Positions 1 through 64,000 of a DNA stretch of 64,000 bases are shown here, in pieces (within the stretch, counting starts at the first letter, position 1; the number at the start of each line of letters is the position of its first letter). The translations under genes were made by a program, and so were the position numbers. Source of the stretch: an uncultured Candidatus Saccharibacteria bacterium (lineage in GTDB: Bacteria > Patescibacteriota > Minisyncoccia > Phycocordibacterales > JACOZG01); assembly GCA_964651115.1 (NCBI GenBank), contig CAZYXJ010000001.1, positions 42,273 to 106,272 of the forward strand. Direction: 5' to 3'. Below the pieces are notes generated by a model. That model was not told where the DNA came from. It saw only the letters and a program-made list of their open reading frames with translations, and ran no database searches.

Positions 1-519
1 TTCGGCATGGGCGCCGTCGGGCACGATTCCCACGCGCAGAAGCCATCGCGACATTGAGGTCATCCTGGCGCTGATTGGCAACCAGGTGAACCTCTTCGAA
101 CCATCGGCCGCGGTGGAAATGGAGAGCATTTTCTTGGCGTCTCGACCTTCGATGATGTAGGTTCGGGACGTATCAAGATTTTCCACCTGCCAGGAGGGGA
201 GCTTGAGGCGCTTGATGATCGCCGGCAGGTCTCGCAGGTCCTTGATCTCCACCCGGATCTGTCCGGTCTGGAGATTGGCATAGAGCGTGCGCCGCTGAGG
301 AATCGGGGTCCCTGTGGAATTTTCCCCTTTGACCACGAAGATGCCTTCGAAGTCTGCACGTTGTCCTTCGGGAATCCGGGCCAACGTTTCCGTCTTGTTC
401 TGAGCAACGTTTTCCTTGGTGACGAGGGAGACCTCCTCTTCGACCACGAGGGTGGTTGGAGGAGACGACCACAGGCTTGATGTGCTTAAAAGCACCGCCG
501 CCAACATTGTCCACTTCAT
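1..519 (-). CDS. secreted hypothetical protein (3' partial, runs off window start)
   Basis: Open minus-strand frame from ATG (cat at 517-519) to position 1 with no stop. The N-terminus MKWTMLAAVLLSTSSLWS is signal-peptide-like. The six-frame track lists only the shorter alternative frames (60..407, 173..685). Confidence 0.4.
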   Translation of the reverse strand, partial: MKWTMLAAVLLSTSSLWSSPPTTLVVEEEVSLVTKENVAQNKTETLARIPEGQRADFEGIFVVKGENSTGTPIPQRRTLYANLQTGQIRVEIKDLRDLPAIIKRLKLPSWQVENLDTSRTYIIEGRDAKKMLSISTAADGSKRFTWLPISARMTSMSRWLLRVGIVPDGAHAE

Positions 520-576
520 TGACAATTTTCCTTTCCGAGAGACTGGTCTCTCTTGAGAGTTCTTGTTTTGAGTTGG

Positions 577-1101
577 TTAGAATTTGACTTGATAGCAGGT
601 GTTGGTACACGGATCGCACACCAGCCCTGGGGAACTTGGGTCGCAGGGGAGACCTGCGCAAGTACACGTGCACCCTAGATAGCACTTTTTCCTTGGGCTG
701 GTGTGTTCAACGACGTGGTCAACAGTACAGCTGACCTGTGAACAGATACCGCCGACGGGTGTGCAGTACACATCGACGAGGTAAACTCCTGTGGGCTGAA
801 TGAATCCGCCGCCGCCTTCCCCGTTGGGAACCGGTGGCTCTGTCCCCAGTACGCAGTCTCGGCAATCTTGCTGCTGACAAGCATATAGCCAGTCGCAGTG
901 TGCCGTAAAGACGTAAGTCGTGCTCGACATACAAACGCCGAGGTTGCAAGGGCAAGCATTTCCGGCTTGGGGCGGGATCGACGGCGACCACGTTCCGCTC
1001 AGGGCACAGCACGAATCATCCGCTGCATACGCGGTCGTGGGGGACCAGATTCCCAATGTCATGGACCCGATTAGGGTCATGACGAACATCAACTGTCTCA
1101 T
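577..1101 (-). CDS. cysteine-rich secreted protein (about 23 Cys in about 145 mature residues)
   Basis: ORF track 174 aa. It has an N-terminal hydrophobic signal-like segment (MFVMTLIGSMTLGIWSPTTAYAADD) and dense Cys spacing (CC, CPC, CTCTC). No family recognised. Confidence 0.5.
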   Translation of the reverse strand: MRQLMFVMTLIGSMTLGIWSPTTAYAADDSCCALSGTWSPSIPPQAGNACPCNLGVCMSSTTYVFTAHCDWLYACQQQDCRDCVLGTEPPVPNGEGGGGFIQPTGVYLVDVYCTPVGGICSQVSCTVDHVVEHTSPRKKCYLGCTCTCAGLPCDPSSPGLVCDPCTNTCYQVKF

Positions 1102-1178
1102 TCATTTCTCCTTTTGTCTTTCAGGAAGTCCAAAAATCTTTCGAGTCAGATTACATCAGCCGCTAACCGCGTTGGCAA

Positions 1179-2159
1179 TTAGCGCCGGTTGGCATCAAGG
1201 ACGCTGGGCGCCTTGGTGGCCAGGTTGTTCTTGGTAGCCAGAGTTTGCGCCTTAGATCGCAGGTCGCTGACGGGGCGATAGACTCCAAAACCAACCGATC
1301 GATGGTGGTAGAAGGTGAAGTAATCCGAAGCCGTCTCCTTGATTACTCCGCGATGATCCGCGTGGATGATTGAGAAAGTGTCCTTTTCCTTCACGGCGAT
1401 ACCGACATGAGGAATTTCCAGCCACTTTCCCCACGAAGCTCTTTTGGGGTTCTGTCGCCACGAGATAAGAGTGACAATATCGCCGCTTTTGATCTTGCTG
1501 GCCGCTTCGGCGACGTGCTCTTTGGGCACGTAGTCGATGGTGACCTTTTTGTCGGGGGGACAGTTTTCCAGCGCGTTGGCGATAGCTTCCGCTTTTTGCC
1601 GGCCGAGTTCGTTATCGTTTTCGCCCGTTTCGGCATTGTATTGACCGATTTTTAGGCCGCGGAGCTCTGCGGCGTACCGGAGATTGGCCTGGTAAGAGGC
1701 CACTGGTACACTAAGATCGAGCGTCACCTTTTCCAGCAAGCCCGAATCGAGAATGTCCTCGACGAACGGGCTGTGCTTGATTGGGCCGAGATTCGTTACG
1801 GGGCAGCGCAAAGCTTGCGTGCTCACGTAGAACTCGTTCCAATCTTGGGCAACGGCCTGTCCGACACTGCGCAGGATGAGGGTGAGGCAGTCAGCCGTAC
1901 GATAATCGTACAGGCCGCTGCCTAGCTTAAAGCTCGTCTCCTTCTGTAGCATCGCCGTTTGGGCGATGCGTTCGCCGAGCGGGACGTCGGCGTCCTGTTG
2001 CCGCTTAAGCGGCAAGTAGTCCGCCACGTCCTGGGCTAACCAGTTCTTCATTCCCGCCTCTTCCGCTCGGGCCACGGCGGCCTGTTCGGCCGGCGTGATG
2101 GCCAGAGCGGCCACGCTCGTCAGGAGCGTGGCCAGTACGGCAATCCACAACTTCTTCAT
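1179..2159 (-). CDS. secreted hypothetical protein
   Basis: 326 aa ORF with signal peptide MKKLWIAVLATLLTSVAALAITPAEQ. No confident family assignment. Confidence 0.55.
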   Translation of the reverse strand: MKKLWIAVLATLLTSVAALAITPAEQAAVARAEEAGMKNWLAQDVADYLPLKRQQDADVPLGERIAQTAMLQKETSFKLGSGLYDYRTADCLTLILRSVGQAVAQDWNEFYVSTQALRCPVTNLGPIKHSPFVEDILDSGLLEKVTLDLSVPVASYQANLRYAAELRGLKIGQYNAETGENDNELGRQKAEAIANALENCPPDKKVTIDYVPKEHVAEAASKIKSGDIVTLISWRQNPKRASWGKWLEIPHVGIAVKEKDTFSIIHADHRGVIKETASDYFTFYHHRSVGFGVYRPVSDLRSKAQTLATKNNLATKAPSVLDANRR

Positions 2160-2342
2160 ACCTGTCTCCTTACCTTATTTGGAGTCTGTCATCTCCCCGA
2201 GCAGTACCATACTGCTCTTGCTGGGGCACTACTATTTACTGATTGAAATTGGCAAAGTCCAGTCCGTTGGGTAGTGTAAATTATGTAAACGAGTTCGTCA
2301 ATGGCAGTTGGGGAATGGGATTCGTGTGTTATAATGCGCCTC

Positions 2343-3284
2343 ATGAATACCAAAACAACGGCGCGGGATTTTTTCCTGCAACTGGGAGTGACGGTGACGC
2401 TCTACGTGAGTGCTGTCAGTTTGCTGACCTTGCTCTTCCAGATTATTAATTTAGCTTTTCCGGATGCGCTCGAGTCCCGTTATTACGTCGACCCATACTC
2501 CACGGGCATGCGCTGGGCGATTGCCTGCCTCTTTATCGTTTTTCCGCTCTACTTGGTGCTCTCGTGGTTGGCCAACCGTGATTATCGTCGGGAGCCAGCC
2601 AAGCGCGAGCTCGGCATCCGCAAGTGGCTCATCTTTTTTACGCTCTTCGTGGCGGGGGTGGCGCTGGCCGTCGATCTGATTACGCTCATTAACTACTTTT
2701 TGGGCGGCGAGATTACGATCCGCTTCGTGCTTAAAGTCTTGGCGGTACTGGTGGTGGCGGCCGTCATCTTTGCCTATTACTTGGTGGAGGTCCGGCGCGA
2801 GCAGGGGTGGTCGCGGAGCGCCAATCGTGCCTTTGCCTGGGTGGATGGCGCGGCGGTCCTCGGGGCGATCATTCTTGGCTTTGTGGTGATGGGTTCGCCC
2901 TTTACCGTCCGGCTGGGACGTTTTGATCAGCAAAAGGTTTATGATTTAGAAAATATCCAGTGGCAGGTGATTGACTACTACCAGCGCCAAGCGCATCTCC
3001 CAGCTGATTTGGCCGCTCTGACCGACTCGATCGGTGGCTGGAGCGCGCCGCTTGATCCCCAGACTGGCCAGCCGTACGACTACCGGATGGTAACGCCGCT
3101 CTCCTTTGAGCTCTGTGCGGACTTTAATCGTGAAAGCGCCCCAAGCCAAGACAAGAGCTTGACGCGGCCGATTGAGCCGACCTTCTCTAACTGGGAGCAC
3201 GCGGCGGGGCGGCAGTGCTTTGCTCGCGTCATTGATCCGGTCCGCTATCCAGTGAACAAACTCAATGGAGACGTACGATCATAA
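2343..3284 (+). CDS. multi-pass membrane protein, DUF5671-like
   Basis: Several hydrophobic helices. The N-terminus MNTKTTARDFFLQLGVTVTLYVSAVSLL resembles the DUF5671 family common in Patescibacteria. An extended -10 (TGTTATAAT at about 2327-2335) sits immediately upstream, so the start is probably the internal Met at 2343 and the mRNA may be leaderless. The ORF track starts at 2301. Confidence 0.5.
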   Translation: MNTKTTARDFFLQLGVTVTLYVSAVSLLTLLFQIINLAFPDALESRYYVDPYSTGMRWAIACLFIVFPLYLVLSWLANRDYRREPAKRELGIRKWLIFFTLFVAGVALAVDLITLINYFLGGEITIRFVLKVLAVLVVAAVIFAYYLVEVRREQGWSRSANRAFAWVDGAAVLGAIILGFVVMGSPFTVRLGRFDQQKVYDLENIQWQVIDYYQRQAHLPADLAALTDSIGGWSAPLDPQTGQPYDYRMVTPLSFELCADFNRESAPSQDKSLTRPIEPTFSNWEHAAGRQCFARVIDPVRYPVNKLNGDVRS

Positions 3285-5544
3285 AAAGATAGAGTCGAAG
3301 TGGCGCGCGGCTTGGCGGGAGGCGCGCGCTTGGGCCACCCCGGCGACGCTGGCTGGACCAAAGACTTACGTGCTCGACATGTTCCCTTACCCCTCAGGCG
3401 AGGGTCTGCACGTGGGCCATCCCAAGGGTTACATCGCCACCGACATTTATTCCCGCTGGCGGCGGATGTGTGGCGATGCCGTGCTCCATCCGATGGGCTG
3501 GGACGCCTTTGGTTTGCCAGCCGAGAACTACGCGCTTAAGAATCACGTTCACCCCCGGCAGGCCGTGGAAAAGAATATTGCTCGCTTTAAGGAACAACTT
3601 TCGCTCTTGGGTTTTGATTATGATTGGGAGCGGGAGATTAACACGACGGATCCGGAGTATTATCGCTGGACGCAATGGATCTTTCTTAAACTCTACGAGC
3701 GCGGTTTAGCGTACCAGTCGCATGAGCCGATCAATTGGTGCCCGTCCTGCCAGACTGGTTTGGCCAACGAAGATCTGGAGGATGGCAAGTGCGAGCGCTG
3801 TGGCAGTGTGGTGGAAAAGCGTCCACTCCGGCAGTGGGTGCTTAAGATTACCGATTACGCCGATCGGCTGCTGGCCGATCTGGAGCCACTCTGTTGGCCG
3901 GAGTCGATTAAAGAATCTCAGCGCCACTGGATTGGCCGGAGCGAGGGGGCCGAGTTTGATTTTGCGCTCGAGGGTCGGACGGAGAAGTTGACTGTTTTTA
4001 CCACGCGACCCGATACGCTCTATGGCGTGACCTTTGTGGCGATTGCGCCGGAACTGGCTCTTAAATTGGGCGCGGCGGGGGAAGTTAAAAGTTTTTCCGA
4101 GACGGAAGTGGCCCGCCGCGCGGCAGCTGGCTTTAAGGAGGATCCGGCCAAGCGGGGGCTGGATACCGGCTGGCGCGCGCAACATCCGGCGACGGGCGAG
4201 TCGGTGCCGGTGTGGGTGACGAATTATGTTTTGGCGGACGTGGGGACTGGCGCCGTTATGGGCGTCCCGATGCACGATGAGCGCGACTTTGAGTTTGCCC
4301 AAAAATACAATTTACCAAATTCTGAGGCCGCGCTAATTTCTGCGGATGAGGCGTTGCGAGTGGGGAGTGGTCGGGCGCGGGTGACGTATCGTCTCCGCGA
4401 TTGGGTGTTTTCGCGTCAGCGCTACTGGGGCGAGCCGATCCCAATGATCCATTGTGCTAAGTGCGGCACCGTGCCGGTGCCAGAAAAAGATTTGCCGGTG
4501 CGCTTGCCGGAGGTCGAGCGCTACGAGCCCACCGGCACTGGCGAGTCACCACTGGCGGCGATTACCGATTGGGTTAACACGACTTGTCCTACCTGCGGCG
4601 GCCCCGCCAAGCGCGAGACCAACACTATGCCGCAGTGGGCCGGCTCGAGCTGGTATTATTTGCGCTATCTTGATCCGCGAAATGATTCTGCACTGGTTGA
4701 TCCGGCGCGTGAGCAGTATTGGTCGCCGGTCGATGTGTATGTCGGCGGCGCCGAGCACGCCACACGTCACTTAATTTACGCGCGTTTTTGGCACAAATTT
4801 TTACACGATATTGGCGTGGTGAGCCGGACCGAACCTTTCCAGCGCCTCGAGCACGTGGGCCTGATCTTGGCCGAAGATGGTCGCAAGATGAGTAAGCGCT
4901 TTGGCAACGTCATTAACCCTGACGAAATCGTGGAGCGTTACGGCGCCGACACTTTGCGTTTGTACGAAATGTTTTTGGGGCCATTTAATCAGGCGGTGGC
5001 TTGGAGTACCGAAAGTATTATTGGCCCGCGCCGCTTTATTGAACGAGTGTGGCGTTTGGCTGGTGCTGTTGATCGGTCTGGCGAGGCGCCGCGGTGGACA
5101 GAACTTAATCGGGTGATTGAGAAGGTGGGCGCCGACATTGCGGCCTTTAAGTTTAATACGGCGATCTCCGCGCTGATGATTGCGGTGAGTGAGCTGGAGA
5201 CCTTGCCGGCCGTGGCTCAGGCGGATTTTGAGACTCTGCTTAAGCTCTTGGCGCCCTTTGCTCCTCACGTCACGGAGGAGTTGTGGCAGAGTTTGGGCCA
5301 CGCTGATTCGATACACCAAGCCGGTTGGCCCGCGGCTATGGCGGGGGAGTGGCAGGCGCGCGTCAAAATCGTCATCCAGGTTAATGGGGTCAAGCGGGGC
5401 GAACTAGAGCTCTCTGGCGACTATCTGGAAGCAGAGGTCGTCGCCCAAGCCCAGGTCTTGCCCGAGGTGGCTAAGTGGCTGGCGGGCCAGAGCGTCAAGC
5501 GGACGGTCTATAAGCCGGGCCGGTTAATCAACTTCGTGGTCTAA
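3265..5544 (+). CDS. leuS: leucyl-tRNA synthetase
   Basis: HIGH-type motif (PYPSGEGLHVGHPKGY), KMSKS motif (KMSKRFGNV) and the editing/CP1-like region. The WCPSCQT...CERCG zinc motif is typical of LeuRS. 759 aa. Confidence 0.93.
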   Translation: METYDHKKIESKWRAAWREARAWATPATLAGPKTYVLDMFPYPSGEGLHVGHPKGYIATDIYSRWRRMCGDAVLHPMGWDAFGLPAENYALKNHVHPRQAVEKNIARFKEQLSLLGFDYDWEREINTTDPEYYRWTQWIFLKLYERGLAYQSHEPINWCPSCQTGLANEDLEDGKCERCGSVVEKRPLRQWVLKITDYADRLLADLEPLCWPESIKESQRHWIGRSEGAEFDFALEGRTEKLTVFTTRPDTLYGVTFVAIAPELALKLGAAGEVKSFSETEVARRAAAGFKEDPAKRGLDTGWRAQHPATGESVPVWVTNYVLADVGTGAVMGVPMHDERDFEFAQKYNLPNSEAALISADEALRVGSGRARVTYRLRDWVFSRQRYWGEPIPMIHCAKCGTVPVPEKDLPVRLPEVERYEPTGTGESPLAAITDWVNTTCPTCGGPAKRETNTMPQWAGSSWYYLRYLDPRNDSALVDPAREQYWSPVDVYVGGAEHATRHLIYARFWHKFLHDIGVVSRTEPFQRLEHVGLILAEDGRKMSKRFGNVINPDEIVERYGADTLRLYEMFLGPFNQAVAWSTESIIGPRRFIERVWRLAGAVDRSGEAPRWTELNRVIEKVGADIAAFKFNTAISALMIAVSELETLPAVAQADFETLLKLLAPFAPHVTEELWQSLGHADSIHQAGWPAAMAGEWQARVKIVIQVNGVKRGELELSGDYLEAEVVAQAQVLPEVAKWLAGQSVKRTVYKPGRLINFVV

Positions 5545-5598
5545 TTCTTGACTGTTTACGGGGTATATGATACAAATAATTCAATAAATTAAACCAAT

Positions 5599-6633
5599 AT
5601 GGTCAAAGAAGTTATTACGTTTAAGCCGAAAAAGGTGGTCAAGGAGCTTTTGGCTGGCGTCCCAGAGCGGGCGCGTCATATTATTACCCTTCGTTATGGT
5701 CTAGAAGAGTCCGAGCGCCTGACGTTGGAGGCGATTGGTAAAATCTATTCGATTACCCGTGAGCGGGTGCGCCAGATCGAGGACTTTACTCTTAAGTCAA
5801 TCAAGAAATCTGGGGCCGTCGATACTCGTCGAGATGTTTTTCGCGAATTAGAGCTGGCGATGGAAGAGTACGGTGGAATTGTCCATGAGCGAGAATTTTT
5901 AGAATATGTTTCTCCCAAGGATGAGGTGGTACAAAATATTATCCACTTTTTGTTGGTGCTTGGTGACTCGTTCGATAAATTAAAGGAGGACGAATCTTTT
6001 CATCATCGCTGGACGACTGATCGAGATTTAGCTCACGCTATTCACGAGTCACTTAAAAATTTGTGCGTTCAGATCTCCGATAATGATTTGCTGAGCGAAG
6101 AAGAGTTGATTGCTTTGTTTAAGAAAAATTTGGTGGCCAAAATCGCGCCGGCCAAGGCCGAGAAGCATGGGCGCACCTGGCTCAATCTTTCTAAAGAAGT
6201 CGGTCAGAGCCCGATTGGCGAGTGGGGTTTAACCAAATCTCCCAACGTTAAGGTGCGTGGCATTCGTGACTATGCTTATTTAATTATGCGCAAGCATGGT
6301 TCGCCGATGCATTTTACCGAAGTGGCTAAGGCCATCGAGACCGCTTTTAAAAAGAAGGCTAATCCCGCTACTTGTCATAACGAGTTGATTAAGGACGAGC
6401 GTTTTGTGTTGGTTGGTCGCGGTATCTATGCTTTGGCCGAATGGGGTTACGCCAAGGGCGTGGTGCGCGATGTGATCCGCGCCGTTCTTAAGGCCAATGG
6501 CCCCCTAACCAAAGACGAAATTTTAGAGAAGGTGCTCAAGGAGCGTTACGTTAAGGAAAATACGATCATCGTCAATCTCAAAAATTCTAAACACTTTAAG
6601 CACGACAAAGCGGGACGTTATTCGACGGTTTAG
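5599..6633 (+). CDS. putative transcription regulator: sigma-70 region-4-like HTH plus C-terminal HARE-HTH domain
   Basis: The N-terminus LTLEAIGKIYSITRERVRQIE matches the sigma-70 region 4 HTH, but there is no region 2. The C-terminus (MHFTEVAKAIE...CHNELIKDERFVLVGRGIYALAEWGY) resembles HARE-HTH. The gene has lower GC than its flanks. Confidence 0.55.
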   Translation: MVKEVITFKPKKVVKELLAGVPERARHIITLRYGLEESERLTLEAIGKIYSITRERVRQIEDFTLKSIKKSGAVDTRRDVFRELELAMEEYGGIVHEREFLEYVSPKDEVVQNIIHFLLVLGDSFDKLKEDESFHHRWTTDRDLAHAIHESLKNLCVQISDNDLLSEEELIALFKKNLVAKIAPAKAEKHGRTWLNLSKEVGQSPIGEWGLTKSPNVKVRGIRDYAYLIMRKHGSPMHFTEVAKAIETAFKKKANPATCHNELIKDERFVLVGRGIYALAEWGYAKGVVRDVIRAVLKANGPLTKDEILEKVLKERYVKENTIIVNLKNSKHFKHDKAGRYSTV

Positions 6634-6674
6634 GGCTGGTCAGCTGGGGTGGTTCTTTACTATAATAAAACTAA

Positions 6675-7931
6675 ATGGACTGGAGTCTTTTTTGGTCAGC
6701 GTCACTCGGCTACTTGTTTGGCGTCATTTTGCGGAGTGCGGTAGTGTGGTTGCCGCTGACTCTGGCTTATTTGTGGTGGGTGTTGCGGCTAGACGCGCTT
6801 CGGATTAAGACCATTGCGAGCCAGCAGCCGGTGTTGCTTGAAGTTAAGCTCCCGAAAGAGATTTTAAAATCACCCCAGGCGATGGAGTTGGTGATTACTT
6901 CGCTCTCCTTTAGCGGCGCGGCGACTTATCTAGAAACTTATCTTAAGGGCAAGATTAAACCTTGGTCGTCTTTGGAGATTGTCTCGCTGGGCGGCGCGGT
7001 TAAATTTTATTTTTGGCTGCAGGATCCGGGCAAAAAAAACACGGTTGAGTCGCAGATTTATGCTCAGTATCCCGGAGTGGAAGTGCGCGAGGTGCCCGAT
7101 TACACGCTCGAAGCGTATGATCCTGAAAAATATAATATGTGGGCCGGACATTTTAAGTTGTCTAGTGATAATGTTTTGCCGATCAAAACCTACATTGATT
7201 ATGGTTTAGACAAAAATCCCAAGGAGGAGCACAAGGTTGATCCCATTACGGTCATGCTTGAGTATTTGGGTTCGTTGCGTCCTGGGGAGCAGTGCTGGAT
7301 CCAGATTCTTATCCAGGCTCACGGCAAAGAAGGACTGAAAGAAGGTCGGCTCTACGAAAAAGCGAGCTGGGTCAAAGCGGGTGAGAAAAAAATTGAAGAA
7401 ATTATCAAAAAAGCCACTCCGCCGGATGGTAAGGGTCCACCTAATTTGACTCCCGGTCAGCTCGACATTATTAAGGCCATCGAGCGCGACATCAGTAAAA
7501 TTCCTTTCGAAACAATGATTCGAGGTTTGTATATCGCCACCAAGGAGGCTTTTAATCCTTCTAATATTGGTGGAATGATTGGCACTTTTCGCCAGTATAA
7601 CGCGCCCAACCTCAATGGCTTTAAAATTGGTTGGAACAGTGATCACAAGGCTCTGGGCAAAGATTTGGTGACCTTGTTTGGTTTTATCCCGTGGTTTAAT
7701 AATCACATGGCTAAACGTAAACTCAAGCAGGAGCGCGCCCTGTTTGATGCCTATCGCAAGCGCTCTTTTTTCTACTGGCCGTACGCGGGCTTGGGCAAAG
7801 ACCAGTCTTTTATTATGAATACCGAAGAGTTGGCGACGATCTTTCATTTCCCTGGTCAGGTCGCGGGGACGCCAACTTTGACCAAGATTGAGTCTAAGCG
7901 CGCCGAGCCTCCGGTTAACTTGCCCATCTAG
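6675..7931 (+). CDS. hypothetical membrane-anchored protein
   Basis: 418 aa with an N-terminal TM segment followed by a large soluble domain. No recognised family. A TGGTCA-N18-TATAAT promoter-like sequence lies at about 6637-6666. It shares lower GC with the preceding gene. Confidence 0.5.
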   Translation: MDWSLFWSASLGYLFGVILRSAVVWLPLTLAYLWWVLRLDALRIKTIASQQPVLLEVKLPKEILKSPQAMELVITSLSFSGAATYLETYLKGKIKPWSSLEIVSLGGAVKFYFWLQDPGKKNTVESQIYAQYPGVEVREVPDYTLEAYDPEKYNMWAGHFKLSSDNVLPIKTYIDYGLDKNPKEEHKVDPITVMLEYLGSLRPGEQCWIQILIQAHGKEGLKEGRLYEKASWVKAGEKKIEEIIKKATPPDGKGPPNLTPGQLDIIKAIERDISKIPFETMIRGLYIATKEAFNPSNIGGMIGTFRQYNAPNLNGFKIGWNSDHKALGKDLVTLFGFIPWFNNHMAKRKLKQERALFDAYRKRSFFYWPYAGLGKDQSFIMNTEELATIFHFPGQVAGTPTLTKIESKRAEPPVNLPI

Positions 7932-7933
7932 TA

Positions 7934-8818
7934 ATGCTTTCGGGACGTTTTTTCTGGTGGTTGGTGGCGGTAGCTATTTTGGCTTTGGGAACAGTCGGGT
8001 TGATTTCTATCTTGCCGCCGGCGAACTTTCCCGTTAATCAGATTGTGACGGTGGCGCCTGGTAGCACGGTAATTGATTTGGCGAAAGAGCTTCGCGCGCG
8101 AGGAGTGGTGAGGAGCGCGCGCGTCTATTCTTATTTGGCGCGTCATTTTAGGGCCGGCGAACTTAAAGCCGGTTATTACGAATTCGAACGGCCTCTGCCC
8201 GTTTTTTCGGTGGTCGAGCGTTTCAATCAGGGTATTTTTACTTTTTCGCCCGTCAAGATCACGATCCCCGAAGGTTGGAGTAACGAGAAAATTGCCGAGC
8301 GCTTAGGTGAGCGTCTAAGCGGCTTTGATAAAGAGGAATTTTTGCGTTTGGCCGAACCCTGGTCAGGGCAACTCTTTCCCGATACTTACTTTTTCCCGCC
8401 CCACACTGACCCCGCCACGGCCGTCGCTATTTTGCAGGCCCAGTTTAAAAATCAAATGGTTGAGATCCTACCTAAAATCGAAGCCGCCGGTCGCACTTTG
8501 CCCGAGGTGCTTGGACTCGCCGCCTTGATTGAGGGCGAAGTGCCCGGGATCAAAGATCGCCGCTTGGTGGCTGGTATTTTGTGGAAGCGTTACGACACCG
8601 ATCACTTACTCCAAGTAGATGTGGCCACCAGCACTTACGAAACTTTGGGTTTACCGGCGCGGCCGATTGTTAATCCCGGCTTAGAGGCGATTGAGGCGAC
8701 GCTTGAGTTTACGGAGTCACCTTTTTGGTTTTATCTTTCCGATCAGGAGGGAGTGACGCGTTACGCTAAGACGTATGCTGAGCATCAAGCTAATATTGCT
8801 AAGTATTTGCGAGACTAG
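7934..8818 (+). CDS. mltG: endolytic murein transglycosylase MltG (YceG family)
   Basis: N-terminal TM segment plus YceG-like motifs (AGYYEF, GILWKRYDTDHLLQVD, TYETLGLPARPIVNPG). Confidence 0.8.
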   Translation: MLSGRFFWWLVAVAILALGTVGLISILPPANFPVNQIVTVAPGSTVIDLAKELRARGVVRSARVYSYLARHFRAGELKAGYYEFERPLPVFSVVERFNQGIFTFSPVKITIPEGWSNEKIAERLGERLSGFDKEEFLRLAEPWSGQLFPDTYFFPPHTDPATAVAILQAQFKNQMVEILPKIEAAGRTLPEVLGLAALIEGEVPGIKDRRLVAGILWKRYDTDHLLQVDVATSTYETLGLPARPIVNPGLEAIEATLEFTESPFWFYLSDQEGVTRYAKTYAEHQANIAKYLRD

Positions 8819-8835
8819 TGGTCACGCCGTATAAT
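8807..8835 (+). promoter_or_regulatory. sigma70-like promoter TTGCGA-N17-TATAAT
   Basis: TTGCGA at about 8807-8812, a 17 nt spacer and TATAAT at about 8830-8835, about 10 nt before the ATG of the exonuclease gene. Confidence 0.4.
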
Positions 8836-8844
8836 TGGTGATCT

Positions 8845-9399
8845 ATGAAAAAACACAATCTGGCTTTTATTGATGTTGAGACCACGGGCCTTGATCCTGA
8901 TCGTCACGAGATAATCGAAATTGGCTGTATTGTGGCGAAGCAAGTTCCGAGCGGCAACGGTCGGGGAGCGACCTTAGAAATTTTGGAAGAATTTGAAAGC
9001 AAGGTTAAACCCGAACATTTAGAAACGGCCGAGCCCGAGGCGCTCCGCGTTAATGGTTACAATAGCGGCGATTGGCTCTTTGCCCCCGATTTAACTCAGG
9101 TAATGAAAACGGTGGCCGAGATTACGCCTGGCGCCAACATCATCGGGCAGAATGTTTTTTTTGATTGGCAGTTCGTGGATCGCGCTTTTAAAAAAACGGG
9201 GGTGCCAAATCGGATGCATTATCATCGCCTGGATTTGATGTCGATGGTCTTCGCCAAATGCTACCACGATGAGCGTCTCCAGCGCTTTAATCTCGGATCA
9301 CTTTGCGAATATTTTGGTGTTAAAAATGACGCCGCTCACACGGCTTTGGCCGACATCCGCGCGACGGTTGAAGTTTATAAGAAGTTGTTAGAGATTTAA
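8845..9399 (+). CDS. DEDDh 3'-5' exonuclease (DnaQ/epsilon-like)
   Basis: Exo I motif FIDVETTGLD, and a C-terminal H...D motif (HTALADIRATVEVY). Confidence 0.75.
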   Translation: MKKHNLAFIDVETTGLDPDRHEIIEIGCIVAKQVPSGNGRGATLEILEEFESKVKPEHLETAEPEALRVNGYNSGDWLFAPDLTQVMKTVAEITPGANIIGQNVFFDWQFVDRAFKKTGVPNRMHYHRLDLMSMVFAKCYHDERLQRFNLGSLCEYFGVKNDAAHTALADIRATVEVYKKLLEI

Positions 9400-9402
9400 T
9401 TT

Positions 9403-10167
9403 CTACTCCAGCAACAAGAGGAGATACATCAGGCCGATGCCCGAGATAAAGGCGGCGGCTTGCACCAGGCTCTTTTTAAGATCGCGCGTTTTGTGTAGTT
9501 CGGGCACTAGATCCGAACCGGCGATGTAGAGGAAGGAGCCAGCGGCCAGCGGTAGGAGAATTGATTGGACGGCTTCGAGTTGGGTGCCGAGGGCAAAGAC
9601 TAATAGCGCGCCCAAAACAGCTGCCAGGGCCGAGAGGAGATTAAACCACAGCGCTTGTCGTTTGCTGTAACCGGCATGCAAGAGGATGCCAAAGTCGCCA
9701 ATTTCCTGAGGAATTTCGTGCAGGATCACGGCGAGAGTGGTGGCGAGACCGAGGGGGATGCTGGCTAGAAAGCTGGCCGCAATGGCAATGCCATCAAGGA
9801 AATTGTGCAGACCATCCGCGAGAAGGTTGATTTTCCCCAATGGTTGGATGTGGGAATGGTGGCAATCAACGCATTGGTCTAATTCGTGATGATGATCCCA
9901 GTGGAGAAATTTTTCTAGTCCAAAGAGAACGACGATGCCCACTAAGATCCACAGGGCGGCGGTGGTTGGCTCGGCAGCGGCGACGAAAATCTCAGGGATA
10001 AGGTGCAGGAGCGCGTCGCCAAAGAGCGAGCCAGCGGCGAGGGCGACTAGGGCGAAGATGCCTCGCCGCAAAAGCTTTTCGTTGATGGAGAGCGTGAGGA
10101 TCCCAACTAGCGAAATGGCGCTGACGGCCAGGACGCTCAAGATGGTGCCGGTAAATGGGGTAAGCAT
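9403..10167 (-). CDS. ZIP family metal (zinc) transporter
   Basis: Multi-TM protein with the ZIP signature HEIPQEIGDFGILL and His-rich loops. Start chosen at the internal Met (cat at 10165-10167). The ORF track extends to 10245. Confidence 0.8.
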   Translation of the reverse strand: MLTPFTGTILSVLAVSAISLVGILTLSINEKLLRRGIFALVALAAGSLFGDALLHLIPEIFVAAAEPTTAALWILVGIVVLFGLEKFLHWDHHHELDQCVDCHHSHIQPLGKINLLADGLHNFLDGIAIAASFLASIPLGLATTLAVILHEIPQEIGDFGILLHAGYSKRQALWFNLLSALAAVLGALLVFALGTQLEAVQSILLPLAAGSFLYIAGSDLVPELHKTRDLKKSLVQAAAFISGIGLMYLLLLLE

Positions 10168-10274
10168 AATTTTCACTATACGGTATTGTTGCCAATTTAA
10201 CAAATTGCTGTTATGGTTAAGTCGGCGTTTTTTTTGATTAACCAAACAGTCCTTTTGGCGTAAAGGAGACGACG

Positions 10275-10901
10275 ATGGGCCTGACGAAGCTATTGTACAG
10301 CGGCGAGGATGTGGTCATTCCGATCTTTGATCAATGGCTGCGGCGATACTTGGGCGTTAATTTGTCCCCAAGCGAGTGGCAAAATCGCTATTTGGAACTG
10401 TCCGCGGCTCGAAAAATCAAGTTCGGGTACGTCGCGCTTTCCTTGGCGGTATTGTTGGTCGGTTTGTGTTGGGTGAGATTCGGCAATTCACCAATGCCCT
10501 GGTTGTGGGCAGAGCTGATGCTGATCGTGATCCCGGTGTACGGCCGCTTGACTTGCGGCAAGCTCTTTTGGGCCGAGCGGCGGTTTTTGGCCGATTACTG
10601 CCAGCTCACAGAACTTCTCCCGGGCAAGATGTTCTGTTGTCTTGAGGTGGATGAGGTTCGGCAGCCGGCTGAGAAAGAACTTCGAGAGCGTCTGTTTCGT
10701 TGTCAATCTGCCTTACAAAAAGATCCTGCCCTTAAGAAGGTGGAAACGATTCGTCTGTGCTATGACTATGGCAGAAAAGTGGAGGTCTTAAAACGGTTCG
10801 GTTTTTGGAATGCTTTTGGCGGTGACAAGGAGTCCGCCTTACCCGTGATCGCTCCCATTCCGATCACCGGCGTTCAGACGGTTCCTATTCCTGAGGGATG
10901 A
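10275..10901 (+). CDS. hypothetical membrane protein
   Basis: 208 aa with two predicted TM segments. No family recognised. Confidence 0.45.
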   Translation: MGLTKLLYSGEDVVIPIFDQWLRRYLGVNLSPSEWQNRYLELSAARKIKFGYVALSLAVLLVGLCWVRFGNSPMPWLWAELMLIVIPVYGRLTCGKLFWAERRFLADYCQLTELLPGKMFCCLEVDEVRQPAEKELRERLFRCQSALQKDPALKKVETIRLCYDYGRKVEVLKRFGFWNAFGGDKESALPVIAPIPITGVQTVPIPEG

Positions 10902-10968
10902 GTTCTTGCCCCCGCACGAGAAAAGTGCGGGGGCGTTTTGCGTCTGGCCAAAACGTGTTAGCGTGAGC

Positions 10969-12009
10969 ATGATGGCGCAAAAGAAAAAGGTATTTGTGGG
11001 CATGTCGGGCGGCGTTGATTCCTCCGTCGCGGTCGCGCTGTTGCTCCGCGGGGGTTACGACGTCGTGGGCGTTTTCATTCAGGCCTGGGAGATTCCTGGC
11101 CAGCCGTGCACTTGGCGTGCCGAGCGACGTGACGCGATGCGCGTCGCCGCTAGGTTGGGTATCCCACTTTTAACCCTCGACCTGTCTCAAGAATATAAGC
11201 AAGAGGTGATTGATTATCTGATTGCGGAATATGCCGCCGGTCGGACGCCTAATCCGGACGTGATGTGCAATCAGCAAATTAAATTTGGTCACTTTTATCG
11301 TTGGGCCCGTGCTTCGGGCGCGGACTTTGTCGCGACGGGTCACTATGCTCAGGTGCGCGCGGGGCAATTGTTCGCGGCGGTTGATCCGGCCAAGGATCAG
11401 TCATATTTTTTGTGGACGCTCTCGTCTCTCGAATTGGCTCACACGCTTTTTCCATTAGGTGGTTATAAAAAAGATCAGGTGCGCCACTTGGCTCGGCGTT
11501 ATGGCCTCCCGACCGCGGCCAAAAAAGACAGCCAAGGTTTGTGCTTTTTGGGTCCAGTAGACATGGAGTCTTTTTTGCGGGAATTTATTTTGCTCGCGCC
11601 GGGACCGATCGTGACGGAGGCGGGTGAGACGATTGGCCAACATGAGGGACTCCATTTGTTTACGCTGGGCCAGCGACATGGTTTTGCTACTACCGTGACT
11701 GGGCCGTGGTATGTGGTGGCGAAAAATTTTTCTACTAACACTTTGATCGTTTCAAAAACTATTGAGACCTCTACGGCACGGCGGATTAAGTTTCCACTTT
11801 CGCAAACAGTGTGGCGCCAGGCGCCGATTGGCCAGCTTGCTTGCCAAATTCGTTATCACGGCGAAATGATCCCTTGCCAAATTGAGGACGAGAAAATGGC
11901 CGTCTTAGCTGAGCCCCAACTCGTAGCGCCCGGACAGTCACTCGTGGTTTACCGGGGTGACAACTGCCTCGGCGGCGGCATAGTTGACGACGTCTCAGCG
12001 CGGGCGTAG
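10969..12009 (+). CDS. mnmA: tRNA-specific 2-thiouridylase MnmA
   Basis: PP-loop motif (VFVGMSGGVDSSVA), conserved Cys residues and an MnmA-like C-terminal domain. Start set at the internal ATG at 10969. Confidence 0.88.
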   Translation: MMAQKKKVFVGMSGGVDSSVAVALLLRGGYDVVGVFIQAWEIPGQPCTWRAERRDAMRVAARLGIPLLTLDLSQEYKQEVIDYLIAEYAAGRTPNPDVMCNQQIKFGHFYRWARASGADFVATGHYAQVRAGQLFAAVDPAKDQSYFLWTLSSLELAHTLFPLGGYKKDQVRHLARRYGLPTAAKKDSQGLCFLGPVDMESFLREFILLAPGPIVTEAGETIGQHEGLHLFTLGQRHGFATTVTGPWYVVAKNFSTNTLIVSKTIETSTARRIKFPLSQTVWRQAPIGQLACQIRYHGEMIPCQIEDEKMAVLAEPQLVAPGQSLVVYRGDNCLGGGIVDDVSARA

Positions 12010-12066
12010 GGTGAAAGTGGCGTAAAAGTAGCAACAGAACCTTGGAATAAAATTGGAGGTGTCAAA

Positions 12067-12846
12067 ATGGGTGGCAAAAAGTCGCCTGGTTCAGATGGTT
12101 CAAGTCTGTGGTGGAGAATGTTTACCGCTAGATCTAGAAATTCATTGGAGGACATCGCTGAGGAATATTGGGCTCCGGGCGAAACGGAAGTCGACGAACT
12201 GGAAATTGAGGAAAAATTCTCATTCACTCCCACTTCAGATGAGATTAAGGAATCTGATGAGGATAAGACTTGGAGTCGGGTCTTATCCAGGGCTGTTTAC
12301 ACTATCGGTTCCAGAATTCCTTTGGAGTTTGCCGCGAAACTTCGCCACTTTGTGGGCATCGATGATTACTTGATTATCAGGGATTGCCACGGTGAAGAAA
12401 CTTCTTTTCGGCTTAGAGGCGGAGCTGCCCGTCCGCCTCAGTTTACGATGAAGGTTCCATTGCCGGGAGAATCCAATCAAGTCAGGGAAGAACAGAATCT
12501 TGACTTTGAGTCTGATCCCAAATCTGCTTCCGTTGTGCGGGCGATTTTGAGACGTTTGTCTCGTCACGACAAGGACAATCAACCGATTATTTTCAGTGTT
12601 CGTCAGGAGGGGTCAATTTGGATTTTTCGGGACGTCAGCCGGGGAGTGAGTGTCGAGGTCACGGTTTACCGGATTGATCGTTTTTATCCCACGATCAAGA
12701 CGGGGGTATACGGGGAGGTAGAAATCATTGGAGCAACCTCGATTGGGGACGGCAAGGAGGCTCTGGGCCATTACACCCAGTTTCTAGACTTGGTGGGTAA
12801 AGAATGTTCGCAGAGCATCGCCGAACTTTTCCGTCCCAGTTCCTAG
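12067..12846 (+). CDS. hypothetical acidic cytoplasmic protein
   Basis: 259 aa. A strong RBS (GGAGGTG) lies 8 nt upstream of the ATG. GC is lower than in neighbouring genes. No family recognised. Confidence 0.5.
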   Translation: MGGKKSPGSDGSSLWWRMFTARSRNSLEDIAEEYWAPGETEVDELEIEEKFSFTPTSDEIKESDEDKTWSRVLSRAVYTIGSRIPLEFAAKLRHFVGIDDYLIIRDCHGEETSFRLRGGAARPPQFTMKVPLPGESNQVREEQNLDFESDPKSASVVRAILRRLSRHDKDNQPIIFSVRQEGSIWIFRDVSRGVSVEVTVYRIDRFYPTIKTGVYGEVEIIGATSIGDGKEALGHYTQFLDLVGKECSQSIAELFRPSS

Positions 12847-12986
12847 TTGACCAGTCCAGTTGCTCGTGCTATTGTTTAGCCAAGGATGGTTCGTGGTCAA
12901 GGATGACTGGACCACACCATTTTACGGCCCTTGCATCCGCGCTTGGGCCGTTTTTTTATTTTCAAAATCTGTTAGAATCGTCGCAT

Positions 12987-14807
12987 ATGCAATCTAATGA
13001 AATTCGTTCCCGTTTTCTCAAATTTTTTGAGCGTCGCGGTCACGCGATTATCCCTTCAGCTTCGCTAGTGCCCGAGAACGATGCTTCGGTGCTGTTTAAT
13101 ACCGCGGGCATGCAACCGCTGGTGCCTTATCTCTTGGGGCAACCTCATCCGGCGGGCCAACGGATTGCCAACGTGCAGAAGTGCGTCCGTACCGGTGATA
13201 TTGACGACATCGGCGACAATCGCCACCTCTCATTTTTTGAGATGCTCGGCAATTGGTCGCTGGGCGATTATTTTAAAGACGAATCAATTCGTTGGAGTTT
13301 CGAATTTCTTACTTCGCGCGAGGAGGGTTTGGGTCTGGATCCGCGACGATTGTACATTACGGTCTTTCGTGGTGAGCAGGGGATTCCGCGCGATAATGAG
13401 GCCATTGCGATTTGGCAGGATGTTTTTAAGTCAGTTGGGATCACGGCCGCGGTGGCCGGGGACGACGAGATGCTCGGCGGTGACGTGCGCATCGTGCCGC
13501 TGGGTGTGGACGATAACTTTTGGATTGCCGGTGCGACCGGCCCTTGTGGCGGTGATACCGAAATTTTTTATGATACGCGGCCGGAAGCTGGTCCGCTCAC
13601 TGGCCGCTTTACCGATCAAGTCAACGGCTTTCGCTTGATTGAGATCTGGAATAACGTGTTTATGGAGTTTAATAAAACCGCGACTGGCACTTACGAGCCG
13701 CTAGCCAGCAAGAACGTCGACACCGGCATGGGACTAGAACGGACGACCGCAGTGATTAATGGCGCCGCTACCGTGTTCGAGACCGATTGCTTTGCGCTGA
13801 TTTTGGAGGCCATCGCGGCGCGGGCCGAGACGCGTGACGAGCGGGCCGAGCGGATTATCGCCGACCACGTTCGGACGGCGGTGTTTATGATTGCGGACGG
13901 CGTCACGCCAGCCAACACTGATCGCGGTTACGTTTTGCGTCGACTTATTCGTCGCGCCGTGCGCTACGCCGCGACGCTGGCTTTGCCGGCCGATTTTTTG
14001 GCGGATTTGAGTCGGGTGGTGATCAAACAATATGCCGCCCCTTATCCGGAAGTGGCTTTGCGCGCCGAGACGATTGCGGCCGAAATTAGCGCTGAGGAAA
14101 AGCGTTTTCGCGAAACGCTGGCCCGCGGTTTGCGTGAGTTTGAGAAGGTGGCAACGCGCGGCGGGACCGAAATTTCTGGCGCCGAAGTTTTTGACCTTTA
14201 CCAGACTCACGGCTTTCCGCTGGAAGTCACTCGAGAAATCGCCCGCGAGCGGGGGATCGCTTTAGACGAGGACGGTTTTCAAGCTGAGTTGGCCAAGCAT
14301 CAAGATTTGTCCCGTGCCGGCGCCGAGCAAAAGTTCAAGGGTGGCTTGGCTAGCGCGGGCATGATGGAAACTAAGTATCACACCGCTACCCACCTTTTGC
14401 ATCAGGCTTTGCGTCAGGTTTTGGGTAGTCATGTTGAGCAAAAGGGGAGCAACATTACCGTCGAGCGTTTGCGCTTTGACTTTGCTCACTCGGGCAAGTT
14501 AACGGAGGAGGAGAAGGCCCAAGTCGAGTCGTTAGTTAACGAGCAGATTGCGGCTAATCGTCCGGTCCAGCAGGTAGTTTTGCCGCGCGCCGAAGCTGAG
14601 GCCACGGGTGCGCTCCATTTTTTCGCCGACAAATATGGCGACACGGTTTCGGTTTATTTTGTGGGCGACGATTTGACTACCGCGTATTCGAAAGAATTTT
14701 GTGGCGGCCCTCACGTCGCGCGTACCAGCGAGTTGGGCAAATTTAAAATTGTTAAAGAAGAAGCTGTCGCCGCGGGCGTTCGCCGAATCAAAGCAGTGTT
14801 GGTATAA
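12987..14807 (+). CDS. alaS: alanyl-tRNA synthetase (short form lacking the C-Ala domain)
   Basis: N-terminus MQSNEIRSRFLKFFERRGH, WGGDYFK-like motif (NWSLGDYFK) and editing-domain HxxxH (HTATHLLHQALRQVLGSH). About 606 aa from the internal ATG at 12987. The ORF track frame opens at 12804. Confidence 0.88.
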   Translation: MQSNEIRSRFLKFFERRGHAIIPSASLVPENDASVLFNTAGMQPLVPYLLGQPHPAGQRIANVQKCVRTGDIDDIGDNRHLSFFEMLGNWSLGDYFKDESIRWSFEFLTSREEGLGLDPRRLYITVFRGEQGIPRDNEAIAIWQDVFKSVGITAAVAGDDEMLGGDVRIVPLGVDDNFWIAGATGPCGGDTEIFYDTRPEAGPLTGRFTDQVNGFRLIEIWNNVFMEFNKTATGTYEPLASKNVDTGMGLERTTAVINGAATVFETDCFALILEAIAARAETRDERAERIIADHVRTAVFMIADGVTPANTDRGYVLRRLIRRAVRYAATLALPADFLADLSRVVIKQYAAPYPEVALRAETIAAEISAEEKRFRETLARGLREFEKVATRGGTEISGAEVFDLYQTHGFPLEVTREIARERGIALDEDGFQAELAKHQDLSRAGAEQKFKGGLASAGMMETKYHTATHLLHQALRQVLGSHVEQKGSNITVERLRFDFAHSGKLTEEEKAQVESLVNEQIAANRPVQQVVLPRAEAEATGALHFFADKYGDTVSVYFVGDDLTTAYSKEFCGGPHVARTSELGKFKIVKEEAVAAGVRRIKAVLV

Positions 14808-14816
14808 TAGTTTTTA

Positions 14817-15923
14817 ATGTCGCGACTCGCGATTATTGATTTGGGTACGACGTCGGTCGGGCTGGCCTTGGTCCAGCGTCCCGGCGGAAAAATTATTTTT
14901 TCTGATCGCGTCGAAGCACCTTTCGCCGCGGATGGAGTTGATCCCGCGCGTTTTATGACGGCGATCATGACGGCACTAAAAGAGGTGCTTAATCGCAGTC
15001 TTAAATCTGCTCCCGGCGCCCCCGAGGAAGTGGTTTGTTTTTTGTCTGGGCCATTTTACGCCTCGGCCACGCGGATTATTAAAAAGTCTGACCCTAAAAA
15101 GTTAATGATTACACCCGAGACGATTAATTCTTGGGTGGAGGAGGGGGCGCCAAATCTGCCAGCTAATCATGAGTGGCTAGAGGACGCGGTGTTAGAATTG
15201 TTGGCCAATGGTTATCCGATCGCTCGTCCCAGTCGTCAGGTGGCGGAGGAGATTGAGCTTTATCATTTTACTTCTTACGCACCGCAAGAGATTTTGGCGC
15301 AGCTCCGCCAGGTCATCGGAGGCGCTTTCCATCACGAAAAAATTTCTTTTCATAGTTTTGTGTACGCGCTGTATCGCTCGTTGGCCCAATGTGTCGCCAA
15401 CGAACGCAATTTGCTTTTGCTTGATTTAGGCGGGGAGTTAGCGGAGTTGTCGTTGGTCTGGCACGGCGTCCTCCGGGAGACGGTCTCTTTCCCCGAAGGT
15501 CGTAATTGGCTGATTCGTCAGGTGGCGGCGGCTAACCACACGACCCCAGCCGAAGCTTATTCCGCCCTCAAATTGTTGGCCAGCAATGAGCGCCAACCAG
15601 GCGACGAGCGACTGGTCCAAGCACTGGCCGCGGCTAAAGAAGAGTGGACCACTAAGTTCAAGCAGGCCCTTGATCAAGTTTTGCAGTCTTGTTTTATTCC
15701 GGAACGAATCCTCTCCTTTGGCGATCCAGCTTTGGTGCCGATTTATCAAAATTGGCTTGAGGGCTTGGAGCATCTAGCGCCGACCTTGGGTAATCGTCAC
15801 TTTAAGAGTGCTCATTTGACCGAGGCGGCCCTAGATAAGTTTTGTGATCAGGCCGCGACGGTGCGCCGAGACTTTTCCCTCATGGTAGAAGCCGTGTTTT
15901 GTGATACACTAAAAACGAACTAA
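14817..15923 (+). CDS. ASKHA (actin/Hsp70-fold) ATPase, Ppx/GppA- or PilM/FtsA-like
   Basis: Phosphate-1 motif IIDLGTTSVGLALV and phosphate-2-like motif LLLLDLGGELAELSLV. Subfamily is uncertain. Confidence 0.5.
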   Translation: MSRLAIIDLGTTSVGLALVQRPGGKIIFSDRVEAPFAADGVDPARFMTAIMTALKEVLNRSLKSAPGAPEEVVCFLSGPFYASATRIIKKSDPKKLMITPETINSWVEEGAPNLPANHEWLEDAVLELLANGYPIARPSRQVAEEIELYHFTSYAPQEILAQLRQVIGGAFHHEKISFHSFVYALYRSLAQCVANERNLLLLDLGGELAELSLVWHGVLRETVSFPEGRNWLIRQVAAANHTTPAEAYSALKLLASNERQPGDERLVQALAAAKEEWTTKFKQALDQVLQSCFIPERILSFGDPALVPIYQNWLEGLEHLAPTLGNRHFKSAHLTEAALDKFCDQAATVRRDFSLMVEAVFCDTLKTN

Positions 15924-15939
15924 TCGCACATCAATCATT

Positions 15940-17193
15940 ATGTTTCAAGATATTCGTCGACCTAAAAAAAGTTTGCGCGAAATTTTGCCCGGTCGGGCCT
16001 CGGTGGCCGAAGTAGAACCAAGTTACGAGGAAGCAGCGCCGACCGTTGATCAGTACGTGAGTCGCCCTGTTCGCCAGCCCCGTTCGCGGGGCTGGGGTTT
16101 GGTGGTGGTGGCTTTGTTGATTGTGGGTTTGGGTTACTGGGTCTCGCGACAGGTAGCGACGGCCACGGTGACGATTACGCCCAAACAAACCATAATAAAT
16201 TTGGCTGACGCCTCGCTCTCTCTGCCTTATGAGGTGGCCACTCTTGACCCGATTAGCGCCGCTCGACCGGTTACCGCGACTGAGGCTCGCCCGGTAGAGC
16301 GTAAAGCCACTGGTAAAATTGTTATTTATAACGCTTTTTCGTCCGCCCCTGAGCGTTTGGTGGCTAATACTCGATTTATGGCGGCCAGTGGTAAGATCTA
16401 CCGGATTAGCGGTGCCGTCACTGTGCCCGGTCTTAAGGGCGATGTGCCTGGTTCGATTGAGGCGACGGTGACAGCGGATGCCCCCGGGGAGAGTTATAAC
16501 GCGCCGTTGACCGATTTCACCATCCCGGGTTTTAAGGGTACACCCCGAGAAAAGAAGCTTTACGCTCGCTCTCAAACACCCATAACTGGTGGTTTTGCTG
16601 GGACGGAGCGAGTCGTCCCCGAGGCCGAGAAAACGGCCTTGGTTACCGAGCTTAAGTCGGAGATTATTGCTCGCGCCAAACAACAGGCCGAGTTCCAAAT
16701 TCCCAAAGATTACGTCTTGTTGCCTGATGGCCTGGAGATGACCTGGACGGAACGGGTTGAGGGCGCTTCGACGGTGGCCAGTTCCAGTTTGGTTGTTGAG
16801 GGGACACCGCAGGTGTTGCTGGCGAAGCGCTCAGTCTTGGATGAGAAAATCGTGGCCGCCGGCAACCTCGATCCGAGTGATCATTTGTCGATTTCTAATC
16901 TGGAAAATCTCGAGTTAAACTTCACTAACGTGGCGGCTTTAGCGGCGGCGACTACTCCGGGCAGTCGAGTGGCCAATGTCTCAGCTCGCGGTCAACTTAA
17001 GGCCCAAATGCCCCTTGATCCTGAGGAGTTGGCTAACAAATTAGCTGGTCAATCTAAGGCCGAAGCGAACGTGGTTTTCCAACAATTCCCGGGAATCGCC
17101 TCGGCGGTTCCGAGCTTCCATCCTCCCTGGATTAGGAGCTTCCCCAACGACCCCAGTCGAATCAAAATTAACCTGGTCAGCGAGACTAATTAA
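15940..17193 (+). CDS. bitopic membrane protein (about 60 aa cytoplasmic N-terminus, one TM segment, large extracytoplasmic domain)
   Basis: 417 aa. TM segment WGLVVVALLIVGLGYWV. No family recognised. It immediately follows the ASKHA ATPase. Confidence 0.5.
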   Translation: MFQDIRRPKKSLREILPGRASVAEVEPSYEEAAPTVDQYVSRPVRQPRSRGWGLVVVALLIVGLGYWVSRQVATATVTITPKQTIINLADASLSLPYEVATLDPISAARPVTATEARPVERKATGKIVIYNAFSSAPERLVANTRFMAASGKIYRISGAVTVPGLKGDVPGSIEATVTADAPGESYNAPLTDFTIPGFKGTPREKKLYARSQTPITGGFAGTERVVPEAEKTALVTELKSEIIARAKQQAEFQIPKDYVLLPDGLEMTWTERVEGASTVASSSLVVEGTPQVLLAKRSVLDEKIVAAGNLDPSDHLSISNLENLELNFTNVAALAAATTPGSRVANVSARGQLKAQMPLDPEELANKLAGQSKAEANVVFQQFPGIASAVPSFHPPWIRSFPNDPSRIKINLVSETN

Positions 17194-17250
17194 CAACCCT
17201 TCTTGACTCTTATTGGCTCAATCTGTTAGGATTAGCCCCGTAACTCATAA

Positions 17251-17490
17251 ATGGATAACGGTAGTGGAAAAAGCCAATCATCCGAGAGGCAAGGAGACGT
17301 TGCCTCCGGAATTGTAGTGGAAGCACTACCGAATACCTTGTTCCGGGTAGAACTGGAAGGGGGGACCATTATTTTGGCCTACCTTTCGGGAAAGATGAGG
17401 TTACATCGAATTCGCGTTCTTGTCGGCGACCGGGTTGACGTTCTGCTTGACCCTTACGGCGGCAAGGGCCGAATTATCAAGCGTCTCTAA
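17251..17490 (+). CDS. infA: translation initiation factor IF-1
   Basis: S1-like IF-1 core [45 protein letters not shown]. Confidence 0.85.
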
Positions 17491-17498
17491 AAAACTTT

Positions 17499-17615
17499 AT
17501 GCACGTACGAGCTTCAATTAAAAAGCGTTGCGCCGGCTGCAAAATGGTTCGTCGCCGAGGGCATCTCTATATTATTTGCAAAACTAAACCTAAGCACAAA
17601 CAAAAGCAGGCCTAA
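17499..17615 (+). CDS. rpmJ: 50S ribosomal protein L36
   Basis: Not in the ORF track because it is under 60 aa. Translates to [38 protein letters not shown] with the C-x2-C...C zinc ribbon, in the canonical infA-rpmJ-rpsM position. Confidence 0.8.
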
Positions 17616-17620
17616 TTTTT

Positions 17621-18001
17621 ATGCGTATCGCCGGTATTACCATTCCCGATAACAAGCGGTTAGAAGTAGCTCTCACTACGATTTATGGCATTGGCCGCAA
17701 TCGCAGTCGCCGCATTTTGACTGAAGCTGGCGTTAGTTTTGATACGCGCGCTAAAGAATTAAATGCTGATCACGAAAACAACCTTCGTCGTCTGATCGAA
17801 AGTTATACGATTGAGGGTGTTTTGCGTCGCGAAGTCGGAGGCAACATTAAGCGCTTGATGGATATTAAGAGTTATCGAGGGGTACGGCACATGCGTCGTT
17901 TGCCGGCTCGTGGTCAGCGGACCAAAACTAATTCGCGAACCCGTCGAGGCAACGTCCGCAAGACGATGACTTCGGGTCGTAAGAAGCTAGAAAAGAAATA
18001 A
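17621..18001 (+). CDS. rpsM: 30S ribosomal protein S13
   Basis: [33 protein letters not shown] matches the S13 consensus. Confidence 0.95.
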
Positions 18002-18004
18002 TTT

Positions 18005-18439
18005 ATGGGCAAGAAACGAATCATTACCGAGAGTGGAGTGGATACTCAGGCGTTGGCAGAAAAATCAGCCCAGGCAGTTTCTTCGAAGAAGAAATTGGTG
18101 GAAGGAGTGGTGGCCATTTCCGCGACTTACAACAACACGATGTTGGTGCTAACTGATCGAGCGGGCAATGCCGTTTTGTGGTCATCGAGCGGCGCTCTCG
18201 GCTTTAAGGGCGCGAAGAAGGGGACGCCTTTTGCCGCCGGCAAGGTGGCCGAGGTTCTGGCGGAAAAAGCTCAAACCTTGGGTCTGAAGGAGGTTGACGT
18301 GGTCGTTAAGGGAGTTGGGGCTGGTCGAGAATCAGCCATCCGCGCCCTGGCCGGTAAGGGTTTGGTAATTAATTCGATTAAGGACGCCACGCCGGTTCCG
18401 TTTAATGGACCTAAGCCGCGCAAGCCTCGCCGCGTCTAA
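18005..18439 (+). CDS. rpsK: 30S ribosomal protein S11
   Basis: Conserved S11 core (ATYNNTMLVLTD...SSGALGFKGAKKGTPFAA). Confidence 0.95.
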   Translation: MGKKRIITESGVDTQALAEKSAQAVSSKKKLVEGVVAISATYNNTMLVLTDRAGNAVLWSSSGALGFKGAKKGTPFAAGKVAEVLAEKAQTLGLKEVDVVVKGVGAGRESAIRALAGKGLVINSIKDATPVPFNGPKPRKPRRV

Positions 18440-18456
18440 ATTATTTTTTTTTCATT

Positions 18457-19074
18457 ATGAAGATTGGACCAAAATTTAAAATCGCTCGACGCCTTGGGGC
18501 CCGCATTTTTCCTAAGACGCAAACGACCAAATTTACGACCTCAACGGGTGGTACTAGCCGCGGTGGTGGTCGCGGTCGACCTCGCGCCCTCTCTGATTAC
18601 GGCGCTCAATTGATCGAAAAGCAGAAGGCTCGTTACACTTATGGTCTCAAAGAACATCAGTTTGCTAGCTACGTGAAAAAAGCTCGCGCCGCCGCTGGTC
18701 AGAGTCCGGTGGCCGCTCTCTACAGCACGCTCGAACGCCGTCTCGATAACGTGGTCTTCCGCCTGGGATTGGCGCCATCTCGCGCCTTTGCCCGACAGAT
18801 GGTGACTCACGGCCACGTAGTGGTTAATGGTCGCCGCGTTAACGTCCCTTCTTACCAGGTAAAGGTGGGAGATAAGGTGGGCGTGCGAGAGCAGAGCAAG
18901 GGTTTGGGATTGTTTAAGTCTTACGAAGAGCGGACCAAGGATTATCGCGTGCCAACTTGGCTCTCGTTTGACCCAGCGGCCAAGGCGGGAGTTCTGGCGG
19001 CCGAACCACTGAAGCAAGATGCGGATGTGGATATCAATTTTAGTTCCATTTTAGAGTTTTATAGCCGCGTTTAA
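18457..19074 (+). CDS. rpsD: 30S ribosomal protein S4
   Basis: S4 domain LERRLDNVVFRLGLAPSRAFARQMVTHGHVVVNGRRV. Confidence 0.95.
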   Translation: MKIGPKFKIARRLGARIFPKTQTTKFTTSTGGTSRGGGRGRPRALSDYGAQLIEKQKARYTYGLKEHQFASYVKKARAAAGQSPVAALYSTLERRLDNVVFRLGLAPSRAFARQMVTHGHVVVNGRRVNVPSYQVKVGDKVGVREQSKGLGLFKSYEERTKDYRVPTWLSFDPAAKAGVLAAEPLKQDADVDINFSSILEFYSRV

Positions 19075-19095
19075 TAACTAATTTTTTATACGCGT

Positions 19096-20061
19096 ATGAT
19101 GGATAGCATGATTATTTTGCCCTCAAAACCAAAGATCGTCACTGATGAGCCAAAGAGTGGCGTTTTTGAGATTGAGGGTTTGCACCCAGGTTATGGTTAC
19201 ACCCTAGGTAATTCTTTGCGTCGAATTATTCTTTCCTCTTTGCCCGGCAGCGCCATTACTTCGCTGAAGATCGAAGGAGCGCCGCATGAGTTTTCTACTC
19301 TCTCGGGTGTTAAGGAGGACGTGATTATGCTCATTCTTAATCTCAAGAAGGTTCGCTTTGCTTGGGAGGGTAATGAGCCTCAACGCCTCTCGCTAACGGC
19401 TAAGGGTCAGAAGATGGTTACGGCGGGCGATATCGAAACTGGTGGTTTGGTGGAAATTCTTAATCCTAATCAGCCAATCGCGGCGCTCTCGGATAAGAAT
19501 GCCGAGATCTCGATCGAAATGACGGTCGAAAAGGGCCTGGGCTACTTATCGAAGGAGGCCATCCGCAAGGATCGCAACGAGATTGGAACGATTTTTGTTG
19601 ACGCCACGTTTACGCCGATTACCAAAGTTAGTTACGAGGTAGAAAATATGCGTGTCGGCGATCGAACGGATTATAATCGTTTGCGGATCGCGATCGAAAC
19701 TGATGGTACGCTCTCGCCCAAGATGGCCCTGGAGAAGTCGATCTACACCATGATCGAACAACTTAAGGCGATTGTTGGTTTTAAGGAAGAGGTTTTTGAG
19801 TCAGAATTGTCGGCTGGTCAAGACGCCGAAGAGTTGGATGCTGAAGGCAAGAAAGCCGATGGTGATTCTCTCAAGACGCGGATTGAGGATCTAGATCTTT
19901 CAGCTCGAACGATCAAAGCCCTCACCAACGAAGGCATTCGGACAGTTGGCGGCTTGGCGCGAAAGAAGGAGGCCGACCTCTCGGAGATCGCCGGCTTGGG
20001 AGATAAGGGAATCGCGGAAATTATCCAGGCCTTGAGTAATTTGGGAATTTCGTTAAAATAG
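19096..20061 (+). CDS. rpoA: DNA-directed RNA polymerase subunit alpha
   Basis: N-terminal dimerisation domain and C-terminal CTD (DLDLSARTIKALTNEGIRTVGGL). Confidence 0.95.
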   Translation: MMDSMIILPSKPKIVTDEPKSGVFEIEGLHPGYGYTLGNSLRRIILSSLPGSAITSLKIEGAPHEFSTLSGVKEDVIMLILNLKKVRFAWEGNEPQRLSLTAKGQKMVTAGDIETGGLVEILNPNQPIAALSDKNAEISIEMTVEKGLGYLSKEAIRKDRNEIGTIFVDATFTPITKVSYEVENMRVGDRTDYNRLRIAIETDGTLSPKMALEKSIYTMIEQLKAIVGFKEEVFESELSAGQDAEELDAEGKKADGDSLKTRIEDLDLSARTIKALTNEGIRTVGGLARKKEADLSEIAGLGDKGIAEIIQALSNLGISLK

Positions 20062-20067
20062 CCAGTT

Positions 20068-20418
20068 ATGCGACACAGCAATGCCAATCGAAAGTTTGGA
20101 CGAGAGCGCGGACAGCGCCGGGCTTTGCTGCGTTCTTTGGCCGAGAGCTTGATTAAGCACGGCCAGATCACCACTACCGAGGCTAAGGCTAAGGAGTTGC
20201 GTCCTTATGTGGAGAAGCTGGTCACTAAGGCTCGGGAGGGTACTTTGACGTCTCGTCGTCTCGTTACCTCCCGCTTGGGCACCGCTAAGCGAGCCGCGCC
20301 CCTGTTTGCGGGGTTGGCTGGTCGTTACAGTGGCCGCGCGGGCGGTTATACGCGGATTACTAAGTTGCCGCCACGCAAAAGTGATGGCAGTAAGATGGCT
20401 TTGATCGAATTTGTTTAA
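20068..20418 (+). CDS. rplQ: 50S ribosomal protein L17
   Basis: MRHSNANRKFGRERGQRRALLRSLAESLIKHGQITTTEAKAKELR. Confidence 0.95.
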   Translation: MRHSNANRKFGRERGQRRALLRSLAESLIKHGQITTTEAKAKELRPYVEKLVTKAREGTLTSRRLVTSRLGTAKRAAPLFAGLAGRYSGRAGGYTRITKLPPRKSDGSKMALIEFV

Positions 20419-20423
20419 ATTTT

Positions 20424-20786
20424 ATGACCACTTCGACTAACAACGAAATTACGATTGACGCCACGGGACGGAGCATTGGTCGCGTGGCCAGTGAGGCCGC
20501 CGTCATTTTGCGAGGCAAAAATTCTCCAGCTTTCCAGCGCCATCTTTTGCCAACCACGCGAGTGCACATCACTAACGCCAAGGCTTTGCGCATTAGCGAT
20601 AAGAAAGCCGGGGAGAAAATTTACACTCACTATACGGGTCATCCGGGTGGTTTGCGCCAAGTACCGCTCGCTCGCGTTTTGGCGAAGAAGGGTTACGGCG
20701 AACCACTTAAGAAGGCGATTTACGGAATGTTGCCTAATAATAAATTGCGTCGCCAAATCATGAAGCATCTAACTATTTCTGAATAA
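20424..20786 (+). CDS. rplM: 50S ribosomal protein L13
   Basis: L13 consensus (GRVASEAAVILRGK...YTHYTGHPGGLR). Confidence 0.95.
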   Translation: MTTSTNNEITIDATGRSIGRVASEAAVILRGKNSPAFQRHLLPTTRVHITNAKALRISDKKAGEKIYTHYTGHPGGLRQVPLARVLAKKGYGEPLKKAIYGMLPNNKLRRQIMKHLTISE

Positions 20787-20789
20787 TTT

Positions 20790-21197
20790 ATGACTGCCGC
20801 CAAAAAAGAAACCTACGTGGAAGCTATCGGACGTCGCAAGACGGCAGTGGCTCGGGTGCGTCTCTTGCCTGCCGCTAAGGGTGTTTTCCAAGTAAACGAC
20901 CGCGATTTTAAAGATTACTTCCCAACCGAATTATTGCAGACGGCCGTTCGTCGTCCTTTGGTAGAGGCTCAGATGGATGGGGCGATTTCGATCAGTGCTA
21001 AAATTGTTGGCGGGGGCATTAGTTCTCAGGCTGGCGCTTTGGCTCACGGTATTGCTCGAGCGCTCATTAAGCACAAGGAAGAGGTTAAGCCATCTCTGCG
21101 TCAGGGAGGCCATCTCACTCGCGATTCGCGCATGAAGGAACGCCGCAAGTTCGGTCTCAAGAAGGCCCGCAAGAGCCCACAGTGGTCTAAGCGCTAG
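20790..21197 (+). CDS. rpsI: 30S ribosomal protein S9
   Basis: GRRKTAVARVRL and the C-terminal tail GGHLTRDSRMKERRKFGLKKARKSPQWSKR. Confidence 0.95.
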   Translation: MTAAKKETYVEAIGRRKTAVARVRLLPAAKGVFQVNDRDFKDYFPTELLQTAVRRPLVEAQMDGAISISAKIVGGGISSQAGALAHGIARALIKHKEEVKPSLRQGGHLTRDSRMKERRKFGLKKARKSPQWSKR

Positions 21198-21199
21198 GT

Positions 21200-21228
21200 T
21201 GACAAACTCGTTTTTAGGGCTTAATATA
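21200..21228 (+). promoter_or_regulatory. sigma70-like promoter TTGACA-N17-TAATAT abutting the annotated grpE ATG
   Basis: TTGACA at about 21200-21205, a 17 nt spacer and TAATAT ending at the first ATG. If it is functional, the true grpE start is probably the downstream Met at about 21255. Confidence 0.35.
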
Positions 21229-21803
21229 TGGCTGCTTTAACCAGTTTTTTCCCTATGGTAAAAACCCACGATGAATCAAATGAAGATATTACGTTTGATC
21301 CTGAAGAGGAGTTAGACAATCCCGCTCAGAGTTTAAAAAAATTGCGGGAAAAACTGAGAGCTTGCCAAACGGAGCGGCAAGAATACTTGGATACCAGCCA
21401 GCGATTGCGAGCCGATTACCTTAATCTCAAACGAGAAGCCGAAAAAGATAAAGAAGAAATGGCGCGGTTCGCTAAGGGGGGATTGTTAATCGAATTATTG
21501 GATCTGGCGGATAGTTTCGAACTAGCTTTTGGCAACCGCGAAGTTTGGGAGAGTGTTAACGAGAACTGGCGTCGAGGGATTGAGTACATTTATTCTAAGT
21601 TAGTCACGATCTTTGAACAGAATGGTTTGACGGAAATCAACCCGTTGGGGCAAGACTTTAATCCCGCGGAACATCATGCCCTCGCCACAATTGACGTGGC
21701 TGGGGCGTCAGAAGATAATAAAGTGCTAGCTGTCATCCAAAAAGGTTATCGTTTGCACGGTCGAGTAATTAGACCAGCTAAAGTTAAATTAGGTCACAAA
21801 TAA
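21228..21803 (+). CDS. grpE: nucleotide exchange factor GrpE
   Basis: Coiled-coil N-terminus and GrpE C-terminal beta-domain ([22 protein letters not shown]). Confidence 0.85.
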
Positions 21804-21813
21804 TTTTATATTT

Positions 21814-23676
21814 ATGGCAAAAATTTTAGGCATTGATTTGGGAACGACTAATTCGGCAATGGCTTATGTGGAGGGTGGTGAGCCGCGCGTCCTCGAAAAT
21901 ATTGAGGGTGCTCGGACGACGCCTTCGATTGTGGCGCACGCCAAAAACGGTGAGCGTTTGGTGGGCTTGCTCGCCAAGCGCCAGGCCATCACTAATCCTA
22001 AAAACACCGTTCACGGCATTAAGCGATTGATGGGCCATCCATTCGAAGATCCTAACGTCCAGAAAGACAAGGAGATTGTTTCGTACGAGATTAGTCGCTC
22101 TGATGACGGTGGAGTTAAGGTGATGATGGGCGAAAAATATCATCGACCGGAAGAAATTTCGGCCATGATTTTGCAAAAGCTAAAGAAGGATGCCGAAGCC
22201 AAGTTGGGCGAAAAAATCGAAGAAGCGGTAATCACGGTGCCAGCTTATTTTGACGACGCCCAACGTCAGGCCACGCGTAATGCGGGAGAAATTGCCGGCT
22301 TTAAGGTGCGTCGGATTATCAACGAGCCGACGGCGGCCGCTTTGGCTTATGGTTTTAACAAAAAGAAAGACGAGCAGATCGCGGTCTACGACTTTGGCGG
22401 CGGCACCTTCGACATTTCGATTTTGGAAATTACGGGGGCTGAGGGTGAACAATCAATCCAAGTTAAATCAACTGACGGCGACTCACACATGGGTGGTGAA
22501 GATATTGACCAGGATATTATCCGCTGGATTGCCGATGAGTTTAAGAAAGAGACCGGGATTGATGTGACCAAAGATGAGTTGGCGCTTCAGCGTCTGAAGG
22601 AGGCCGCAGAAAAAACCAAGCACGAACTTTCGACGACGATCGAATCCGAGATTAATATTCCATTTATCGCTTCAGACACCTCTGGTCCGCGCCACCTAGT
22701 GCTTAAGATGACTCGCGCCAAATTGGAAGAGTTGGCGCAAAAATACATTGATCGTTCGATCGAAATTACCAAGCGGGCAGTGGCCGCTTCAGGTTACCAA
22801 GTGGGGGATATCGAAGAAATTATTATGGTTGGCGGCCAGACGCGGATGCCAGCGATTGTTGACGCGGTACGCAAGTTTTTCGGCAAAGAACCGAATCGTT
22901 CGATTAATCCTGATGAAGTGGTGGCCGTTGGCGCCGCCGTCCAGGCGGGCATCTTTCAGGGTGATGTTAAGGATGTGCTGCTTCTCGATGTGATCCCACT
23001 TTCTTTGGGTATTGAGACGCTCGGTGGCGTGTCGACTAAGTTGATTGAACGCAACACCACCATTCCCGCTTCGAAGTCGCAAATTTTCTCGACCGCGGCC
23101 GATAATCAAACTTCGGTTCAGATTAGAGTTTCGCAGGGTGAGCGTCAGATGTTTGCCGACAACAAGTTTTTGGGCGAATTTAATCTCGATGGCATCCCAC
23201 CATCACCGCGAGGCCTGCCGCAAATCGAAGTCACTTTTGACGTCGATGCCAACGGTATTTTGAGCGTTAAAGCCAAAGACAAGGCTAGTGGTAAAGAACA
23301 ATCGATTCGGATTGAGGCCCGCTCTGGTTTGACTGACGCCGAGATCGAAAAGATGAAAAAGGATGCCGAACTGCACGCGGAGGAAGATCGCTTAAAAAAG
23401 GATCAGGCCGAAACGCGAAATCAAGCCGAACAACTTAGCTACACCGCCGAGAAAGCGCTTAAGGATGCTACGGGGAAAATCGGTGATGACCTAGTCAAGG
23501 AAGTGCAAGAAAAAATTGATGAGTTAAAAAAGGTTAAGGAGGGGAGCGATGTCGCGGCCATTAAGACGGCGATGGAAGCTCTGAGCACGGCAATGCAAAA
23601 GATCGGTCCGGCCATGGGCGCCAATCAGTCTACGGACAATAATCCTACCACTAACCCTAATCCCACCCAAAATTGA
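21814..23676 (+). CDS. dnaK: chaperone DnaK (Hsp70)
   Basis: [25 protein letters not shown] and the full substrate-binding and lid domains. 620 aa. Confidence 0.97.
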
Positions 23677-24740
23677 AAAATTACTACGAAATTTTAGGGG
23701 TCAGCAAAACCGCTTCTGGTGACGAAATCAAAAAAGCCTTCCACAAACTGGCGCACAAGTATCATCCTGATAAAAAAGATGGTAATGAAGCGAAGTTTAA
23801 GGAAGTGAACGAGGCGTACCAGATTTTGTCGGACGCCAAAAAACGTCAGCAGTATGATGCTTTTGGTTCTGGTGGCGGAGCCGGGTTTGATCCCAGTAAT
23901 TTTGCCGGTTTCGATTTTTCGGGTTTTACGCGCAACGCTGAAGGGGGAATTGAGTTTGACCTGGGGGATATTTTTGGCGAATTCTTTCGGGGCGGTGGCG
24001 GGCAGACTCGGGTCAAACGGGGGCGAGATATTTCGATCGACATTGCGATCTCTTTCGCTGAGGCGGTTTTTGGTACTTCGCGCGCCGTCTTGGTAAATAA
24101 AATTTCAGTTTGCGAAACCTGTAATGGTTCGGGCGCGGCGGCCGGGAGCAAAACAACGACCTGTAGCGTTTGCCAGGGACGAGGACGAGTCGATGAACAG
24201 CGTCGCTCTATTTTGGGCATGATCACCCAGACGCGTGAATGTGCTAAGTGCCACGGACGCGGGACGGTTGCCGAAAAATCTTGCACGACCTGTAGTGGCG
24301 CTGGGGTGCGGGAACGTTCTCAGGATATTAAAATTAGGGTTCCAGCTGGCGTCGAGAGCGGCGAGATGATCCGTTTATCTGGTCAGGGCGAGGCGGCGCC
24401 AGGCGGCGTGGCCGGCGACCTGTACGTTCGACTTCACGTGGAGAAGCATCCGATCTTTAAGCGGGCGGGCTTTGATTTGACGATGGACTTACCTTTAAAA
24501 TTAAGTGAGGCCCTGCTCGGTTGTGACCGCGATTTAGAAACCTTGGATGGGTCATTAAAACTTTCCATCCCCGCGGGAACTTCTTCGGGCGAGGTGCTAC
24601 GAGTTCGCGGTAAGGGTGTGCCCAGTGGCGGCGGCAATAAACGCGGTGATCTCTTGGTTAAGGTGGTGGTAAAAATCCCTGGTAAACTTTCCCGCAAGGC
24701 GAAAGACTTGGTAGAAAAATTACAAGCCGAGGGAATTTAA
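23673..24740 (+). CDS. dnaJ: chaperone DnaJ
   Basis: J-domain with HPD (YHPDKK), G/F region and four CxxCxGxG zinc-finger repeats. It starts with TTG, overlapping the dnaK stop (ATTGA). Confidence 0.9.
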
Positions 24741-24748
24741 AATCCGGC

Positions 24749-26320
24749 GTGAGTCTCATAAAAATTTCTAGAGTTCTAAAAGAGTACGGTCAACACACCG
24801 TTTTAAAAGACGTTTCTTTTGCGGTGGAGCGTGGCGATCGCTTGGCGCTGGTTGGGCATAACGGCAGTGGCAAAAGCACCTTGCTTAAATTATTGGCCGG
24901 ACAAGAAACGGAGGACTTCGGCTCAATTATTCGCGCCCAAGATTTGCGCCTCTCTTATTTGCCGCAAGATACGAGTTTATTGAGCGATCAGTTAGTCGCT
25001 GAATATTTGGCCGAAGTGGGAGACCGTCCACCACATCAAGTGGAAACCATTTTGGCGGGCTTTGGCCTGGACGTCAAAGTTTTGGATCGTTCGCTAAAAG
25101 AGTTAAGTAGCGGCCAAAAGACCAAGATTGCCCTGGCGCGCGTCTTGCTAGAAGAAGCCGATTTACTTTTGCTGGATGAGCCAACTAATAATCTCGACTT
25201 GCCCGCTCTGTTGTGGTTAGAAGAATTTTTGCTTCAGTCTCGCGCGGCCTACGTCGTGATCTCTCATGATCGCCAATTTTTAGATCGAGTCGCTGAAAAA
25301 ATTATTGAAGTTGATTGGCAAGATCATAGTTTGATTATTAACAAAGGTTCTTATAGCGACTATCGGGAACAGGAAGCTCGTCGTCGCGCTCATTTGAAAA
25401 GTGAGTACGAGACGCGTCAGGCTGAGGTCGAGCGGATCGCGGAGCGAGCCGCCAAACTCAAAGCCTTAGCTGAGGCTGGGCCGCGCTGGACCAGTACCGA
25501 CAACGACAAGCACGTGAAATTTTATCGTTCTCAACGGGTGGCTCGGACGGCCCGGACCGCCAAGACTCTCGAACGGCGGGCCTGGCGTCTAGATACCCTG
25601 GATGCCCCAATCGAGCGAGGACTTTTAGAACTGCCCCTCGCGAGCCACAAGCGCGGTGGCGCCTTTGATTTAGAGCTGATCGCCGCTACTACCGGCTATG
25701 CCAGCGGCTTTGAGCTAGGGCCGTGTGACCTGGACATCCGTTACGGGCATCGGGTGGGCATTATTGGTCTAAATGGTTCGGGCAAATCTACACTTTTAAA
25801 GTTGATTAAGGGCGAGGTGCCAGTCCTGGGCGGAGAGCGGAAGGTGGGCTCGGGCGTTAAGATTGGTGATCTGACCCAAGAGCACGAGAGTCTGCCGCGC
25901 GAACAATCCCTAGTAGATTTTTTACTCAATAAGACCTCGGCGGACCGCTCGCAGGTTTATGAAATCCTCACTCGATTTAGCTTTAATGCTGATCGAGCCA
26001 CCTCGCCGATAGGTACTCTTAGTCCCGGAGAACGCGCCCGGCTTATTTTGGCCTTGTTTACCATGATGGAAATTAACACTTTAATTCTGGACGAGCCAAC
26101 CAATCATTTGGATTTGGAAGCGTTGGAGGCACTGGAGGAGGCACTGGAAACCTTTACGGGTACCTTGATTGTCGTCTCGCATGATCGCTACTTTTTGGAG
26201 CGTTCTCGCCTCGAGCGCCTCTACCAAGTGACGGCCGGGACACTCGCGCCGATTGGTGATTATCAGGCCTACTTAGCCGCCGCCGAGACGCAGGCGAAAA
26301 AATTAATTCGCTTATTGTAA
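24749..26320 (+). CDS. ABC-F family ATPase (two tandem ABC domains, no TMD)
   Basis: Two Walker A motifs (GHNGSGKST, GLNGSGKST), two LSGG/LSPG signatures and an inter-domain linker. Confidence 0.85.
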   Translation: MSLIKISRVLKEYGQHTVLKDVSFAVERGDRLALVGHNGSGKSTLLKLLAGQETEDFGSIIRAQDLRLSYLPQDTSLLSDQLVAEYLAEVGDRPPHQVETILAGFGLDVKVLDRSLKELSSGQKTKIALARVLLEEADLLLLDEPTNNLDLPALLWLEEFLLQSRAAYVVISHDRQFLDRVAEKIIEVDWQDHSLIINKGSYSDYREQEARRRAHLKSEYETRQAEVERIAERAAKLKALAEAGPRWTSTDNDKHVKFYRSQRVARTARTAKTLERRAWRLDTLDAPIERGLLELPLASHKRGGAFDLELIAATTGYASGFELGPCDLDIRYGHRVGIIGLNGSGKSTLLKLIKGEVPVLGGERKVGSGVKIGDLTQEHESLPREQSLVDFLLNKTSADRSQVYEILTRFSFNADRATSPIGTLSPGERARLILALFTMMEINTLILDEPTNHLDLEALEALEEALETFTGTLIVVSHDRYFLERSRLERLYQVTAGTLAPIGDYQAYLAAAETQAKKLIRLL

Positions 26321-26323
26321 ATT

Positions 26324-27619
26324 TTGATGTTTGATTTTACCGAAAAAATTTATTGGGCGATCAAAGACCGTCATTCCCATCGCCAATTTGGCGGGGCGCC
26401 ACGATTGTGCGTGGTGAATTTGCCCCGTCCCTCGCCTCGCTGGGGGATTGAGGTCTATTCGCGGCTTGGCTGGTTGGCCGAAACCGATCAAGAGTTTGGC
26501 GCTCTGCATCTCCTCGAACATTATCTGGCTGGTAGTGTGCGCGAGGTGGTGACTCATCCCGCCCACACCAATGGCCACGTGGGCATGGATCGCATGGGTT
26601 TTGAGGCTGACTTCCATCGCGACCAAGCAGCCAGCTTGGTCGAAACCTATTTGGACGGCCTCTTTCGCCCCAAGTGGCACCGCCAAGATCTCTTGGCCTA
26701 CGAGCGCGACTCCATTCTTAACGAGATGAACGTCAAGACCCATGACTTAGAATATGCCATCTTTCGCGCTGTAACCAAACAACGTTTTGCGCCCAACTCG
26801 CGTTACGGTCGGGCCTCAGTGGAATCACTCGACTCGACCTTGGCTCTATCGCTCGACGATATCGTCAATACCTACGAACGCTGGCGCGAAAGTCCGCTGG
26901 TAGTTTTTTTGTGGGGCCATCAATTGCCAGCGGCGTTGGTTGATCGCGTTCGCCGCTATCTCGAAGCTTGTGAGCTTAAGCCCTGGCAAAAAGACACCTG
27001 GCCGTCGGTGGATTATTCCCCGAGGCACATCGAATTGCGCCCCGATCCTAGTATCCGCGGGGTCTACATTAGTCTCTCTTTTCCGGCGGGCACCTGCCAA
27101 GATCCCGATCGAGACCTCTTAGCTCAGCGACGCCTGGGGCAATTTATTACCAGCAATCATCCCAAATCGGGCTTTCGACGGTTGCGCGAGCAGGGGATCT
27201 ACTTTTTTCGTTACGAGGCCGCGCGCTTTGGCAGTGCTGGCTTTTGGATTTTTCATAGTTATTGTACGCGCGAGCAGTTGCCAAAAACGCTCGGCGCGAT
27301 TGCTGAGGTTTGGCGGGAGATTAAGAAAAATTCGGTACCGGAAGGATATCTTTTGGATCTAAAAAAAGAGTCGCACTTTGCCATTGAGCGCGAGTGGTAT
27401 CAGAACGATAGTCGATACGACTGGATCGTCTCGGACGTTTTAGAAAATGAGCCGATCAAAACGATCGCTCAAGAAAAGGCGGTGGTCAACTCGGTCACGA
27501 GCGAGGTAATCGCCACGGTGGCCAATCGCACCCTCGACTCAACCAAGCTCAATCTCACGCTTACCGGCGACGTCCAAGGACTAGATCAGCAAGCGATAAC
27601 CACGGCCCTAGAATTTTAG
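26324..27619 (+). CDS. M16 (pitrilysin/insulinase-like) zinc peptidase
   Basis: Inverted zinc motif HxxEH (ALHLLEHYLAG) and a downstream Glu-rich region. Confidence 0.7.
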   Translation: MMFDFTEKIYWAIKDRHSHRQFGGAPRLCVVNLPRPSPRWGIEVYSRLGWLAETDQEFGALHLLEHYLAGSVREVVTHPAHTNGHVGMDRMGFEADFHRDQAASLVETYLDGLFRPKWHRQDLLAYERDSILNEMNVKTHDLEYAIFRAVTKQRFAPNSRYGRASVESLDSTLALSLDDIVNTYERWRESPLVVFLWGHQLPAALVDRVRRYLEACELKPWQKDTWPSVDYSPRHIELRPDPSIRGVYISLSFPAGTCQDPDRDLLAQRRLGQFITSNHPKSGFRRLREQGIYFFRYEAARFGSAGFWIFHSYCTREQLPKTLGAIAEVWREIKKNSVPEGYLLDLKKESHFAIEREWYQNDSRYDWIVSDVLENEPIKTIAQEKAVVNSVTSEVIATVANRTLDSTKLNLTLTGDVQGLDQQAITTALEF

Positions 27620-27634
27620 TTACCTAATCTGTTT

Positions 27635-28111
27635 ATGTTTTATAAAAAAATTCTTACGTTCGTAAAAGAGGACCAGGCCGATCGAGCAATGATTCGGAAA
27701 AAATTGCCACCAAGCAAGAAGATGTTGTTGTGGTTAAAAAGACGAGATGAACAGCGATTGAAAGATATTTGTAAGCTTGGTGCTCAAAATTATCATAAAT
27801 TCTCAAAGAAAACCCTTTTCAATGTTGCTTTAATTATGACTCATGCTTTGCCACTAGAGCATCAGTTAGTTGCTGGAGTTATTGCCGATAGGAGCTATTC
27901 TTTAGGGTTTAAGCGGGCCGATAAACTAAGAAAAATAACAGCGGATAGAATATTGGTTTCAAAATATCAAAAACAAAAATATGGCACTCAGCAGCAATAT
28001 CTGAATGGTAAGTTTATTCCTTATCCGGTAAGTCATAAGCTGAAAGATCCGTTAATTGAATTAACCCCGGAAGAAAAAGAAGTTATTGTTGGAAAAGCGT
28101 TTTCTGTTTGA
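27635..28111 (+). CDS. hypothetical protein (low GC)
   Basis: 158 aa basic protein with no recognised family. This is the first gene of the low-GC block. Confidence 0.4.
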   Translation: MFYKKILTFVKEDQADRAMIRKKLPPSKKMLLWLKRRDEQRLKDICKLGAQNYHKFSKKTLFNVALIMTHALPLEHQLVAGVIADRSYSLGFKRADKLRKITADRILVSKYQKQKYGTQQQYLNGKFIPYPVSHKLKDPLIELTPEEKEVIVGKAFSV

Positions 28112-28113
28112 GG

Positions 28114-29442
28114 CTAGAGATACCCCCACTCGCGGAGTTTGTCCATGCCGCTTTTGATAAAACGATTGCCGATGTCGTTGCGGTAAAACATTTTAGGGAT
28201 GTACACTTTATTGGCCAAGCCATAAACTTTGTTTTGGGCCTGCTCGACTGTCTGACCCATACCCGTGATGTAAAGCACATAACCGCGATGATCGGAGATG
28301 TAATACTGGTTTTCTCCGGCGCGGAGAGCCATCTCTTCGAAGTGGAAGTGCCGCCACTCATCCTTTTTTAACTTGTCGTCAAAGTAGATATTCAAACCAT
28401 AGGGCGAGTTTTGGGGCAACTTCTTGTTGTGGGGGAAAGGGGGGACGGTGATCAAAATGACGATACCATAACCACGACGCCATTTGAGTTTATATGGTTC
28501 GCCTTTGGCCACGGCGTAAAGAAATTCCCCCCACGGCGACTGATGGATCTCGTCATGCAAATAAGTAATCGGTGAGCCAAAGCGAGGAGTCGCCTCAAGG
28601 GGGTAGGCACCCGTTTCGTTAACGATGCAATTGATATCGATATCGCCCCGGAAGCCAATCTCTTGTAAGTAGGGTTTGAGTTTAGCTAGGGTCTCTTGGA
28701 ATAATTTATTTTCTGCCTCGTTATCGTCATACCAAGCCAGGGTGCCCATCTCGCTAGTTGGGGGGCCAAGATCTCCCGGGAAGAACTTTTTGTGTTCTAC
28801 GTTCATCTCGATTGGACCAACCCAATCATTGCCGTTAAAGTAGCGGCCGACGCCAATTTCGACACCGTCGATACGCTCTTGGAGAGTAATCGCCCGCGCT
28901 TGGCTCTTGAGATTACGATTGTAGTTTTCTAAGACACTGGCCACATCACGACTATCGGCAAAATGAGAGACGTAGTTGAGACTTTTGGAAGCGTTGCCGT
29001 TCTGCTTGATTACCCACGCGCCACGATTATCTTTTAGGAATTGAATGGCGTCAAGAATATCTTTAAAGGTCTTGAGGGGGACCGTTTTGATTCCATATTT
29101 TGCAAAAATGGCCTGACCGTATTGACGATCAGACTCTAATTTATCCCCCAATTCACAACCCCCAAAAACTGTATAACCCTCTTTGCGCAAGTCGTCTTGG
29201 ACTTTTCCCGAGCCAATGTCGTCAAAAATAATTAGTCCATTCTTGCCGACCCAAAAGAGTTCCTGGCGCCAGTCTTGAGTCTTTTCGACCAAGCCAGAGA
29301 AGTTGGTTTGGGCCTCGGGGGGCAGATAGAGCCGGACACTGTGGCCCTCTTGCTTTAGACGCACCGCTAAGTGCGGGGCGATCATATTTTCGGACGATAC
29401 AAACAGGATATTCCTGGCAGTCATATGTTGTATTTCTAACAC
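28114..29442 (-). CDS. phosphoribosylamine--glycine ligase (PurD/GARS)-like ATP-grasp enzyme
   Basis: Collinear similarity to PurD: AWVIKQNGNASKS resembles IVIKADGLAAGKG, EATPRFGSP resembles EFNCRFGDPE, and the C-terminus GMGQTVEQAQNKVYGL...RNDIGNRFI resembles the PurD C-domain (ALGHTVAEAQKRAY...RKDIGWRAI). Confidence 0.65.
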   Translation of the reverse strand: MLEIQHMTARNILFVSSENMIAPHLAVRLKQEGHSVRLYLPPEAQTNFSGLVEKTQDWRQELFWVGKNGLIIFDDIGSGKVQDDLRKEGYTVFGGCELGDKLESDRQYGQAIFAKYGIKTVPLKTFKDILDAIQFLKDNRGAWVIKQNGNASKSLNYVSHFADSRDVASVLENYNRNLKSQARAITLQERIDGVEIGVGRYFNGNDWVGPIEMNVEHKKFFPGDLGPPTSEMGTLAWYDDNEAENKLFQETLAKLKPYLQEIGFRGDIDINCIVNETGAYPLEATPRFGSPITYLHDEIHQSPWGEFLYAVAKGEPYKLKWRRGYGIVILITVPPFPHNKKLPQNSPYGLNIYFDDKLKKDEWRHFHFEEMALRAGENQYYISDHRGYVLYITGMGQTVEQAQNKVYGLANKVYIPKMFYRNDIGNRFIKSGMDKLREWGYL

Positions 29443-29477
29443 ATAAACAGTATCACGTAAAGCCCCAGACTGTCAAA

Positions 29478-30398
29478 TTAGCCGTAGAAAGCTAGGCCTA
29501 TGCCGCCAAGAACAAGTAATAGGATGGCAATAAATTTTTTTACCAAATTTTTTCGATCTAAAGATTCATTAAAGTGGCGAGGAAGAAATTTTGTTAGCAA
29601 GGCGCCGATAACAAGAACGAATAGTGGCTGAAGAGAGTTAACAACATAGACAAGTGCCACCGGGGCTAGAAGTACAGCATAATTAAAAAGTAAATCTGCG
29701 CCGATCATAGAGCCTTCGGTGGCTGATCCAAATTTAATCATTTTGATTCCTGCGCTGCGATAGAGGGCGAAAAAATCTCGACGGTACGAACCAATAAAAA
29801 TTAAGAGCAGTAAACCGAGAAGCATGATGCCGGAGTATTCCCAAAATTGTGATTGCCAATAACCCGCATCCAGAGCAATTTTCTTAAAGATCACGCCAGA
29901 CAGAGCCGAAAAAAAAGAGGCTGTGCCCATAAGCAACAAGAGTTTACCCTTTAACTTAAAGGTGCCATTTTCAGTAGCCAAAGAAAGCAAAAAAGCTCCT
30001 AAAATAATTACCGCACACAGAATCATTTGAATCGCAGAAAGTTGTTCTCCTAGAACGACATAACCCAAAACATAGGAAAAAACTGGGATTAATTGATAAA
30101 GCGGAACAACCAATGAGGCCTCATACCTATGGAGAGCATTAAGATATAGCGCCAGGCTACTCATGCTGATAACCCCATTAATAACCAGCGTGATTTTAAA
30201 AGTCGAAGAAAGTAAAAAAACTCCCTGATCAAGAAAGAAAGAGATGGGAACCATGATTCCCGCAAAAAGTGCTGAAAAAATGACGATCCCGCCAATACCA
30301 CCATCTTCTTTTACGAAATGACTAAGAACGAACTTGTCGATGAAATTGGCCGCGGTATACAGCAAGGGCGCCCCCAGGGCCACTAGAAACCAAGACAT
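29478..30398 (-). CDS. EamA-like (DMT superfamily) transporter
   Basis: 306 aa with about 10 TM helices in two repeated halves. Low GC. Confidence 0.7.
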   Translation of the reverse strand: MSWFLVALGAPLLYTAANFIDKFVLSHFVKEDGGIGGIVIFSALFAGIMVPISFFLDQGVFLLSSTFKITLVINGVISMSSLALYLNALHRYEASLVVPLYQLIPVFSYVLGYVVLGEQLSAIQMILCAVIILGAFLLSLATENGTFKLKGKLLLLMGTASFFSALSGVIFKKIALDAGYWQSQFWEYSGIMLLGLLLLIFIGSYRRDFFALYRSAGIKMIKFGSATEGSMIGADLLFNYAVLLAPVALVYVVNSLQPLFVLVIGALLTKFLPRHFNESLDRKNLVKKFIAILLLVLGGIGLAFYG

Positions 30399-30589
30399 AA
30401 GGTGTAGTATAATTTAAACAATAAATCTAATCCACTAGCATTTATGACCCTTGCGTCCAAAATTTTAGTTGCCGTTCTTTTATATGCAATATTTTTTTCA
30501 ATTTTTGTTACCTTCCACCAGGGGGTAATTTTAAAAAAATATGATCTAATTAGCACTGAAGAGAATTAAACTTTAGCGACCAATGAACT

Positions 30590-31117
30590 CTAAATAACTT
30601 GTCTATTAATTTTTTCTTGTAAATACCACTGAAAATACCCTTTGTATCTTTTTTGCAATTCTTTGTTTTTCCAATCTTGGTCGGTGATGATATTTCTACA
30701 GTTCTTAGAGGCACACAAACAATTTAGAGAATACGAAACTTGTTCGCTCTCTGATCCAAGAGCCATTGCATAATCAAAAGTTACAGCTTCCCCAACTAAA
30801 ATTTCTCTCATGGCCACCAAAATAATCTGTCCATGAAAGCCAGCATTTGGGTCACAGGAATGATTGAAAAAACAAGCTGGTTCGATTTCTGATTCTTTTT
30901 TTATCCCCAAAACAAAATCATCACCAATCTGTAGGCCATAATCAGAAAGATTGGCTGGGCCTTCTTTTTCTTCTTTTATTGTCATCACGTATCCTCCAAA
31001 TATTGCTAAAACTTCGCCCTTCATTATTTTTTTTGCGGCAAATACGCCCCTCCCTGCCCCAGAAGTTGTTTCTTGCAACTTTAGTTTTTCGTTAACCCAA
31101 GAGAAAGAATTGTGCAT
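30590..31117 (-). CDS. SET-domain protein (putative protein-lysine methyltransferase)
   Basis: GRGVFAAKKI (GxG), FFNHSCDPN (NHSCxPN), EAVTFDY (ELxFDY) and post-SET CLCASKNC. Low GC, about 38%. Confidence 0.8.
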   Translation of the reverse strand: MHNSFSWVNEKLKLQETTSGAGRGVFAAKKIMKGEVLAIFGGYVMTIKEEKEGPANLSDYGLQIGDDFVLGIKKESEIEPACFFNHSCDPNAGFHGQIILVAMREILVGEAVTFDYAMALGSESEQVSYSLNCLCASKNCRNIITDQDWKNKELQKRYKGYFQWYLQEKINRQVI

Positions 31118-31160
31118 TTAAATTTGTTTATAAGTAAAAACTCACGCTATAATCATAAGT

Positions 31161-32825
31161 ATGCTAAATAACCTCATTACTTGTCCAGATTCTGTGCCAA
31201 ACTTCCTGGGAATTGTTGATACCCAACTAGCCCCTCCATTGCTATTTTATTCATATCTACCAATTATTGCCATTTGCTTATTTATGGGGGGATACGTTCT
31301 TGCGGCAAGCAAGTTTTCCCTAATTTCTAAAGCTTTCTTGGCCATCAGCATATTTTTTTCATTATGGTCAGCAAACGCACTTTTCCAGTGGATCGGGGTT
31401 CACGCCGACATAGTTCACTTTTCTTGGCAAATAATCATATTGTTTGAAGCCCTAATGTTTATTTCCGTGTTTTATTTTTCTTACGTTTTTTTACACAACA
31501 AGACACCATCGATATGGTGGCAAGTTGCACTGTCGGTTATTTTGTTCCCAATTATCTTACTTTTACCGTCCCGTTTGAATATCACCGCTTTTGATTTAAC
31601 TAATTGCGCCGGACTAGTTGGCTCTTTATGGCGATACGAATATGTAATGGAATTTTTCATTGCAATTTTGATTTTGTATTTTACCTTTAAGAAATGGCAA
31701 ATTAAAAAGAACATGAAAAGTAAAGAGGTTCTTTTGGGAGTTTCGTCCACTTTTTTTCTGGTCTTATTTTCGATTACAAACATAATTGGCGACGCCACTG
31801 GTTACTATCAAGTAACACTGGCGGGATCTATAGGTTTTGCAGTTTTCTTGGGAGCAGTTGTTTTCCTCATCGTCCGCTATAAGGCCTTCAATATTAAGAT
31901 CATTGGAACACAGGCCCTGGTTGTAACTTTGTGGGTTTTGACTGGATCATTGCTTCTGGTGGCCAAATCGGAAGTCACCCGAATCATTGTGGCATTAACA
32001 GAGATCGTCTCAATTATCTTCGGTCTCATTTTGATTAAAAGTGTTAAGCGAGAAGTCGCGCAGCGGGAAAAAATCGAAAAATTGGCCAGTGCCCTGGCGG
32101 AGACAAACGACGAGCTAAACGTGGCTAACGAAAAACTTAAAGAACTAGACAAACAGAAAACCGAATTCGTTTCGGTGGCGTCGCATCAGTTGCGTGCTCC
32201 GACTACGGCCATCAAAGGTTACTCCTCAATGCTTCTCGAAGGTTCTTATGGTCCGCTGGAAGAGAAGGCCAAGCAAGCTGTCGACGTCATTTTCCAATCA
32301 GCCCAAAAACTTAATTTCGTGATCGAAGATTTTCTCAACATTACCCGCATTGAGTTGGGCAAAATGAAGTATGAGATTTCTGAAGTTGATTTAAAGAAAA
32401 TGGTTGATCAGGTATTTAAGGAGCTCGACCCCGTGGCCAAGCGCAAGGGTCTCGAATTTAGCTTTAGTGCTGGACGAGGCTCGTTTAAGGTGATGGCCGA
32501 TCCCAGCAAGCTTTCCCAAGTCATTATGAATATTGTGGATAACTCAATTAAATATACTCCCAGTGGTTCAATTAAGGCTCGCCTTGAGGTCAAGGGAGGC
32601 AAACGTCTCTTTAGTATTACCGACACCGGTGTCGGCATGAGCGAAGAGACTCGGGGGCGCCTATTCCAAAAGTTTACTCGTGCCTACAACGCCAGCGCCT
32701 CTAACGGCACCGGTACTGGCTTAGGACTCTTCGTCGCCAAACAAATGATCGAGGCCCAAGGCGGACGTCTGTGGGTTGAGTCTGCCGGCGAAGGGAAGGG
32801 GAGCACCTTCTTTGTGGAGTTGTAG
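31161..32825 (+). CDS. sensor histidine kinase with N-terminal multi-TM sensor domain (orphan)
   Basis: About 7-8 TM helices, then HisKA H-box FVSVASHQLRAPTTAIKGY and HATPase_c G-boxes (DTGVGM, GTGLGLFVAK). No response regulator is adjacent. A TATAAT lies about 8 nt before the ATG. Confidence 0.85.
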   Translation: MLNNLITCPDSVPNFLGIVDTQLAPPLLFYSYLPIIAICLFMGGYVLAASKFSLISKAFLAISIFFSLWSANALFQWIGVHADIVHFSWQIIILFEALMFISVFYFSYVFLHNKTPSIWWQVALSVILFPIILLLPSRLNITAFDLTNCAGLVGSLWRYEYVMEFFIAILILYFTFKKWQIKKNMKSKEVLLGVSSTFFLVLFSITNIIGDATGYYQVTLAGSIGFAVFLGAVVFLIVRYKAFNIKIIGTQALVVTLWVLTGSLLLVAKSEVTRIIVALTEIVSIIFGLILIKSVKREVAQREKIEKLASALAETNDELNVANEKLKELDKQKTEFVSVASHQLRAPTTAIKGYSSMLLEGSYGPLEEKAKQAVDVIFQSAQKLNFVIEDFLNITRIELGKMKYEISEVDLKKMVDQVFKELDPVAKRKGLEFSFSAGRGSFKVMADPSKLSQVIMNIVDNSIKYTPSGSIKARLEVKGGKRLFSITDTGVGMSEETRGRLFQKFTRAYNASASNGTGTGLGLFVAKQMIEAQGGRLWVESAGEGKGSTFFVEL

Positions 32826-32921
32826 CTTAAGCGAGCTATAGTATACTTCTAAGTAGACCCAACCATAAGTTCTCGTGCGAGAGCGGGGTGGGACGATCTT
32901 TACCAAAATAGGAGATGGGCC

Positions 32922-34037
32922 ATGTGGTTAACCGGTTGTTTGGTTGCCGCCTCAGCTCTGGCGGTTGGCCAGACCGAGTACGAAACTTTTTACCCCTTAA
33001 GCCAACAGCGACCGACTCTGCAGCACGTCGCGCGTCCCGTCGGCCAACAAACAAGAGGACGATACCTTTTTTCTGATCCCGAACGACTTACCGCCGGGCA
33101 AGTTGCGGGGATCCAATTCTCCACTCTTATTTATTTTTCCCCGGAGGGACTGCCCAAATCACCCGTCCGCGTGCGCCTGTGGCTTTACGAAGAACCGGTC
33201 GCCCCGAGCATCGCTCACGGGCAGATCCAAGTCGCGCGCGTCACCAGTTCTTGGGAAGCCAAAAAAGTTACTGGCCGTTTAATGGGCCAAGCCAAATCTT
33301 CACGTCGTCACGCCTGGAAGTTCATTGATCTGACCGAGACTTATTTGGCGTGGCGCTCGGGGCTGTGGACCGAGCAGAATTATGGTCTAGCCATTTGCCC
33401 GACGGCTAAGTCAACCGACCCAGGCCAGATGAACTCTTTTGCGAGCTGGGAACATCCGGTAGAATCGGTTAGGCCTTTTCTGGCAATCCAAACGGCCGAT
33501 ACTGGCTGGTACCATTTTCCTTTGCGGGGAGGTTATTTGCCCGAGATGATTACTGGTTACAACTTTGGCGAACCGTGGTTGCCAGAGAGCCAGCGAACCA
33601 TCTCGCCAGCCAATTTTCCTCTCTTGCATACAGGCATTGATTTGCGAGCAGAAGTCGGCGATCCGGTCTGTGCGATTGCCTCAGGGATGGTGAGGCTCTC
33701 AACGGCTGATGAGAAGTGGGGTGGATACATCGTGGTAGAGCATCATCACGGCGACACTCCTTACACCGCCACTTACACTCACGTCCTACCTGGTGGACTG
33801 TGGGTTAGTCAGCTCTTTTGGGTTCAGGCCGGAGACGTTCTGGGGACTATTGCGCCCGGTAACGCCAATTTTTCGCCCCACCTGCACTTCCAGATCAGAT
33901 TGGGCGAGTATGACCCGACTCGATCATTGCTCGGCAGGCTACCAGAAGTTTCCGCCACCACCACCGCCTCACCAACCGTGCCCGAGCCAGCCTTTCCCGA
34001 AAATTTTTATGACCCACGGGTGATGCCTTGGGAATAA
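32922..34037 (+). CDS. secreted M23 (LytM-type) metallopeptidase
   Basis: Signal peptide, HTGIDLRAEVGDPV (HxxxD), and HHHGDTPYTATYTHV...SPHLHFQI (HxH). Confidence 0.8.
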   Translation: MWLTGCLVAASALAVGQTEYETFYPLSQQRPTLQHVARPVGQQTRGRYLFSDPERLTAGQVAGIQFSTLIYFSPEGLPKSPVRVRLWLYEEPVAPSIAHGQIQVARVTSSWEAKKVTGRLMGQAKSSRRHAWKFIDLTETYLAWRSGLWTEQNYGLAICPTAKSTDPGQMNSFASWEHPVESVRPFLAIQTADTGWYHFPLRGGYLPEMITGYNFGEPWLPESQRTISPANFPLLHTGIDLRAEVGDPVCAIASGMVRLSTADEKWGGYIVVEHHHGDTPYTATYTHVLPGGLWVSQLFWVQAGDVLGTIAPGNANFSPHLHFQIRLGEYDPTRSLLGRLPEVSATTTASPTVPEPAFPENFYDPRVMPWE

Positions 34038-34044
34038 AAATATA

Positions 34045-34080
34045 AGCGCCAGTACCACCTTAAGTGGTACTGGCGCTCTT
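34045..34080. terminator. bidirectional hairpin terminator between convergent genes
   Basis: Perfect 14 bp stem AGCGCCAGTACCAC/GTGGTACTGGCGCT with a 5 nt loop. U-rich flank on the minus strand, weaker on the plus strand. Confidence 0.55.
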
Positions 34081-34086
34081 CGCTGC

Positions 34087-34350
34087 TCACAGATCATACT
34101 CTCCTCCTTCGCCCGCGCTTAAGCGGGGGCAATTTTCCATGACGTCCTTCGCTTCCGCTCGGGGTCTCACTGTCCACGCTGGCGGTAGGGGATAAGGCCG
34201 CTCCGCTTTGGGGACAGCGACGACGGCCTGCGGCGGCTCCACCTTGGGTGGAGGAGCTTCAGCGGGCGGTGCAACCTCCGGCGCCGAGGAGTTTTCGCAA
34301 CTCGGAGCCAGCACCAACACCAGGAGTACCAGCCAGATCAGACTCTTCAT
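34087..34350 (-). CDS. small secreted Pro/Ala-rich protein
   Basis: 87 aa with signal peptide MKSLIWLVLLVLVLAPSC, possibly a lipobox. It overlaps the upstream gene by 92 nt in another frame. Confidence 0.4.
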   Translation of the reverse strand: MKSLIWLVLLVLVLAPSCENSSAPEVAPPAEAPPPKVEPPQAVVAVPKAERPYPLPPAWTVRPRAEAKDVMENCPRLSAGEGGEYDL

Positions 34351-34714
34351 CGATCACCTCCTTAGAAAGAGTGGGGTTCCAATACAACGCCAGGATCGCT
34401 TCGCCACACGGCACGCAAGTTTGATAACAACCTACCTGGTCATTGTAGTAGTAATAGGCCTTGGCACAGCCCGTGTCGCAACCACTGCGCACGGCATCCA
34501 TTTCTTCCCCATAGCTATAGCCATCGGCATAATCTTGCCTGGCGGCGGAGATGATCGAAGCGATGTAGTTATCGCTATAACCCGCGGGTCGACATAGGCG
34601 ATAAGCCCGGTCGACGGGCGACTCCACGACGGGGGCCGGGGCACAACCCTGACCGGATAGGAAGGGGAAGATCAACCACAAGGCGACGATCCCCACAAAC
34701 AGTTTTCGACTCAC
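34259..34714 (-). CDS. small Cys/Tyr-rich secreted (lipo)protein
   Basis: 151 aa with signal peptide MSRKLFVGIVALWLIFPFLSGQGC, eight Cys residues and a YYYY motif. Confidence 0.45.
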   Translation of the reverse strand: MSRKLFVGIVALWLIFPFLSGQGCAPAPVVESPVDRAYRLCRPAGYSDNYIASIISAARQDYADGYSYGEEMDAVRSGCDTGCAKAYYYYNDQVGCYQTCVPCGEAILALYWNPTLSKEVIDEESDLAGTPGVGAGSELRKLLGAGGCTAR

Positions 34715-34841
34715 GAGATTTCCTCCTAAAAATAGAGAGGGGAAAAGGGACCAGTCAACATTTAGAGAGCAACGAGCTCCACCTTTAGACTAGCACACTC
34801 TAGTTTTACCCGCACTATTTTTTTGCTATGATTGTCCACAT

Positions 34842-35792
34842 ATGGTCAATCAAGAAAAAGTCCTCCTTTCCGGTGTTAAGCCGACAGGCCGCCCCCACTT
34901 GGGCAATTATTTTGGCGCCTTAAAACAGTTTGTTAACCTGCAAAATGAGTATCGCTGTTTTATTATGCTGGCCGATTATCACGCCCTAACGACTGAGAAC
35001 GATCCGGCCGCCTTGCGCCAAAACACCCTCGATCTAGCCATCGATTATTTAGCCATTGGCCTGGATCCAGAGCGCGTGACTCTCTTTAAGCAATCAGCCG
35101 TGCCAGCGCACACCGAGCTCGCTTGGATCTTTAACTGTCTCACCACCATGCCTTACTTGATGCGCGCGCACGCCTTCAAGGACGCGGAAGCCAAAAACAA
35201 AGAGATTAGTGTGGGTACTTTTGACTACCCAATGCTCATGGCCGCCGACATTCTACTTTATGAGGCTGATGTCGTGCCGGTGGGACAGGATCAGAAACAG
35301 CATATCGAGATCGCTCGCGACACGGCCGAAAAATTTAATCGACTGTTTGGCGAAACCTTTAAACTTCCCGAGCCCCTGATTTTGCCCGAAGTAAAAACGG
35401 TGCCCGGTATTGATGGCCAAAAAATGAGTAAAAGCTACGGCAACACCATCCCGCTCTTTGCTTCTGATGAGGAAATCACCAAACAGGTAATGGCAATCGT
35501 CACTGATTCCAGCGGCGAGGTGCCACAAAATGTTTACGAGATCCACAAACTTTTCCGCAGCCCCGAGGACTTGGTCGCGATTTACGAGTCCAAAAAGGGG
35601 AGGTATAAAGAACTTAAAGAGGCTTTAATTACTGATATTTGCCAGTTCGTGGCGCCGCTACGCGAGCGGCGAGCGGCCATTGCCTCGGACCCGTCAAGAG
35701 TGGAAGAAATTTTAACGCTCGGCGCGGAGACGGCCCGGACCCGGGCCCAGGCCACTCTTGAGCGCGCTCGCTCCGCCGTCGGAATTTCTTAA
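34842..35792 (+). CDS. trpS: tryptophanyl-tRNA synthetase
   Basis: HIGH-region (GVKPTGRPHLGNYFGA), KMSKS motif and TrpRS-specific motif (GQDQKQH). Confidence 0.93.
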   Translation: MVNQEKVLLSGVKPTGRPHLGNYFGALKQFVNLQNEYRCFIMLADYHALTTENDPAALRQNTLDLAIDYLAIGLDPERVTLFKQSAVPAHTELAWIFNCLTTMPYLMRAHAFKDAEAKNKEISVGTFDYPMLMAADILLYEADVVPVGQDQKQHIEIARDTAEKFNRLFGETFKLPEPLILPEVKTVPGIDGQKMSKSYGNTIPLFASDEEITKQVMAIVTDSSGEVPQNVYEIHKLFRSPEDLVAIYESKKGRYKELKEALITDICQFVAPLRERRAAIASDPSRVEEILTLGAETARTRAQATLERARSAVGIS

Positions 35793-37625
35793 ATGAGAGA
35801 ACGAATTCGTAAAATCAGAAGTTCGTCTTGGGCCTTGCTTAAAAATTGTTGGCGTTCGTTGGGTTACGCCTATCAATTTTCGCCCCGAGCCATCATCCTC
35901 ATGCTCGTTCTGGGCTCCCTGATTCCAGCCCTGACCTTCGCTCAAAATAAATATTTTGGGCGCGTGATTGACGGACTGGTTTCTTCCGTCGCGGCTCGCG
36001 AGCTTAATGCGCTGTGGCAACTGGTAGGCATCTATGCCCTCCTACTGATGATTAGCCCGATCTTGCGGGCGATTCGCCTCGCGGTGGAGAAACGCTACTA
36101 TCTCAAGCTCCAAGAGGGCATGGAAATTTTGTTGCTCCGGCGCCGAAGCGAGACCGATATCGCCACGCTGGAAGACAAAAATTACCAAGACCTCCTTCAG
36201 CGAGCGCTCCAGCGCGGCCACTGGCCCATCAGTTCGATTGTCGACCACCTACTCATCGCCTGGCAGAGCCTGATGGCCGTAGCGATCGGCTCGCTCGTCG
36301 CCGTCTGGTTTGACTGGCGGATCTTTGTGATTGTGATTACCGCTTCACTTCCCAAATTTGTTGCCGACATCAGGCACGGCCAAGACGTGTGGAGCATTCA
36401 CGCTCACGCCAGCCCTGATCAGCGACGCTTTGGCGACTTGCGTTTCCACATTGGCAATCGCATCTCTCTGATTGAGACCAAGCTGTATCAAAGCAGTAAT
36501 TGGATCATCAACTGGATGGGAAAAATTTTGGGCAAGTTTACGGACGACCAAATCTCGGCCGAACAGCGTCGCCTAAAATGGGTCGTGATGGCAGAGGTGC
36601 TTTCCACCGCCGGCTTCGTGCTCGCCATTCTCTTGATTGTTCGTGAGGTAATGGCGGGCAACATCCAGATCGGCGCGATGACCTTCGTGGTTGCTTCGCT
36701 GTCTCAGCTCGATAGTTCCATTTCTGGTCTATTGATTAGCATTGCCAAGCAGTACGAAGCTAACCAATATGCTAACGATATCTATCGGGTAATGGATTGG
36801 CCGCCCGCGATTGCGCACGCCAAGAAACCCAAAAAACTTGAGCTTGATGGGCCACCCGAAATCGTTTTCGAAAACGTCTCCTTTCATTACCCCCACGATC
36901 CCAAACTGATTCTTGACGGTCTTAACCTCACAATCAAAGCCGGAGAAAAATTGGGGATCGTCGGCATCAACGGTGCCGGTAAAACCACGCTCGTTAAGCT
37001 CTTGTGTCGGATCTATGATCCAACCAGTGGGCGCATTCTCGTCAATGGTCTCGACCTGCGCCAAGTAGAACTGGAAGAATGGCATTCGGTTTTAGCCGTT
37101 TTGTTCCAGGACTACACGTCCTTCGATTTCCAGACCGACCAAGCGATTGCCATGGGGCGAGTCGAGCAGGAAATTGTTCCTGAGCAAGTCCGAGCCGCGG
37201 CCGAAACTAGTGATGCCGATTCCTTTATTCGTCATTGGAAAAACCAATACGAAGAAATGTTGGGTGTGGAATTCGGCGGTCAGGAGCTCTCACGCGGCCA
37301 GCGCCAGAGATTGGCCATTGCGCGAGCGGCTTATCGTCAGGGACGCGTCCTCGTCCTCGACGAACCAACGGCCTCCGTCGACGCCGATTCGGAGATGAAA
37401 ATCTTTGAACGGTTAGAGTCCTGGAATGGGGCGACAATGATCCTCATTTCTCATCGCTTCAACACTCTGCGCCGCGCCAGTCGGATCATGTTGATCGAGG
37501 GCGGCAAGGTGGCGGAGATCGGCTCGCACGAAGAGCTGATGGCCCTCGGTGGACGCTATGCCGAAATGTTTACGCGGCAAGTGGAGAGCTACGTCGAGAC
37601 CCCGACCGAAAGCACGGTCAGTTAA
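35793..37625 (+). CDS. ABC exporter, fused permease-ATPase (MsbA/type I exporter-like)
   Basis: Six-TM domain plus NBD with Walker A GINGAGKTT, signature LSRGQRQR and Walker B LVLDEPT. Confidence 0.85.
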   Translation: MRERIRKIRSSSWALLKNCWRSLGYAYQFSPRAIILMLVLGSLIPALTFAQNKYFGRVIDGLVSSVAARELNALWQLVGIYALLLMISPILRAIRLAVEKRYYLKLQEGMEILLLRRRSETDIATLEDKNYQDLLQRALQRGHWPISSIVDHLLIAWQSLMAVAIGSLVAVWFDWRIFVIVITASLPKFVADIRHGQDVWSIHAHASPDQRRFGDLRFHIGNRISLIETKLYQSSNWIINWMGKILGKFTDDQISAEQRRLKWVVMAEVLSTAGFVLAILLIVREVMAGNIQIGAMTFVVASLSQLDSSISGLLISIAKQYEANQYANDIYRVMDWPPAIAHAKKPKKLELDGPPEIVFENVSFHYPHDPKLILDGLNLTIKAGEKLGIVGINGAGKTTLVKLLCRIYDPTSGRILVNGLDLRQVELEEWHSVLAVLFQDYTSFDFQTDQAIAMGRVEQEIVPEQVRAAAETSDADSFIRHWKNQYEEMLGVEFGGQELSRGQRQRLAIARAAYRQGRVLVLDEPTASVDADSEMKIFERLESWNGATMILISHRFNTLRRASRIMLIEGGKVAEIGSHEELMALGGRYAEMFTRQVESYVETPTESTVS

Positions 37626-37635
37626 ATCAAAACTC

Positions 37636-37660
37636 GGGACCCCTTAAGGGGTCCCTTTTT
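37636..37660 (+). terminator. rho-independent terminator
   Basis: GGGACCCC-TTAA-GGGGTCCC followed by TTTTT, directly after the ABC exporter stop codon. Confidence 0.8.
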
Positions 37661-37728
37661 CTTATTCACAATTATAAAAATATGTGGTATAAGAAAAAGG
37701 GACATTCAAACTGAAAAGGAGGTCAGTG

Positions 37729-38310
37729 ATGCAACGGATTCTTTTGGCGGCACTAGCCCTGGCTAGTGCCGGATGCTTTTCACCTCGAGGTACCGTCACC
37801 GTCGGAGCTAGTGTCAGGCAAATTAGGGGCAATTACAACGGCTTCCGCAGCCGCGCCACCATTCCCGTCGGCACTGTCCGCTTGGCTCAACCCATGGGAA
37901 AGAAGCTGGAAATCTGGCACGAGTGGCAGGGCAATCAGGGCCGAGTACCCGCCGATCATCTCGTGGCCCGAGGAGAGGGTGAGGGTTGGCTGTGGGCATC
38001 GGCCACTGGGATCGCATTGTATCCGGCCGAAACACGCCTCTTGGGCTTAACAATGGGCGGAGAGTTTTTTGAGGCGCGATACCGGATGACGGGACGGCTC
38101 GGACCCCTTCGTTCGCAAGAGCGAGATCATTTCTCGGGCGTAGGATTGGTCCTCGGCTTAAGAAGCGAGCTTCCTCTCGATCGGAATAAGCGCTTTGGTC
38201 TAGTCATTGAGGGCGGTTACCGCTTTACCGACACCTGGACCACCAAAGCCCGGATCGACGGCGATGGCTGGTATGGCACCATTGGCCTGGCTATCCAGTT
38301 GGGCCCTTAA
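37729..38310 (+). CDS. lipoprotein with beta-rich C-terminal domain
   Basis: Signal peptide plus lipobox LASAGC with alternating beta-like segments ending ...WYGTIGLAIQLGP. A TTCACA-N17-TATAAG promoter lies at about 37665-37693 and the RBS AAAGGAGGT is upstream. Confidence 0.55.
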   Translation: MQRILLAALALASAGCFSPRGTVTVGASVRQIRGNYNGFRSRATIPVGTVRLAQPMGKKLEIWHEWQGNQGRVPADHLVARGEGEGWLWASATGIALYPAETRLLGLTMGGEFFEARYRMTGRLGPLRSQERDHFSGVGLVLGLRSELPLDRNKRFGLVIEGGYRFTDTWTTKARIDGDGWYGTIGLAIQLGP

Positions 38311-38318
38311 GCATTTCA

Positions 38319-38366
38319 CCCCCCCCCCCTGATCAACACCGAGTGTTGATCAGGGGTTTTCTTTTG
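38319..38366 (+). terminator. terminator hairpin formed by dispersed palindromic element (copy 1) with C11 tract
   Basis: C11 (38319-38329), then TGATCAACAC-CGA-GTGTTGATCA, then GGGG and TTTTCTTTTG. Together these give a 14 bp stem ending in a T-run. An inverted copy occurs at about 59951-59995. Confidence 0.7.
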
Positions 38367-38405
38367 AACGTTTTTCTTTTGAGAAAATATGTTAAACTCA
38401 ACTTG

Positions 38406-39800
38406 ATGAAAAATAGAACTAATATTAAAGACCTTAGTCAAAAAGTGGGGGAGGAGGTGGTAATTGCCGGCTGGGTGGATGTCCGCCGCGACCAGGGCAA
38501 AATGATCTTCTTCGACTTCCGCGATAAAACCGGTAAGGTGCAAGGCGTGATTCTTCCGGGCGCCAAAGAGGCGCACGCCGTGGGCGAAAAGCTCCGCCCC
38601 GAGTGGGTGGTCGAAGTAACGGGTAAGGTCAACGCTCGACCCGAGAAAAACATCCAAGCCGACAAACTAAACGGCGGGATTGAACTAGAAATTTTGGGAC
38701 TTAAAATTTTGAACGAAGCTACCACGCCGCCCATCCCACTCGGCGATGACGGGTACGAAATTGGTGAGGAGAACCGACTCAAGTATCGCTACTTAGACTT
38801 ACGCCGCGAGCGACTGCAAAAAAATCTTCGCCTACGCCACGAAGTAATCCGCCTGATCCGCAATCATTTAAGTGACCAAGGATTTGCGGAGGTCGAAACA
38901 CCGATTTTAACCAAATCAACGCCCGAAGGTGCTCGGGACTATGTTGTCCCTTCGCGGGTTTATCCCGGCAAATTCTACGCCCTGCCCCAGTCGCCCCAGC
39001 AATACAAACAATTGCTCATGGCCGCCGGTCTAGAGAACTATTTCCAAATTGCTCGCTGTTTCCGCGACGAGGACACTCGCGGTGATCGTCAGCCAGAATT
39101 TACTCAGTTAGATATGGAGTTGTCTTTTGTGGATCGCGAAGAGGTGATGGAACTTAACGAAGAGCTTTTGATTAAGATTGTCCAGACCCTCACGCCCGAG
39201 AAAAAAATTCAAACCATTCCCTTCCCGCGTCTAACCTACGCCGAAGCGATGGAAAAGTATGGCACTGACCGACCTGACTTGCGCGAAAATAAGGATGATC
39301 CAAACCTACTCGCTTTTTGCTGGGTAATCGATTTCCCCTTCTTTGAAAAAACCGAGGAAGGTGGCTGGACTTTTACTCACAACCCCTTCTCTCGGGCCAC
39401 CGCCGAATGGGAGAGCGCCCTCATGGAGAAGCGCGACCTCGAAAAGATTTTAACGACTCAGTATGACGTCGCCCTCAATGGCTTCGAAATTGGCGGCGGC
39501 TCGATTCGTAATCATCGGCCCGAGGCGCTCAAAAAAGTTTTTGAAATAATGGGCTTTAGCGAAGACAGAATTGTTAAAAACTTCGGCCACATGCTAGAAG
39601 CCTTGGGATCGGGGGCGCCACCACATGGCGGCATTGCCTGGGGTCTCGACCGCTTTATCTCTCTCTTGGCTGGCGAACCAAATATTCGAGAAGTAATTGC
39701 GTTCCCCAAAACCGGCGAGGGTCAAGACTTGATGATGAACGCCCCTTCAGACATCGAAGCTAAACAATTAAATGAACTCCGAATCAAAGTTTCAAGTTAA
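38406..39800 (+). CDS. aspS: aspartyl-tRNA synthetase (short, no GAD insertion)
   Basis: OB-fold N-domain and class II motifs. TKSTPEGARDYVVPSRV...FYALPQSPQQYKQLLM and QIARCFRDEDTRGDRQPEFTQLD are diagnostic for AspRS. Start set at the internal ATG at 38406. Confidence 0.92.
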   Translation: MKNRTNIKDLSQKVGEEVVIAGWVDVRRDQGKMIFFDFRDKTGKVQGVILPGAKEAHAVGEKLRPEWVVEVTGKVNARPEKNIQADKLNGGIELEILGLKILNEATTPPIPLGDDGYEIGEENRLKYRYLDLRRERLQKNLRLRHEVIRLIRNHLSDQGFAEVETPILTKSTPEGARDYVVPSRVYPGKFYALPQSPQQYKQLLMAAGLENYFQIARCFRDEDTRGDRQPEFTQLDMELSFVDREEVMELNEELLIKIVQTLTPEKKIQTIPFPRLTYAEAMEKYGTDRPDLRENKDDPNLLAFCWVIDFPFFEKTEEGGWTFTHNPFSRATAEWESALMEKRDLEKILTTQYDVALNGFEIGGGSIRNHRPEALKKVFEIMGFSEDRIVKNFGHMLEALGSGAPPHGGIAWGLDRFISLLAGEPNIREVIAFPKTGEGQDLMMNAPSDIEAKQLNELRIKVSS

Positions 39801-40512
39801 AGTTGGTGAGTTCGAGGGACCGCTCGAAGTTTTGTTGGGCTTAATCGAAGAGCGCAAATTGCACATTTCTCAAGTCTCGCTAGCGGCGGTGGCGGATTCT
39901 TTTATTGAGCATATGCAAAAATTTGGTGAGCAGCTAGAGAAGGGGATGATGGCCAACTTTGTCTTGGTGGCCTCGACCCTAATGCTGATCAAATCCATCT
40001 CTCTTCTGCCGACCCTGCCCATCACGCCCGAAGAATCGAGTGATATGCAGGACCTCGAAAGACGCCTCCGCTTACTAGAAAAGGTGCGCGTTGTCAGTGG
40101 CTTTATTAAGGAGCGCTTTGGCCATCAGATCATTTTTACCCCGGCTGGTCAGAGAGCGCGTCTCGTGGTTTTTGCGCCCGCTCACGACCTCACTTTGACC
40201 ACCGTCGTCGAAGCGATCAAAGCGGTGATCAATAATTTACCAAAAACCGAAATAATCCCTCAAGTTGTCGTCAGAAAAGTTTTAAGTTTAGAAGAGGCAA
40301 TTACCGATCTGGCCAAACGAGTCCAGGGGGCTCTGCGGATGAGTTTTAAAGATTTTGTCCGAGATAAAGCAGAAAAAGTTAACGTCATTGTTAGCTTTTT
40401 GGGCATGCTCGAACTAGTCAAACGGGGCATTGTGACCGTCGAGCAGTCCGCTCAGTTTGACGACATCGCCATCGAAACAGCTGGCCCCAGCAGTGTGCCG
40501 CGTTACGAATAA
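39772..40512 (+). CDS. scpA: segregation and condensation protein A
   Basis: The N-terminal FEGPLEVLLGLIEERKLHISQVSLAAVADSF matches ScpA. Confidence 0.8.
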   Translation: MNSESKFQVKVGEFEGPLEVLLGLIEERKLHISQVSLAAVADSFIEHMQKFGEQLEKGMMANFVLVASTLMLIKSISLLPTLPITPEESSDMQDLERRLRLLEKVRVVSGFIKERFGHQIIFTPAGQRARLVVFAPAHDLTLTTVVEAIKAVINNLPKTEIIPQVVVRKVLSLEEAITDLAKRVQGALRMSFKDFVRDKAEKVNVIVSFLGMLELVKRGIVTVEQSAQFDDIAIETAGPSSVPRYE

Positions 40513-40574
40513 TTATCGACATTTCTGGTTTTGCGAAAAACCCCCAAACCAGCTATACTGCTCAACAATTAGTC

Positions 40575-41099
40575 ATGCCACGTCACGCCCAAATTGAGGC
40601 AATTTTATTTTGGAAAGCCGAGCCGGTCCCGCTGGCTGATCTGGCCGCTTGGCTAGATTGTTCTCCGGAAGAAATTTCCTCCGCCCTCGAAGAATTGAGC
40701 CAAAAGTTAGCTGACCGGGGACTGACCCTAATTCACGACGAACTTTCGGCGACCCTGGGAACCCAGCCCGCCGCCAGCGAATTAATCGCCAAACTAACCA
40801 AAGAGGAACTCTCTCGCGACCTGGGTAAGGCCGCGCTCGAAACGCTCTCCATCGTCGCCTACAAGGGACCAATCACTCGAGCCGAAATCGACTACATTCG
40901 CGGAGTTAATTCCAGTTTTATTCTCCGCGCGCTGCAAATTCGTGGCTTGGTGGAGCGGCTCACTAACCCAGCCGACGCTCGCACTTATCTCTACCAACCC
41001 ACTCTAGAATTGTGGCAATATCTCGGCCTAACTTCGCCTAACGACCTACCCGATCGCGAAGCCGTTCGAGCCGAGCTAACCATTAATTCTCAAAATTAA
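40575..41099 (+). CDS. scpB: segregation and condensation protein B
   Basis: Two winged-helix repeats. AILFWKAEPVPL and LETLSIVAYKGPITRAEIDYIRGV match ScpB. Confidence 0.82.
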   Translation: MPRHAQIEAILFWKAEPVPLADLAAWLDCSPEEISSALEELSQKLADRGLTLIHDELSATLGTQPAASELIAKLTKEELSRDLGKAALETLSIVAYKGPITRAEIDYIRGVNSSFILRALQIRGLVERLTNPADARTYLYQPTLELWQYLGLTSPNDLPDREAVRAELTINSQN

Positions 41100-41100
41100 T

Positions 41101-42156
41101 ATGTTGATTACTTTTTTCAAAGTTTTTGCACCTATCACCTTATCTTTCTTTGTGGGTATCGCCATCGCCCCAGTGCTGACTAACTATCTATATCGTCATA
41201 AGTTGTGGAAGCGTCGCGCCGGCAAGATTGATCCTAGCGGCAACGCTACCCCCATCTTTAACAAACTCCACGAACACAAAGAGACGGGCACGCCCAGAAT
41301 GGGCGGTGTGATCATTTGGGCTAGCACGTTGATCACCGTGGCGGCCCTGGTTTTGGCCTCAATCTTTTTGCCCGGTGATTTATGGGATCGACTTAATTTT
41401 TTGTCACGCGGACAAACCTGGATCCCATTCGTGACGCTTATCTTTGGCTCGCTGGTTGGATTAATCGATGACTGGCTTGAGGTCAGAGGCACGGGGCGTT
41501 ACGCCTCAGGCGGGTTACCATTTAAACAACGCTTAATTATTGTTTTAGGCATTGCGCTAGCGATCGGACTGTGGTTTTTTTGGAAGCTAGAAGTGCAAAC
41601 TTTATTCGTGCCGTTTGTGGGAGAAATTTTCGTTGGTTGGTGGTTGGTACCAATTTTTATGGCGGTGATCGCCGCCCTATTCTCTAGCGGCGTCATTGAT
41701 GGATTGGATGGTTTAGCCGGGGGAGTGATGGCCATTATTTTTGCCACCTACACGGCCTTAGCCTTCTTCGAAAACCAAATTGACTTGGCCGCCTTAACGG
41801 CTTCCATTACTGGCGCGACCTTAGCCTTTTTGTGGTTCAATATTCCGCCCGCACGCTTCTACATGTCCGAGACGGGGATTATGGGATTGACCCTCACCTT
41901 GGGCGTGGTGGCTTTCCTCACCAATTCCGTTCTGCTCTTGCCGCTCTTGGCCTTCCCTTTATTCGCCACCGTTTTGGGCAACGTCATTCAACTTGGCTCC
42001 AAAAAACTACGGGGCAGAAAGGTGTTTTTGGTTGCTCCCATCCACCACCACTTTGAAGCCATCGGTTGGCCCGCCTACAAAGTAGTGATGCGTTATTGGG
42101 TAATCGGTATCATTACCGCCATTCTCGGCTTAATCATCACTCTTATTGGCCGCTAA
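41101..42156 (+). CDS. mraY: phospho-N-acetylmuramoyl-pentapeptide transferase
   Basis: MraY motifs (PRMGGVIIW, DDWLEV, GLDGLAGG, VAPIHHHFE). Confidence 0.93.
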   Translation: MLITFFKVFAPITLSFFVGIAIAPVLTNYLYRHKLWKRRAGKIDPSGNATPIFNKLHEHKETGTPRMGGVIIWASTLITVAALVLASIFLPGDLWDRLNFLSRGQTWIPFVTLIFGSLVGLIDDWLEVRGTGRYASGGLPFKQRLIIVLGIALAIGLWFFWKLEVQTLFVPFVGEIFVGWWLVPIFMAVIAALFSSGVIDGLDGLAGGVMAIIFATYTALAFFENQIDLAALTASITGATLAFLWFNIPPARFYMSETGIMGLTLTLGVVAFLTNSVLLLPLLAFPLFATVLGNVIQLGSKKLRGRKVFLVAPIHHHFEAIGWPAYKVVMRYWVIGIITAILGLIITLIGR

Positions 42157-42158
42157 GC

Positions 42159-43256
42159 ATGAGTCGCACCAAACCAGATCGCTTATTTTTCTTTCTCGTC
42201 CTGGGCCTATCCTTGCTAGGATTTTTCGTCTTCTCCTCCGCTTCTTTAGGACTTCTCAGTCGAGAGGGCGCCACCGTCGGAACGGTGGCGCTAAAACAAT
42301 TCCTAATTTTACTGGTTAGTTGGTTAGTTTTTTTAATCGTCTCGGCGATTGATTACCGCTTGTGGCGAAAATACAGTCTGATTTTATTTGTGGCTTCGGT
42401 GGTAGCGACGCTCTTGGTCTTTGTGCCCGGACTCGGCTTTGCCTCAGGCGGAGCGAGGCGCTGGATTCTTTTGGGCTCACTCACCATCCAGCCCTCAGAA
42501 TTTTTGAAATTAGGTTACGTCTTATTTCTCGCTGCCTGGTTAGCCAAAAATAAAAACGACCTCAGCCGCCCGCGCCAAGGATTATTCCCATTCCTCATCC
42601 TGCTCGGGATCATTGGCGTCGTAATGGCTCTCCAGCCAGACATCGACACGCTGGTAATTATGTTCAGTGCCGGCTTAGCCATGTTTTTCGTCGCCGGCGC
42701 TCGATGGCGAGACTTATTTATTCTGTGCCTACTGGTCGTCGTTGGCATTGCTGGCGTGGCAACCTACAAACCCTATATCGTTGCCCGAGTTAAAACCTTT
42801 ATTAACCCCGACGCCAACATCTTGGGATCAAGTTATCAAATAAATCAATCACTGATTGCCATTGGCTCCGGGGGAATATTTGGCCGCGGCTTTGGCCAAA
42901 GCATTCAAAAGTTTAAATATCTACCAGAACCGATCGGCGACTCAATCTTTTCGGTCGCGAGCGAAGAGTTTGGCTTCGTCGGCGCAACCACGATCTTGGC
43001 TGTCTTCCTCCTCTTTGCTTTGGCGGGCTTCCGGATCGCCACCCGGGCCCCCAATCAGTTCGGTAGACTGGTCACCGTGGGGATTGTTATAATGATTATG
43101 ACCGGAACATTTATTAATATCGCCTCAATGCTCGGGGTGATTCCGCTCACAGGGACCCCCTTACTCTTTGTGAGTCACGGCGGAACGGCTCTCTTGTTTG
43201 CCTTATTAGAAGCCGGAATTATTGTAAGTATTTCAAGACACACCCGACAATCATGA
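42159..43256 (+). CDS. ftsW: SEDS family peptidoglycan glycosyltransferase FtsW/RodA
   Basis: Ten-TM SEDS topology with conserved PSEF (QPSEFLK) and the C-terminal loop. Internal ATG at 42159, right after the mraY stop. The ORF track frame opens at 42066 inside mraY. Confidence 0.82.
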   Translation: MSRTKPDRLFFFLVLGLSLLGFFVFSSASLGLLSREGATVGTVALKQFLILLVSWLVFLIVSAIDYRLWRKYSLILFVASVVATLLVFVPGLGFASGGARRWILLGSLTIQPSEFLKLGYVLFLAAWLAKNKNDLSRPRQGLFPFLILLGIIGVVMALQPDIDTLVIMFSAGLAMFFVAGARWRDLFILCLLVVVGIAGVATYKPYIVARVKTFINPDANILGSSYQINQSLIAIGSGGIFGRGFGQSIQKFKYLPEPIGDSIFSVASEEFGFVGATTILAVFLLFALAGFRIATRAPNQFGRLVTVGIVIMIMTGTFINIASMLGVIPLTGTPLLFVSHGGTALLFALLEAGIIVSISRHTRQS

Positions 43257-44380
43257 AAATAGTTTTTACTGGCGGCGGAACAGGCGGGCACTTTTACCCC
43301 TTAATTGCTGTCGCTCAAGAGCTTAATGAGCTAGTCAAAGAAAAGCGCCTCGTCGGCGTTAAGCTCTACTATTTTTCTGACACTCCCTACAACTCACAAT
43401 TATTGTACGAAAATAATATCGAATTTGTAGCGATCCCGGCCGGAAAATTGCGCCGCTATTTTTCGCTAAAAAACCTTACGTCCGCGGTGGTGACGGGGTG
43501 GGGGATTATCACTGCCCTCATTAAGCTCTATTTGATTTTCCCTGACGCCATTTTTAGCAAGGGAGCTTACGCCAGCTTCCCCAGCTTATGGGCGGCCCGA
43601 CTTCTGGGTATTCCCGTAATCATCCACGAATCGGATGCCCATCCAGGCAGAGTCAGTTTGTGGTCAGGGAAATTTGCTCGCCGAGTAGCCGTGTCTTACC
43701 CCGAAGCTGCCACTTATTTCCCGCCTGATCGAACAGCCGTAACTGGCAACCCAATTAGACGCGAACTACGTCAACCTATCACCCTCGGCGCACGAGAATT
43801 TCTTAAGCTAGAACCAAATCTGCCGACCATCTTTATCACCGGCGGCTCATTGGGCGCCCAAGCCATTAATGACGTCGTCCTCGATATTTTGCCGGAATTA
43901 GTTAAAAAGTTTCAAATCATCCATCAGGTGGGGGACCGGAACTTAGACGATGTTAAAAAAAGAGCAGCTCTCAAGCTTGAAGATTCTCCAGATAGGAATC
44001 GCTACCAAATCCACGGCACTCTCAATACCTCGGCCATGCAAATGGTCGCCGGAGTGGCCGATCTGGTGATTAGCCGAGCTGGTTCAATTATTTTCGAAAT
44101 CGCGATTTGGGGAACGCCGTCGATTATTATTCCGATCCCCGAAGAAATCAGCCACGACCAGCGTCACAACGCTTTTAACTACGCTCGCTCGGGCGGCGCG
44201 ATCGTCATCGAACAAAGCAATTTAACTCCCTCCGTCCTCTTGGGCGAAATCAACCGCCTCTTAAGCAATCCCCAAACCCTAGCCACGATGAAGGCCGGAG
44301 CCAAAAATTTTTCTCGGCCCGAGGCCGCTCACTTAATTGCTTACGAACTCTTAAATCTAGCTCTGGAACATGAACAATAA
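43253..44380 (+). CDS. murG: undecaprenyldiphospho-muramoylpentapeptide beta-N-acetylglucosaminyltransferase
   Basis: N-terminal GGGTGGHFYP and a GT-B C-terminal domain. Confidence 0.9.
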   Translation: MKIVFTGGGTGGHFYPLIAVAQELNELVKEKRLVGVKLYYFSDTPYNSQLLYENNIEFVAIPAGKLRRYFSLKNLTSAVVTGWGIITALIKLYLIFPDAIFSKGAYASFPSLWAARLLGIPVIIHESDAHPGRVSLWSGKFARRVAVSYPEAATYFPPDRTAVTGNPIRRELRQPITLGAREFLKLEPNLPTIFITGGSLGAQAINDVVLDILPELVKKFQIIHQVGDRNLDDVKKRAALKLEDSPDRNRYQIHGTLNTSAMQMVAGVADLVISRAGSIIFEIAIWGTPSIIIPIPEEISHDQRHNAFNYARSGGAIVIEQSNLTPSVLLGEINRLLSNPQTLATMKAGAKNFSRPEAAHLIAYELLNLALEHEQ

Positions 44381-45665
44381 AGTTATCACTCGCTTCCCAC
44401 CTTCGCCGACGGGCTATTTCCATATCGGTCGCGCCCGGACCGCTTTGTTTAATTATCTTTTTGCGCGTCAACATGGCGGCCAAATGATTTTTCGGATCGA
44501 AGATACTGATCAGCAACGTTCCAAAAAAGAATTTGAAATCGACTTAATCGAGGGGCTAAAGTGGCTAGGTCTGAGCTGGGACAATCCCGAGATCCCACGT
44601 CAATCCGATCGCACCGATCGCTACCGAGACGAATTAGCAAAACTTTTAGCGGCCGGGCAGGCCTACGTTTCGCGCGAAAAGCACGAAGAAACCGGCCTCG
44701 AATCCGAGGTGGTGCGACTCAAAAATCCAAATCGACAACTAACTTTTACTGACTTAATTCGTGGCGAAATAACCTTCGACACCACCGAACTGGGCGACTT
44801 CATTATTGCTCGCAGTATTACCGATCCACTCTACCATCTAACCGTCGTGGTTGATGATTTCGATATGGGGATTACGCACGTCATTCGGGGCGAAGACGGC
44901 ATCTCCAACACGCCGCGGCAGATTTTGATTCAAGAAGCCATTGGCGCCCCACGGCCAATTTATGCCCACCTACCATTCATTTTAGAGCGAGATCGTTCTA
45001 AGATGTCGGGCCGCCACGGCGCCGTGAGCGTTAGGGACTACCGTGAAAAAGGTTACTTGCCAGAAGCGCTAATTAACTACCTCGCGCTACTAGGCTGGCA
45101 TCCTGAGGATGATCAAGAAATCTTTACTCTGGAAGATTTGGTCACCGCCTTCCAATTAACTCGCGTCCAAAAAGGGGGGGCCATCTTCGACTTAGAAAAA
45201 TTAAACTGGTTAAACCGAGAACATCTTAAGCGCAAAACTGACGTCGAACTAATCGCTTTAATTGCCCCCCGCTGGCCAGAGGCCTCGACCGAATTAATCA
45301 GACGTGCCCTACCAGAACTCCGCTCACGCCTCACAACCCTAGCTGACGTTGATCAGATGGTGGCCAGTGGCGAACTAGATTTTTACGTTCATCCGCCAGC
45401 TCCCAGTCGCGAACTCCTGCGTTCAACTGCTCACTTAGGACAATTAATCTTGTTGTTAAACGCAGTGCCAGATAATGAATTTACCGCCGACAAAGTTAAG
45501 GCCGCGGTCTGGGACTTCGCCACCGCCGAAGGGCGGGGGATTGTCTTGTGGCCCTTTCGCGTCGCGCTCTCGGGTCGAGAGAAATCTCCCGATCCGTTTG
45601 CTATCGCCGCGGTTTTGGGTAAAAATGAGACGATCAAACGTCTCACCCATGCCGCCACTCTTTAA
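44370..45665 (+). CDS. gltX: glutamyl-tRNA synthetase (short form)
   Basis: HIGH-region FPPSPTGYFHIGRARTALFNYLFAR, KMSGRHG (KMSKS-like). 431 aa. Confidence 0.88.
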   Translation: MNNKVITRFPPSPTGYFHIGRARTALFNYLFARQHGGQMIFRIEDTDQQRSKKEFEIDLIEGLKWLGLSWDNPEIPRQSDRTDRYRDELAKLLAAGQAYVSREKHEETGLESEVVRLKNPNRQLTFTDLIRGEITFDTTELGDFIIARSITDPLYHLTVVVDDFDMGITHVIRGEDGISNTPRQILIQEAIGAPRPIYAHLPFILERDRSKMSGRHGAVSVRDYREKGYLPEALINYLALLGWHPEDDQEIFTLEDLVTAFQLTRVQKGGAIFDLEKLNWLNREHLKRKTDVELIALIAPRWPEASTELIRRALPELRSRLTTLADVDQMVASGELDFYVHPPAPSRELLRSTAHLGQLILLLNAVPDNEFTADKVKAAVWDFATAEGRGIVLWPFRVALSGREKSPDPFAIAAVLGKNETIKRLTHAATL

Positions 45666-46917
45666 AACAATTTTGTTTTCACTCATCTTTATCCTCGGCT
45701 TAACGCCAGGGTCAACCGCTTTAGCTCAAGCTTCGCTCTCAGATCTCCAAAGTCAAATTCGCGACCGTAATTCCAAAATCGAAGCTCTGGAAAAAGAGAT
45801 CGCCGCCTACCAAAAAAACATTTCTACCACCCAAGCTCAAGCCAGCACATTGAAGGGGGAAATGGCTCGACTGGACGCCGCGCTTAAAAAACTTAATGCT
45901 GACGTTAGATTAACCCAAGCAGAAATCGAGCGAGCGGAATTAACTCTCAAAAAACTTGGTCTCGAGATTGGCCGCAAAAGTCAGGGGATTGAGGCGCAGG
46001 TTGCCGCCCTGGCTTTTTCTCTCCGTCGTCACCGGGAATTAACTCAAGCTAGTTTTTTAGAATTGGCCTTAGCTGATGAAAGTCTCAACGCGCTCTGGAG
46101 CGAAGAGGGTAAATTAGAAAAACTCCAAGGGGGGATTGTAACTACGATGGACGAGCTCCGCACCGCCAAAGCCGACCTCGAGGATCAGCACCAAGCCACG
46201 GAAAAGGAACAAAAGAAACTGCTCGCCCTAAAAGCCCAATTAGCTGATCAACAAAAAATCGAGAACAATAATAAAAAAGAAAAAAGCGCTCTCCTAGCCG
46301 CCACCCAAAACCAAGAAGCCAACTACAAAAAGCTTTTAGCGGACCGCCAAGCCCAGAAGGCGGCCTTCGAGCGGGAACTTTTTGCCTTCGAATCACAGCT
46401 TAAGCTAGCCGTTGACCCAGCCAAAATTCCTAATCGTGGCAAAATCTTTTCCTGGCCCTTAGATAACGTTTTTATCACTCAATACTTCGGCCGAACAGTC
46501 GACGCCGCTCGGCTATACGTCTCCGGCACTCATAATGGCATCGACTTACGAGCGGCTGACGGTACCCCCGTCAAAGCGGCGGGCTCCGGCATCGTCACCG
46601 CCACCGGCAATACCGACGAACAGGTGGGTTGCTACTCCTACGGTCGCTGGGTTCTCCTGCGCCATCCCAATGGCCTCTCCACGCTCTACGCTCATCTCAG
46701 TCTCACCAAGGTAGCCACTGGCCAAGCGATCACCGCTGGTCAATTAATCGGCTATTCCGGCCGTACGGGCTACGCTACCGGCCCTCACTTACACTTCTCC
46801 GTCTACGCCTCGGAAGGCGTCCGTGTTCAACGCTACGTGACCAGCATAAACTGTCAGAACGTCACCATCCCCATGGCTGACCCCAAAGCTTATCTTGATC
46901 CACTGCTATACCTCTAA
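45625..46917 (+). CDS. secreted coiled-coil M23 peptidase (EnvC-like architecture)
   Basis: Signal peptide, a long heptad-rich coiled coil, and a C-terminal M23 domain (HNGIDLRAADGTPV, GPHLHFSVY). The start is ambiguous between the ATG at 45625 and the one at 45649, and it overlaps the 3' end of gltX. Confidence 0.72.
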   Translation: MRRSNVSPMPPLFKTILFSLIFILGLTPGSTALAQASLSDLQSQIRDRNSKIEALEKEIAAYQKNISTTQAQASTLKGEMARLDAALKKLNADVRLTQAEIERAELTLKKLGLEIGRKSQGIEAQVAALAFSLRRHRELTQASFLELALADESLNALWSEEGKLEKLQGGIVTTMDELRTAKADLEDQHQATEKEQKKLLALKAQLADQQKIENNNKKEKSALLAATQNQEANYKKLLADRQAQKAAFERELFAFESQLKLAVDPAKIPNRGKIFSWPLDNVFITQYFGRTVDAARLYVSGTHNGIDLRAADGTPVKAAGSGIVTATGNTDEQVGCYSYGRWVLLRHPNGLSTLYAHLSLTKVATGQAITAGQLIGYSGRTGYATGPHLHFSVYASEGVRVQRYVTSINCQNVTIPMADPKAYLDPLLYL

Positions 46918-46937
46918 TCCTTTGTTATAATAAATTC

Positions 46938-47159
46938 ATGATTCAACAAAAGAACAGGGGACTAATCAAACTGCTGCTCCTAATTATTGTGGCGATTATT
47001 GTGTTGGGTTATTTTCGCATTGACCTCCGATCAATTATTGAGTCCGAAGCCGTCCAGACTAATCTGGATTATGCCTGGGCCTTGGTCGTCAAATTCTGGG
47101 ATCAAATCGTTATTGACCTGATTTGGGAGAATTTTAAGGGCCTCAAAAACCGAATTTAG
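46938..47159 (+). CDS. small membrane protein
   Basis: 73 aa with one TM segment (LLLLIIVAIIVLGYF). No family recognised. Confidence 0.35.
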   Translation: MIQQKNRGLIKLLLLIIVAIIVLGYFRIDLRSIIESEAVQTNLDYAWALVVKFWDQIVIDLIWENFKGLKNRI

Positions 47160-47195
47160 CCAAATTTGACAGATTTCATCTAATATTGTGGGGTA

Positions 47196-47224
47196 TTGAC
47201 AGCCACCCATGGCTGTGCTATGAT
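47196..47224 (+). promoter_or_regulatory. consensus sigma70 promoter TTGACA-N17-TATGAT
   Basis: TTGACA, an exact 17 nt spacer, then TATGAT. Two short inverted repeats lie in the following leader (CAGCCAC/ATGGCTG and AATGGCT/AGCCATT), about 85 nt before the transglycosylase-like ORF. Confidence 0.5.
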
Positions 47225-47308
47225 GGTCTTGTAGGGATTGACGAAATGGCTTATTAGAGCCATTTTTCATTTCTACATCCTATTTATACCTCAATCTTAC
47301 AAATAAGC

Positions 47309-47713
47309 TTGGCAAGCTTAATAGCGTTAAACAGTCAGTTGACCACGAATGATAGCCTTACTGCAAGTGTGACGCTCGCTAACCCAGTTTCCGCCCAAGT
47401 CCAGAGTCTGCACGACATTATTACGAGCAAAGCCGAGGACGCGGGAGTTGGTAGTAAACTCGCTCTGAAAGTAGCTTTCTGCGAAAGTACCCTGCGCCAG
47501 TTCGACAAGGACGGAAAGGTACTCCGCGGATTGCACAATCCTGATGACGTCGGTTTGTTCCAGATCAATGAGCACTTCCACTTAGCGAAGAGCCAGGAGC
47601 TGGGCTACGACATCTACACCACTGAGGGTAATATCGATTACGCGATGTGGTTGATTAAGAACGAGGGGATCTATCACTGGAAGTGGAGCCAACCTTGTTG
47701 GGGTAAGGCCTAA
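47309..47713 (+). CDS. small lytic transglycosylase (SLT/GEWL-like) domain protein
   Basis: E-S...GLFQIN...Y pattern (FCESTLRQFD...VGLFQINEHFH...YDIYTTEGNIDYAMWL) resembles the SLT catalytic core. 134 aa. Confidence 0.45.
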   Translation: MASLIALNSQLTTNDSLTASVTLANPVSAQVQSLHDIITSKAEDAGVGSKLALKVAFCESTLRQFDKDGKVLRGLHNPDDVGLFQINEHFHLAKSQELGYDIYTTEGNIDYAMWLIKNEGIYHWKWSQPCWGKA

Positions 47714-47729
47714 GCAAACTAACTGTCAA

Positions 47730-47768
47730 AAATCACCAGTCCGAATTAACGGAGCTGGTGATTTTTGT
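47730..47768 (+). terminator. rho-independent terminator
   Basis: Stem AATCACCAG/CTGGTGATT (9 bp) with a 15 nt loop, followed by TTTTGT. Confidence 0.55.
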
Positions 47769-48001
47769 AGTTTGAATCAAAAACTTAAATTTGCTTGAAT
47801 AAGCATTCATGGGAGAAAAGATCCTAATGTACGGCAAAGCTTTATTGATCCTGGTGGCATGGCTCCTATTCCTCGGGGGGATTAAGTTTTTGGAATGGTT
47901 AGAGTTGAAGGAATAAACTAATTTTTTAAAATACAATGTCGCAAAATATATGTTGTGCGACGTTATGTTTGTTTTAATCCCCAGCGCCGACCCTCCCTTC
48001 C

Positions 48002-48697
48002 CTAGCGACCACCAGAGCGATGCCGCGGTCGATGCTCCTCAGCAATCATCCCGTCAGATAAGACAACAATCCGATCAGTTAAATCAGCGTACTCCGGCTC
48101 GTGCGTCACCATCACGATCGTCTGGCCTTGGCGATGAAGGTCAAGAAAGCTATCGAGCACTACCCTAGCGGTCTCACTGTCGAGGTTGGCGGTTGGCTCA
48201 TCGGCAAAAATAATTTTTGGATTATGACCGATCGCTCGCGCAATACTCACCCGCTGCTGCTGACCACCAGAAAGTTGGCTCGGTAAGTTGTCGTGCTTAT
48301 CAGACAAACCGATCCGATCCAGGGCCTTAGCCGATTCGGCCCGCGCCGATAGCAAACTCTTGCCCTGCATCAGAAGAGGCAACATGACATTTTCCATCGC
48401 CGTTAACTCGGGCATCAAAGCGTAGTCTTGAAAGACATAGCCAAGCTCAGTCAAACGAAAACGGGTACGCTCCCCCTGCGACAAAGCCAGGACGTCAACG
48501 CCGTCAATAATTATTTCGCCGGCGGTAGGGTGGTCGAGTAAGCCCAATTGATACATCAGGGTTGATTTACCAGAACCAGAACGACCAGTGATGGCAACGA
48601 ACTCTCCGGCCTTAACCGTTAGATCCAAACCCTTCAAAACCGTCAACTCGTGATCGCCGTCGTAGAAGCTTTTTACTAATTTTTTTACCGTAATCAT
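48002..48697 (-). CDS. ABC transporter ATP-binding protein (MacB/LolD-type)
   Basis: Walker A GRSGSGKST, signature LSGGQQQR and Walker B IIFADEPT. Confidence 0.9.
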   Translation of the reverse strand: MITVKKLVKSFYDGDHELTVLKGLDLTVKAGEFVAITGRSGSGKSTLMYQLGLLDHPTAGEIIIDGVDVLALSQGERTRFRLTELGYVFQDYALMPELTAMENVMLPLLMQGKSLLSARAESAKALDRIGLSDKHDNLPSQLSGGQQQRVSIARAIGHNPKIIFADEPTANLDSETARVVLDSFLDLHRQGQTIVMVTHEPEYADLTDRIVVLSDGMIAEEHRPRHRSGGR

Positions 48698-48703
48698 GAT
48701 TAA

Positions 48704-49975
48704 TTATTTGCGCCCCAAAATCGCATCCAAAGTATTTTGGCGGACAATCAACTTAGCGGGGATGTAACCAGCCCCAATCGTCGCGATCATCAAAATAATT
48801 GCTCTAATTAATGTGCCAGAAACGGGAGCGACCAAAATGCCATCACTAAAGGGGAAGTTGATCGGATGAGCCGCGAAAAAGGGCACTAGCAACCCATAGA
48901 TAATTAAAACACCAACCACAATCCCCGCGGCGGCATAAAAGATGGCTTGCATCATGTAAGAGATCTGGATGGCCGCGCCCTCGATCCCAATCCCCTTCAG
49001 AATGCCGATGTACTTGCGGCGAGTAATAGCGTTAACGAAGATCACGATAAAAATCGTAATCGACGCCACCGCCAAACCAATACTGCCGATCACGTTGCCC
49101 AGTAGAGCGAAAGTGTTTTTGATATCCTTCAAAAATTTAGGTTCGGCCTCCTCAGAACTCTGGACGCGAGCGTAAGCCCCCACGCCAGCCGCTAAAATTT
49201 GGTCCTTAACTCTCAAGGAATCGGTGCCCGGAATTAATTTAATCGCGATTTCGTCAACCCCATAATCATACCGACCAGCAATGCTCCGCAGGAGAGTGTC
49301 GTTCATAAAAATACGATTATCGACCTCCCCCACCTTGCTCCGCAAGATACCTTTAATTGTATAAAGTCGTGTCGAATCGCCGATTGTCATCCGAACCTTA
49401 GAACCAATAGCCACATCCTTAAGCGTCTCGAGGCCAGGTGACTCAATCGGTAAATACTTAGCTAACTTGTCGGCGCCAATCAAAATAAAATCACCATCGC
49501 CGGGATTTAAAAATTCGCCCTCGATAACGCGCGAAGAGAGATTAGTCGTCCGATCTTCGGCCAAAGGATCAATCCCCGCCACCAGGCTCCCCACGCGATT
49601 AGGCAGCTCATTGCCGCGCCGCACTTTTTGATAATTGGCCTCCACGCTCCCCGACTCTAGATAACGCGCCGATAGAGACTGGACACTAGGCAAACGTTTG
49701 ACGGTTTCGATAATCCGCGGGGACTGCTCGATGTAGGTCCGGTTAGGCAAAGTCGAAATAATAATATCGCCGGTATAAAGACCCTTGTTGACCTGAACCG
49801 AACCCTCAATCAAGCCCACCAAAATACCCGTCACCACCACCAAATTGAGAAAGGTTAGGGCCATGACGAAAATGATCAAGACCGTAGTCCCCAAACTGGA
49901 ACGCTTAAGTTGCCGCCAGGCCAAAAAATGACCCACCGAGATGGCGATCCACCACCGCTTAAAACGCGCGCTCAT
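48704..49975 (-). CDS. ABC transporter permease, FtsX/MacB-like
   Basis: N-terminal TM segment, a large extracytoplasmic domain and three C-terminal TM helices (FtsX fold). Confidence 0.82.
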   Translation of the reverse strand: MSARFKRWWIAISVGHFLAWRQLKRSSLGTTVLIIFVMALTFLNLVVVTGILVGLIEGSVQVNKGLYTGDIIISTLPNRTYIEQSPRIIETVKRLPSVQSLSARYLESGSVEANYQKVRRGNELPNRVGSLVAGIDPLAEDRTTNLSSRVIEGEFLNPGDGDFILIGADKLAKYLPIESPGLETLKDVAIGSKVRMTIGDSTRLYTIKGILRSKVGEVDNRIFMNDTLLRSIAGRYDYGVDEIAIKLIPGTDSLRVKDQILAAGVGAYARVQSSEEAEPKFLKDIKNTFALLGNVIGSIGLAVASITIFIVIFVNAITRRKYIGILKGIGIEGAAIQISYMMQAIFYAAAGIVVGVLIIYGLLVPFFAAHPINFPFSDGILVAPVSGTLIRAIILMIATIGAGYIPAKLIVRQNTLDAILGRK

Positions 49976-49995
49976 TAAGCATAGTTTAGCAAATT

Positions 49996-50331
49996 CTAAG
50001 GCAATTGACAGTTAGCGGCTCGAGTATAGCCCGCCGCCTCCGCGGCCGCGGGGCTGGCAAAATAAATCCGATTGGCCGCCACAATCTGTTTCGCCCCCGG
50101 ACAAGTCAGTTCGTGATATTTGGTACCATTTTTTGACGCCACAATTTGCCCAGTGGTCGGCGCGGCCGGCAAACTGGACGTCGCCGTAGAAATCTTAAGG
50201 GGTGGCCGATTAATTTCTAGATTTGACAATATTCCCAAACCATAGCCCAATAAAAAAGCGAGGGCCACCGCGGCTAGAGCCCACCACTCCCCTAACCCCT
50301 TGATCTTTTCCGATAACTGCGCTATATTCAT
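49996..50331 (-). CDS. small membrane-anchored protein with C-terminal Cys/His motif domain
   Basis: One TM segment (WWALAAVALAFLLGYGLGIL) and the C-terminus KYHELTCPGAKQI...NRIYFASPAAAEAAGYTRAANC. Start set at the internal Met (50331) because rpmA occupies the opposite strand at 50357 and beyond. Confidence 0.45.
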   Translation of the reverse strand: MNIAQLSEKIKGLGEWWALAAVALAFLLGYGLGILSNLEINRPPLKISTATSSLPAAPTTGQIVASKNGTKYHELTCPGAKQIVAANRIYFASPAAAEAAGYTRAANCQLP

Positions 50332-50356
50332 GCTGCTTAGATTGTAACAAAAGACT

Positions 50357-50632
50357 ATGGCAACAAAGAAATCAGGTGGCACAGCTAAGAACTTACGCGA
50401 CTCAAATCCTAAGTATTTGGGTGTTAAATTGTTCGCTGGCGAGTACGCGACTCCAGGCTCAATCATCGTGCGTCAGCGAGGGACTCACTACACCTCGGGT
50501 ACTGGCACGCGAATGGGAAAAGATCACACCATCTTCTCCGACACTTCAGGGGTAGTGGCCTTTCGTGACAGACGCAAAACTGGTTACGACGGACGACGCA
50601 GCACTATCAAAGAAGTAAGCGTCAACGATTAG
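50357..50632 (+). CDS. rpmA: 50S ribosomal protein L27
   Basis: [29 protein letters not shown]...[10 protein letters not shown] matches L27. Confidence 0.9.
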
Positions 50633-51077
50633 TCGCCGCTCGTCTCACGTCCACCACTAAACTGCCGGTCTCACCGGCGGTTTTTAGTTTGACAATCGAA
50701 GTACCGACTGACTTCAGGGGAGATGGCAACACAAACCATTCGGCCGAAACTGGCAAATGACTAGCCGCCTTAAGGGCCGTGGCCAGATCGCGAGCGTGTA
50801 AGCCGGCAAACAAATGGCCTTCGGTACTGGCTGGCGCCACCATCACTAATGGATGCTTGGCCGCGTAGGCCACGATAGCGCGAAAATCTTTTTGCTCACG
50901 GGTGACGCCAGAAGTGGCCACTCGCCGCTCGGCTTCAACTTTACGTAAATTCTCGGGCGTGGCGAGCAAGGCCCGACCGCGACCAATCAAAACTGTCCGA
51001 CCATAACCGTCAGCCACCTCCTTAATCTCGTAACGACGGCCGATCCGCGCTACGTCAGTGAGTAAAATTACCTTCAT
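50622..51077 (-). CDS. rplI: 50S ribosomal protein L9
   Basis: [31 protein letters not shown] matches the L9 N-domain. It overlaps rpmA convergently by 11 nt. Confidence 0.88.
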
Positions 51078-51084
51078 ATTAACT

Positions 51085-52299
51085 TTAACGTTTACGTCCT
51101 AGTAAAAAATCAATCGCCGCTTCCAGTGGCCGATCCGGCGCTGAGTCAGCCGTCGAAGTGGCCGCCTCCACCACGACATCTGGATCCAAACCATCGTGAG
51201 AAATAGAAATTCCCTTGGGGGTCAACCAACGAGCCACCGTCACTTTAAGCGCCGTGTCGGAAGAGATTGGCACCAACTCCTGGACGGATCCCTTGCCGAA
51301 GGTTTTAGTGCCAATTAGCGTCGCTACGCCATGCTCACGCAAAGCCCCAGCCAAAATCTCGGAAGCCGAGGCGCTCCCCTCGTCAACCAAAACAACCATT
51401 TTTAGCTTCTCATTAAAGAGGCCGCGATCATCGCTTTTGTAAACCTTACTCTCACCATCGCGCCGCTCCTCCCGAACCACCACCTGATCAGCGGGCAAGA
51501 ACCAGCTGGCAATATCAACCGCCGCATCCAAGTAACCACCAGGGTTACCCCGCAAATCCAAAATTAGTTTGTCGGTTTTGGAGCGAACGAACTCGCTAAG
51601 CGCCGTCCGAAATTGGCGCTCACTTGTGCCGCCAAAATTAAACAGTTTGATTAAGAAAATTTTCTCTGGCAACAGCTTCGTCTCCATGGTGGGCACTTCG
51701 ATCCGCGCCCGAGTAAGAGTCACGTCGAAAGTGGTTTGATCAGCCGACGAAGCACCGCGCAAAATACTCAACTTAACCTTGGTACCAATATCACCCCGGA
51801 TTTTACTAATGGCCTCGGCAACGCTCATCTCGGCCGCCGCCTGTCCATCAATGGACAAGATTTTATCGCCGGCCTTTAGGCCGGCGGCGGCGGCCGGCGT
51901 CCCGGGCAAGGGAGCAATAATCGTGAGCATCCGATCACGGGCGCCGACCTCCATCCCCACACCACCAAATCGCCCACTAACCTCCTCCTTAAAACTTTTG
52001 TTTTCTTCCGGTGGCAAAAAGACAGTATAAGGATCATCAAACGAATCAACTAACCCACCGATCGCCCCCCACAACTTTTGCTCATTCGTTACCGCCGCAC
52101 TGCTAGTGGCCGAAGAAACAAAACGCTCATCGAGCAAATTCCAGACTCGCCAGAAGTCATCAAGGTTAACCTCAGCTGGCTCGGTCGCCGCCCGGTTCTG
52201 AAATCCCCAAGCCACCCCGCCCACAAACGCTCCGCCGACCAAAATTAAAGCCAGGACCAAAAAACTCAAACTTTTTAGAGTCTTATTCATGTTGCTCAA
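51085..52299 (-). CDS. carboxyl-terminal processing protease (S41, CtpA-like)
   Basis: N-terminal TM segment, PDZ domain (GLKAGDKILSIDG) and S41 catalytic region (LVDEGSASASEILAGAL, GTKTFGKGSVQ). Confidence 0.85.
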   Translation of the reverse strand: MSNMNKTLKSLSFLVLALILVGGAFVGGVAWGFQNRAATEPAEVNLDDFWRVWNLLDERFVSSATSSAAVTNEQKLWGAIGGLVDSFDDPYTVFLPPEENKSFKEEVSGRFGGVGMEVGARDRMLTIIAPLPGTPAAAAGLKAGDKILSIDGQAAAEMSVAEAISKIRGDIGTKVKLSILRGASSADQTTFDVTLTRARIEVPTMETKLLPEKIFLIKLFNFGGTSERQFRTALSEFVRSKTDKLILDLRGNPGGYLDAAVDIASWFLPADQVVVREERRDGESKVYKSDDRGLFNEKLKMVVLVDEGSASASEILAGALREHGVATLIGTKTFGKGSVQELVPISSDTALKVTVARWLTPKGISISHDGLDPDVVVEAATSTADSAPDRPLEAAIDFLLGRKR

Positions 52300-52356
52300 T
52301 TATCCCAAATTGACCCTTGGTGGTCAAACTAAAATCACGCTATACTATGGGGGAAT

Positions 52357-53256
52357 ATGTTGCGCACGTTTACCTACAAAGAAATCCACTGGTTGGATCT
52401 AGAAAGTCCCACGGAAACCGAATTAGCTGAAGTGGGCAACAAATACAATCTCCACCCCCTCACCCTCGAAGAATTACGCCGCCCTTCCAACCGCAGCAAG
52501 GTCGACGCCTATCAAGACTACCTGTATCTCATTCTCCATTTTCCTGATCGACCAAATCAAGAAGCTCAAGAAGTGGACTTTGTTGTTGGATCCGACTTTA
52601 TCATTACCGCTCATTACGAACCAATTAATTCTCTACTTGATTTTGCTAAAATTTTTGAAACCGATCTGGCCTTAAAAAAGAATAATCACAAAGTCCACGG
52701 CGGTCTCGTCCTCTATTTGATCCTGCGCGAAATGTACGCCACGCTCGATCTTAGTCTCTCAGCAATTAACAATCGCCTAAAAACCATTGAGCCCAAAGTC
52801 TTCTCTGGTAAAGAACGCGAGGTCGTCACCGACCTCGCCGGCGTTAGTCGGGACTTGCTCGACTGCCAATGGAATATCAAGACTCATCGCGAAGTCCTCC
52901 AATCTCTCAACTACTCTGGGCGAGAGCTGTTTGGAGACAAATTTAATTACTATAGCCAGGCCTTAAGCAGTGAATACGATAAGGTCTGGAACTCAATCGA
53001 AAACATCCGTGGCACCTTTAACGAACTGCGCCAAACCAACGAGTCCCTGCTGGCCATTAAGTCTAACGAAACGATGAAATTACTCACCGTTTTGGCCTTC
53101 GTCTTCTTCCCCCTCTCCGTCATCCCTCAAATTTTCGGCATGAATACGGAACTGCCACTCATCGGTCAACCCTACGACTTTTACAGCGTACTTGCGCTTA
53201 TGTTTGGTTCGAGTATTGTGATGTACGTCTTGGCCCGATTTAAAAAATGGTTCTAA
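52357..53256 (+). CDS. corA: CorA-family Mg2+/Co2+ transporter
   Basis: Two C-terminal TM helices with the GMN motif (IFGMNTE). Confidence 0.8.
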   Translation: MLRTFTYKEIHWLDLESPTETELAEVGNKYNLHPLTLEELRRPSNRSKVDAYQDYLYLILHFPDRPNQEAQEVDFVVGSDFIITAHYEPINSLLDFAKIFETDLALKKNNHKVHGGLVLYLILREMYATLDLSLSAINNRLKTIEPKVFSGKEREVVTDLAGVSRDLLDCQWNIKTHREVLQSLNYSGRELFGDKFNYYSQALSSEYDKVWNSIENIRGTFNELRQTNESLLAIKSNETMKLLTVLAFVFFPLSVIPQIFGMNTELPLIGQPYDFYSVLALMFGSSIVMYVLARFKKWF

Positions 53257-54593
53257 ATCTTTACAACACCCTTAGTCGCCAATTTGACCCCGCCCCTCCC
53301 CACTCGCCGGTGGGGCTCTACGTTTGTGGCCCAACCGTCTACGATTATGCTCACTTAGGCAACTGGCGCACGCTTGTCGTAGCCGATCTTTTGCGCCGCT
53401 CTTTGGAATATAACGACCTAAAGGTTAAGCACGTCATGAACATCACTGACGTTGACGATAAAACTATTGCCGCTAGTCAGAACCAGGGCGAAGACTTGGC
53501 CACCCTCACTAAACGTTACGAACAATTATTTTTGACTGACTTTGCCGAACTTAATCTCCTACCCCCCACCACCCTAACGCGCGCCACCGAACATCTGGGC
53601 GAAATGATCGCGCTAATCGAAACTCTGATTGAAAAAGGTCATGCCTATCGCGGAGAAGATGGGATCTATTTTTCCATCGCTTCTTTTGCTCCTTATGGCC
53701 GGCTCTCCGGTCGTCCACTTGATCAAGATCTCGAACAAGGCGAGACTCCAGCGCGAGGCAAACGCGACCGACGTGACTTTGCGCTCTGGAAATTCCCCAC
53801 TCCAGAAGATGGTCCCAATCACTGGCCTGCCCCTTTTGGCGACGGGCGACCGGGCTGGCACATCGAATGCTCGGCCATGAGTCTTAAAGAGTTGGGATCC
53901 GGCTTTGATTACCACCTCGGCGGCACTGACCTAATCTTCCCTCACCACGAAAACGAAATTGCTCAATCTGAGGCCGCCACCGGTAAACCCTTCGCTAAAC
54001 ACTGGATCCACGCCGCCTTCCTGATGGTCAATGGCCAAAAAATGAGCAAATCTTTGGGTAACTTCTTTACTCTCGCCGACATTAGAGCCAAGCAAGTTTC
54101 GCCTCTGGCTTACCGCTATTGGCTCCTCACCTCTCATTATCGCTCGTTGGCCAACTTTACCTGGGAGGCCCTGGCTGGCGCCGAGAGCGCGCTTAAAAAA
54201 CTAAACCACTTTGCCGCCAGCGCCGACCCGTCAAACCAAGCCGTCAATGCCGAGTACGACGAAAAATTTAAAACCTGTCTGGCTAATGATCTAAACCTGC
54301 CGGAAGCTGTCGCGCTCGCCTGGCAATTAGTCAAAGACGACTCCCTGACTCCCGCCGAACGGGTGGCCACGCTGTTAAAATTCGATCAAGTGTTGGGACT
54401 TAAATTGGGCACGAAGACGCCAAGCATCATCCCGGCCGAAATCACTCAGCTGGTCGCCGAACGCCAAGTCGCTCGCCAAGCCGGCAACTGGGCCGAAGCC
54501 GATCGCCTCCGCCAGCAAATTGCCGAACAGGGCTTTGACTTAAACGACACCTCCACCGGCACCGAAGTTATCCCCCGGATGTCCACTATCTGA
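53247..54593 (+). CDS. cysS: cysteinyl-tRNA synthetase
   Basis: CGPTVYDYAHLGN (HIGH-like), KMSKSLGN, and zinc ligands. Confidence 0.93.
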   Translation: MVLNLYNTLSRQFDPAPPHSPVGLYVCGPTVYDYAHLGNWRTLVVADLLRRSLEYNDLKVKHVMNITDVDDKTIAASQNQGEDLATLTKRYEQLFLTDFAELNLLPPTTLTRATEHLGEMIALIETLIEKGHAYRGEDGIYFSIASFAPYGRLSGRPLDQDLEQGETPARGKRDRRDFALWKFPTPEDGPNHWPAPFGDGRPGWHIECSAMSLKELGSGFDYHLGGTDLIFPHHENEIAQSEAATGKPFAKHWIHAAFLMVNGQKMSKSLGNFFTLADIRAKQVSPLAYRYWLLTSHYRSLANFTWEALAGAESALKKLNHFAASADPSNQAVNAEYDEKFKTCLANDLNLPEAVALAWQLVKDDSLTPAERVATLLKFDQVLGLKLGTKTPSIIPAEITQLVAERQVARQAGNWAEADRLRQQIAEQGFDLNDTSTGTEVIPRMSTI

Positions 54594-54643
54594 ACACTTG
54601 GGCTTGATTTTTTGCCTCCGGTGAGCGTGGTACAATCTGCCTA

Positions 54644-56011
54644 ATGAGCGAACTAAGAACCGCTGGCGAATTTGTAAAAAGTCCGCTAAGAATCCCGCCA
54701 CAGGATATTGGCGCCGAGCAGGCACTGCTCGGCGCGATCATGCTCCGTCCCGACGCCATCTACGAAGTAATGGACGTCATTGATGGCACTGACTTTTACG
54801 CCGAAAAGCATCGCAAAATCTACAAAGCGATGATGGCCCTCCACGAAAAGGGCGAACCGATCGACATGGTGGCGCTCACTGGGTACTTAAAAGAACGCAA
54901 GCAAATTGAGCAAATCGGCGGGGCCGCCTACATCGCCGAAATGGTTAACGCCGTCCCCTCCACCAGCAACGTTAAGTATTACGCCGAAATCGTTAAGAAA
55001 AAATCCATTCTCCGGCAATTAATCTCTTCGGCCGATAGCATTGCCGAACTAAGCTACAACGAATCCGAAGATCTCGACACCGTTTTTGATAAGGCTCAAC
55101 GCACCATTTTGGAAATTGGTCACTATTCCAAAAAAACTTTTACGCGAATCAAAGACACCTTAGTTGACGCCTGGGAACGGCTCGACAAACTCCACAAATC
55201 TGATGGGGAAATGCGCGGCGTGCCAACGGGCTTCCGAGATATCGATAACAAACTAGCCGGTCTCCAAAGATCCGATTTAGTGATTTTGGCAGCCCGCCCC
55301 TCGGTGGGTAAAACTTCGCTAGCGCTCGACATTGCTCGCAACGTCGCTTGTGGTCAGAATAAAGTAGTTGGCATCTTTTCGCTCGAAATGAGCACACAGC
55401 AACTGGTCGACCGTCTCTTAGCCGCCGAAAGTAAGGTGGACTCCTGGCAATTGCGCACGGGAAAAGTAAAAACCGATGACGACTTTGGCCGCATCCGCGA
55501 CGCCCTTGATCGCCTAGCCACAGCCCCGATCTTTATCGACGACGAACCCGGCAACACCATCACCAAAATGAAGTCGGTCTGCCGCAAACTTAAAGCGGAA
55601 CATGGTTTAGATTTAATCATCGTTGATTACCTCCAGTTAATGGTGCCCAAGAAAGACAGCGACTCTCTCGTCCAGCAAGTCACCGAGATCTCGCGCTCGC
55701 TCAAAGCTCTCGCTCGCGAAATGGAGGCCCCCGTCTTGGCCCTCTCGCAACTCTCGCGCGCCGTCGAACAACGAGGCGGCAAACCACGACTCTCCGACCT
55801 GCGCGATTCTGGTTCGATCGAACAAGATGCCGACGTGGTGATGTTTATTCACCGCGAAGACAAAATGAACGAAAATTCGGACAAGAAAAACATTGCCGAA
55901 ATCATCATCGCCAAACATCGCAATGGACCAACGGGCGAAGTCCAACTCTACTTTGATGAAGCTCGCACCAGCTTTAACACCCTCGAGAAAAGCGACTTTG
56001 GCGGCTTTTAA
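54644..56011 (+). CDS. dnaB: replicative DNA helicase DnaB
   Basis: N-terminal domain, Walker A (ARPSVGKTSLAL) and RecA-like fold. 455 aa, no intein. Confidence 0.95.
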   Translation: MSELRTAGEFVKSPLRIPPQDIGAEQALLGAIMLRPDAIYEVMDVIDGTDFYAEKHRKIYKAMMALHEKGEPIDMVALTGYLKERKQIEQIGGAAYIAEMVNAVPSTSNVKYYAEIVKKKSILRQLISSADSIAELSYNESEDLDTVFDKAQRTILEIGHYSKKTFTRIKDTLVDAWERLDKLHKSDGEMRGVPTGFRDIDNKLAGLQRSDLVILAARPSVGKTSLALDIARNVACGQNKVVGIFSLEMSTQQLVDRLLAAESKVDSWQLRTGKVKTDDDFGRIRDALDRLATAPIFIDDEPGNTITKMKSVCRKLKAEHGLDLIIVDYLQLMVPKKDSDSLVQQVTEISRSLKALAREMEAPVLALSQLSRAVEQRGGKPRLSDLRDSGSIEQDADVVMFIHREDKMNENSDKKNIAEIIIAKHRNGPTGEVQLYFDEARTSFNTLEKSDFGGF

Positions 56012-56020
56012 ACCTACTCC

Positions 56021-56650
56021 ATGAGCGACAAGGTGATCCAACAGCTAGCGGAAGAGTTCCGCAAATTCCCCGGCATTGGTCCGCGTCAAGCCGAGCGCTT
56101 CGTCTATTACCTCCTGCGCGCTCCCGGCGGCACCATCCATACCCTCATCGAACGAATCAAAGAACTACGAGCGCAAGTTAATCAATGTCCAACTTGCTAC
56201 CGCTTTTTTTCTGGCCGCGAACATCAGTCGACCAACTCGCTCTGCCCCATCTGCGCCAACCCCAAACGCGATCCTCGACTCTTGTTACTAATTGAAAAAG
56301 ATACCGACCTAGAAACAATCGAGCGTTCGCGCACTTACGAAGGCCGCTACTTTGTTTTGGGCTCTTTGGTTCCCGTCTTAGAAAAAAATCCCGAACTCCG
56401 ACTGCGGGGCCCAGAGCTTTTGGCCCAAATTTCTGAACGGGCCACTCGAGGATTAAAAGAAATTATTCTCGCTCTTTCGGCCAATACAGAAGGCGATCAC
56501 ACGGCCGACTTTTTACGTCAATATTTGGAACCAGCCCTCAAACTCCATGGGCTCAAAATTTCGACGCTCGGCCGCGGACTTTCGACTGGCTCAGAACTAG
56601 AATACAGCGATCCCGAGACCATCAAAAACGCCCTCAAACATCGCGAGTAG
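56021..56650 (+). CDS. recR: recombination protein RecR
   Basis: HhH (FPGIGPRQAERF), C4 zinc finger (CPTC...CPIC) and Toprim domain. Confidence 0.93.
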   Translation: MSDKVIQQLAEEFRKFPGIGPRQAERFVYYLLRAPGGTIHTLIERIKELRAQVNQCPTCYRFFSGREHQSTNSLCPICANPKRDPRLLLLIEKDTDLETIERSRTYEGRYFVLGSLVPVLEKNPELRLRGPELLAQISERATRGLKEIILALSANTEGDHTADFLRQYLEPALKLHGLKISTLGRGLSTGSELEYSDPETIKNALKHRE

Positions 56651-56679
56651 AGGGCGCTTGAACCTAAAAATAAAGGGGC

Positions 56680-56994
56680 TTACTTGATCTCGTTAATCTT
56701 GACCGAAGTAAAGGGCTGACGATGACCGTACTTAACGCGGTAACGGCTCTTGGCGCGGTACTTGATACCCACCACCTTGTCTCCCCGACCCGCCTCCTCC
56801 ACCACCGTGGCGGTAACCTTGGCGCCCGAAGCCGCCTCACCCACGCGGGTGGTCGCGCCATCGTCAACCAACAACACCTCGTCAAAAGTGATTTGGCCCC
56901 CCTTTTCCGCCTCAACCAACTTCTCGATCTTGATCGTATCGCCAGCCGAAACCTTATATTGCTTGCCCCCGGTCTTAATTACTGCAAATGACAT
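56680..56994 (-). CDS. rplU: 50S ribosomal protein L21
   Basis: MSFAVIKTGGKQYKVSAGDTIKIEKL...GHRQPFTSVKINEI matches L21. Start at the internal Met (56994). The ORF track opens at 57072. Confidence 0.88.
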   Translation of the reverse strand: MSFAVIKTGGKQYKVSAGDTIKIEKLVEAEKGGQITFDEVLLVDDGATTRVGEAASGAKVTATVVEEAGRGDKVVGIKYRAKSRYRVKYGHRQPFTSVKINEIK

Positions 56995-57036
56995 AGTGGC
57001 TCTTATTGTACACATCCAAAACGAAAAGGCAAGACA

Positions 57037-57079
57037 GAAAAAAGCCCGTCGAGGAGCCGGGGTGGACTCCATCGACGGG
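57037..57079 (-). terminator. hairpin with T-run (minus strand), terminator of the SDR gene or rplU leader structure
   Basis: GCCCGTCGA/TCGACGGGC 9 bp stem with a 19 nt loop, followed on the minus strand by TTTTTTCTG. It lies between the SDR stop (57111) and the rplU start (56994). Confidence 0.45.
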
Positions 57080-57110
57080 CCGGGCGCTGGGTCTCCCCAG
57101 CCTAAGATCG

Positions 57111-57863
57111 CTAGGGCAAAACAGCCCTACAGGCAAAATGAGCAATCAGCGGCGCTTCCGGATCATTAAGGTAAGTGGCAATCCACTCGCCGATTGCCTC
57201 GGGCTGGACCGCGTCCACTGCCGGATCGGCCGACGTCTTCTCCCGGATGAGGGCCTCGGTATCCCGAGTGTTGATGATCCCCGGACGCAGGTCCGTGGTG
57301 CGGATAGCCAAACTCTCGCCCTCGAAACGGAGAGCCAGCTGAAACATCAGATTGCTCCCCACTTGCTTGGCCAAGCGATAGGCAAAATTACCCGCCAGTT
57401 CCTCCTTTTCAACCACGTGAGAAGAAACGTGGAAGATGTGCCCATGATTCTGCTCCTTGAAGTGATCGGTAAAGGCCAGCGCCGGCACCATCGTCGGACG
57501 GACCATCGCTTGCCGCATCCGCTCTTCCGCGGCCAAAAGCTCGTCAGCAGGATTAATCAAGACCTCCGAACGGCTCCAGCTGCCCGCCGAGAGAATAACG
57601 CCATCAATTAAGCGGAAGCGCGCCATCGCCTCGGGGATAACCCGATCGCGAATGGCCACCAAGTCGGACGCATCCGCCGCCACTGCGAGCACTCTCTCGG
57701 ACCCAATCTCTCGCAACAGCTCATTGAGCTTGTCCTGACCACGCGAAACCAGCACCAAATTGGCTCCCTGGCCGCTCAAATAGCGCGAAAGCGGCCAGCC
57801 GAGGCCACCCGTCGCCCCAATCACTACAATGGTTTTTCCCTTAAGCATTTTAAGTTCCTCCAA
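57111..57863 (-). CDS. short-chain dehydrogenase/reductase (SDR)
   Basis: GATGGLG Rossmann motif and catalytic YRLAK (YxxxK). Confidence 0.85.
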   Translation of the reverse strand: MEELKMLKGKTIVVIGATGGLGWPLSRYLSGQGANLVLVSRGQDKLNELLREIGSERVLAVAADASDLVAIRDRVIPEAMARFRLIDGVILSAGSWSRSEVLINPADELLAAEERMRQAMVRPTMVPALAFTDHFKEQNHGHIFHVSSHVVEKEELAGNFAYRLAKQVGSNLMFQLALRFEGESLAIRTTDLRPGIINTRDTEALIREKTSADPAVDAVQPEAIGEWIATYLNDPEAPLIAHFACRAVLP

Positions 57864-57934
57864 TTAAGAATCTGTCCCCTACTCTAGCATAAAATCAAAT
57901 AGTTGCGCACCTACTTTTTGTATGCTATTGTAGC

Positions 57935-58078
57935 CCACAGGAGACCTTGGTCTCCAAAGAGAGAATCAGACTTCCACTCGCTGCGGCGTCCCGCTGACCG
58001 CGCCAAATTCTTAAGGACGCCGCACGCCTCACACAACCCGCCAGATTATCCTCAGGGAAACTGGCGGTTTCTTTTTGC
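57935..58078 (+). ncRNA. candidate structured small RNA with intrinsic terminator
   Basis: This intergenic segment holds three hairpins (GGAGACC/GGTCTCC, GCGGCGTCC/GGACGCCGC, CGCCAG/CTGGCG). The last is followed by GTTTCTTTTTG. A weak TTGCGC...TATTGT promoter-like sequence lies upstream. There is no convincing ORF. Confidence 0.25.
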
Positions 58079-58081
58079 CCG

Positions 58082-59158
58082 CTATTCTTCCCGCTGAGGA
58101 GCATCGACCAACTCCAGGGCCAAGCCGGGCGCCGCGCCCGAGATCCGCATCACGTCCTTGTCGATTTTTTTAAGCTCCTTACTGCCGTTATTAAAATGAT
58201 TAACCACGGTGCCCAGCGAGTTGCCTAATTTAAGGTGGTACTCCTCGTAGGCCTTGAGGTGCTTACCAAGCTCGGCCACGCGCTTAACAATCTCTTGCGC
58301 CTTCTCCTCAATCTTCATCGCGTTTAAGCCCTGCAGCACCGTTTGCAAATAAGCCAGGAAGGAAGTTGGCGAAACGATAATGACGTGATACTTACTGGCC
58401 GCGCGCTGGATCAAATTTTCCGTATCATCCTTTAGTGCGCCGACGGTGTTGACCAAGAGATCGTAATAAATGGCCTCATGCGGAATAAACATAAAGGCAA
58501 ACTCAAGCGTCCCCCGCTCCGGCTGGATATACTTGGCCGTCTCCTGGATCCGCAGCTTAAGATCGCTCACGAACAATTTTTCTAATCGTTCGCGCTCGGC
58601 TGGCTCGCGCTCGGCCACCAAGCGATTATAGTTCTCCAGCGAAAATTTGGAGTCCACGGGAATAATCTTGTCGCGCACAAACACCGCCGCGTCCACAATC
58701 GTGCCGTCGGGAAAGGGGTACTGCATCTGGAAGGAGCCGGGTGGGAGCACATTTTTTAGCAAAGTTTCTAAATAATACTCGCCCAAGATCCCCCGCTGTT
58801 TGGGATTTTTTAAAATATCTTGCAGATCGCGAAGCTGTTCGGTAAAGTTCATCACCTGCTTTTGCCCCTCACCCACTCGCGCCAGCTCGCTGGTGATCTC
58901 GCGAATAATTTTGGTTGATTCGGAAAACTGGCTCCGCAAAGAATCCTGCATCCAGCGACTAGATTCGGTGAGCTTGCCATCCATCAAGCGGCCAAACTCA
59001 CTTATCGCCCGCGCCTGCTCGGCCAACTGGCTCTGGATCAAGAGAAGGCCCTGATCGTTGCCAGGCGCCGGGGCCTCTTTTTGGCGACGCAGGAGCCAGA
59101 CGATGACGCCAACGGCCGCCACCAAGAGCCCGATCAAAACATAAAAGCTTGCCTCCAT
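58082..59158 (-). CDS. rmuC: DNA recombination protein RmuC
   Basis: N-terminal TM segment, long coiled coil and the RmuC C-terminal domain (FAFMFIPHEAIYYDLL...HVIIVSPTSFLAYLQ). Confidence 0.85.
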   Translation of the reverse strand: MEASFYVLIGLLVAAVGVIVWLLRRQKEAPAPGNDQGLLLIQSQLAEQARAISEFGRLMDGKLTESSRWMQDSLRSQFSESTKIIREITSELARVGEGQKQVMNFTEQLRDLQDILKNPKQRGILGEYYLETLLKNVLPPGSFQMQYPFPDGTIVDAAVFVRDKIIPVDSKFSLENYNRLVAEREPAERERLEKLFVSDLKLRIQETAKYIQPERGTLEFAFMFIPHEAIYYDLLVNTVGALKDDTENLIQRAASKYHVIIVSPTSFLAYLQTVLQGLNAMKIEEKAQEIVKRVAELGKHLKAYEEYHLKLGNSLGTVVNHFNNGSKELKKIDKDVMRISGAAPGLALELVDAPQREE

Positions 59159-59237
59159 TGCCCTCTATCGTACCACGCGTCCGGTCCCCCACCAACGGTT
59201 GCGAACGAATAAAAATATGGTACCATTACTGCCGAAC

Positions 59238-59277
59238 GGCCCTATCGTCCCTGCCTGCGCAGGCAGGTAATGGCTAG
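59238..59277 (+). other. tRNA-Glu 5' fragment copy interrupted by a perfect 18 bp palindrome
   Basis: GGCCCTATCGTC, then CCTGCCTGCGCAGGCAGG, then TAATGGCTAG. The two flanks are identical to nt 1-12 and 13-22 of the downstream tRNA, with the palindrome inserted between them. Confidence 0.45.
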
Positions 59278-59323
59278 TGATGTTCCGGATAAAACAAAAA
59301 GAATCGTTTCGTAAATAACATAA

Positions 59324-59398
59324 GGCCCTATCGTCTAATGGCTAGGACATCACCCTCTCACGGTGGTAATCGGGGTTCGACTCCCCGTAGGGTCACCA
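59324..59398 (+). tRNA. tRNA-Glu (anticodon CUC), CCA encoded
   Basis: Manual cloverleaf: acceptor GGCCCTA/TAGGGTC, D-arm GTCT..GGAC, anticodon stem TCACC/GGTGG with loop CTCTCAC, T-arm CGGGG-TTCGACT-CCCCG, discriminator A and CCA. Confidence 0.7.
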
Positions 59399-59438
59399 AG
59401 TCGTGCTGAGTCTGTATGCACGAGAAGCGTCGAAAAAT

Positions 59439-59945
59439 ATGGAACAAATTCTCAAGTTAAATCCAAGCAATATCACCGATGAAGCGTCTGCCCGCCTAAA
59501 AACAAGGTTCGCTTCTAGGGGTGTTGTTTTTGACGGGGATAAAAATGTAGCTCTTCTGCCAGTAACGGCTCATAACTATTACAAACTTCCTGGCGGCGTG
59601 ATAGAAGATGGTGAGGATAAGGTGGAAGCTTTTCGCCGAGAATGTTTGGAGGAAATCGGTACGGATGTGGATGTAATCCAGGAACTCGGTTCAGTGGTGG
59701 AATATCGGGCAGAATTTTCTCTGGTTCAAACATCCTACTGCTATGTCGGCAAAATAAAAGGTGAAAAACATAAAGCTACATTTACTCAACACGAGCTAGA
59801 TAGTGGTTTTCGAGATGCAATTTGGCTACCACTGGAGAAAGCTATTGAGCTCATGGAAAGTCAGGCCGATAATCATGAGGGCAAATATGTTGTTGAGAGA
59901 GATACTTTCTTACTGAAAAAAGTTGGGGCCTTAAAAACTATCTAG
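59439..59945 (+). CDS. NUDIX hydrolase
   Basis: Nudix box GGVIEDGEDKVEAFRRECLEEIG (Gx5Ex7REUxEExGU). Start probably the ATG at 59439 (MEQILK). The ORF track opens at the GTG at 59403. Confidence 0.72.
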   Translation: MEQILKLNPSNITDEASARLKTRFASRGVVFDGDKNVALLPVTAHNYYKLPGGVIEDGEDKVEAFRRECLEEIGTDVDVIQELGSVVEYRAEFSLVQTSYCYVGKIKGEKHKATFTQHELDSGFRDAIWLPLEKAIELMESQADNHEGKYVVERDTFLLKKVGALKTI

Positions 59946-59950
59946 CCAAA

Positions 59951-59995
59951 AACCCCCTGATCAACACTCGGTGTTGATCAGGGGGGGGGGGTGAC
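59951..59995 (-). repeat. dispersed palindromic element copy 2 (inverted) with G11 tract
   Basis: CCCCCTGATCAACAC-TCG-GTGTTGATCAGGGGG followed by G-run 59981-59991. It is the reverse complement of copy 1 (38319-38366), including the 11-nt homopolymer. Confidence 0.65.
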
Positions 59996-60065
59996 AGGGG
60001 TTCTTAAAAAAAATTAGGGGGCGCTCGAGAAGCATAATTAATGGCTTTTCTGCTATCATACTATT

Positions 60066-60608
60066 ATGAATAGCTCAGTCATCGTTCTAAACGGTCCAAT
60101 GTGTGCAGGAAAAAGCACGATCACAAAGCTACTGATGCAGAATAATAATGTTTTTCGTGGTTCTTATGATGCAGTTAAGTGGCTTATAAGTAACTATTCT
60201 GCCGACAATGAAAATCATAGAAGAATTGCAAAAGAAGTAATTTTCAGTGCAATAACTACTGCTATTGAATCTGGTTTATCTATTGTTATAGATGGCGGTT
60301 TTGCAGATTTTAGAAACAGATACAAAGAACTTGCTCAAAAGTTTAATTTTGAGTATATAAGTCTAAATATTGAGGCGCCTATCAAAGTTTTAGAAAAAAG
60401 ATTCTTGGAACGAGTTAATTCCGCTAACCAAGTAAATAGTAAGACTATCAGTGTAACAACGCTAGAAGGTTTTTATTCTCGATATCAATGGTATTTGAGT
60501 ACCAACAAAGATTTTGATGGAATTACCTTTGATTCGAGTAAATTAACAGCAGAAGAGATTGTTACCGAAATTATAAAATTAACCAAAGTCCGCCACATGG
60601 CGGGCTAG
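60066..60608 (+). CDS. P-loop kinase, chloramphenicol phosphotransferase (CPT)/zeta-toxin-like
   Basis: VIVLNGPMCAGKSTI resembles the CPT N-terminus IILNGGSSAGKS. About 180 aa, similar in size to CPT. Very low GC, about 35%. Confidence 0.6.
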   Translation: MNSSVIVLNGPMCAGKSTITKLLMQNNNVFRGSYDAVKWLISNYSADNENHRRIAKEVIFSAITTAIESGLSIVIDGGFADFRNRYKELAQKFNFEYISLNIEAPIKVLEKRFLERVNSANQVNSKTISVTTLEGFYSRYQWYLSTNKDFDGITFDSSKLTAEEIVTEIIKLTKVRHMAG

Positions 60609-60648
60609 GTAGGGTCGCGAGTCGAGTGAACACGCGAGAACTTGTGAC

Positions 60649-60667
60649 CGACTCCCCGTAGGGTCAC
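60649..60667 (+). repeat. direct repeat of tRNA-Glu 3' end (attR-like)
   Basis: CGACTCCCCGTAGGGTCAC is identical to tRNA positions 59376-59394. A second GTAGGGTC motif lies at 60609-60616. Confidence 0.6.
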
Positions 60668-60829
60668 AAAGTCCTTGAGCTTGACAAATACTTAAAATAT
60701 AACATACTTATTAGGATTCCTTAGCTTGTTGCTAGGGAAAATTAACAAACGTCTCTGGGGGTCCGCCCCCTCGTCCGGTCCGCCGGAGACAAAGAGACCA
60801 ACGCGCCTCCGTGGTGCAAGGAGCTTGAG

Positions 60830-61426
60830 ATGTCGAATGTAACTTGGGTCGCCTGCGGTCTGGTTGCCGCGAGCATGATCCTGGCGAAGGTCTGGTCAAA
60901 AGTAGCGTCCAGGCGCTTCTTGAAACGTAAATCTTCGTTTTCCTCGGTGCTCAGGTGCGCCGAGGACATGGGCTTCGGGAACCTCTCCCGAGTCCTTCAA
61001 CGCCTCCGGATTATCAAGGTGTTCGAAAGCGGAGAGGGCAATCTTCGAGTCGAGATAAACACTCGACTCCTCTCAACCAAGAGAAGGGGTTTATACTTGG
61101 TTGACAACGACCTGGCATTGATATCGCTCGGTTCGATTCTCCACGCCCGCCCAGACGATGAAGCGCTCTGGCAACAGGTTGCCAGCTTTATCGTCGACGA
61201 GAGTCACAGGTGTCCCAAAAATAGGACGCTGGCGATAGAGACAATGATCTCTTTGCTGGCGCGGCGACACAACGAGATCTTCGAGCCAATGAAAACTCGG
61301 TGCAAAGACCTCGTGAGCGCGCACCAGATGATCGACCGGGCACGGGAAACGGCTCACCAAATCCGGCGAGCTGGCGGTGACCCGGACGGGTGTGCCGTTG
61401 AACTCCGAGACGACGTGCTGGCCTAA
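60830..61426 (+). CDS. hypothetical protein
   Basis: 198 aa, high GC. RBS AAGGAG lies 6 nt before the ATG and is preceded by a GC-rich structured leader (GGGGG-TCCG-CCCCC). No family recognised. Confidence 0.5.
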   Translation: MSNVTWVACGLVAASMILAKVWSKVASRRFLKRKSSFSSVLRCAEDMGFGNLSRVLQRLRIIKVFESGEGNLRVEINTRLLSTKRRGLYLVDNDLALISLGSILHARPDDEALWQQVASFIVDESHRCPKNRTLAIETMISLLARRHNEIFEPMKTRCKDLVSAHQMIDRARETAHQIRRAGGDPDGCAVELRDDVLA

Positions 61427-61437
61427 ACCGCCAGCAC

Positions 61438-61492
61438 CACCCCTGAAAAAAGCACTCGCTTTTTTCAGGGGTGCTTTTTTGTTTTATTTTTT
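61438..61492. terminator. strong hairpin terminator between convergent genes
   Basis: CACCCCTGAAAAAA-GCACTCGC-TTTTTTCAGGGGTG (14 bp stem) followed by CTTTTTTGTTTTATTTTTT. Confidence 0.8.
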
Positions 61493-61495
61493 AAA

Positions 61496-62791
61496 TTACC
61501 GCTTCTTCCACTCGGGGTCTTGGCGGACGAGGAGTTCGGCGGCGCGGGCGGGTTCGGCCATGATCTCCTCCACCACTTTTTCTAGACGAATGGATTGTGA
61601 CCCCTTAACTAGCACGATATCACCCGGCTGGAGCAAGGCCTGCAACTTCTCCCCCACCCCCTGCCACGTATCAAAATGGAGCATCTGCTTCTTAAGCATT
61701 TTATGTTGATGAGCGGCCTCGGCCAAAAATTTGGTTCTCATCCCCACCGTAATTAAAAAATCTATTTTAGCGGCGGCCACTTGTTCTCCGGCCCGCCGAT
61801 GCGCCTCGATCGTCAGCGGTCCAAGCTCCAACATATCACCCAAAACAGCCAAGCGCCGACCAGACGCACCCATTTTAGAAAAAGTTTCGATTGCGGCCTC
61901 AAGCGCCGCGGGTGAAGAATTGTAACTATCATCCACGATCAAGGTCTCTTTAATCCCCGGAATCAACCGAAAACGGCCCGGTGGAGTTTCTAGATAAGCC
62001 AGCGATTCGGCAATTTCGACTAAATTAAGACCAACAAACTGGCCCACCGCGACGGCCGCCATCACGCCATACAACTGATGAGGCGCGGCCAGACCCCTAA
62101 TCCGCACTGGTAAATTGTGCCCAGCGGTGGCCAGCTTAAAACTTAATCCCTTGAGCACCCCCTCTTCCATCAAGGACTCTGGATGCTCGCCCCGGATAGT
62201 TAGTCCCTGGCCAAAGCCGTAAGTCACCACCGGAGCCGCCAGACCTCGTGAGCGCGCCATAATCCGCTCATCGTCACCGTTTAAAATTACCTGCCCCGCG
62301 GCCGGGACGGCGCGAGCTAATTTCATCTTCTCCTCGGCCACCTCTTCGGGTGACGAAAAATATTCCACGTGGACCGGCACTTCGGGCAAGCGGGTAACAA
62401 TCGCGACATCAAATTTAACCCAACTAGTAATCCAATCAATGTCGCCGGGCTGTTCCACCCCCACCTCCAACACCAACCACTCCGGGTAAGGACTTTTAAA
62501 CAAAATGAGACTGGCTCCCTCCACAATATTTTTTAACCACCCCGACAAACTCCACCACGCATTAGGCAAATTTAAAATCGTCAGCGGCACACCCAACTCT
62601 CCGTTGAAACTTTTGGCGCTTTGCCGGACCTGGTAACGCGAACGAAGCACGGCGGCCACCGCCTCTTTTGTCCCCGTCTTGCCGACACTACCAGTAATCC
62701 CCACAATTTTGGGGCGATATTTACGGAGAACCAACTTGGCCTCCCAACGAATAATGGCGATAACAATCGAGCGTAAAAAGTGGCGAGCCAT
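61496..62791 (-). CDS. murF: UDP-N-acetylmuramoyl-tripeptide--D-alanyl-D-alanine ligase
   Basis: Mur ligase P-loop GITGSVGKTGTKE, central and C-terminal Mur ligase domains. Confidence 0.88.
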   Translation of the reverse strand: MARHFLRSIVIAIIRWEAKLVLRKYRPKIVGITGSVGKTGTKEAVAAVLRSRYQVRQSAKSFNGELGVPLTILNLPNAWWSLSGWLKNIVEGASLILFKSPYPEWLVLEVGVEQPGDIDWITSWVKFDVAIVTRLPEVPVHVEYFSSPEEVAEEKMKLARAVPAAGQVILNGDDERIMARSRGLAAPVVTYGFGQGLTIRGEHPESLMEEGVLKGLSFKLATAGHNLPVRIRGLAAPHQLYGVMAAVAVGQFVGLNLVEIAESLAYLETPPGRFRLIPGIKETLIVDDSYNSSPAALEAAIETFSKMGASGRRLAVLGDMLELGPLTIEAHRRAGEQVAAAKIDFLITVGMRTKFLAEAAHQHKMLKKQMLHFDTWQGVGEKLQALLQPGDIVLVKGSQSIRLEKVVEEIMAEPARAAELLVRQDPEWKKR

Positions 62792-62801
62792 CGTAAAAAG
62801 A

Positions 62802-64000
62802 TTAGCGGTCCGGGGGCACTTGATAATAGTTTATCAAAAAGTTGGTCAGATTCATAAACGGCTGAGTGAGGGTCTCGGAAGCGTACTGCACCCCCTGGGG
62901 GTAAACCACATACAAAAAGGTTAAGAAGCGTGGCGCCGAAGCCGGAAAGTAACCAAAGAAGGAATGGAGGTAACGATCGGCATAGTAACCACCAGCCGGA
63001 TTAGCCATTTGGGCCGTTCCGGTTTTGGCCGCCACCTGATAATGTTCGAGCTTGGCCTTGCCGCCCGCCAACGACTCATCCACCACGCGCACCAACATCC
63101 GACTAATTTCGGCACTGGTCTCGGGCCGCAAAACGGTTCGGCCCGGTAGCGGAGTAACCTCGCTCGACAACCGACTATTGTAACGATCAAACCGCGCCAC
63201 GACGTACGGGGTCACCAACTTACCGCCGTTCGCCAACACCGCCAAAGCTCGCGCCATGGCAATGGGAGTGACGGCAATCCCCTGCCCAAAAGAGGCCGTG
63301 GCGTACTCAACCTCGCGCGGACTAGCTAAGTTTTTTAACAAGCCCGTGCCCTCGCTCGGTAAATCGATCCCCGTCTTTTCGTTTAAACCATAACCATAAA
63401 AATAATCGCGAAATTTGGACTTACCCAAACTCTGCATCGCAAAAACCGCTCCCGTATTTAGCGACTGATTAAGTACTTGCTGCATCGACACGGTGCCATG
63501 ACTTTTACCATCATGATTCATGATCGGACGACCATCAATCACCAAGCGACCGGTGTCGACGTAGGTGGTGTCGGCCGTAATCGTCCCGGCATCCAAGGCG
63601 GCCGCCACCGTAAGCGGCTTAATAATCGAACCCATTTCGTAAACCTTGCTCACCAGAGGGTTGGTGAGAATCGAGATATCGCTCTGGCGGCCGCCGGGAT
63701 CAAAGCTGGGCGCCGCCGCCATCGCCACCACCGCGCCGGTGGTTGGCTCCAGCACGATACCACCAACTTCGGCGGCGGCATAACGCTCGCGCACCAAGGC
63801 TAATTCCTTTTCTAAATTAAGCTGGACCTCCGGCTCAATCGTCAGCACTAAATCGGCCTCGGTTTGCGTCAGTTGGCCAGAGGCCGTCCCGCGGATCTCC
63901 GCAAAAGCCCGGCCCAAAAAATTAAGAAAAGTTTGGGTCGGATCACGCTCCAAAATTTGGTTATACTGCCGCTCTAAACCATAACGTCCGGTGCGCGTGT
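62802..64000 (-). CDS. ftsI: penicillin-binding protein transpeptidase (FtsI/PBP2-like), 5' partial
   Basis: Transpeptidase motifs SxN (SLNTGA) and KTG (AKTGTAQ). The frame continues past the window end. Confidence 0.82.
   Translation of the reverse strand, partial: TRTGRYGLERQYNQILERDPTQTFLNFLGRAFAEIRGTASGQLTQTEADLVLTIEPEVQLNLEKELALVRERYAAAEVGGIVLEPTTGAVVAMAAAPSFDPGGRQSDISILTNPLVSKVYEMGSIIKPLTVAAALDAGTITADTTYVDTGRLVIDGRPIMNHDGKSHGTVSMQQVLNQSLNTGAVFAMQSLGKSKFRDYFYGYGLNEKTGIDLPSEGTGLLKNLASPREVEYATASFGQGIAVTPIAMARALAVLANGGKLVTPYVVARFDRYNSRLSSEVTPLPGRTVLRPETSAEISRMLVRVVDESLAGGKAKLEHYQVAAKTGTAQMANPAGGYYADRYLHSFFGYFPASAPRFLTFLYVVYPQGVQYASETLTQPFMNLTNFLINYYQVPPDR

Follow-up and report, generated by a model that had tools for sequence, protein, structure and literature searches.

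Our analysis identifies P1 and P2, two neighboring genes of an uncultured patescibacterium, as part of the core gene set of the class Paceibacteria (Patescibacteria/CPR), and both belong to large families that are already catalogued. On balance, and by a narrow measure of confidence, we favor a model in which P1 is a TTGACA-binding autoregulator and P2 a membrane scaffold linked to mltG, with the two not forming a sigma/anti-sigma module. The genes lie in a 64,000-nucleotide stretch of DNA, the whole of which was analyzed and is referred to here as the window, and their immediate surroundings are as follows:

3265 to 5544, plus strand: leuS (identified with Pfam), the upstream neighbor of P1, found in 69 of the 80 loci

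5599 to 6633, plus strand: P1, a 344-aa ORF for a sigma-region-4 plus multi-winged-helix (HARE-HTH) protein

6675 to 7931, plus strand: P2, a 418-aa ORF for what is very likely a DUF8128 protein

7934 to 8818, plus strand: mltG (YceG family; Pfam YceG, E = 1.5e-47)

Both ORFs were recovered where an earlier note on this DNA had placed them. The order leuS-P1-P2-mltG is kept in about 75 of the 80 Paceibacteria species genomes and belongs to a housekeeping block, leuS-P1-P2-mltG(-mnmA-alaS), with aminoacyl-tRNA synthetases and mnmA as its context. The earlier note had named conservation of the P1-P2 neighborhood as a point on which its reading could fail; in 75 of the 80 species genomes the two genes stand together, P1 immediately 5' of P2 and in the same orientation. 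Our model accounts for this adjacency only as conserved gene order. The P1 family itself is near-universal in the class and very highly conserved, with a mean column identity of 65% in the family alignment.

The pair had also been described as having a low GC content between leuS and mltG. This dip is real but modest (0.466 in P1 and 0.479 in P2, compared with 0.584 in leuS and 0.51 in the window), and the same values are what would speak for a low-GC island gained horizontally. However, most of the dip comes from codon position 2 (GC2 of 0.33 to 0.38 in P1 and P2), while GC3 of the two genes (0.53 to 0.56) is the same as in mltG, in the exonuclease gene, and in most other sampled genes. Across 67 related loci, P1 and P2 differed from the locus mean by +0.001 and +0.005, respectively, which amounts to no difference. 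Since the dip arises largely at codon position 2, GC3 is normal, and the relatives lack the offset, the low GC content carries no signal of foreign origin. Nor is the distribution patchy, given a four-gene order common to about 75 of 80 species genomes, with P1 and P2 present in 75 to 78 of them. No relatives of P2 were found in IMG/VR or in phage records, and its only PHROG match was weak (phrog_5156, E = 1.5e-4); a phage or mobile origin of P2 was rejected on these grounds. The island reading is contradicted by the data and is rejected here as extremely improbable. What stands of the earlier description is the dip in this window; the genes around it form a conserved block of four, whose relatives are without such a dip.

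P1 is predicted to be a cytoplasmic DNA-binding protein whose N terminus is a copy of region 4 of the housekeeping sigma factor. Its promoter and modules are arranged as follows:

5548 to 5576, plus strand: promoter-like element of P1, read from the sequence

5632 to 5814, plus strand: sigma-70 region 4 (4.1-4.2) HTH, aa 12 to 72

5830 to 6015, plus strand: acidic winged-helix-like module, aa 78 to 139, pI 4.7 (AF2 model and charge)

6268 to 6444, plus strand: HARE-HTH winged helix, aa 224 to 282, basic, pI 9.6 (Pfam and charge)

6463 to 6627, plus strand: C-terminal winged helix, aa 289 to 343, basic, pI 10.0

Behind region 4 and the acidic winged helix come a helical linker and two basic winged helices, one of which is the HARE-HTH, of the RNAP-delta type. 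Three HTH modules are basic by charge calculation, and internal repeats among the modules were not detectable. The domain scan with Pfam and NCBIfam confirmed the architecture that had been proposed for P1, with Sigma70_r4 (PF04545) on aa 17 to 70 (E = 5.7e-13; 48.6 bits against a cutoff of 24.1) and HARE-HTH (PF05066) on aa 224 to 282 (E = 7.3e-10; 39.5 bits against a gathering threshold of 25.9), both above cutoff, and no match to Sigma70_r2 or r3 in either library. Because region 2 is absent, P1 cannot act as a sigma factor, as the earlier note had already concluded. The AF2 model has a pLDDT of 83 overall and of only 50 to 80 in the HARE-HTH part, which was modeled as H-H-H-E-E, a winged-helix fold; the acidic module (aa 78 to 139), for which there was no Pfam match, has the secondary structure H-E-H-H-E-E. 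A word-based database search returned more than 7,900 matches to P1, among which true sigma factors may be included. Among the best 120 of these, Sigma70_r4 was present in 120 and HARE-HTH also in 118, and the organisms named were Patescibacteria without exception. Homologs carry the NCBI name "sigma factor-like helix-turn-helix DNA-binding protein."

Region 4 of P1 is group-1-like (30 to 33% identity) and aligns to sigma-70 residues 542 to 602. In this alignment, the family-invariant residues R24, R32, L43, and T53-Q59 of P1 correspond to R554, R562, L573, and T583-Q589 of sigma-70, positions that we take to be contacts with the -35 hexamer TTGACA. P1 therefore shares with group-1 sigma factors (RpoD/SigA) the region 4 HTH with its -35-reading residues, the aligned positions being invariant, but it lacks regions 1.2, 2, and 3 and hence promoter melting, and behind region 4.2 (past sigma-70 residue 602) the P1 family has a variable linker that leads into unrelated winged helices. 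No rpoD gene was found in the DNA searched, and we found no literature on region 4 retention in the organism's own sigma-A. The best NCBIfam and PADLOC match of P1 is MzaA, the sigma-70 family protein of the MZA anti-phage system. However, this match covers region 4 only (aa 11 to 71 against model positions 644 to 704 of 726; 59 bits, cutoff 800), and MzaA is a protein of a defense system, whereas P1 does not stand in a defense locus.

The type bacterial HARE-HTH protein is the delta subunit of RNA polymerase (RNAP; RpoE in Firmicutes), with which P1 has this domain in common (TIGR04567, E = 3.9e-6), although its 27 bits fall below the 42-bit cutoff for membership. In delta, HARE-HTH is N-terminal and precedes a long acidic tail, whereas in P1 it is internal and the C-terminal 60 residues have a pI of 10.0. 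Aravind and Iyer (2012, Cell Cycle 11:119) reportedly described bacterial HARE-HTH proteins with features of both the RNAP alpha subunit and sigma factors; these proteins may resemble P1 in joining HARE-HTH to a sigma-derived module. A comparison of P1 with E. coli RpoA gave no similarity to the alpha subunit.

These relationships open the way for another hypothesis, in which P1 is an RNAP-bound accessory factor, its region 4 placed on the beta-flap tip and its HARE-HTH docking as in the Firmicute delta subunit. In this scenario, P1 would not be a free repressor or activator but would take the place of region 4 of the housekeeping sigma, or compete with it, and so re-target or tune initiation genome-wide. 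Both recognizable modules of P1 contact RNAP in their best-known homes, region 4 of sigma through the beta flap and delta through RNAP. The group-1-like region 4 and the sub-threshold delta match are consistent with such a role, the sequence conservation and near-universality of P1 are as expected of a part of a core machine, and the acidic module (D2) might offer a surface for protein contacts. However, the segment of sigma-70 C-terminal to region 4.2 contributes to flap binding, and its counterpart in P1 is the variable linker. Furthermore, the delta match scores under its cutoff and an acidic C-terminal tail is missing from P1, while the invariant residues aligned with -35 contacts fit the reading of DNA, even though they are compatible with RNAP binding. 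We regard an accessory factor of this kind as possible, though we would not expect it.

The promoter region of P1 bears on the autoregulation that we favor. Its promoter-like element consists of a -35 TTGACT (5548 to 5553), a 17-nt spacer with an extended -10 TG (5568 to 5569), and a -10 TACAAA (5571 to 5576). TTGAC[AT] occurred at most 100 nt 5' of P1 in 57 of 73 relatives, compared with 1 to 2 of 67 to 80 for leuS, P2, and mltG, and the full pattern TTGACW-N13-15-TGnTA in 48 of the 73. TTGAC/GTCAA reached 1.77 copies per 130 nt 5' of P1 against a background of 0.24, an approximately 7-fold excess, and 44 of the 73 relatives had at least two copies, often 11 to 12 bp apart. The extra copies are direct or inverted, with position and orientation varying among relatives; this window has a single copy in the leuS-P1 spacer and one inverted copy within leuS. 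Such an excess at the gene's own promoter suggests that P1 is autoregulated. Alternatively, the perfect -35 and the extended -10 may simply be those of a strong sigma-A promoter. By comparison, TTGACW was seen in only about 9% of other genes with an upstream spacer of at least 40 nt. No common regulon emerged from other TTGAC-rich upstream regions, and a P1 regulon inferred from TTGAC was rejected, as the genes are unrelated (S41 peptidase, CorA, mnmA, and DUFs).

According to our model, P1 would bind -35-like TTGACA hexamers, and its first target would be its own promoter, which in most relatives carries a perfect -35, an extended -10, and extra TTGAC copies. Binding of P1 to its own TTGACA promoter would make it an autoregulated, probably abundant, lineage-specific transcription factor, and its other winged helices may touch further DNA or RNA polymerase. 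Judged from its sequence, a role of P1 as an RNAP-associated or -35-binding regulator is plausible.

P2 is a membrane-anchored, ATPase-less homolog of the N-terminal domain of VirB4/DUF87 conjugation ATPases, with the following features:

6637 to 6666, plus strand: promoter-like element of P2, TGGTCA-18-TATAAT (consensus scan and sequence)

6684 to 6788, plus strand: N-terminal membrane anchor, approximately aa 4 to 38 (model and hydrophobicity)

6924 to 7916, plus strand: globular region resembling the VirB4/T4CP N-terminal domain, aa 84 to 414

The AF2 model of P2 (pLDDT 89.4) has a long helix at aa 9 to 49, and 36 of 41 family members have one hydrophobic segment with K/R enriched behind it, an enrichment that would place the globular domain in the cytoplasm. 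The earlier note had called P2 a membrane-anchored protein of uncharacterized function; we likewise found an N-terminal hydrophobic helix and no match in three libraries, namely, Pfam (in a copy without the PF26449 model), NCBIfam, and PADLOC. P2 nevertheless very likely belongs to DUF8128 (PF26449). Those of its 2,112 homologs that were listed all carry PF26449; one of the 120 listed with a precomputed PF26449 assignment is 96% identical to P2, and a homolog with 48% identity is named "DUF8128 domain-containing protein" in UniRef. The relatives of P2 form 2,856 clusters at 50% identity. With P1 homologs named by NCBI and P2 very likely in DUF8128, the earlier remarks that the P1 architecture could not be placed in a characterized family and that the membrane protein was unknown call for revision.

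The globular region of P2, which ends in an invariant TEELATxxH motif and a PPxNLP tail, matches in fold the N-terminal domain of VirB4 and EccE. While the fold is shared with VirB4/TrwK, sequence identity is 8 to 9%, and P2 lacks the C-terminal P-loop ATPase (Walker A/B) and has a membrane helix of its own; VirB4 sits in a T4SS cluster, whereas P2 lies outside any such cluster in the window and the 80 loci. With EccE of the mycobacterial ESX type VII secretion system, no sequence similarity accompanies the fold match, and no other ESX component was noticed. Homology at the sequence level links P2 to DUF87 (HerA/FtsK/VirB4-superfamily) ATPases of Bacillus-group plasmids, again in their N-terminal domain: hhalign aligned aa 84 to 414 of P2 with aa 41 to 311 of a plasmid DUF87 ATPase (98.3%, E = 1.7e-14), including the (T)EE(L/M)A...P motif directly ahead of the ATPase domain. 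The plasmid protein (883 aa) continues into this domain and adjoins a replication-relaxation gene, whereas P2 is chromosomal and stops at the boundary, ending at aa 418 right behind the motif found ahead of the ATPase domain in its DUF87 homolog; Pfam and NCBIfam gave no P-loop family matches in P2. A nearby ATPase partner was rejected, as no sequence resembling TrsE, TrsK, or the DUF87 ATPase was present in the window or within 8 kb on either side in the 80 loci. An unannotated 417-aa ORF at 15940 to 17193 was likewise rejected as a paralog of P2, the two sequences being without similarity.

Patescibacteria have chromosomal T4SS of the monoderm type, many VirD4-type ATPases apart from virB4, and TrsD, an abundant VirB4-N-terminal-like protein of unknown function whose homologs mostly adjoin virB4 (PMC12102498). 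Like P2, TrsD is a stand-alone, ATPase-less relative of the VirB4 N terminus that is widespread in Patescibacteria; however, P2, at 418 aa, has about twice the length of TrsD (227 aa) and adjoins mltG instead of virB4. The P2 profile showed no similarity to the single pSK41 TrsD sequence (hhalign probability of 0.2), and a sequence-level relationship of P2 to pSK41 TrsD or VirB4 (TrsE) was rejected, as the signal was absent, although a very remote relationship to TrsD may exist, a single sequence having been compared. In a check of P2 against T4SS components, six accessions were not among the rows listed from Table S3 of PMC12102498.

P1 and P2 might also be the domesticated remnant of a conjugative or T4SS DNA-handling apparatus that acts with Patescibacterial T4SS or coupling ATPases encoded elsewhere, P2 being the N-domain of a coupling protein, P1 a DNA-binding accessory, and MltG a wall-opening hydrolase of the VirB1 type. 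The plasmid homology of P2, the repertoire of T4SS, scattered VirD4-type ATPases, and TrsD in Patescibacteria (PMC12102498), and the lytic transglycosylase next to P2 would all be in keeping with such an origin. Against it, T4SS genes were found neither in the window nor within 8 kb on either side in the 80 loci, and the context, with aminoacyl-tRNA synthetases and mnmA, is one of housekeeping. The P2 profile is unlike pSK41 TrsD or TrsE, P1 does not resemble the replication-relaxation protein encoded beside the plasmid DUF87 gene, and MltG is a general cell-wall enzyme. We consider this scenario quite unlikely.

Within the block, P2 is coupled to mltG more tightly than to P1. In the window, mltG starts 2 nt past the P2 stop codon, and it lies 3' of P2 in 78 of the 80 loci; the P2-mltG gap has a median of 23 nt and is at most 20 nt in 39 of 79 cases, compared with 90 nt for leuS-P1 and 81 nt for P1-P2. 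The two genes remain adjacent in the three loci without P1 (L017, L034, and L038), and mltG is the probable co-transcribed partner of P2. At L038, and at this locus only, the pair lies beside the mreBCD-pbp2 genes, coming after mreB-mreC-pbp2. The linkage of leuS to P1 is about as strong as that of P2 to P1, and P1 and P2 each have promoter-like elements of their own. Since the putative -10 of P2 ends 8 nt before its ATG in the window, the transcript would be near-leaderless, and in many related loci strong -10 hexamers end 6 to 8 nt before the P2 start codon.

This arrangement bears directly on the anti-sigma-like pair that the earlier note had suggested. In such a pair, the cytoplasmic domain of P2 would hold P1 at the membrane via region 4 until an envelope signal frees it. 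The immediate, co-directional succession of P1 and P2 in 75 of 80 genomes, the combination of membrane anchor and cytoplasmic globular domain in P2, and the region 4 of P1, a usual target of anti-sigma factors, are what such a pair would look like. However, P2 matches no anti-sigma domain (ZAS, RskA, RsdA, FecR, etc.) in Pfam, NCBIfam, or PADLOC and instead folds like the VirB4 N-terminal domain and EccE. In P1, the absence of region 2 leaves no sigma activity that could be restrained. The spacers between P1 and P2 are promoter-sized and contain -10 elements, three loci keep P2 and mltG without P1, and P1 is linked to leuS about as closely as to P2. With P2 related in fold and sequence to the VirB4/DUF87 N-terminal domain and more closely linked to mltG, the suggestion is not supported, and we regard such a pair as unlikely.

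Instead, we propose that P2 would be expressed with mltG from its own near-leaderless promoter and would serve as a membrane scaffold that docks a separately encoded ATPase, or as a partner of the cell-wall enzyme MltG. As MltG has only about 5 cytoplasmic residues here, contact between the two in the case of the cytoplasmic P2 domain would run through membrane helices. A more far-reaching hypothesis, to which we give little credence, has P1 as a lineage-specific general transcription factor on RNAP, a detached region 4 acting in trans, with its availability controlled at the membrane by a T4SS-derived P2 scaffold that travels together with MltG. If true, P1 would be held on RNAP by its HARE-HTH in the manner of delta, by contact of region 4 with the flap, or by both, supplying or competing for -35 recognition, and promoter usage would be tied to the envelope or cell-contact state in epibiotic Paceibacteria.

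Paceibacteria are tiny bacteria that, as a group, rank among the largest of those still uncultured; to our knowledge almost nothing is known about their control of transcription and the building of their envelope. P1 reuses, outside a sigma factor, the module with which the housekeeping sigma reads the -35 hexamer, and this makes it a candidate, open to concrete tests, for a global regulator or an accessory factor of RNAP in the lineage. P2 shows the non-catalytic N-domain of conjugation ATPases as a chromosomal core gene in its own right, linked to MltG, an enzyme of the cell wall. TrsD is thus joined by a second family of ATPase-less, VirB4-N-terminal-like proteins, and DUF8128 gains a structural and evolutionary placement. 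While these findings overturn no current view, they lead from "hypothetical proteins" to specific experiments.

The sigma-region-4/HARE-HTH protein (P1) and the membrane-anchored DUF8128 protein (P2) are encoded between leuS and mltG, in two ORFs at precisely the position given by the earlier note.

Features of the block in the window (promoter elements read from sequence)
3265-5544, leuS, upstream of P1
5548-5553, -35 hexamer of P1, TTGACT
5568-5569, TG of the extended -10 of P1
5571-5576, -10 hexamer of P1, TACAAA, 17 nt after the -35
5599-6633, same strand as P2, P1 ORF, 344 aa
6661-6666, -10 hexamer of P2, TATAAT (P2 ATG at 6675)
6675-7931, same strand as P1, P2 ORF, 418 aa
7934-8818, mltG (YceG/MltG gene), starting just past the P2 stop
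next after mltG, RNase T-type exonuclease gene

With one genome scanned per species, P2 was found in at least 575 genomes, and our gene-order counts come from the best 80 of these loci, all from Paceibacteria. The two genes are indeed kept together across genomes, with P1 immediately upstream of P2 in 75 of the 80 loci; mltG immediately follows P2 in 78/80, and leuS lies upstream of P1 in 67 to 69. Conservation of gene order weakens with distance from the block: mnmA occurs in 51/80 loci, alaS in 33, the window's exonuclease gene in 6, and its ZIP gene in 2. Before leuS, 33/80 loci carry a DUF5671-like membrane ORF (window 2301-3284), the DUF5671 match coming from the ORF in the same position of one relative's locus (L024, 2792-3745); the block is therefore at least one gene longer in part of the class. 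One contig labeled Thermodesulfobacteriota (L018, JBBDIN010000155.1) holds the Paceibacteria leuS-P1-P2 block at 46 to 56% identity and is probably mis-binned. Many other loci are titled "uncultured Candidatus Saccharibacteria," and their nearest named relatives are of Paceibacteria type.

The low GC of the pair, to which the earlier note had given meaning, is real as a drop (down to 0.44 to 0.49 versus 0.52 to 0.61 in the flanks; P1, 0.466; P2, 0.479; window, 0.510; leuS, 0.584), but it carries no evident significance. It falls mainly on codon position 2 (0.33 to 0.38), GC3 (0.53 to 0.56) is no different from that in mltG, the exonuclease gene, and the majority of the other genes sampled, and leuS is itself an outlier toward high GC; no GC offset of P1 or P2 was seen in relatives. 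The lowest-GC gene sampled, below both, was a HisKA/HATPase sensor kinase gene at 31161-32825 (0.433; GC3, 0.48). An inserted low-GC pair is ruled out by the retained gene order, the missing GC offset, and the failure to find P2 relatives in phage records or IMG/VR, which together place the pair in a conserved housekeeping block.

The proposed architecture of P1 was borne out by Pfam, in which Sigma70_r4 (aa 17-70; E, 5.7e-13) and HARE-HTH (aa 224-282; E, 7.3e-10) both exceed their curated cutoffs. Since the scan detected region 4 without region 2 or 3, P1 is not a sigma factor, as had been claimed; NCBIfam sigma models match it through the region 4 part only, and the RNA polymerase delta model TIGR04567 scores 27 bits against the HARE-HTH, under its cutoff of 42. 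The structure model divides P1 into five modules.

Modules of P1 (structure model)
aa 10-70, sigma region 4, basic
aa 78-139, winged helix, acidic, pI 4.7
aa 142-211, helical with hairpin
aa 222-278, HARE-HTH, basic
aa 289-343, C-terminal winged helix, basic

The three basic modules have pI values of 9.6 to 10, and the linker after region 4.2 varies across the family. With hhalign, aa 12-72 align to residues 542-602 of Escherichia coli sigma-70, and the residues invariant across the P1 family (R24, R32, L43, T53, R54, E55, R56, R58, and Q59) match R554, R562, L573, T583, R584, E585, R586, R588, and Q589, positions that contact the -35 hexamer according to the genetics of sigma-70 and the structure of Taq sigma-A region 4 on -35 DNA. 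Judged from this alignment, P1 very probably reads TTGACA-like DNA as the housekeeping sigma factor does. HARE-HTH domains reportedly occur (Aravind and Iyer in 2012) in some bacterial proteins with mixed features of the RNA polymerase alpha subunit and sigma factors; any link of P1 to these is tentative, no alpha-subunit similarity having been found in it. The P1 homologs listed all come from Patescibacteria (Paceibacterota, Vogelbacteria, Pacebacteria, and others) under the NCBI name "sigma factor-like helix-turn-helix DNA-binding protein," and we found no literature on the family in CPR bacteria.

The region upstream of P1 is itself rich in this motif. In 57 of 73 loci, the 100 nt preceding P1 contain TTGAC[AT], versus 2/67 for leuS, 1/80 for P2, and 2/79 for mltG, and 48/73 loci carry the complete TTGACW-N13-15-TGnTAnAA. 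Upstream of P1 (73 loci), the mean number of TTGAC/GTCAA pentamers per 130 nt is 1.77, compared with 0.15 to 0.30 for the neighbors and 0.24 in all DNA examined; at least two copies are present in 44/73 loci, frequently paired in direct or inverted orientation 8 to 14 bp apart. TTGACW is present upstream of 17% of the 604 genes that have an upstream spacer of 40 nt or more, or about 9% without P1. Because a protein with a TTGACA-type HTH has a TTGACA-rich promoter of its own, we infer that P1 likely regulates itself; alternatively, the promoter may simply be a very strong sigma-A promoter. Beyond likely autoregulation, no P1 regulon is visible, since the genes that follow the remaining TTGAC-rich regions are unrelated. 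Elsewhere in the window, an S41/PDZ peptidase gene (51085-52299, minus strand) and a CorA transporter gene (52357-53256) diverge from a 57-nt spacer with a palindrome, TTGACC-N6-GGTCAA (52310-52327), that may serve as an operator or as a -35 region used by both.

P2 has no match in the local Pfam, NCBIfam, and PADLOC libraries; precomputed PF26449 annotation is present on all P2 homologs listed, and UniRef names one "DUF8128 domain-containing protein." Relatives number 2,112 at 90% and 2,856 at 50% identity clustering, the best 150 of the latter being 241 to 500 aa long, with no fusion to another domain. A second ORF of similar length in the window (417 aa, 15940-17193) has no Pfam match and is unrelated to P2. 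In tblastn, P2 matched "DUF87 domain-containing" proteins encoded on 16 Bacillus-group plasmids, in their N-terminal part, and the P2 family profile aligned (hhalign; probability, 98.3%; E, 1.7e-14) over P2 aa 84-414 to aa 41-311 of one of them, an 883-aa ATPase of a Shouchella clausii plasmid, with the invariant P2 motif TEELATxxH on TEEMAAIMRLP. Because the DUF87 ATPase domain of that protein starts at aa 326, P2 corresponds to its entire noncatalytic N-domain, ending at the boundary to the P-loop domain. This plasmid (NZ_CP012476; locus L084, 5842-9389) is typed "non-mobilizable," yet on it the ATPase gene is immediately followed by a replication-relaxation family gene, and conjugal-transfer genes precede the gene for another large ATP-binding protein.

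The confident AlphaFold2 model of P2 (pLDDT, 89.4; pTM, 0.86) consists of a long N-terminal helix and an alpha/beta globule. A single hydrophobic segment is present in 36 of 41 family members, and the other 5 have two segments and fit this topology as well. Since K/R enrichment follows the segment, the globule is predicted to be cytoplasmic, like the cytoplasmic domain of VirB4. A 2025 survey of patescibacterial type IV secretion systems (PMC12102498) reports a chromosomal monoderm-type VirB4, whose gene in Paceibacteria lies close to dnaA/dnaN, numerous VirD4-type ATPases encoded apart from virB4, and TrsD, a protein like the VirB4 N terminus, as the most abundant component. TrsD and P2 are the same kind of object but separate families: P2 shows no profile similarity to TrsD or TrsE of pSK41. 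Genes for such secretion ATPases are absent from the 8 kb flanking P2 on each side in the 80 loci and from the whole 64-kb window; the constant neighbor is mltG.

Spacing also ties P2 to mltG, with median gaps of 90 nt for leuS-P1, 81 nt for P1-P2, and 23 nt for P2-mltG; the last is 20 nt or less in 39/79 loci and 2 nt in the window. In three relatives' loci, P1 is missing upstream of P2, and P2 still precedes mltG.

Genes in place of P1 upstream of P2
L017, 6239-7906, PIF1/RecD-like helicase with C-terminal HTH
L034, class I aminoacyl-tRNA synthetase, MetRS-like by eye
L038, mreB-mreC-(mreD?)-pbp2

In L038 (3893-10083), P2 starts 24 nt past the pbp2 stop, the one locus in 80 with P2-mltG inside a cell wall elongation cluster. 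Good -10 hexamers end 6 to 8 nt before the P2 start codon in the window and many relatives (L004, L007, L010, L077, and others), so close that they suggest a near-leaderless P2-mltG transcript; a similarly close -10 precedes the exonuclease gene (8807-8845; P2 counterpart, 6637-6675; 6 to 10 nt for the two genes), suggesting that mRNAs with little or no leader are widespread in these genomes.

Thus, the architecture, conservation, and possible transcription link proposed for the pair hold, but an anti-sigma-like pair does not fit a P2 that is kin to conjugation-ATPase N-domains and coupled to mltG even without P1. Both families are already catalogued and functionally uncharacterized. The picture best supported by these comparisons is that P1 would be an autoregulated, -35-reading multi-winged-helix transcription factor and that P2, a separate module lacking an ATPase domain, would derive from the N-domain of a conjugation ATPase and be expressed together with MltG.

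Follow-up and report, generated by a model that had tools for sequence, protein, structure and literature searches.

A low-GC gene block in a Saccharibacteria genome as a probable form of a conserved Patescibacteria gene neighbourhood

A stretch of low GC content between two peptidase genes of an uncultured Candidatus Saccharibacteria bacterium raises the question of whether its genes were imported together or belong where they are found. The first-pass annotation favored the former, describing five functionally unrelated genes, including an 'orphan' ligase and an 'orphan' histidine kinase, as a horizontally acquired accessory region. Here, we have analyzed the 64 kb of genome sequence surrounding these genes (hereafter the window; Table 1) and compared them with related loci. 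Our results indicate that the block is probably not a single foreign island but one form of a gene neighbourhood that is conserved throughout the Patescibacteria (candidate phyla radiation, CPR). The functions assigned to all of its components are predictions.

Table 1. Features of the block and its surroundings (positions counted from the first nucleotide of the window)
Feature	Position	Strand	Evidence or remark
ABC-F ATPase	24749-26320		Pfam; upstream of M16, not a peptidase
M16_C	26324-27619	+	Pfam; left flank
Tract of excess divergence from sister genome	27620-39800		dS, nucleotide identity
hyp158 (158 aa)	27635-28111	+	Pfam-negative
PurD-like ligase	28114-29442	-	Pfam; GARS_A + GARS_C
EamA/DMT-family permease	29478-30398	-	Pfam PF00892
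ORF of predicted 41-aa single-pass membrane protein	30444-30569	+	one hydrophobic helix
SET-domain protein	30590-31117	-	Pfam PF00856
Sensor histidine kinase	31161-32825	+	Pfam; HisKA + HATPase_c
M23 peptidase	32922-34037	+	PF01551; right flank

The dip in base composition is clear. The block (positions 27635-32900, 5.3 kb) had a GC content of 0.422 (42.2%), the minimum of the window, and could not be attributed to chance because all 964 non-overlapping segments of the same length had a GC content of at least 0.488; the earlier description of a low-GC stretch between the M16 and M23 genes is thus confirmed. The gene calls agreed with Pfam, and the five genes were indeed arranged both convergently (hyp158 and the PurD-like gene) and divergently (the SET and kinase genes). 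By gene, GC content was 0.354 for hyp158, 0.481 for the PurD-like gene, 0.414 for EamA, 0.366 for SET and 0.433 for the kinase, with 0.535 and 0.553 in the flanking M16 and M23 genes, respectively. Third-position GC (GC3), however, revealed a patchwork. Against a genome mean of 0.553, it was atypical only in hyp158 (0.308, z -2.8), SET (0.312, z -2.8) and EamA (0.397, z -1.8), while the PurD-like gene (0.564, z +0.1) was native to the genome in its codon composition and the kinase gene deviated little (0.479, z -0.85). The low GC3 of the latter was confined to the half encoding the membrane region, and a drop of equal or larger size was observed in 14 of 56 homologues; low GC in this half is typical of the kinase family. 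With the PurD-like gene of each locus taken as the reference, no counterpart of EamA (51 other loci) or of SET (9 other loci) was as AT-rich as here, and both genes are compositionally foreign to the genome. At a dS of about 1, SET had a GC3 of 0.312 in the window and the sister genome alike, and the corresponding values for EamA were 0.397 and 0.446; hyp158 and SET are stably AT-rich, and EamA moderately so. Atypical composition, as proposed for the whole block, therefore applies to hyp158, SET and EamA and not to the PurD-like gene, and in the kinase gene it is accounted for by the family-wide composition of the membrane half.

Comparison with other loci identified the PurD-like gene as the anchor of a conserved neighbourhood. 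More than 2000 homologues of its product could be found, mostly in Patescibacteria at 53-76% identity, and those of the best 120 that carried a source name all came from Patescibacteria lineages. Among 85 PurD-like loci, 62 contained the kinase and 52 contained EamA, which was directly adjacent in 31. For 38 related loci of Patescibacteria, the available sequence extended 4 kb or more to either side of the ligase; the kinase occurred within 4 kb in 32 of these and EamA in 26. Thus, ligase and kinase are not orphans, each being the other's conserved neighbour. Identity of the kinase to its relatives tracked that of the ligase, as expected under vertical descent. EamA identity was generally uncoupled from ligase identity; in the nearest relatives EamA was only about 41% identical where the ligase was 76% identical, which is compatible with a replacement of the permease gene. 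The order PurD-like, EamA, SET, kinase was repeated in three distant loci (L113, L133 and L141) and in the sister genome, which holds these four genes and the small ORF at the same position. Synteny, the comparison by which the import had been proposed to be checked, was examined in the nearest relatives (L085, L088 and L089), SET-bearing loci, 80 metagenome loci and the sister genome, and was found to be conserved for four of the five genes plus the small ORF, contrary to a horizontally acquired mix of unrelated genes. The M23 gene occupied the same position in L085, L089, L092 and the sister genome, and is part of a conserved backbone with the kinase and TrpRS genes. It should be noted that gene order and orientation around the ligase differed between loci, so that its surroundings represent a neighbourhood and not a fixed operon. 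All genes of the block were under strong purifying selection (dN/dS 0.01-0.10), with values of about 0.01 for the PurD-like gene against the sister genome, 0.043 for the kinase, 0.05 for SET and 0.061 for EamA.

The 41-codon hydrophobic ORF noted in the first-pass annotation does exist, its predicted helix spanning residues 7-25, and is intact in the sister genome with five amino acid changes. A phmmer search with this sequence alone detected small ORFs in other loci (E 3.8e-7, 2.3e-6 and 1.7e-4), and an iterated profile collected 70 ORFs from 63 loci, with zero matches in a reversed-sequence control of that profile. Thirty-two ORF matches were located at most 300 bp upstream of the PurD-like gene and divergent from it, and longer forms had a Cys-rich C-terminal extension. 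The ORF thus encodes one of a conserved set of small membrane proteins that is linked to the PurD-like gene. Small membrane proteins such as MgrB and SafA are known to modulate the sensor kinase PhoQ; they are likewise single-pass, roughly 40-50 aa long and encoded beside a membrane sensor kinase locus, but their sequences are unrelated and the tightest linkage of the present family is with the ATP-grasp gene.

The kinase matched both domains of a sensor histidine kinase, HisKA (PF00512) and HATPase_c (PF02518), and had about eight hydrophobic segments within residues 1-293; its relatives carry the HisKA_7TM domain (PF16927). As for a cognate response regulator, a tblastn search detected no receiver-domain gene in the window, and only 1 of the 38 loci had such a gene within 4 kb of the PurD-like gene. 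EamA matched PF00892 in two stretches and had about 9-10 hydrophobic segments, in agreement with the two EamA repeats and approximately 10 membrane helices of DMT/EamA transporters; it lies upstream of the PurD-like gene on the same strand, and a search for relatives of solved structure found none. The SET protein (PF00856 match at E 2.3e-13) had as its best solved relative the SET and post-SET region of MLL1/KMT2A (E 5e-11), and GRG, NHSCxPN, TFDY and CxCxxxxC motifs could be aligned between the two. The SAM-binding and catalytic motifs (GxG, NHSCxPN and DY) and the post-SET Cys cluster of SET-domain lysine methyltransferases are hence present in its sequence. SET proteins of bacteria and archaea include Chlamydia NUE and Methanosarcina Go1-SET. 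Compared with eukaryote-like SET enzymes, the predicted methyltransferase described here is a stand-alone form of 175 aa with, in Patescibacteria, a conserved place next to a membrane histidine kinase. Its homologues formed 120 clusters, mostly from Patescibacteria and a few from DPANN archaea, with a best match of 60%. The divergent SET and kinase genes are separated by 43 bp in the window; among the loci having SET, it was beside the kinase in most, adjoining it in L091, L092, L113, L120, L133, L141 and L148.

The fifth gene, hyp158, behaved differently. No match was found for it in Pfam or NCBIfam, and a word-indexed search identified relatives in only two other clusters. A profile search reached 41 distant representatives; PF20329 (DUF6624) was matched by 14 of 39 distant relatives (best E 4.5e-6), although not by the hyp158 sequence itself. 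The AF2 model was weak (pLDDT 70) and a fold search with it gave no match. hyp158 would be a small helical protein, probably distant kin of DUF6624. Its dN/dS was 0.10 against a homologue of 82% identity. In the sister genome, a truncated hyp158 of 94 aa remains, and five other ORFs lie around it. Thus, the spot is a strain-variable insertion spot, and of the five genes hyp158 alone behaves as accessory DNA that varies between strains; the earlier designation as accessory holds for this gene and not for the other four, which are syntenic.

This spot between M16 and the PurD-like gene also marks the left edge of a 12-kb tract in which the window and the sister genome differ more than elsewhere; it contains the whole block, M23, TrpRS, an ABC exporter and AspRS. 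Values of dS were 0.73-2.8 within the tract and 0.23-0.52 on both sides, the exception being a partial RpoA alignment at the far left (dS 0.79), and nucleotide identity jumped from 0.60-0.86 to 0.89-0.96 at about 39.75 kb. Such a pattern suggests homologous recombination, in which one of the two sister genomes may have exchanged the tract with a related lineage of the same gene order. Acquisition of the region can therefore be retained in this restricted sense, given the excess synonymous divergence, but not as arrival of a foreign island, the gene order being conserved. Nor does the tract explain the GC dip, because TrpRS and AspRS lie inside it at normal GC.

How should the dip then be read? 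If the five genes were a horizontally acquired island of unrelated functions from foreign donors of lower GC, the minimum in GC content, the GC3 values of hyp158, SET and EamA, the outlying position of EamA and SET among the same genes elsewhere, the strain-variable hyp158, the patchy distribution of SET (including DPANN archaea) and the divergent tract would all fit. With a classical genomic island, the block also shares a local dip in GC and a single strain-variable gene. However, no Pfam domain of an integrase or transposase was detected, no tRNA gene flanks the block (the sole one is at 59324), and flanking long repeats were absent, short repeats occurring at chance level only; moreover, unlike in classical islands, most of the genes have kept their place throughout the phylum. 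The four genes and the small ORF were syntenic in relatives with ligase identities from 53 to 99%, the ligase has native GC3, kinase identity follows ligase identity, purifying selection is strong on all genes, and the divergent tract includes the normal-GC synthetase genes. The persistence of a GC3 of 0.31 for SET in both sisters would also be unexpected for an import whose foreign composition fades with time. We consider an island origin unlikely, and for the block as a unit it is largely refuted. Even less probable, in our opinion, is a positional effect, with the block at the replication terminus and subject to AT-richness and gene flux. The cumulative GC skew, calculated for the 64-kb window from a 444-kb contig, did peak at about 28-29.5 kb, across 26-33 kb the GC3 skew of same-strand genes fell from about +0.15 to values of -0.3 to -0.4 independently of gene orientation, and a strain-variable spot and the edge of a recombination tract coincide with the block. 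On the other hand, the dip is gene-specific, with normal GC3 in the mid-block ligase and immediate recovery in M23; the skew changes gradually; no dif-like site was found in the block, the best match of the window being at 47936; and relatives' loci showed no clear skew switch.

A further alternative concerns the anchor itself, which might be a genuine though divergent glycinamide ribonucleotide (GAR) synthetase with unrelated neighbours. The protein (436 aa from its likely start, an ATG at 29424) matched PF01071 (GARS_A) and PF02843 (GARS_C), which are sequence domains of PurD, its sequence matches in PDB were exclusively PurD structures, and some sources label its homologues phosphoribosylamine-glycine ligase. 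An AF2 model (pLDDT 87) had the four-domain ATP-grasp fold of PurD (PDB 2xcl, 3lp8 and 1gso) over its full length, and the best 15 PDB matches by Foldseek were all PurD (TM 0.66-0.79). In the region equivalent to IEFNARFGDPE of PurD, the catalytic-strand Glu and Arg could be aligned, and Asn is replaced by Thr in the PurD-like family. Yet identity to these true PurD proteins was only 18-20%, and the score of 108.9 bits against the TIGR00877 equivalog model was far below the cut-off of 288. The domain that holds the phosphoribosylamine-binding region of PurD, GARS_N (PF02844), had no match at E<=0.01 in the Pfam search. With a profile built on the first 105 residues of 14 family members, no PurD chain was found in PDB at E<=10, and the full-length profile aligned to PurD only from residue 74 on. 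In addition, no purine enzyme was present among the 21 annotated families of the 30 most frequent neighbours in 85 loci; the association is instead with the kinase, the permease, the small membrane protein and decarboxylases. De novo purine synthesis is generally reported to be missing from CPR bacteria. The PurD-like ligase thus has the predicted fold of PurD but is probably not a purine enzyme, and a true GAR synthetase seems very improbable.

Hints on the actual substrate came from other loci. All nine PLP-dependent Orn/Arg/DAP decarboxylase genes and 17 of the 26 AdoMet_dc-family genes directly abutted the PurD-like ligase gene, and agmatinase-family genes were also found beside it in some loci. 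In CPR bacteria, homologues of AdoMet_dc have been demonstrated to act as decarboxylases of ornithine/arginine (PMC10407285). The AdoMet_dc genes abutting the ligase in 17 loci are of the same kind as the SpeD-derived ones in the polyamine clusters of CPR/DPANN (PMC10407285); unlike those clusters, the window contains no decarboxylase, so the amine link is indirect in this genome. The ligase may have stayed active as a carboxylate-amine ligase but have given up phosphoribosylamine as its substrate. A diamine/polyamine-type amine, supplied by the neighbouring decarboxylases or imported, would be its most likely substrate, although we hold this with somewhat less than even confidence.

Taken as a conserved neighbourhood, the locus has a stable core consisting of the PurD-fold ATP-grasp ligase, the small single-pass membrane protein (whose gene usually diverges from that of the ligase), the multi-pass membrane histidine kinase and the EamA permease. 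Optional additions are decarboxylases abutting the ligase and SAM-dependent methyltransferases next to the kinase, the latter being SET in the window and class-I methyltransferases in the nearest relatives. EamA might carry the substrate or product of the ligase through the membrane; the kinase might sense a related envelope or metabolite state, with the small membrane protein as a possible modulator; and SET might methylate a lysine of some protein target. We tentatively propose that ligase, small membrane protein, kinase and EamA could constitute a previously undescribed module, widespread in Parcubacteria-type CPR, in which a former purine enzyme would couple an amine of the putrescine, agmatine or cadaverine type, either imported or made by a decarboxylase, into an amide conjugate. 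With the kinase in control, this conjugate would perhaps modify a carrier or the envelope, and protein methyltransferases, SET among them, would be recruited to the adjacent slot.

The block (27635-32900) is most aptly seen as a neighbourhood conserved in Patescibacteria, with a repurposed PurD-fold ligase at its centre; it lies at a strain-variable spot and within a probable tract of homologous recombination. It had first been read as a horizontally acquired low-GC accessory region of mixed functions in what is a 51% GC genome fragment with many housekeeping genes (ribosomal proteins, RpoA, GrpE-DnaK-DnaJ, aminoacyl-tRNA synthetases, and cell-wall and division genes). The descriptive part of that reading was borne out: Pfam searches recovered the five named genes with the coordinates and domains claimed, the hyp158 and ligase genes are convergent and the SET and kinase genes divergent, the 41-codon ORF exists, with a single predicted membrane helix, and the GC content of the block is 42.2%, whereas every non-overlapping window of the same length reaches at least 48.8%. 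The deepest dips (0.29-0.39) lie at 27.55-28.1 kb and 30.25-31.9 kb. When GC3 was compared with that of 60 window genes (mean 0.553, SD 0.086), only hyp158, SET and EamA deviated. Since the ligase gene is compositionally native, the 'low-GC block' is in fact two patches, hyp158 and EamA-spacer-SET, which are split by the ligase gene. Compared with 51 other loci for EamA and 9 for SET, both genes are here the most AT-rich relative to their PurD-like neighbour. Within the block, no RNA-family match (Rfam), mobile-element signal or defence-system membership (PADLOC) was found, the sole PADLOC match being a generic ATPase domain on the kinase. An 18-nt inverted repeat flanking hyp158 and the ligase gene was judged to be at chance level.

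Features discussed in the text (window coordinates unless a locus is named; dN/dS against the sister genome unless stated)
Feature	Position	Strand	GC3	dN/dS	Remark
M16 peptidase gene	26324-27619	+			left flank of block
hyp158		+	0.308	0.10	strong GC3 outlier; dN/dS against the 82%-identical homologue on the short ENA contig L175
PurD-like ligase		-	0.564	~0.01	genome-typical GC3
EamA		-	0.397	0.061	moderate GC3 outlier
41-codon ORF	30444-30569	+			small membrane protein
SET		-	0.312	0.050	strong GC3 outlier
Kinase		+	0.479	0.043	GC3 inside range
18-nt inverted repeat	27629, 29433
M23 peptidase gene	32922-34037	+			right flank of block
Hairpin	34044-34078				16-bp stem, 9 GC pairs
Overlapping ORF pair	34208-34714	both
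151-aa ORF of the pair	34259-34714	-			probably the real gene
ABC exporter	35793-37625				membrane and ATPase domains
Divergent tract	27620-39800
Strain-variable spot	L173 8347-11580				sister genome
Skew zone	26000-33000				may be replication-terminus zone
Palindrome	47936-47963				probable bidirectional terminator
Second low-GC patch	59324-60608				candidate small insertion
NUDIX gene	59403-59945		0.365
P-loop kinase-like gene	60066-60608		0.276		window minimum of GC3

The neighbourhood was recognized in many relatives. More than 2000 homologues of the PurD-like protein were found, the best 120 of which share 56-76% identity with it and have Patescibacteria, Parcubacteria, Paceibacteria and Peribacteria as named sources; SET gave 120 homologue clusters (best 60%), which also come from this radiation apart from a few in DPANN archaea. 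The nearest sampled relatives (ligase identity 73-76%, DnaK identity 79%) have a common backbone of GrpE-DnaK-DnaJ ... EamA, PurD-like ... kinase ... M23, TrpRS, ABC exporter, and a relative at 66% identity carries EamA, AdoMet_dc, small ORF, PurD-like and kinase in tandem. Scanning metagenomes with the ligase alignment added 80 loci (29-58% GC), in which tblastn placed the kinase (53 loci), EamA (48) and SET (8) within 10 kb of the ligase. When the count was limited to the 38 loci in which the ligase is flanked by 4 kb or more on both sides, the kinase was within 4 kb of it in 32 and EamA in 26. The window order PurD-like, EamA, SET, kinase recurs in three loci (L113, L133 and L141; ligase identity 56-58%), in which gene orientation differs. 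Both of the closest SET homologues adjoin the kinase, one also lying near the ligase, and the nearest relatives have other low-GC3 class-I methyltransferases in place of SET between ligase and kinase. It appears that the slot beside the kinase repeatedly collects SAM-dependent methyltransferases. In L085, L089 and L092, PrmA/TRM5-like, guanidinoacetate-N-methyltransferase-like and class-I methyltransferases, all of low GC3, were observed in this slot, between PurD-like or SET and the kinase. The accessory-island claim of the first-pass annotation stands for hyp158 and receives weak support from the odd composition of EamA and SET, but it does not stand for the rest, which synteny places in a conserved neighbourhood. 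In literature searches on PurD, ATP-grasp or SET proteins in CPR/Patescibacteria, no description of this cluster was found.

By sequence criteria, the ligase resembles PurD without being one. Pfam matched GARS_A and GARS_C and gave no GARS_N match, and the protein scored 109 bits against the PurD equivalog model (cut-off 288). The family profile aligned to PurD structures only from residue 74 on, and a profile of residues 1-105 had no PurD match at E<=10. The predicted structure (pLDDT 87) matched PurD over its full length (TM 0.66-0.79, 18-20% identity), with biotin carboxylases next, and about 90 positions were invariant among 27 family sequences. Among its partners, the kinase has about eight membrane segments, with HisKA_7TM recorded for relatives, and a receiver-domain gene almost never occurs near its locus. 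SET contains canonical SET and post-SET motifs, its closest solved relative being MLL1.

Judged by its conservation, the 41-codon ORF is a real gene. Used alone in phmmer, it retrieved small ORFs in other loci (E 3.8e-7, 2.3e-6 and 1.7e-4), and an iterated profile, which hit nothing in a reversed-sequence control, collected 70 ORFs from 63 loci. The family has a Lys-rich N-terminus, one membrane helix, the motif TFYKTV(I/V)xxD(F/Y)x(V/I)(V/I) and usually an acidic tail; longer forms (80-157 aa) have an added Cys-rich C-terminal domain. Thirty-two members are divergent from the ligase gene and lie at most 300 bp upstream of it; in the window, EamA lies between the two. The ORF is intact relative to the sister genome (GCA_964444555.1), the eight non-synonymous and seven synonymous changes being too sparse to decide alone. 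The acidic C-terminal tail was set aside as a ligase substrate, because the predicted topology (N-terminus inside, positive-inside rule) would place it outside the cell.

After the kinase and EamA, the most frequent ligase neighbours were AdoMet_dc-family proteins (26 of 85 loci), followed by the long, Cys-rich form of the small membrane protein (25), a multi-pass membrane protein of 175 aa that has no Pfam match, adjoins the ligase and does not occur in the window (17), PLP-dependent Orn/Arg/DAP decarboxylases (9), aldo-keto reductases (8), GNAT acetyltransferases (6) and arginase/agmatinase-family proteins (5). Of the AdoMet_dc-family genes, 17 of 26 are immediate neighbours of the ligase gene, and so are all nine PLP decarboxylase genes. 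For AdoMet_dc homologues of CPR genomes, ornithine or arginine decarboxylase activity has been demonstrated by experiment (PMC10407285), in a report that describes neither the ligase nor the cluster. Because the ligase is associated with two unrelated decarboxylase families, we infer that it may act on a decarboxylation-derived amine. None of these decarboxylases was found in the window, so that the amine would here be made elsewhere or imported. On this genomic context, the functional model would comprise an amine ligase, a permease, a sensor kinase with a small membrane partner, and a methyltransferase.

In the sister genome, the region is covered by two contigs that both end inside the PurD-like gene. 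To the left of the block, the genes stand in identical order and encode proteins of 94-100% identity; to the right of the variable spot, PurD-like, EamA, the 41-codon ORF, SET, kinase, M23 and TrpRS follow as in the window. Between M16 and PurD-like, however, the sister has five other ORFs of 57, 209, 191 (including a stretch of unknown residues), 216 (Polbeta nucleotidyltransferase) and 215 aa, and only a truncated, 94-aa remnant of hyp158. Several ORFs at this spot have low GC3. The hyp158 protein seemed orphan-like in a word-indexed search, but a full profile search gave 41 distant representatives, one third of them matching DUF6624; its structure model was weak (pLDDT 70) and had no fold match. 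The dN/dS ratios indicate purifying selection on every block gene. Further to the right, the ABC exporter between TrpRS and a 194-aa gene is missing in the sister, where TrpRS is directly followed by that gene.

Synonymous divergence from the sister is 2-7 times higher in the tract, from PurD-like through AspRS (dS 0.73-2.8), than in either flank (L13, S9, GrpE, DnaK, DnaJ, ABC-F and M16, 0.23-0.52; ScpA, ScpB, MraY and FtsW, 0.31-0.44); far-left RpoA, in a partial alignment only, gave 0.79. Nucleotide identity rises from 0.60-0.86 to 0.89-0.96 in a sharp step at the AspRS/ScpA junction, about 39.75 kb. This pattern suggests a homologous exchange of about 12 kb with a related lineage in which the genes are ordered alike; alternatively, the sister bin may be a mixture of strains. 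As to the recipient of the tract, the outgroups give no answer, window and sister being equidistant from every one. As a test of xenologous replacement, EamA identity was compared with ligase identity over all locus pairs, and EamA saturated near 40% in almost all of them. A search of genome contigs with the ABC-F protein returned only relatives at <=35% identity.

Homologous exchange does not explain the GC dip, since the tract includes housekeeping genes of normal GC. A recombination break within the kinase was also considered, low GC being confined to its membrane half (GC3 0.39-0.44 vs 0.52-0.57 in the catalytic half). It was rejected because the drop is family-typical (mean difference -0.085 in 56 homologues, equal or larger in 14 of them). 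A residual foreign signature likewise agrees poorly with SET, whose GC3 is 0.312 in both window and sister although their mutual dS is about 1. Two-state amelioration toward 0.55 would erase most of such a signature over that turnover, and the low GC3 of SET thus looks maintained rather than residual.

Several other sites of the window were observed. GC skew changes sign within 26000-33000 without a change of gene orientation. Plus-strand GC3 skew falls from about +0.15 (5-20 kb) to -0.3 to -0.4 (40-56 kb), with a cumulative peak at about 28-29.5 kb, and this zone may be a replication-terminus zone; the relatives' loci showed no clear GC-skew switch. A dif-site scan found none in the block. 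The best match in the window (21/28 to dif consensus sequences), the palindrome ATGTCGCAAAATATATGTTGTGCGACGT, lies between convergent genes at a local GC dip; it is probably a bidirectional terminator. A second low-GC patch, with a NUDIX and a P-loop kinase-like gene, directly follows tRNA-Glu(CTC) and is a more plausible candidate than the block for a small insertion. A hairpin directly follows the M23 gene, and beyond it two ORFs overlap on opposite strands. The minus-strand ORF, with a hydrophobic start and Cys-rich, is 78% identical to a called sister gene, compared with only 64% for the 129-aa plus-strand ORF.

The block also carries a warning for genome scanning: what resembled an island by its sharp GC dip and mixed functions was mostly conserved core, and a dip that outlasts a full synonymous turnover is not predicted by simple amelioration. 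The genomes of CPR bacteria are tiny, and de novo nucleotide synthesis is generally reported to be missing from these organisms. The PurD-like protein they carry is nevertheless under stronger constraint than most housekeeping genes (dN/dS ~0.01; identity 53-76% group-wide). Its non-PurD sequence, its fixed association with a sensor kinase, a permease and a small membrane protein that had gone unnoticed, and its decarboxylase neighbours make it a tractable target for learning what CPR bacteria make or sense.

Follow-up and report, generated by a model that had tools for sequence, protein, structure and literature searches.

SET-domain enzymes are usually viewed as chromatin writers, and those of prokaryotes as effectors or as primitive chromatin modifiers. 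A 2014 review had already counted SET genes in over 500 bacterial genomes, and it cites a 2011 proposal that SET domains were present in prokaryotes first and were then transferred to eukaryotes (PMC3980110). Among the described prokaryotic proteins, NUE, RomA/LegAS4, BtSET, and BaSET are SET effectors with targeting signals that the bacteria secrete into eukaryotic cells; in Methanosarcina mazei, Gö1-SET methylates MC1-alpha, and in Chlamydophila pneumoniae, cpnSET methylates Hc1 (PMC3980110). BurB of Burkholderia thailandensis (PDB 9l4t/9l4v), a stand-alone SET enzyme of 172 aa, methylates free methionine (PMC12542666). Plant putrescine N-methyltransferase uses SAM to methylate a primary amine of a polyamine (PMC3725402).

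The window analyzed here, a stretch of 64,000 nucleotides, comes from a Saccharibacteria (CPR) genome, which bears out a sequence-only reading of this DNA that had supposed a reduced, host-dependent bacterium. The same reading had placed a 175-aa protein with SET signatures at 30590 to 31117 and had suggested a profile search and a structure prediction. The open reading frame lies on the minus strand, with an ATG start and 175 codons followed by a stop codon, and all four SET motifs can be read in its translation, with Ala replacing the “L” of ELxFDY. The Pfam SET profile PF00856 matches the protein at E = 2.3e-13 with 50.9 bits, the gathering cutoff being 22.4, and residues 22 to 116 align with positions 1 to 104 of the 105 in the profile. 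The SET plus post-SET domains of MLL1/KMT2A (PDB 2w5y, 5f5e, 7u5v) are the best sequence match (phmmer, E = 5e-11, residues 22 to 144 at about 30% identity) and a top structural match. The AF2 model has the SET fold (pLDDT 94.5, pTM 0.89), and its Foldseek matches are MLL1, ASH1L, NSD1, SETD2, and BurB, with probability 1.0 and E-values from 7e-9 to 1e-7. No NCBIfam model matches the protein; the Pfam profile, the SAM-binding and catalytic motifs, and the predicted beta-clip/pseudoknot fold place it in the SET superfamily. The gene is a genuine and intact SET-domain methyltransferase gene, and its product, as predicted from sequence and model, is very probably a catalytically active enzyme.

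The critical residues are conserved in an alignment of 39 sequences of the SET family. The GxG SAM-binding motif is encoded at 31046 to 31060 (G20-A-G-R-G24; this motif and those below are on the minus strand), and its G22 and G24 are conserved to 90% or more. In the NHSCxPN pseudoknot motif at 30845 to 30865 (N85-H-S-C-D-P-N91), N85, H86, and C88 are invariant and correspond to N3906, H3907, and C3909 of MLL1. The ELxFDY-type motif at 30770 to 30790 (E110-A-V-T-F-D-Y116) fits ExxxFDY, the family consensus being GEE[VI]TFDY, and pairs with E-L-T-Y3942-D-Y3944 of MLL1, a numbering derived from the alignment. D115 is invariant, E110 and the catalytic Tyr, Y116, show conservation of at least 90%, and the Phe/Tyr-switch position holds F114. 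N85, H86, and Y116 are equivalent to N296, H297, and Y335 of SET7/9 (PMC1282579). The catalytic Tyr and Asn, whose loss the sequence-only reading had named as the mark of an inactive relic, are both in place. The post-SET zinc motif CxCx4C (C133-L-C135-A-S-K-N-C140), its codons read from the sequence at 30698 to 30721, has three invariant Cys residues, equivalent to C3957, C3959, and C3964 of MLL1. Together with C88 as the fourth, the zinc ligands of the SET plus post-SET subclass (MLL/SUV39/SET2 type) are complete. The channel Tyr at the position of MLL1 Y3883 is variable across the 39 sequences.

Beyond the post-SET motif, residues 141 to 175 (30593 to 30697, minus strand) form a family-specific C-terminal tail with the consensus DWKxPELQKRYxGYFQWYLQEKI, for which MLL1-type SET domains have no counterpart. 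R141 is invariant in the alignment, with conservation of 90% or higher at D148, W149, Q155, Y158, and F162; in the AF2 model the tail is predicted as a strand and two helices (pLDDT 88–98).

Bacterial SET proteins had been called uncommon, a description that does not suit this family. Its stand-alone members are present in the genomes of at least 597 GTDB species and fall into 671 clusters at 50% identity, with carriers in CPR, DPANN, methanogens (Methanoregula), Chloroflexota, Proteobacteria, and others. Among the Chloroflexota, Thermanaerothrix solaris (L043) is a carrier. Across CPR bacteria, DPANN archaea, methanogens, and free-living Chloroflexota, members are 40–60% identical, which speaks for a universal substrate; as these lineages have no chromatin protein in common, a chromatin target is disfavored. 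A metagenome scan with the SET protein as single query gave five loci. Many distant members have unrelated neighbor genes, and at the archaeal loci (Micrarchaeia, Pacearchaeota) the surroundings of the SET gene are uninformative. Our literature search on SET proteins in Patescibacteria, with polyamines or with ATP-grasp enzymes, found nothing relevant.

The SET gene is a compositional outlier, with 36.6% GC and a GC3 of 0.31 against a GC3 of 0.55–0.60 in most other ORFs; the window as a whole has 51% GC. To this extent the “low-GC accessory block” of the sequence-only reading stands; the block is not contiguous, however, as the PurD-like gene within it has a normal GC3 of 0.56. The EamA gene has a GC3 of 0.40, and that of the kinase gene is 0.39–0.40 over the first 200 codons and up to 0.66 in the last 55 or so. 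A related species has the same locus at 83% nucleotide identity. Compared with its ortholog at locus L001, the SET gene has a dN/dS of 0.05 at a dS of about 1; it is under strong purifying selection. Its position beside the grpE-dnaK-dnaJ/ABC-F/aaRS region is common to other Saccharibacteria, and the locus is syntenic with L009, L011, and L050. Since the gene occupies the same site in Saccharibacteria, has this low dN/dS, and retains an identical GC3 (0.312) in two species at a dS of about 1, it is an old resident and not a fresh import, contrary to the horizontal acquisition previously suggested. A recent genomic island, considered on account of the atypical composition, was likewise rejected: the locus is common to L001 and syntenic elsewhere, and no integrase or transposase genes were found at it. 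Transfer of the cassette between phyla is seen elsewhere, for example in a low-GC island of a 299-kb gammaproteobacterial contig.

The sequence-only reading had seen no adjacent partner, yet the SET gene has one immediately upstream. The gene at 31161 to 32825 (plus strand) encodes a sensor histidine kinase of 554 aa, recognized by Pfam HisKA and HATPase_c, an AF2 model, and fold search, and is a conserved partner of the SET gene. It consists of an 8-TM sensor (residues 1 to about 270, about 31161 to 31970), a long signaling helix, a DHp domain with H342, and an ATPase domain. The two starts diverge from an intergenic region of 43 bp (31118 to 31160), an arrangement that is identical at L001; promoter and terminator scans around the SET gene gave only consensus-level matches, such as one at 31187 to 31158 on the minus strand. 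In many relatives the kinase is co-transcribed with SET instead, and at 10 loci the stop codon of SET overlaps the start of the kinase gene or is within 5 nt of it; at four further loci the two genes are divergent. Such tight coupling is equally compatible with methylation of the kinase itself.

An orthologous sensor domain adjoins SET at 18 of the 32 loci of the closest relatives, versus 1 of 59 distant ones (Fisher p = 1.6e-9), and the sensor is 29–92% identical to those of 18 other SET-adjacent kinases. Its orthologs adjoin SET genes only, save at L096, where the kinase occurs with no SET gene; at L097, an orthologous kinase adjoins a non-orthologous SET protein of 130 aa. The kinase has a dN/dS of 0.043. 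Pfam HisKA_7TM is present in some homologs, and the full-length model matches the PDB in kinase cores only (HK853, WalK, etc.), the fold search giving no PDB match for the 8-TM sensor. No response regulator is conserved beside the kinase; one is present only at L006 and L089.

Directly downstream of SET lie two further genes that recur with it. The nearer, at 29478 to 30398 (minus strand), encodes an EamA-family (DMT) membrane transporter of 306 aa (Pfam EamA), orthologs of which adjoin SET or the kinase at 10 loci, one of them gammaproteobacterial. The next, at 28114 to 29442 (minus strand), encodes a PurD-like ATP-grasp ligase of 442 aa (Pfam GARS_A, GARS_C). Its best PDB matches are PurD (E = 6e-22), but a true PurD was rejected, as TIGR00877 (purD) gives it 108.9 bits where the cutoff is 288, and the ligase is a paralog. 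Its orthologs, 45–62% identical, are found in SET or kinase cassettes of five phyla, at 10–13 loci. Two uncharacterized proteins, c6 and c63, also recur near SET genes, and a search for Pfam or PDB relatives of the c63 domain, including a profile search at E ≤ 10, found none. The ligase, EamA, c6, and c63 recur across Saccharibacteria, Kaiserbacteria, Moraniibacteria, Minisyncoccia, Nitrospirota, Desulfobacterota, and Gammaproteobacteria. In the present analysis we define this category as the SET/8-TM kinase cassette, and the window belongs to it, having SET directly beside a kinase with the orthologous sensor and the ligase and EamA genes directly downstream. No chromatin, ribosomal, or EF-P gene recurs as a SET neighbor, no MC1-, Hc1-, or HU-type gene is conserved there, and no secretion genes were found near the locus. 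We infer that the genes of the cassette serve a single pathway.

At other loci, polyamine genes join the cassette. AdoMetDC, agmatinase, or SpeE lies within 6 kb of SET at 8 of 91 loci from at least five phyla, a count not corrected for kinship; BpsA_C (twice), DDAH/ADI-like genes (three times), and deoxyhypusine-synthase-like genes are also found near SET. The series at L096 reads EamA-AdoMetDC-ATP-grasp-kinase and that at L097 ADC-DS-agmatinase-SET-kinase. Fusions join SET to an AdoMetDC-like domain (P0260, on one contig and possibly a gene-calling artifact), to the MprF-C-like LPG_synthase_C (P0232), to c63 (P0242, P0265), and to a TM domain (P0319). The base of the polyamine association is about 10 loci plus fusions on single contigs, and the 64-kb window contains no polyamine genes. 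Taken together, the conserved cassette and the polyamine genes elsewhere suggest a cellular amine as the target, not host chromatin.

We tentatively propose that the SET protein is an active cytoplasmic, SAM-dependent N-methyltransferase in a kinase-linked pathway for amines of the polyamine or lysyl type, and we infer that its substrate is an amine handled by the cassette. SAM would bind at the GxG and NH motifs, and a terminal primary amine on an aliphatic chain would enter a narrow channel ending at Y116 and be methylated there, perhaps repeatedly, since Phe114 at the switch position makes more than one methylation possible. The substrate would be an endogenous lysine- or polyamine-like amine instead of a host histone; candidates are a polyamine, an amino-acid/polyamine conjugate, or an envelope-bound amine, which the ligase might make and EamA might move, with the kinase sensing or regulating the process. 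A wider version of this proposal is possible but rather doubtful: the whole SET family, having no role at chromatin, would methylate polyamine- or lysyl-type primary amines, whether free, ligated, or envelope-attached, and in CPR bacteria it would belong to a self-contained module that synthesizes a methylated cationic amine, exports it through EamA, and has the 8-TM kinase report on it. Ligation would then fall to the PurD-like ATP-grasp enzyme or an MprF-C-like transferase, and the module might serve envelope charge control or episymbiont–host signaling.

To our knowledge, the N-methylating SET enzymes characterized so far all act on protein lysine, and this counts against an amine substrate, as does the fact that the SET protein is closer in sequence to protein KMTs (MLL1, 5e-11) than to BurB (2.4e-4). 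It is accordingly a plausible alternative that the enzyme is a protein-lysine methyltransferase of the classical sort with an endogenous protein as its target, although on balance we do not expect this. Its most economical target would be the partner kinase or its response regulator, methylated as an adaptation or tuning mark; otherwise a universally conserved basic protein might be modified, with EF-P/aIF5A, ribosomal proteins, and nucleoid proteins as candidates. Histone KMTs head both the sequence and the structure matches, the NCBI name for family members is “protein-lysine N-methyltransferase”, and both the translational coupling with the kinase at 10 loci and the non-orthologous SET as a replacement beside it at L097 fit a kinase target. 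The deoxyhypusine-synthase-like genes, together with class-II aaRS genes near some loci, could indicate a lysine of a translation factor. On the other hand, the kinase is confined to a CPR-centered subclade, whereas the enzyme and its tail are conserved in lineages without it, and L096 keeps the kinase, ligase, EamA, and AdoMetDC without SET. For a protein target in general, a recurrent chromatin, ribosomal, or EF-P neighbor is missing, and the fusions are with AdoMetDC-like, MprF-C-like, and membrane domains, none with protein-targeting modules.

The sequence-only reading had favored a horizontally acquired enzyme acting on host histones or nucleoid proteins, in the manner of NUE, RomA/LegAS4, or BaSET. 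The organism is indeed a host-dependent CPR bacterium, the gene is atypically low in GC, and such effectors are known in pathogens (PMC3980110). We nevertheless consider this very improbable. The protein has no signal peptide, its N-terminus being polar and without a hydrophobic stretch, and no secretion-associated neighbor; members of its family are frequent in free-living Chloroflexota, methanogens, and Proteobacteria; the locus is old and syntenic in Saccharibacteria; and a membrane kinase, a ligase, and an exporter make up the conserved surroundings, a context that is metabolic, envelope-related, and signaling, not chromatin. Moreover, the known hosts of Saccharibacteria are bacteria, which lack histones. 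It is just as improbable that the protein is a SAM-binding regulatory pseudo-enzyme that modulates the kinase, and the idea of an inactive relic was rejected. The variable channel Tyr could be taken in favor of either, but the SAM-binding, catalytic, and zinc residues are all invariant or nearly so, dN/dS is 0.05, the fold is predicted with high confidence, and 671 clusters are conserved.

The family is thus a large, cross-domain group of minimal SET proteins reproducibly linked to a membrane sensor kinase, to amide ligases and exporters, and to polyamine genes, fusions included. If the substrate is a polyamine-like amine or one bound to lipid or peptide, the chemistry of the SET fold would be broadened once more after BurB, an unstudied pathway would be delineated in CPR and DPANN organisms, about whose physiology little is known, and there would be a concrete hypothesis for the role of SET in prokaryotes before its transfer to eukaryotes. 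The amine module, if true, would contain the first amine or polyamine methyltransferase with a SET fold and, in its kinase, the first two-component sensor of this kind to be coupled to a methyltransferase. If the partner kinase is methylated instead, this would add a new kind of regulation to two-component signaling.

How, then, does the SET protein compare with the described systems? Like the secreted effectors, it has a SET catalytic domain and comes from a host-associated bacterium; lacking a secretion signal, with a bacterial host and a family found mostly in free-living prokaryotes, it does not belong among the effectors of the NUE/RomA/LegAS4 type. Like Gö1-SET and cpnSET, it would be a prokaryotic SET enzyme acting inside its own cell, and its family includes methanogen (Methanoregula) members, but no conserved MC1-, Hc1-, or HU-type gene lies beside it. 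MLL1 has the same GxG, NHSCxPN, xFDY, and CxCx4C elements, the zinc site being completed by the NHSC Cys in both. Unlike MLL1, the SET protein is a stand-alone prokaryotic protein of 175 aa without WRAD partners, in a kinase/ligase/exporter context, with a conserved aromatic tail of 35 residues after the post-SET motif, Phe in place of Tyr at the switch, and an equivalent of Y3883 that its family does not conserve. Plant putrescine N-methyltransferase, of a Rossmann (spermidine-synthase-derived) fold unrelated to SET, is a functional analog only for the reaction proposed here, and the literature searched contained no prokaryotic or SET-type polyamine N-methyltransferase. BurB matches the SET model in structure (E = 5e-8, TM 0.6); a BurB ortholog was considered and rejected, because the sequence relation is weak (E = 2.4e-4, residues 84 to 146 only, well below MLL1). 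BurB methylates a sulfur, where an amine is expected for the SET protein, and its cluster, unlike the SET cassette, makes DMSP from methionine (PMC12542666). Still, both are small, stand-alone bacterial SET proteins encoded in metabolic gene clusters, and BurB sets the precedent for small-molecule methylation by a SET enzyme.

The gene at 30590..31117 on the minus strand opens with ATG and encodes a protein of 175 aa, in which the sequence-only reading had recognized four SET signatures. All of these were found in the translation (G20-A-G-R-G24, N85-H-S-C-D-P-N91, E110-A-V-T-F-D-Y116, and C133-x-C135-x4-C140), and the assignment is borne out by the Pfam SET profile PF00856, nearly the entire length of which is covered (E = 2.3e-13; 50.9 bits, cutoff 22.4). 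No NCBIfam model matches the protein. Its top sequence matches in the PDB are the SET and post-SET domains of MLL1/KMT2A (E = 5e-11, residues 22–144, zinc motif included). The AlphaFold2 model, for which a 39-sequence family alignment was the input, is confident (pLDDT 94.5, pTM 0.89), and Foldseek matches it to MLL1, ASH1L, NSD1, SETD2, and BurB (probability 1.0, E about 1e-8). By all the sequence and fold tests run, the protein belongs to the SET superfamily and its post-SET subclass. In the 39-sequence alignment, N85, H86, C88, D115, C133, C135, C140, and R141 are invariant, while G22, G24, E110, and Y116 reach 90% conservation or more; the standout deviation is Y59, at the position of MLL1-Y3883, where Tyr is not kept across the family. 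Between the window and L001, the related locus of another Saccharibacteria genome, dN/dS is 0.05 for the SET gene, 0.043 for the neighboring kinase gene, and 0.061 for the EamA transporter gene, with dS about 1. The SET and post-SET catalytic domain is intact and under strong purifying selection.

When one genome was scanned for each GTDB species, relatives turned up in at least 597 species, the closest among the matches listed being that of L001, a Candidatus Saccharibacteria MAG (89% protein identity). SET proteins had been called uncommon in bacteria, which they are not: bacterial SET genes were counted in 83 of 390 genomes in 2007 and in more than 500 genomes in 2014, with Methanoregula boonei listed (PMC3980110). 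The CPR and archaeal matches include Saccharibacteria, Kaiserbacteria, Moraniibacteria, Nealsonbacteria, Woese-, Pace-, and Aenigmarchaeota, and Methanoregula, and those in other bacteria many Anaerolineae, Gammaproteobacteria, Nitrospirota, Desulfobacterota, Omnitrophota, Acidobacteriota, and Verrucomicrobiota; a cultured organism, Thermanaerothrix solaris, is among them. A word-indexed search returned 120 homologues, almost all single-domain proteins of 165–200 aa, with source names including Parcubacteria, Moraniibacteriota, Micrarchaeia, and Pacearchaeota; the best of the 120 is only 60% identical, the window's own 100% entry set aside. An exhaustive profile search gave 671 representatives of 50%-identity clusters at E ≤ 1e-30 and 7,200 at E ≤ 1e-10. 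A 35-residue tail after the post-SET motif, with the consensus DWKxPELQKRYxGYFQWYLQEKI, is kept family-wide.

Many of the top representatives (P0194–P0253) are about 350 aa long with two tandem SET domains, a few family proteins reach 1,400–2,150 aa with up to nine SET matches, and two SET genes lie near each other in loci L005, L022, L047, and L091. The tandem proteins and paired genes suggest a dimer as the functional unit. SET relatives are also present on IMG/VR contigs (L099, L100, and 72 more); two of the viral proteins are full-length, tail included (42% and 37% identity), and most others are 23–33% identical and lie on contigs of 100–500 kb, probably from giant viruses.

The sequence-only reading saw no adjacent partner for the SET gene, a view that the neighborhood survey, in which ORFs were called and clustered in 98 related loci and the window, overturns. 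A sensor histidine kinase (31161–32825), with an N-terminal membrane domain of eight helices in its AlphaFold2 model, adjoins it, and genes for a PurD-like ATP-grasp protein and an EamA transporter recur as well. Relatives of the membrane domain, 29–92% identical, were found only in kinases adjoining SET genes; among the 32 loci with a SET sharing 47% identity or more with that of the window, 18 have the domain beside SET, versus 1 of the 59 more distant ones (Fisher p = 1.6e-9, loci counted regardless of kinship). In 10 loci SET and kinase share a strand, and the SET stop overlaps the kinase start or is no more than 5 nt from it; the two genes are divergent, 16–99 bp apart, in the window, L001, L028, and L081. 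The kinase core appears intact, with H342 and the N, G1, and G2 boxes invariant, and its structural matches are of the HK853/WalK type. No response regulator is conserved beside it among the loci surveyed. In L097 (1-6581), a kinase orthologue is divergent from a different SET of 130 aa with no post-SET cysteines (44.8 bits against Pfam SET; BLAST E 0.027 against the window's SET), which is a non-orthologous replacement; its presence beside the same kinase strengthens the functional link between SET and kinase. Searches started from the kinase also found orthologues with SET absent, in L096 with EamA, S-adenosylmethionine decarboxylase (AdoMetDC), and ATP-grasp genes, and in L098 with the ORF clusters c6 and c63.

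The PurD-like gene (28114–29442) scores 108.9 bits against a purD model cutoff of 288, and its orthologues, 45–62% identical, are found in cassettes of Saccharibacteria, Moraniibacteria, Minisyncoccia, Nitrospirota, Desulfobacterota, and Gammaproteobacteria. The EamA gene (29478–30398) recurs in 10 loci. SET, kinase, ligase, and exporter make up a conserved cassette. Two further families recur in the surveyed loci, neither of them in the window. The c6 protein is small, has a single TM helix at its N-terminus and a very acidic tail rich in Cys, and gives no significant Pfam match; it lies between or beside SET, kinase, and ATP-grasp genes in eight loci (L006:3129-3701, L010:3768-4211, L011:5630-5971, L014, L015, L025, L089, and L098). 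The c63 family is a conserved domain of about 255 aa with no Pfam or PDB relative, which adjoins SET or kinase cassettes (L005:1448-2209, L009:4057-4836 on the minus strand, L082, L087, and L098) and precedes SET as an N-terminal fusion in P0242 and P0265; it appears to be an uncharacterized partner domain. Abutting the PurD-like gene in the window is an ORF of 158 aa (27635–28111, plus strand; GC3 0.31) with no Pfam match and no relatives among the 98 loci. Class-II aaRS-type (tRNA-synt_2) genes, some without the anticodon-binding domain, recur a few kb from the SET–kinase pair (L002:4570-5760, L006:9114-10457, L086:854-4317, L089:10751-12070, and window 38343–39800), which could reflect either conserved order of housekeeping genes or a functional tie to lysyl/aspartyl transfer.

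The SET gene had been read as horizontally acquired, within a low-GC block. Its anomaly is real (GC3, the GC at third codon positions, of 0.312 against about 0.58 in the flanks), but the block is not uniform: within it, the PurD-like gene shows a native GC3 of 0.56, and the kinase gene passes from 0.39–0.40 over its first 200 codons to 0.66 over the last 55 or so. Window 28847–35827 forms a single collinear block with L001 at 83% nucleotide identity, which places the window in a Saccharibacteria (CPR) genome. Housekeeping genes flank the cassette on both sides (rpoA, grpE-dnaK-dnaJ, and ABC-F ATPase and M16 peptidase genes on one; M23 peptidase, class-I aaRS, ABC transporter, and class-II aaRS genes on the other), and more distant Saccharibacteria have the same SET surroundings (grpE-dnaK-dnaJ in L009, the ABC-F gene in L011, the class-II aaRS in L050). 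Since the GC3 of 0.312 is identical in L001 despite a divergence of about one synonymous substitution per site, and the locus is syntenic and has no mobility genes, a recent import is argued against, and a recent genomic island was rejected on these grounds. The low GC of the SET gene appears to be maintained. In all mid-GC genomes examined (the window, L001, L005, L006, and L025), SET is the cassette gene with the lowest GC3 (0.28–0.35). Transfer of the cassette between phyla clearly occurs elsewhere: it is a low-GC3 island amid higher-GC flanks in L025, a 299-kb gammaproteobacterial contig, and in L006, a Moraniibacteria contig.

Across the window, cumulative GC skew is Lambda-shaped with its maximum at about 29,080 (skew positive over 1–28 kb, a plateau at 26–40 kb, negative over 40–64 kb). 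This peak suggests a predicted replication terminus at the SET cassette or next to it, and such a position could account for local AT-richness without horizontal transfer. At 59324–59398, a tRNA-Glu(CTC) is directly followed by ORFs 59403–59945 (GC3 0.365) and 60066–60608 (GC3 0.276), and the three (59324–60608) may be a small tRNA-associated island.

What, then, does the enzyme methylate? Of 91 loci, 8 have genes for AdoMetDC, agmatinase, or spermidine synthase within 6 kb of SET; they come from Saccharibacteria, Omnitrophota, Woesearchaeota, Nealsonbacteria, Chloroflexota, Gammaproteobacteria, and one metagenome contig. Immediate neighbors of distant family members include BpsA_C (branched polyamine synthase) twice and DDAH/arginine-deiminase-superfamily and SAM hydrolase (SAM_HAT) genes three times each. 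Just upstream of the pair in L097 are genes for an arginine/ornithine decarboxylase, a deoxyhypusine-synthase-like protein, and agmatinase, and in L084 AdoMetDC, an MprF-C-like gene, and SET are consecutive. SET is fused to an AdoMetDC-like domain in P0260, to LPG_synthase_C (MprF C-terminal, aminoacyl-tRNA transferase-like) in P0232, and to a membrane domain in P0319. Per 12-gene neighborhood, polyamine genes would be expected, roughly, in 1–2 loci of 90 by chance, and about 10 were observed; the loci being few and the P0260 fusion coming from one contig, this excess is suggestive only. The 64-kb window contains no polyamine genes.

SAM is inferred to bind at the G20–G24 and N85/H86 motifs, and a primary amine of the substrate to enter a channel ending at Y116. 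In DIM-5/G9a, Phe at the switch position is associated with the addition of more than one methyl; by analogy, Phe114 would predict multiple methylation here. Candidate substrates would be a polyamine, or a lysyl, ornithyl, or polyamine conjugate made by the ATP-grasp or MprF-C-like enzyme. This amine-pathway reading we advance tentatively, at a little under an even chance. Methylation of an endogenous protein, either the partner kinase or another conserved protein, is a real possibility though clearly short of even, and the tight SET–kinase coupling is equally compatible with it.

An endogenous aliphatic amine is favored over a chromatin protein because family identity of 40–60% spans bacteria and archaea having no chromatin protein in common, the SET neighbors are metabolic, transport, and envelope genes, the fusions count against such a target, and BurB, a SET enzyme that acts on free methionine, provides a precedent (PMC12542666). 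The proposal that the enzyme is an effector acting on host histones is highly improbable, as the protein fails the tests for secreted SET effectors. That it is an inactive relic, as missing HMM support or missing catalytic residues would have implied, is scarcely credible, both being present.

Our literature search found no published SET/8-TM-kinase/PurD-like/EamA cassette, nor any published link of it to polyamine genes, nor the SET fusions. The enzyme class is already known, family members carrying the NCBI label “SET domain-containing protein-lysine N-methyltransferase”. The SET assignment itself is ordinary; the context yields a specific, cheaply testable hypothesis on the role of minimal prokaryotic SET enzymes. 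BurB, a bacterial small-molecule SET enzyme of 172 aa, matches the protein in sequence at E = 2.4e-4, and orthology between the two was rejected. In the alignment with MLL1, N85/H86 correspond to N3906/H3907 and Y116 to Y3944, F114 sits at the Phe/Tyr-switch residue Y3942, and C88, C133, C135, and C140 are equivalent to the four zinc ligands; unlike the family members, MLL1 does not have the 35-residue C-terminal tail.
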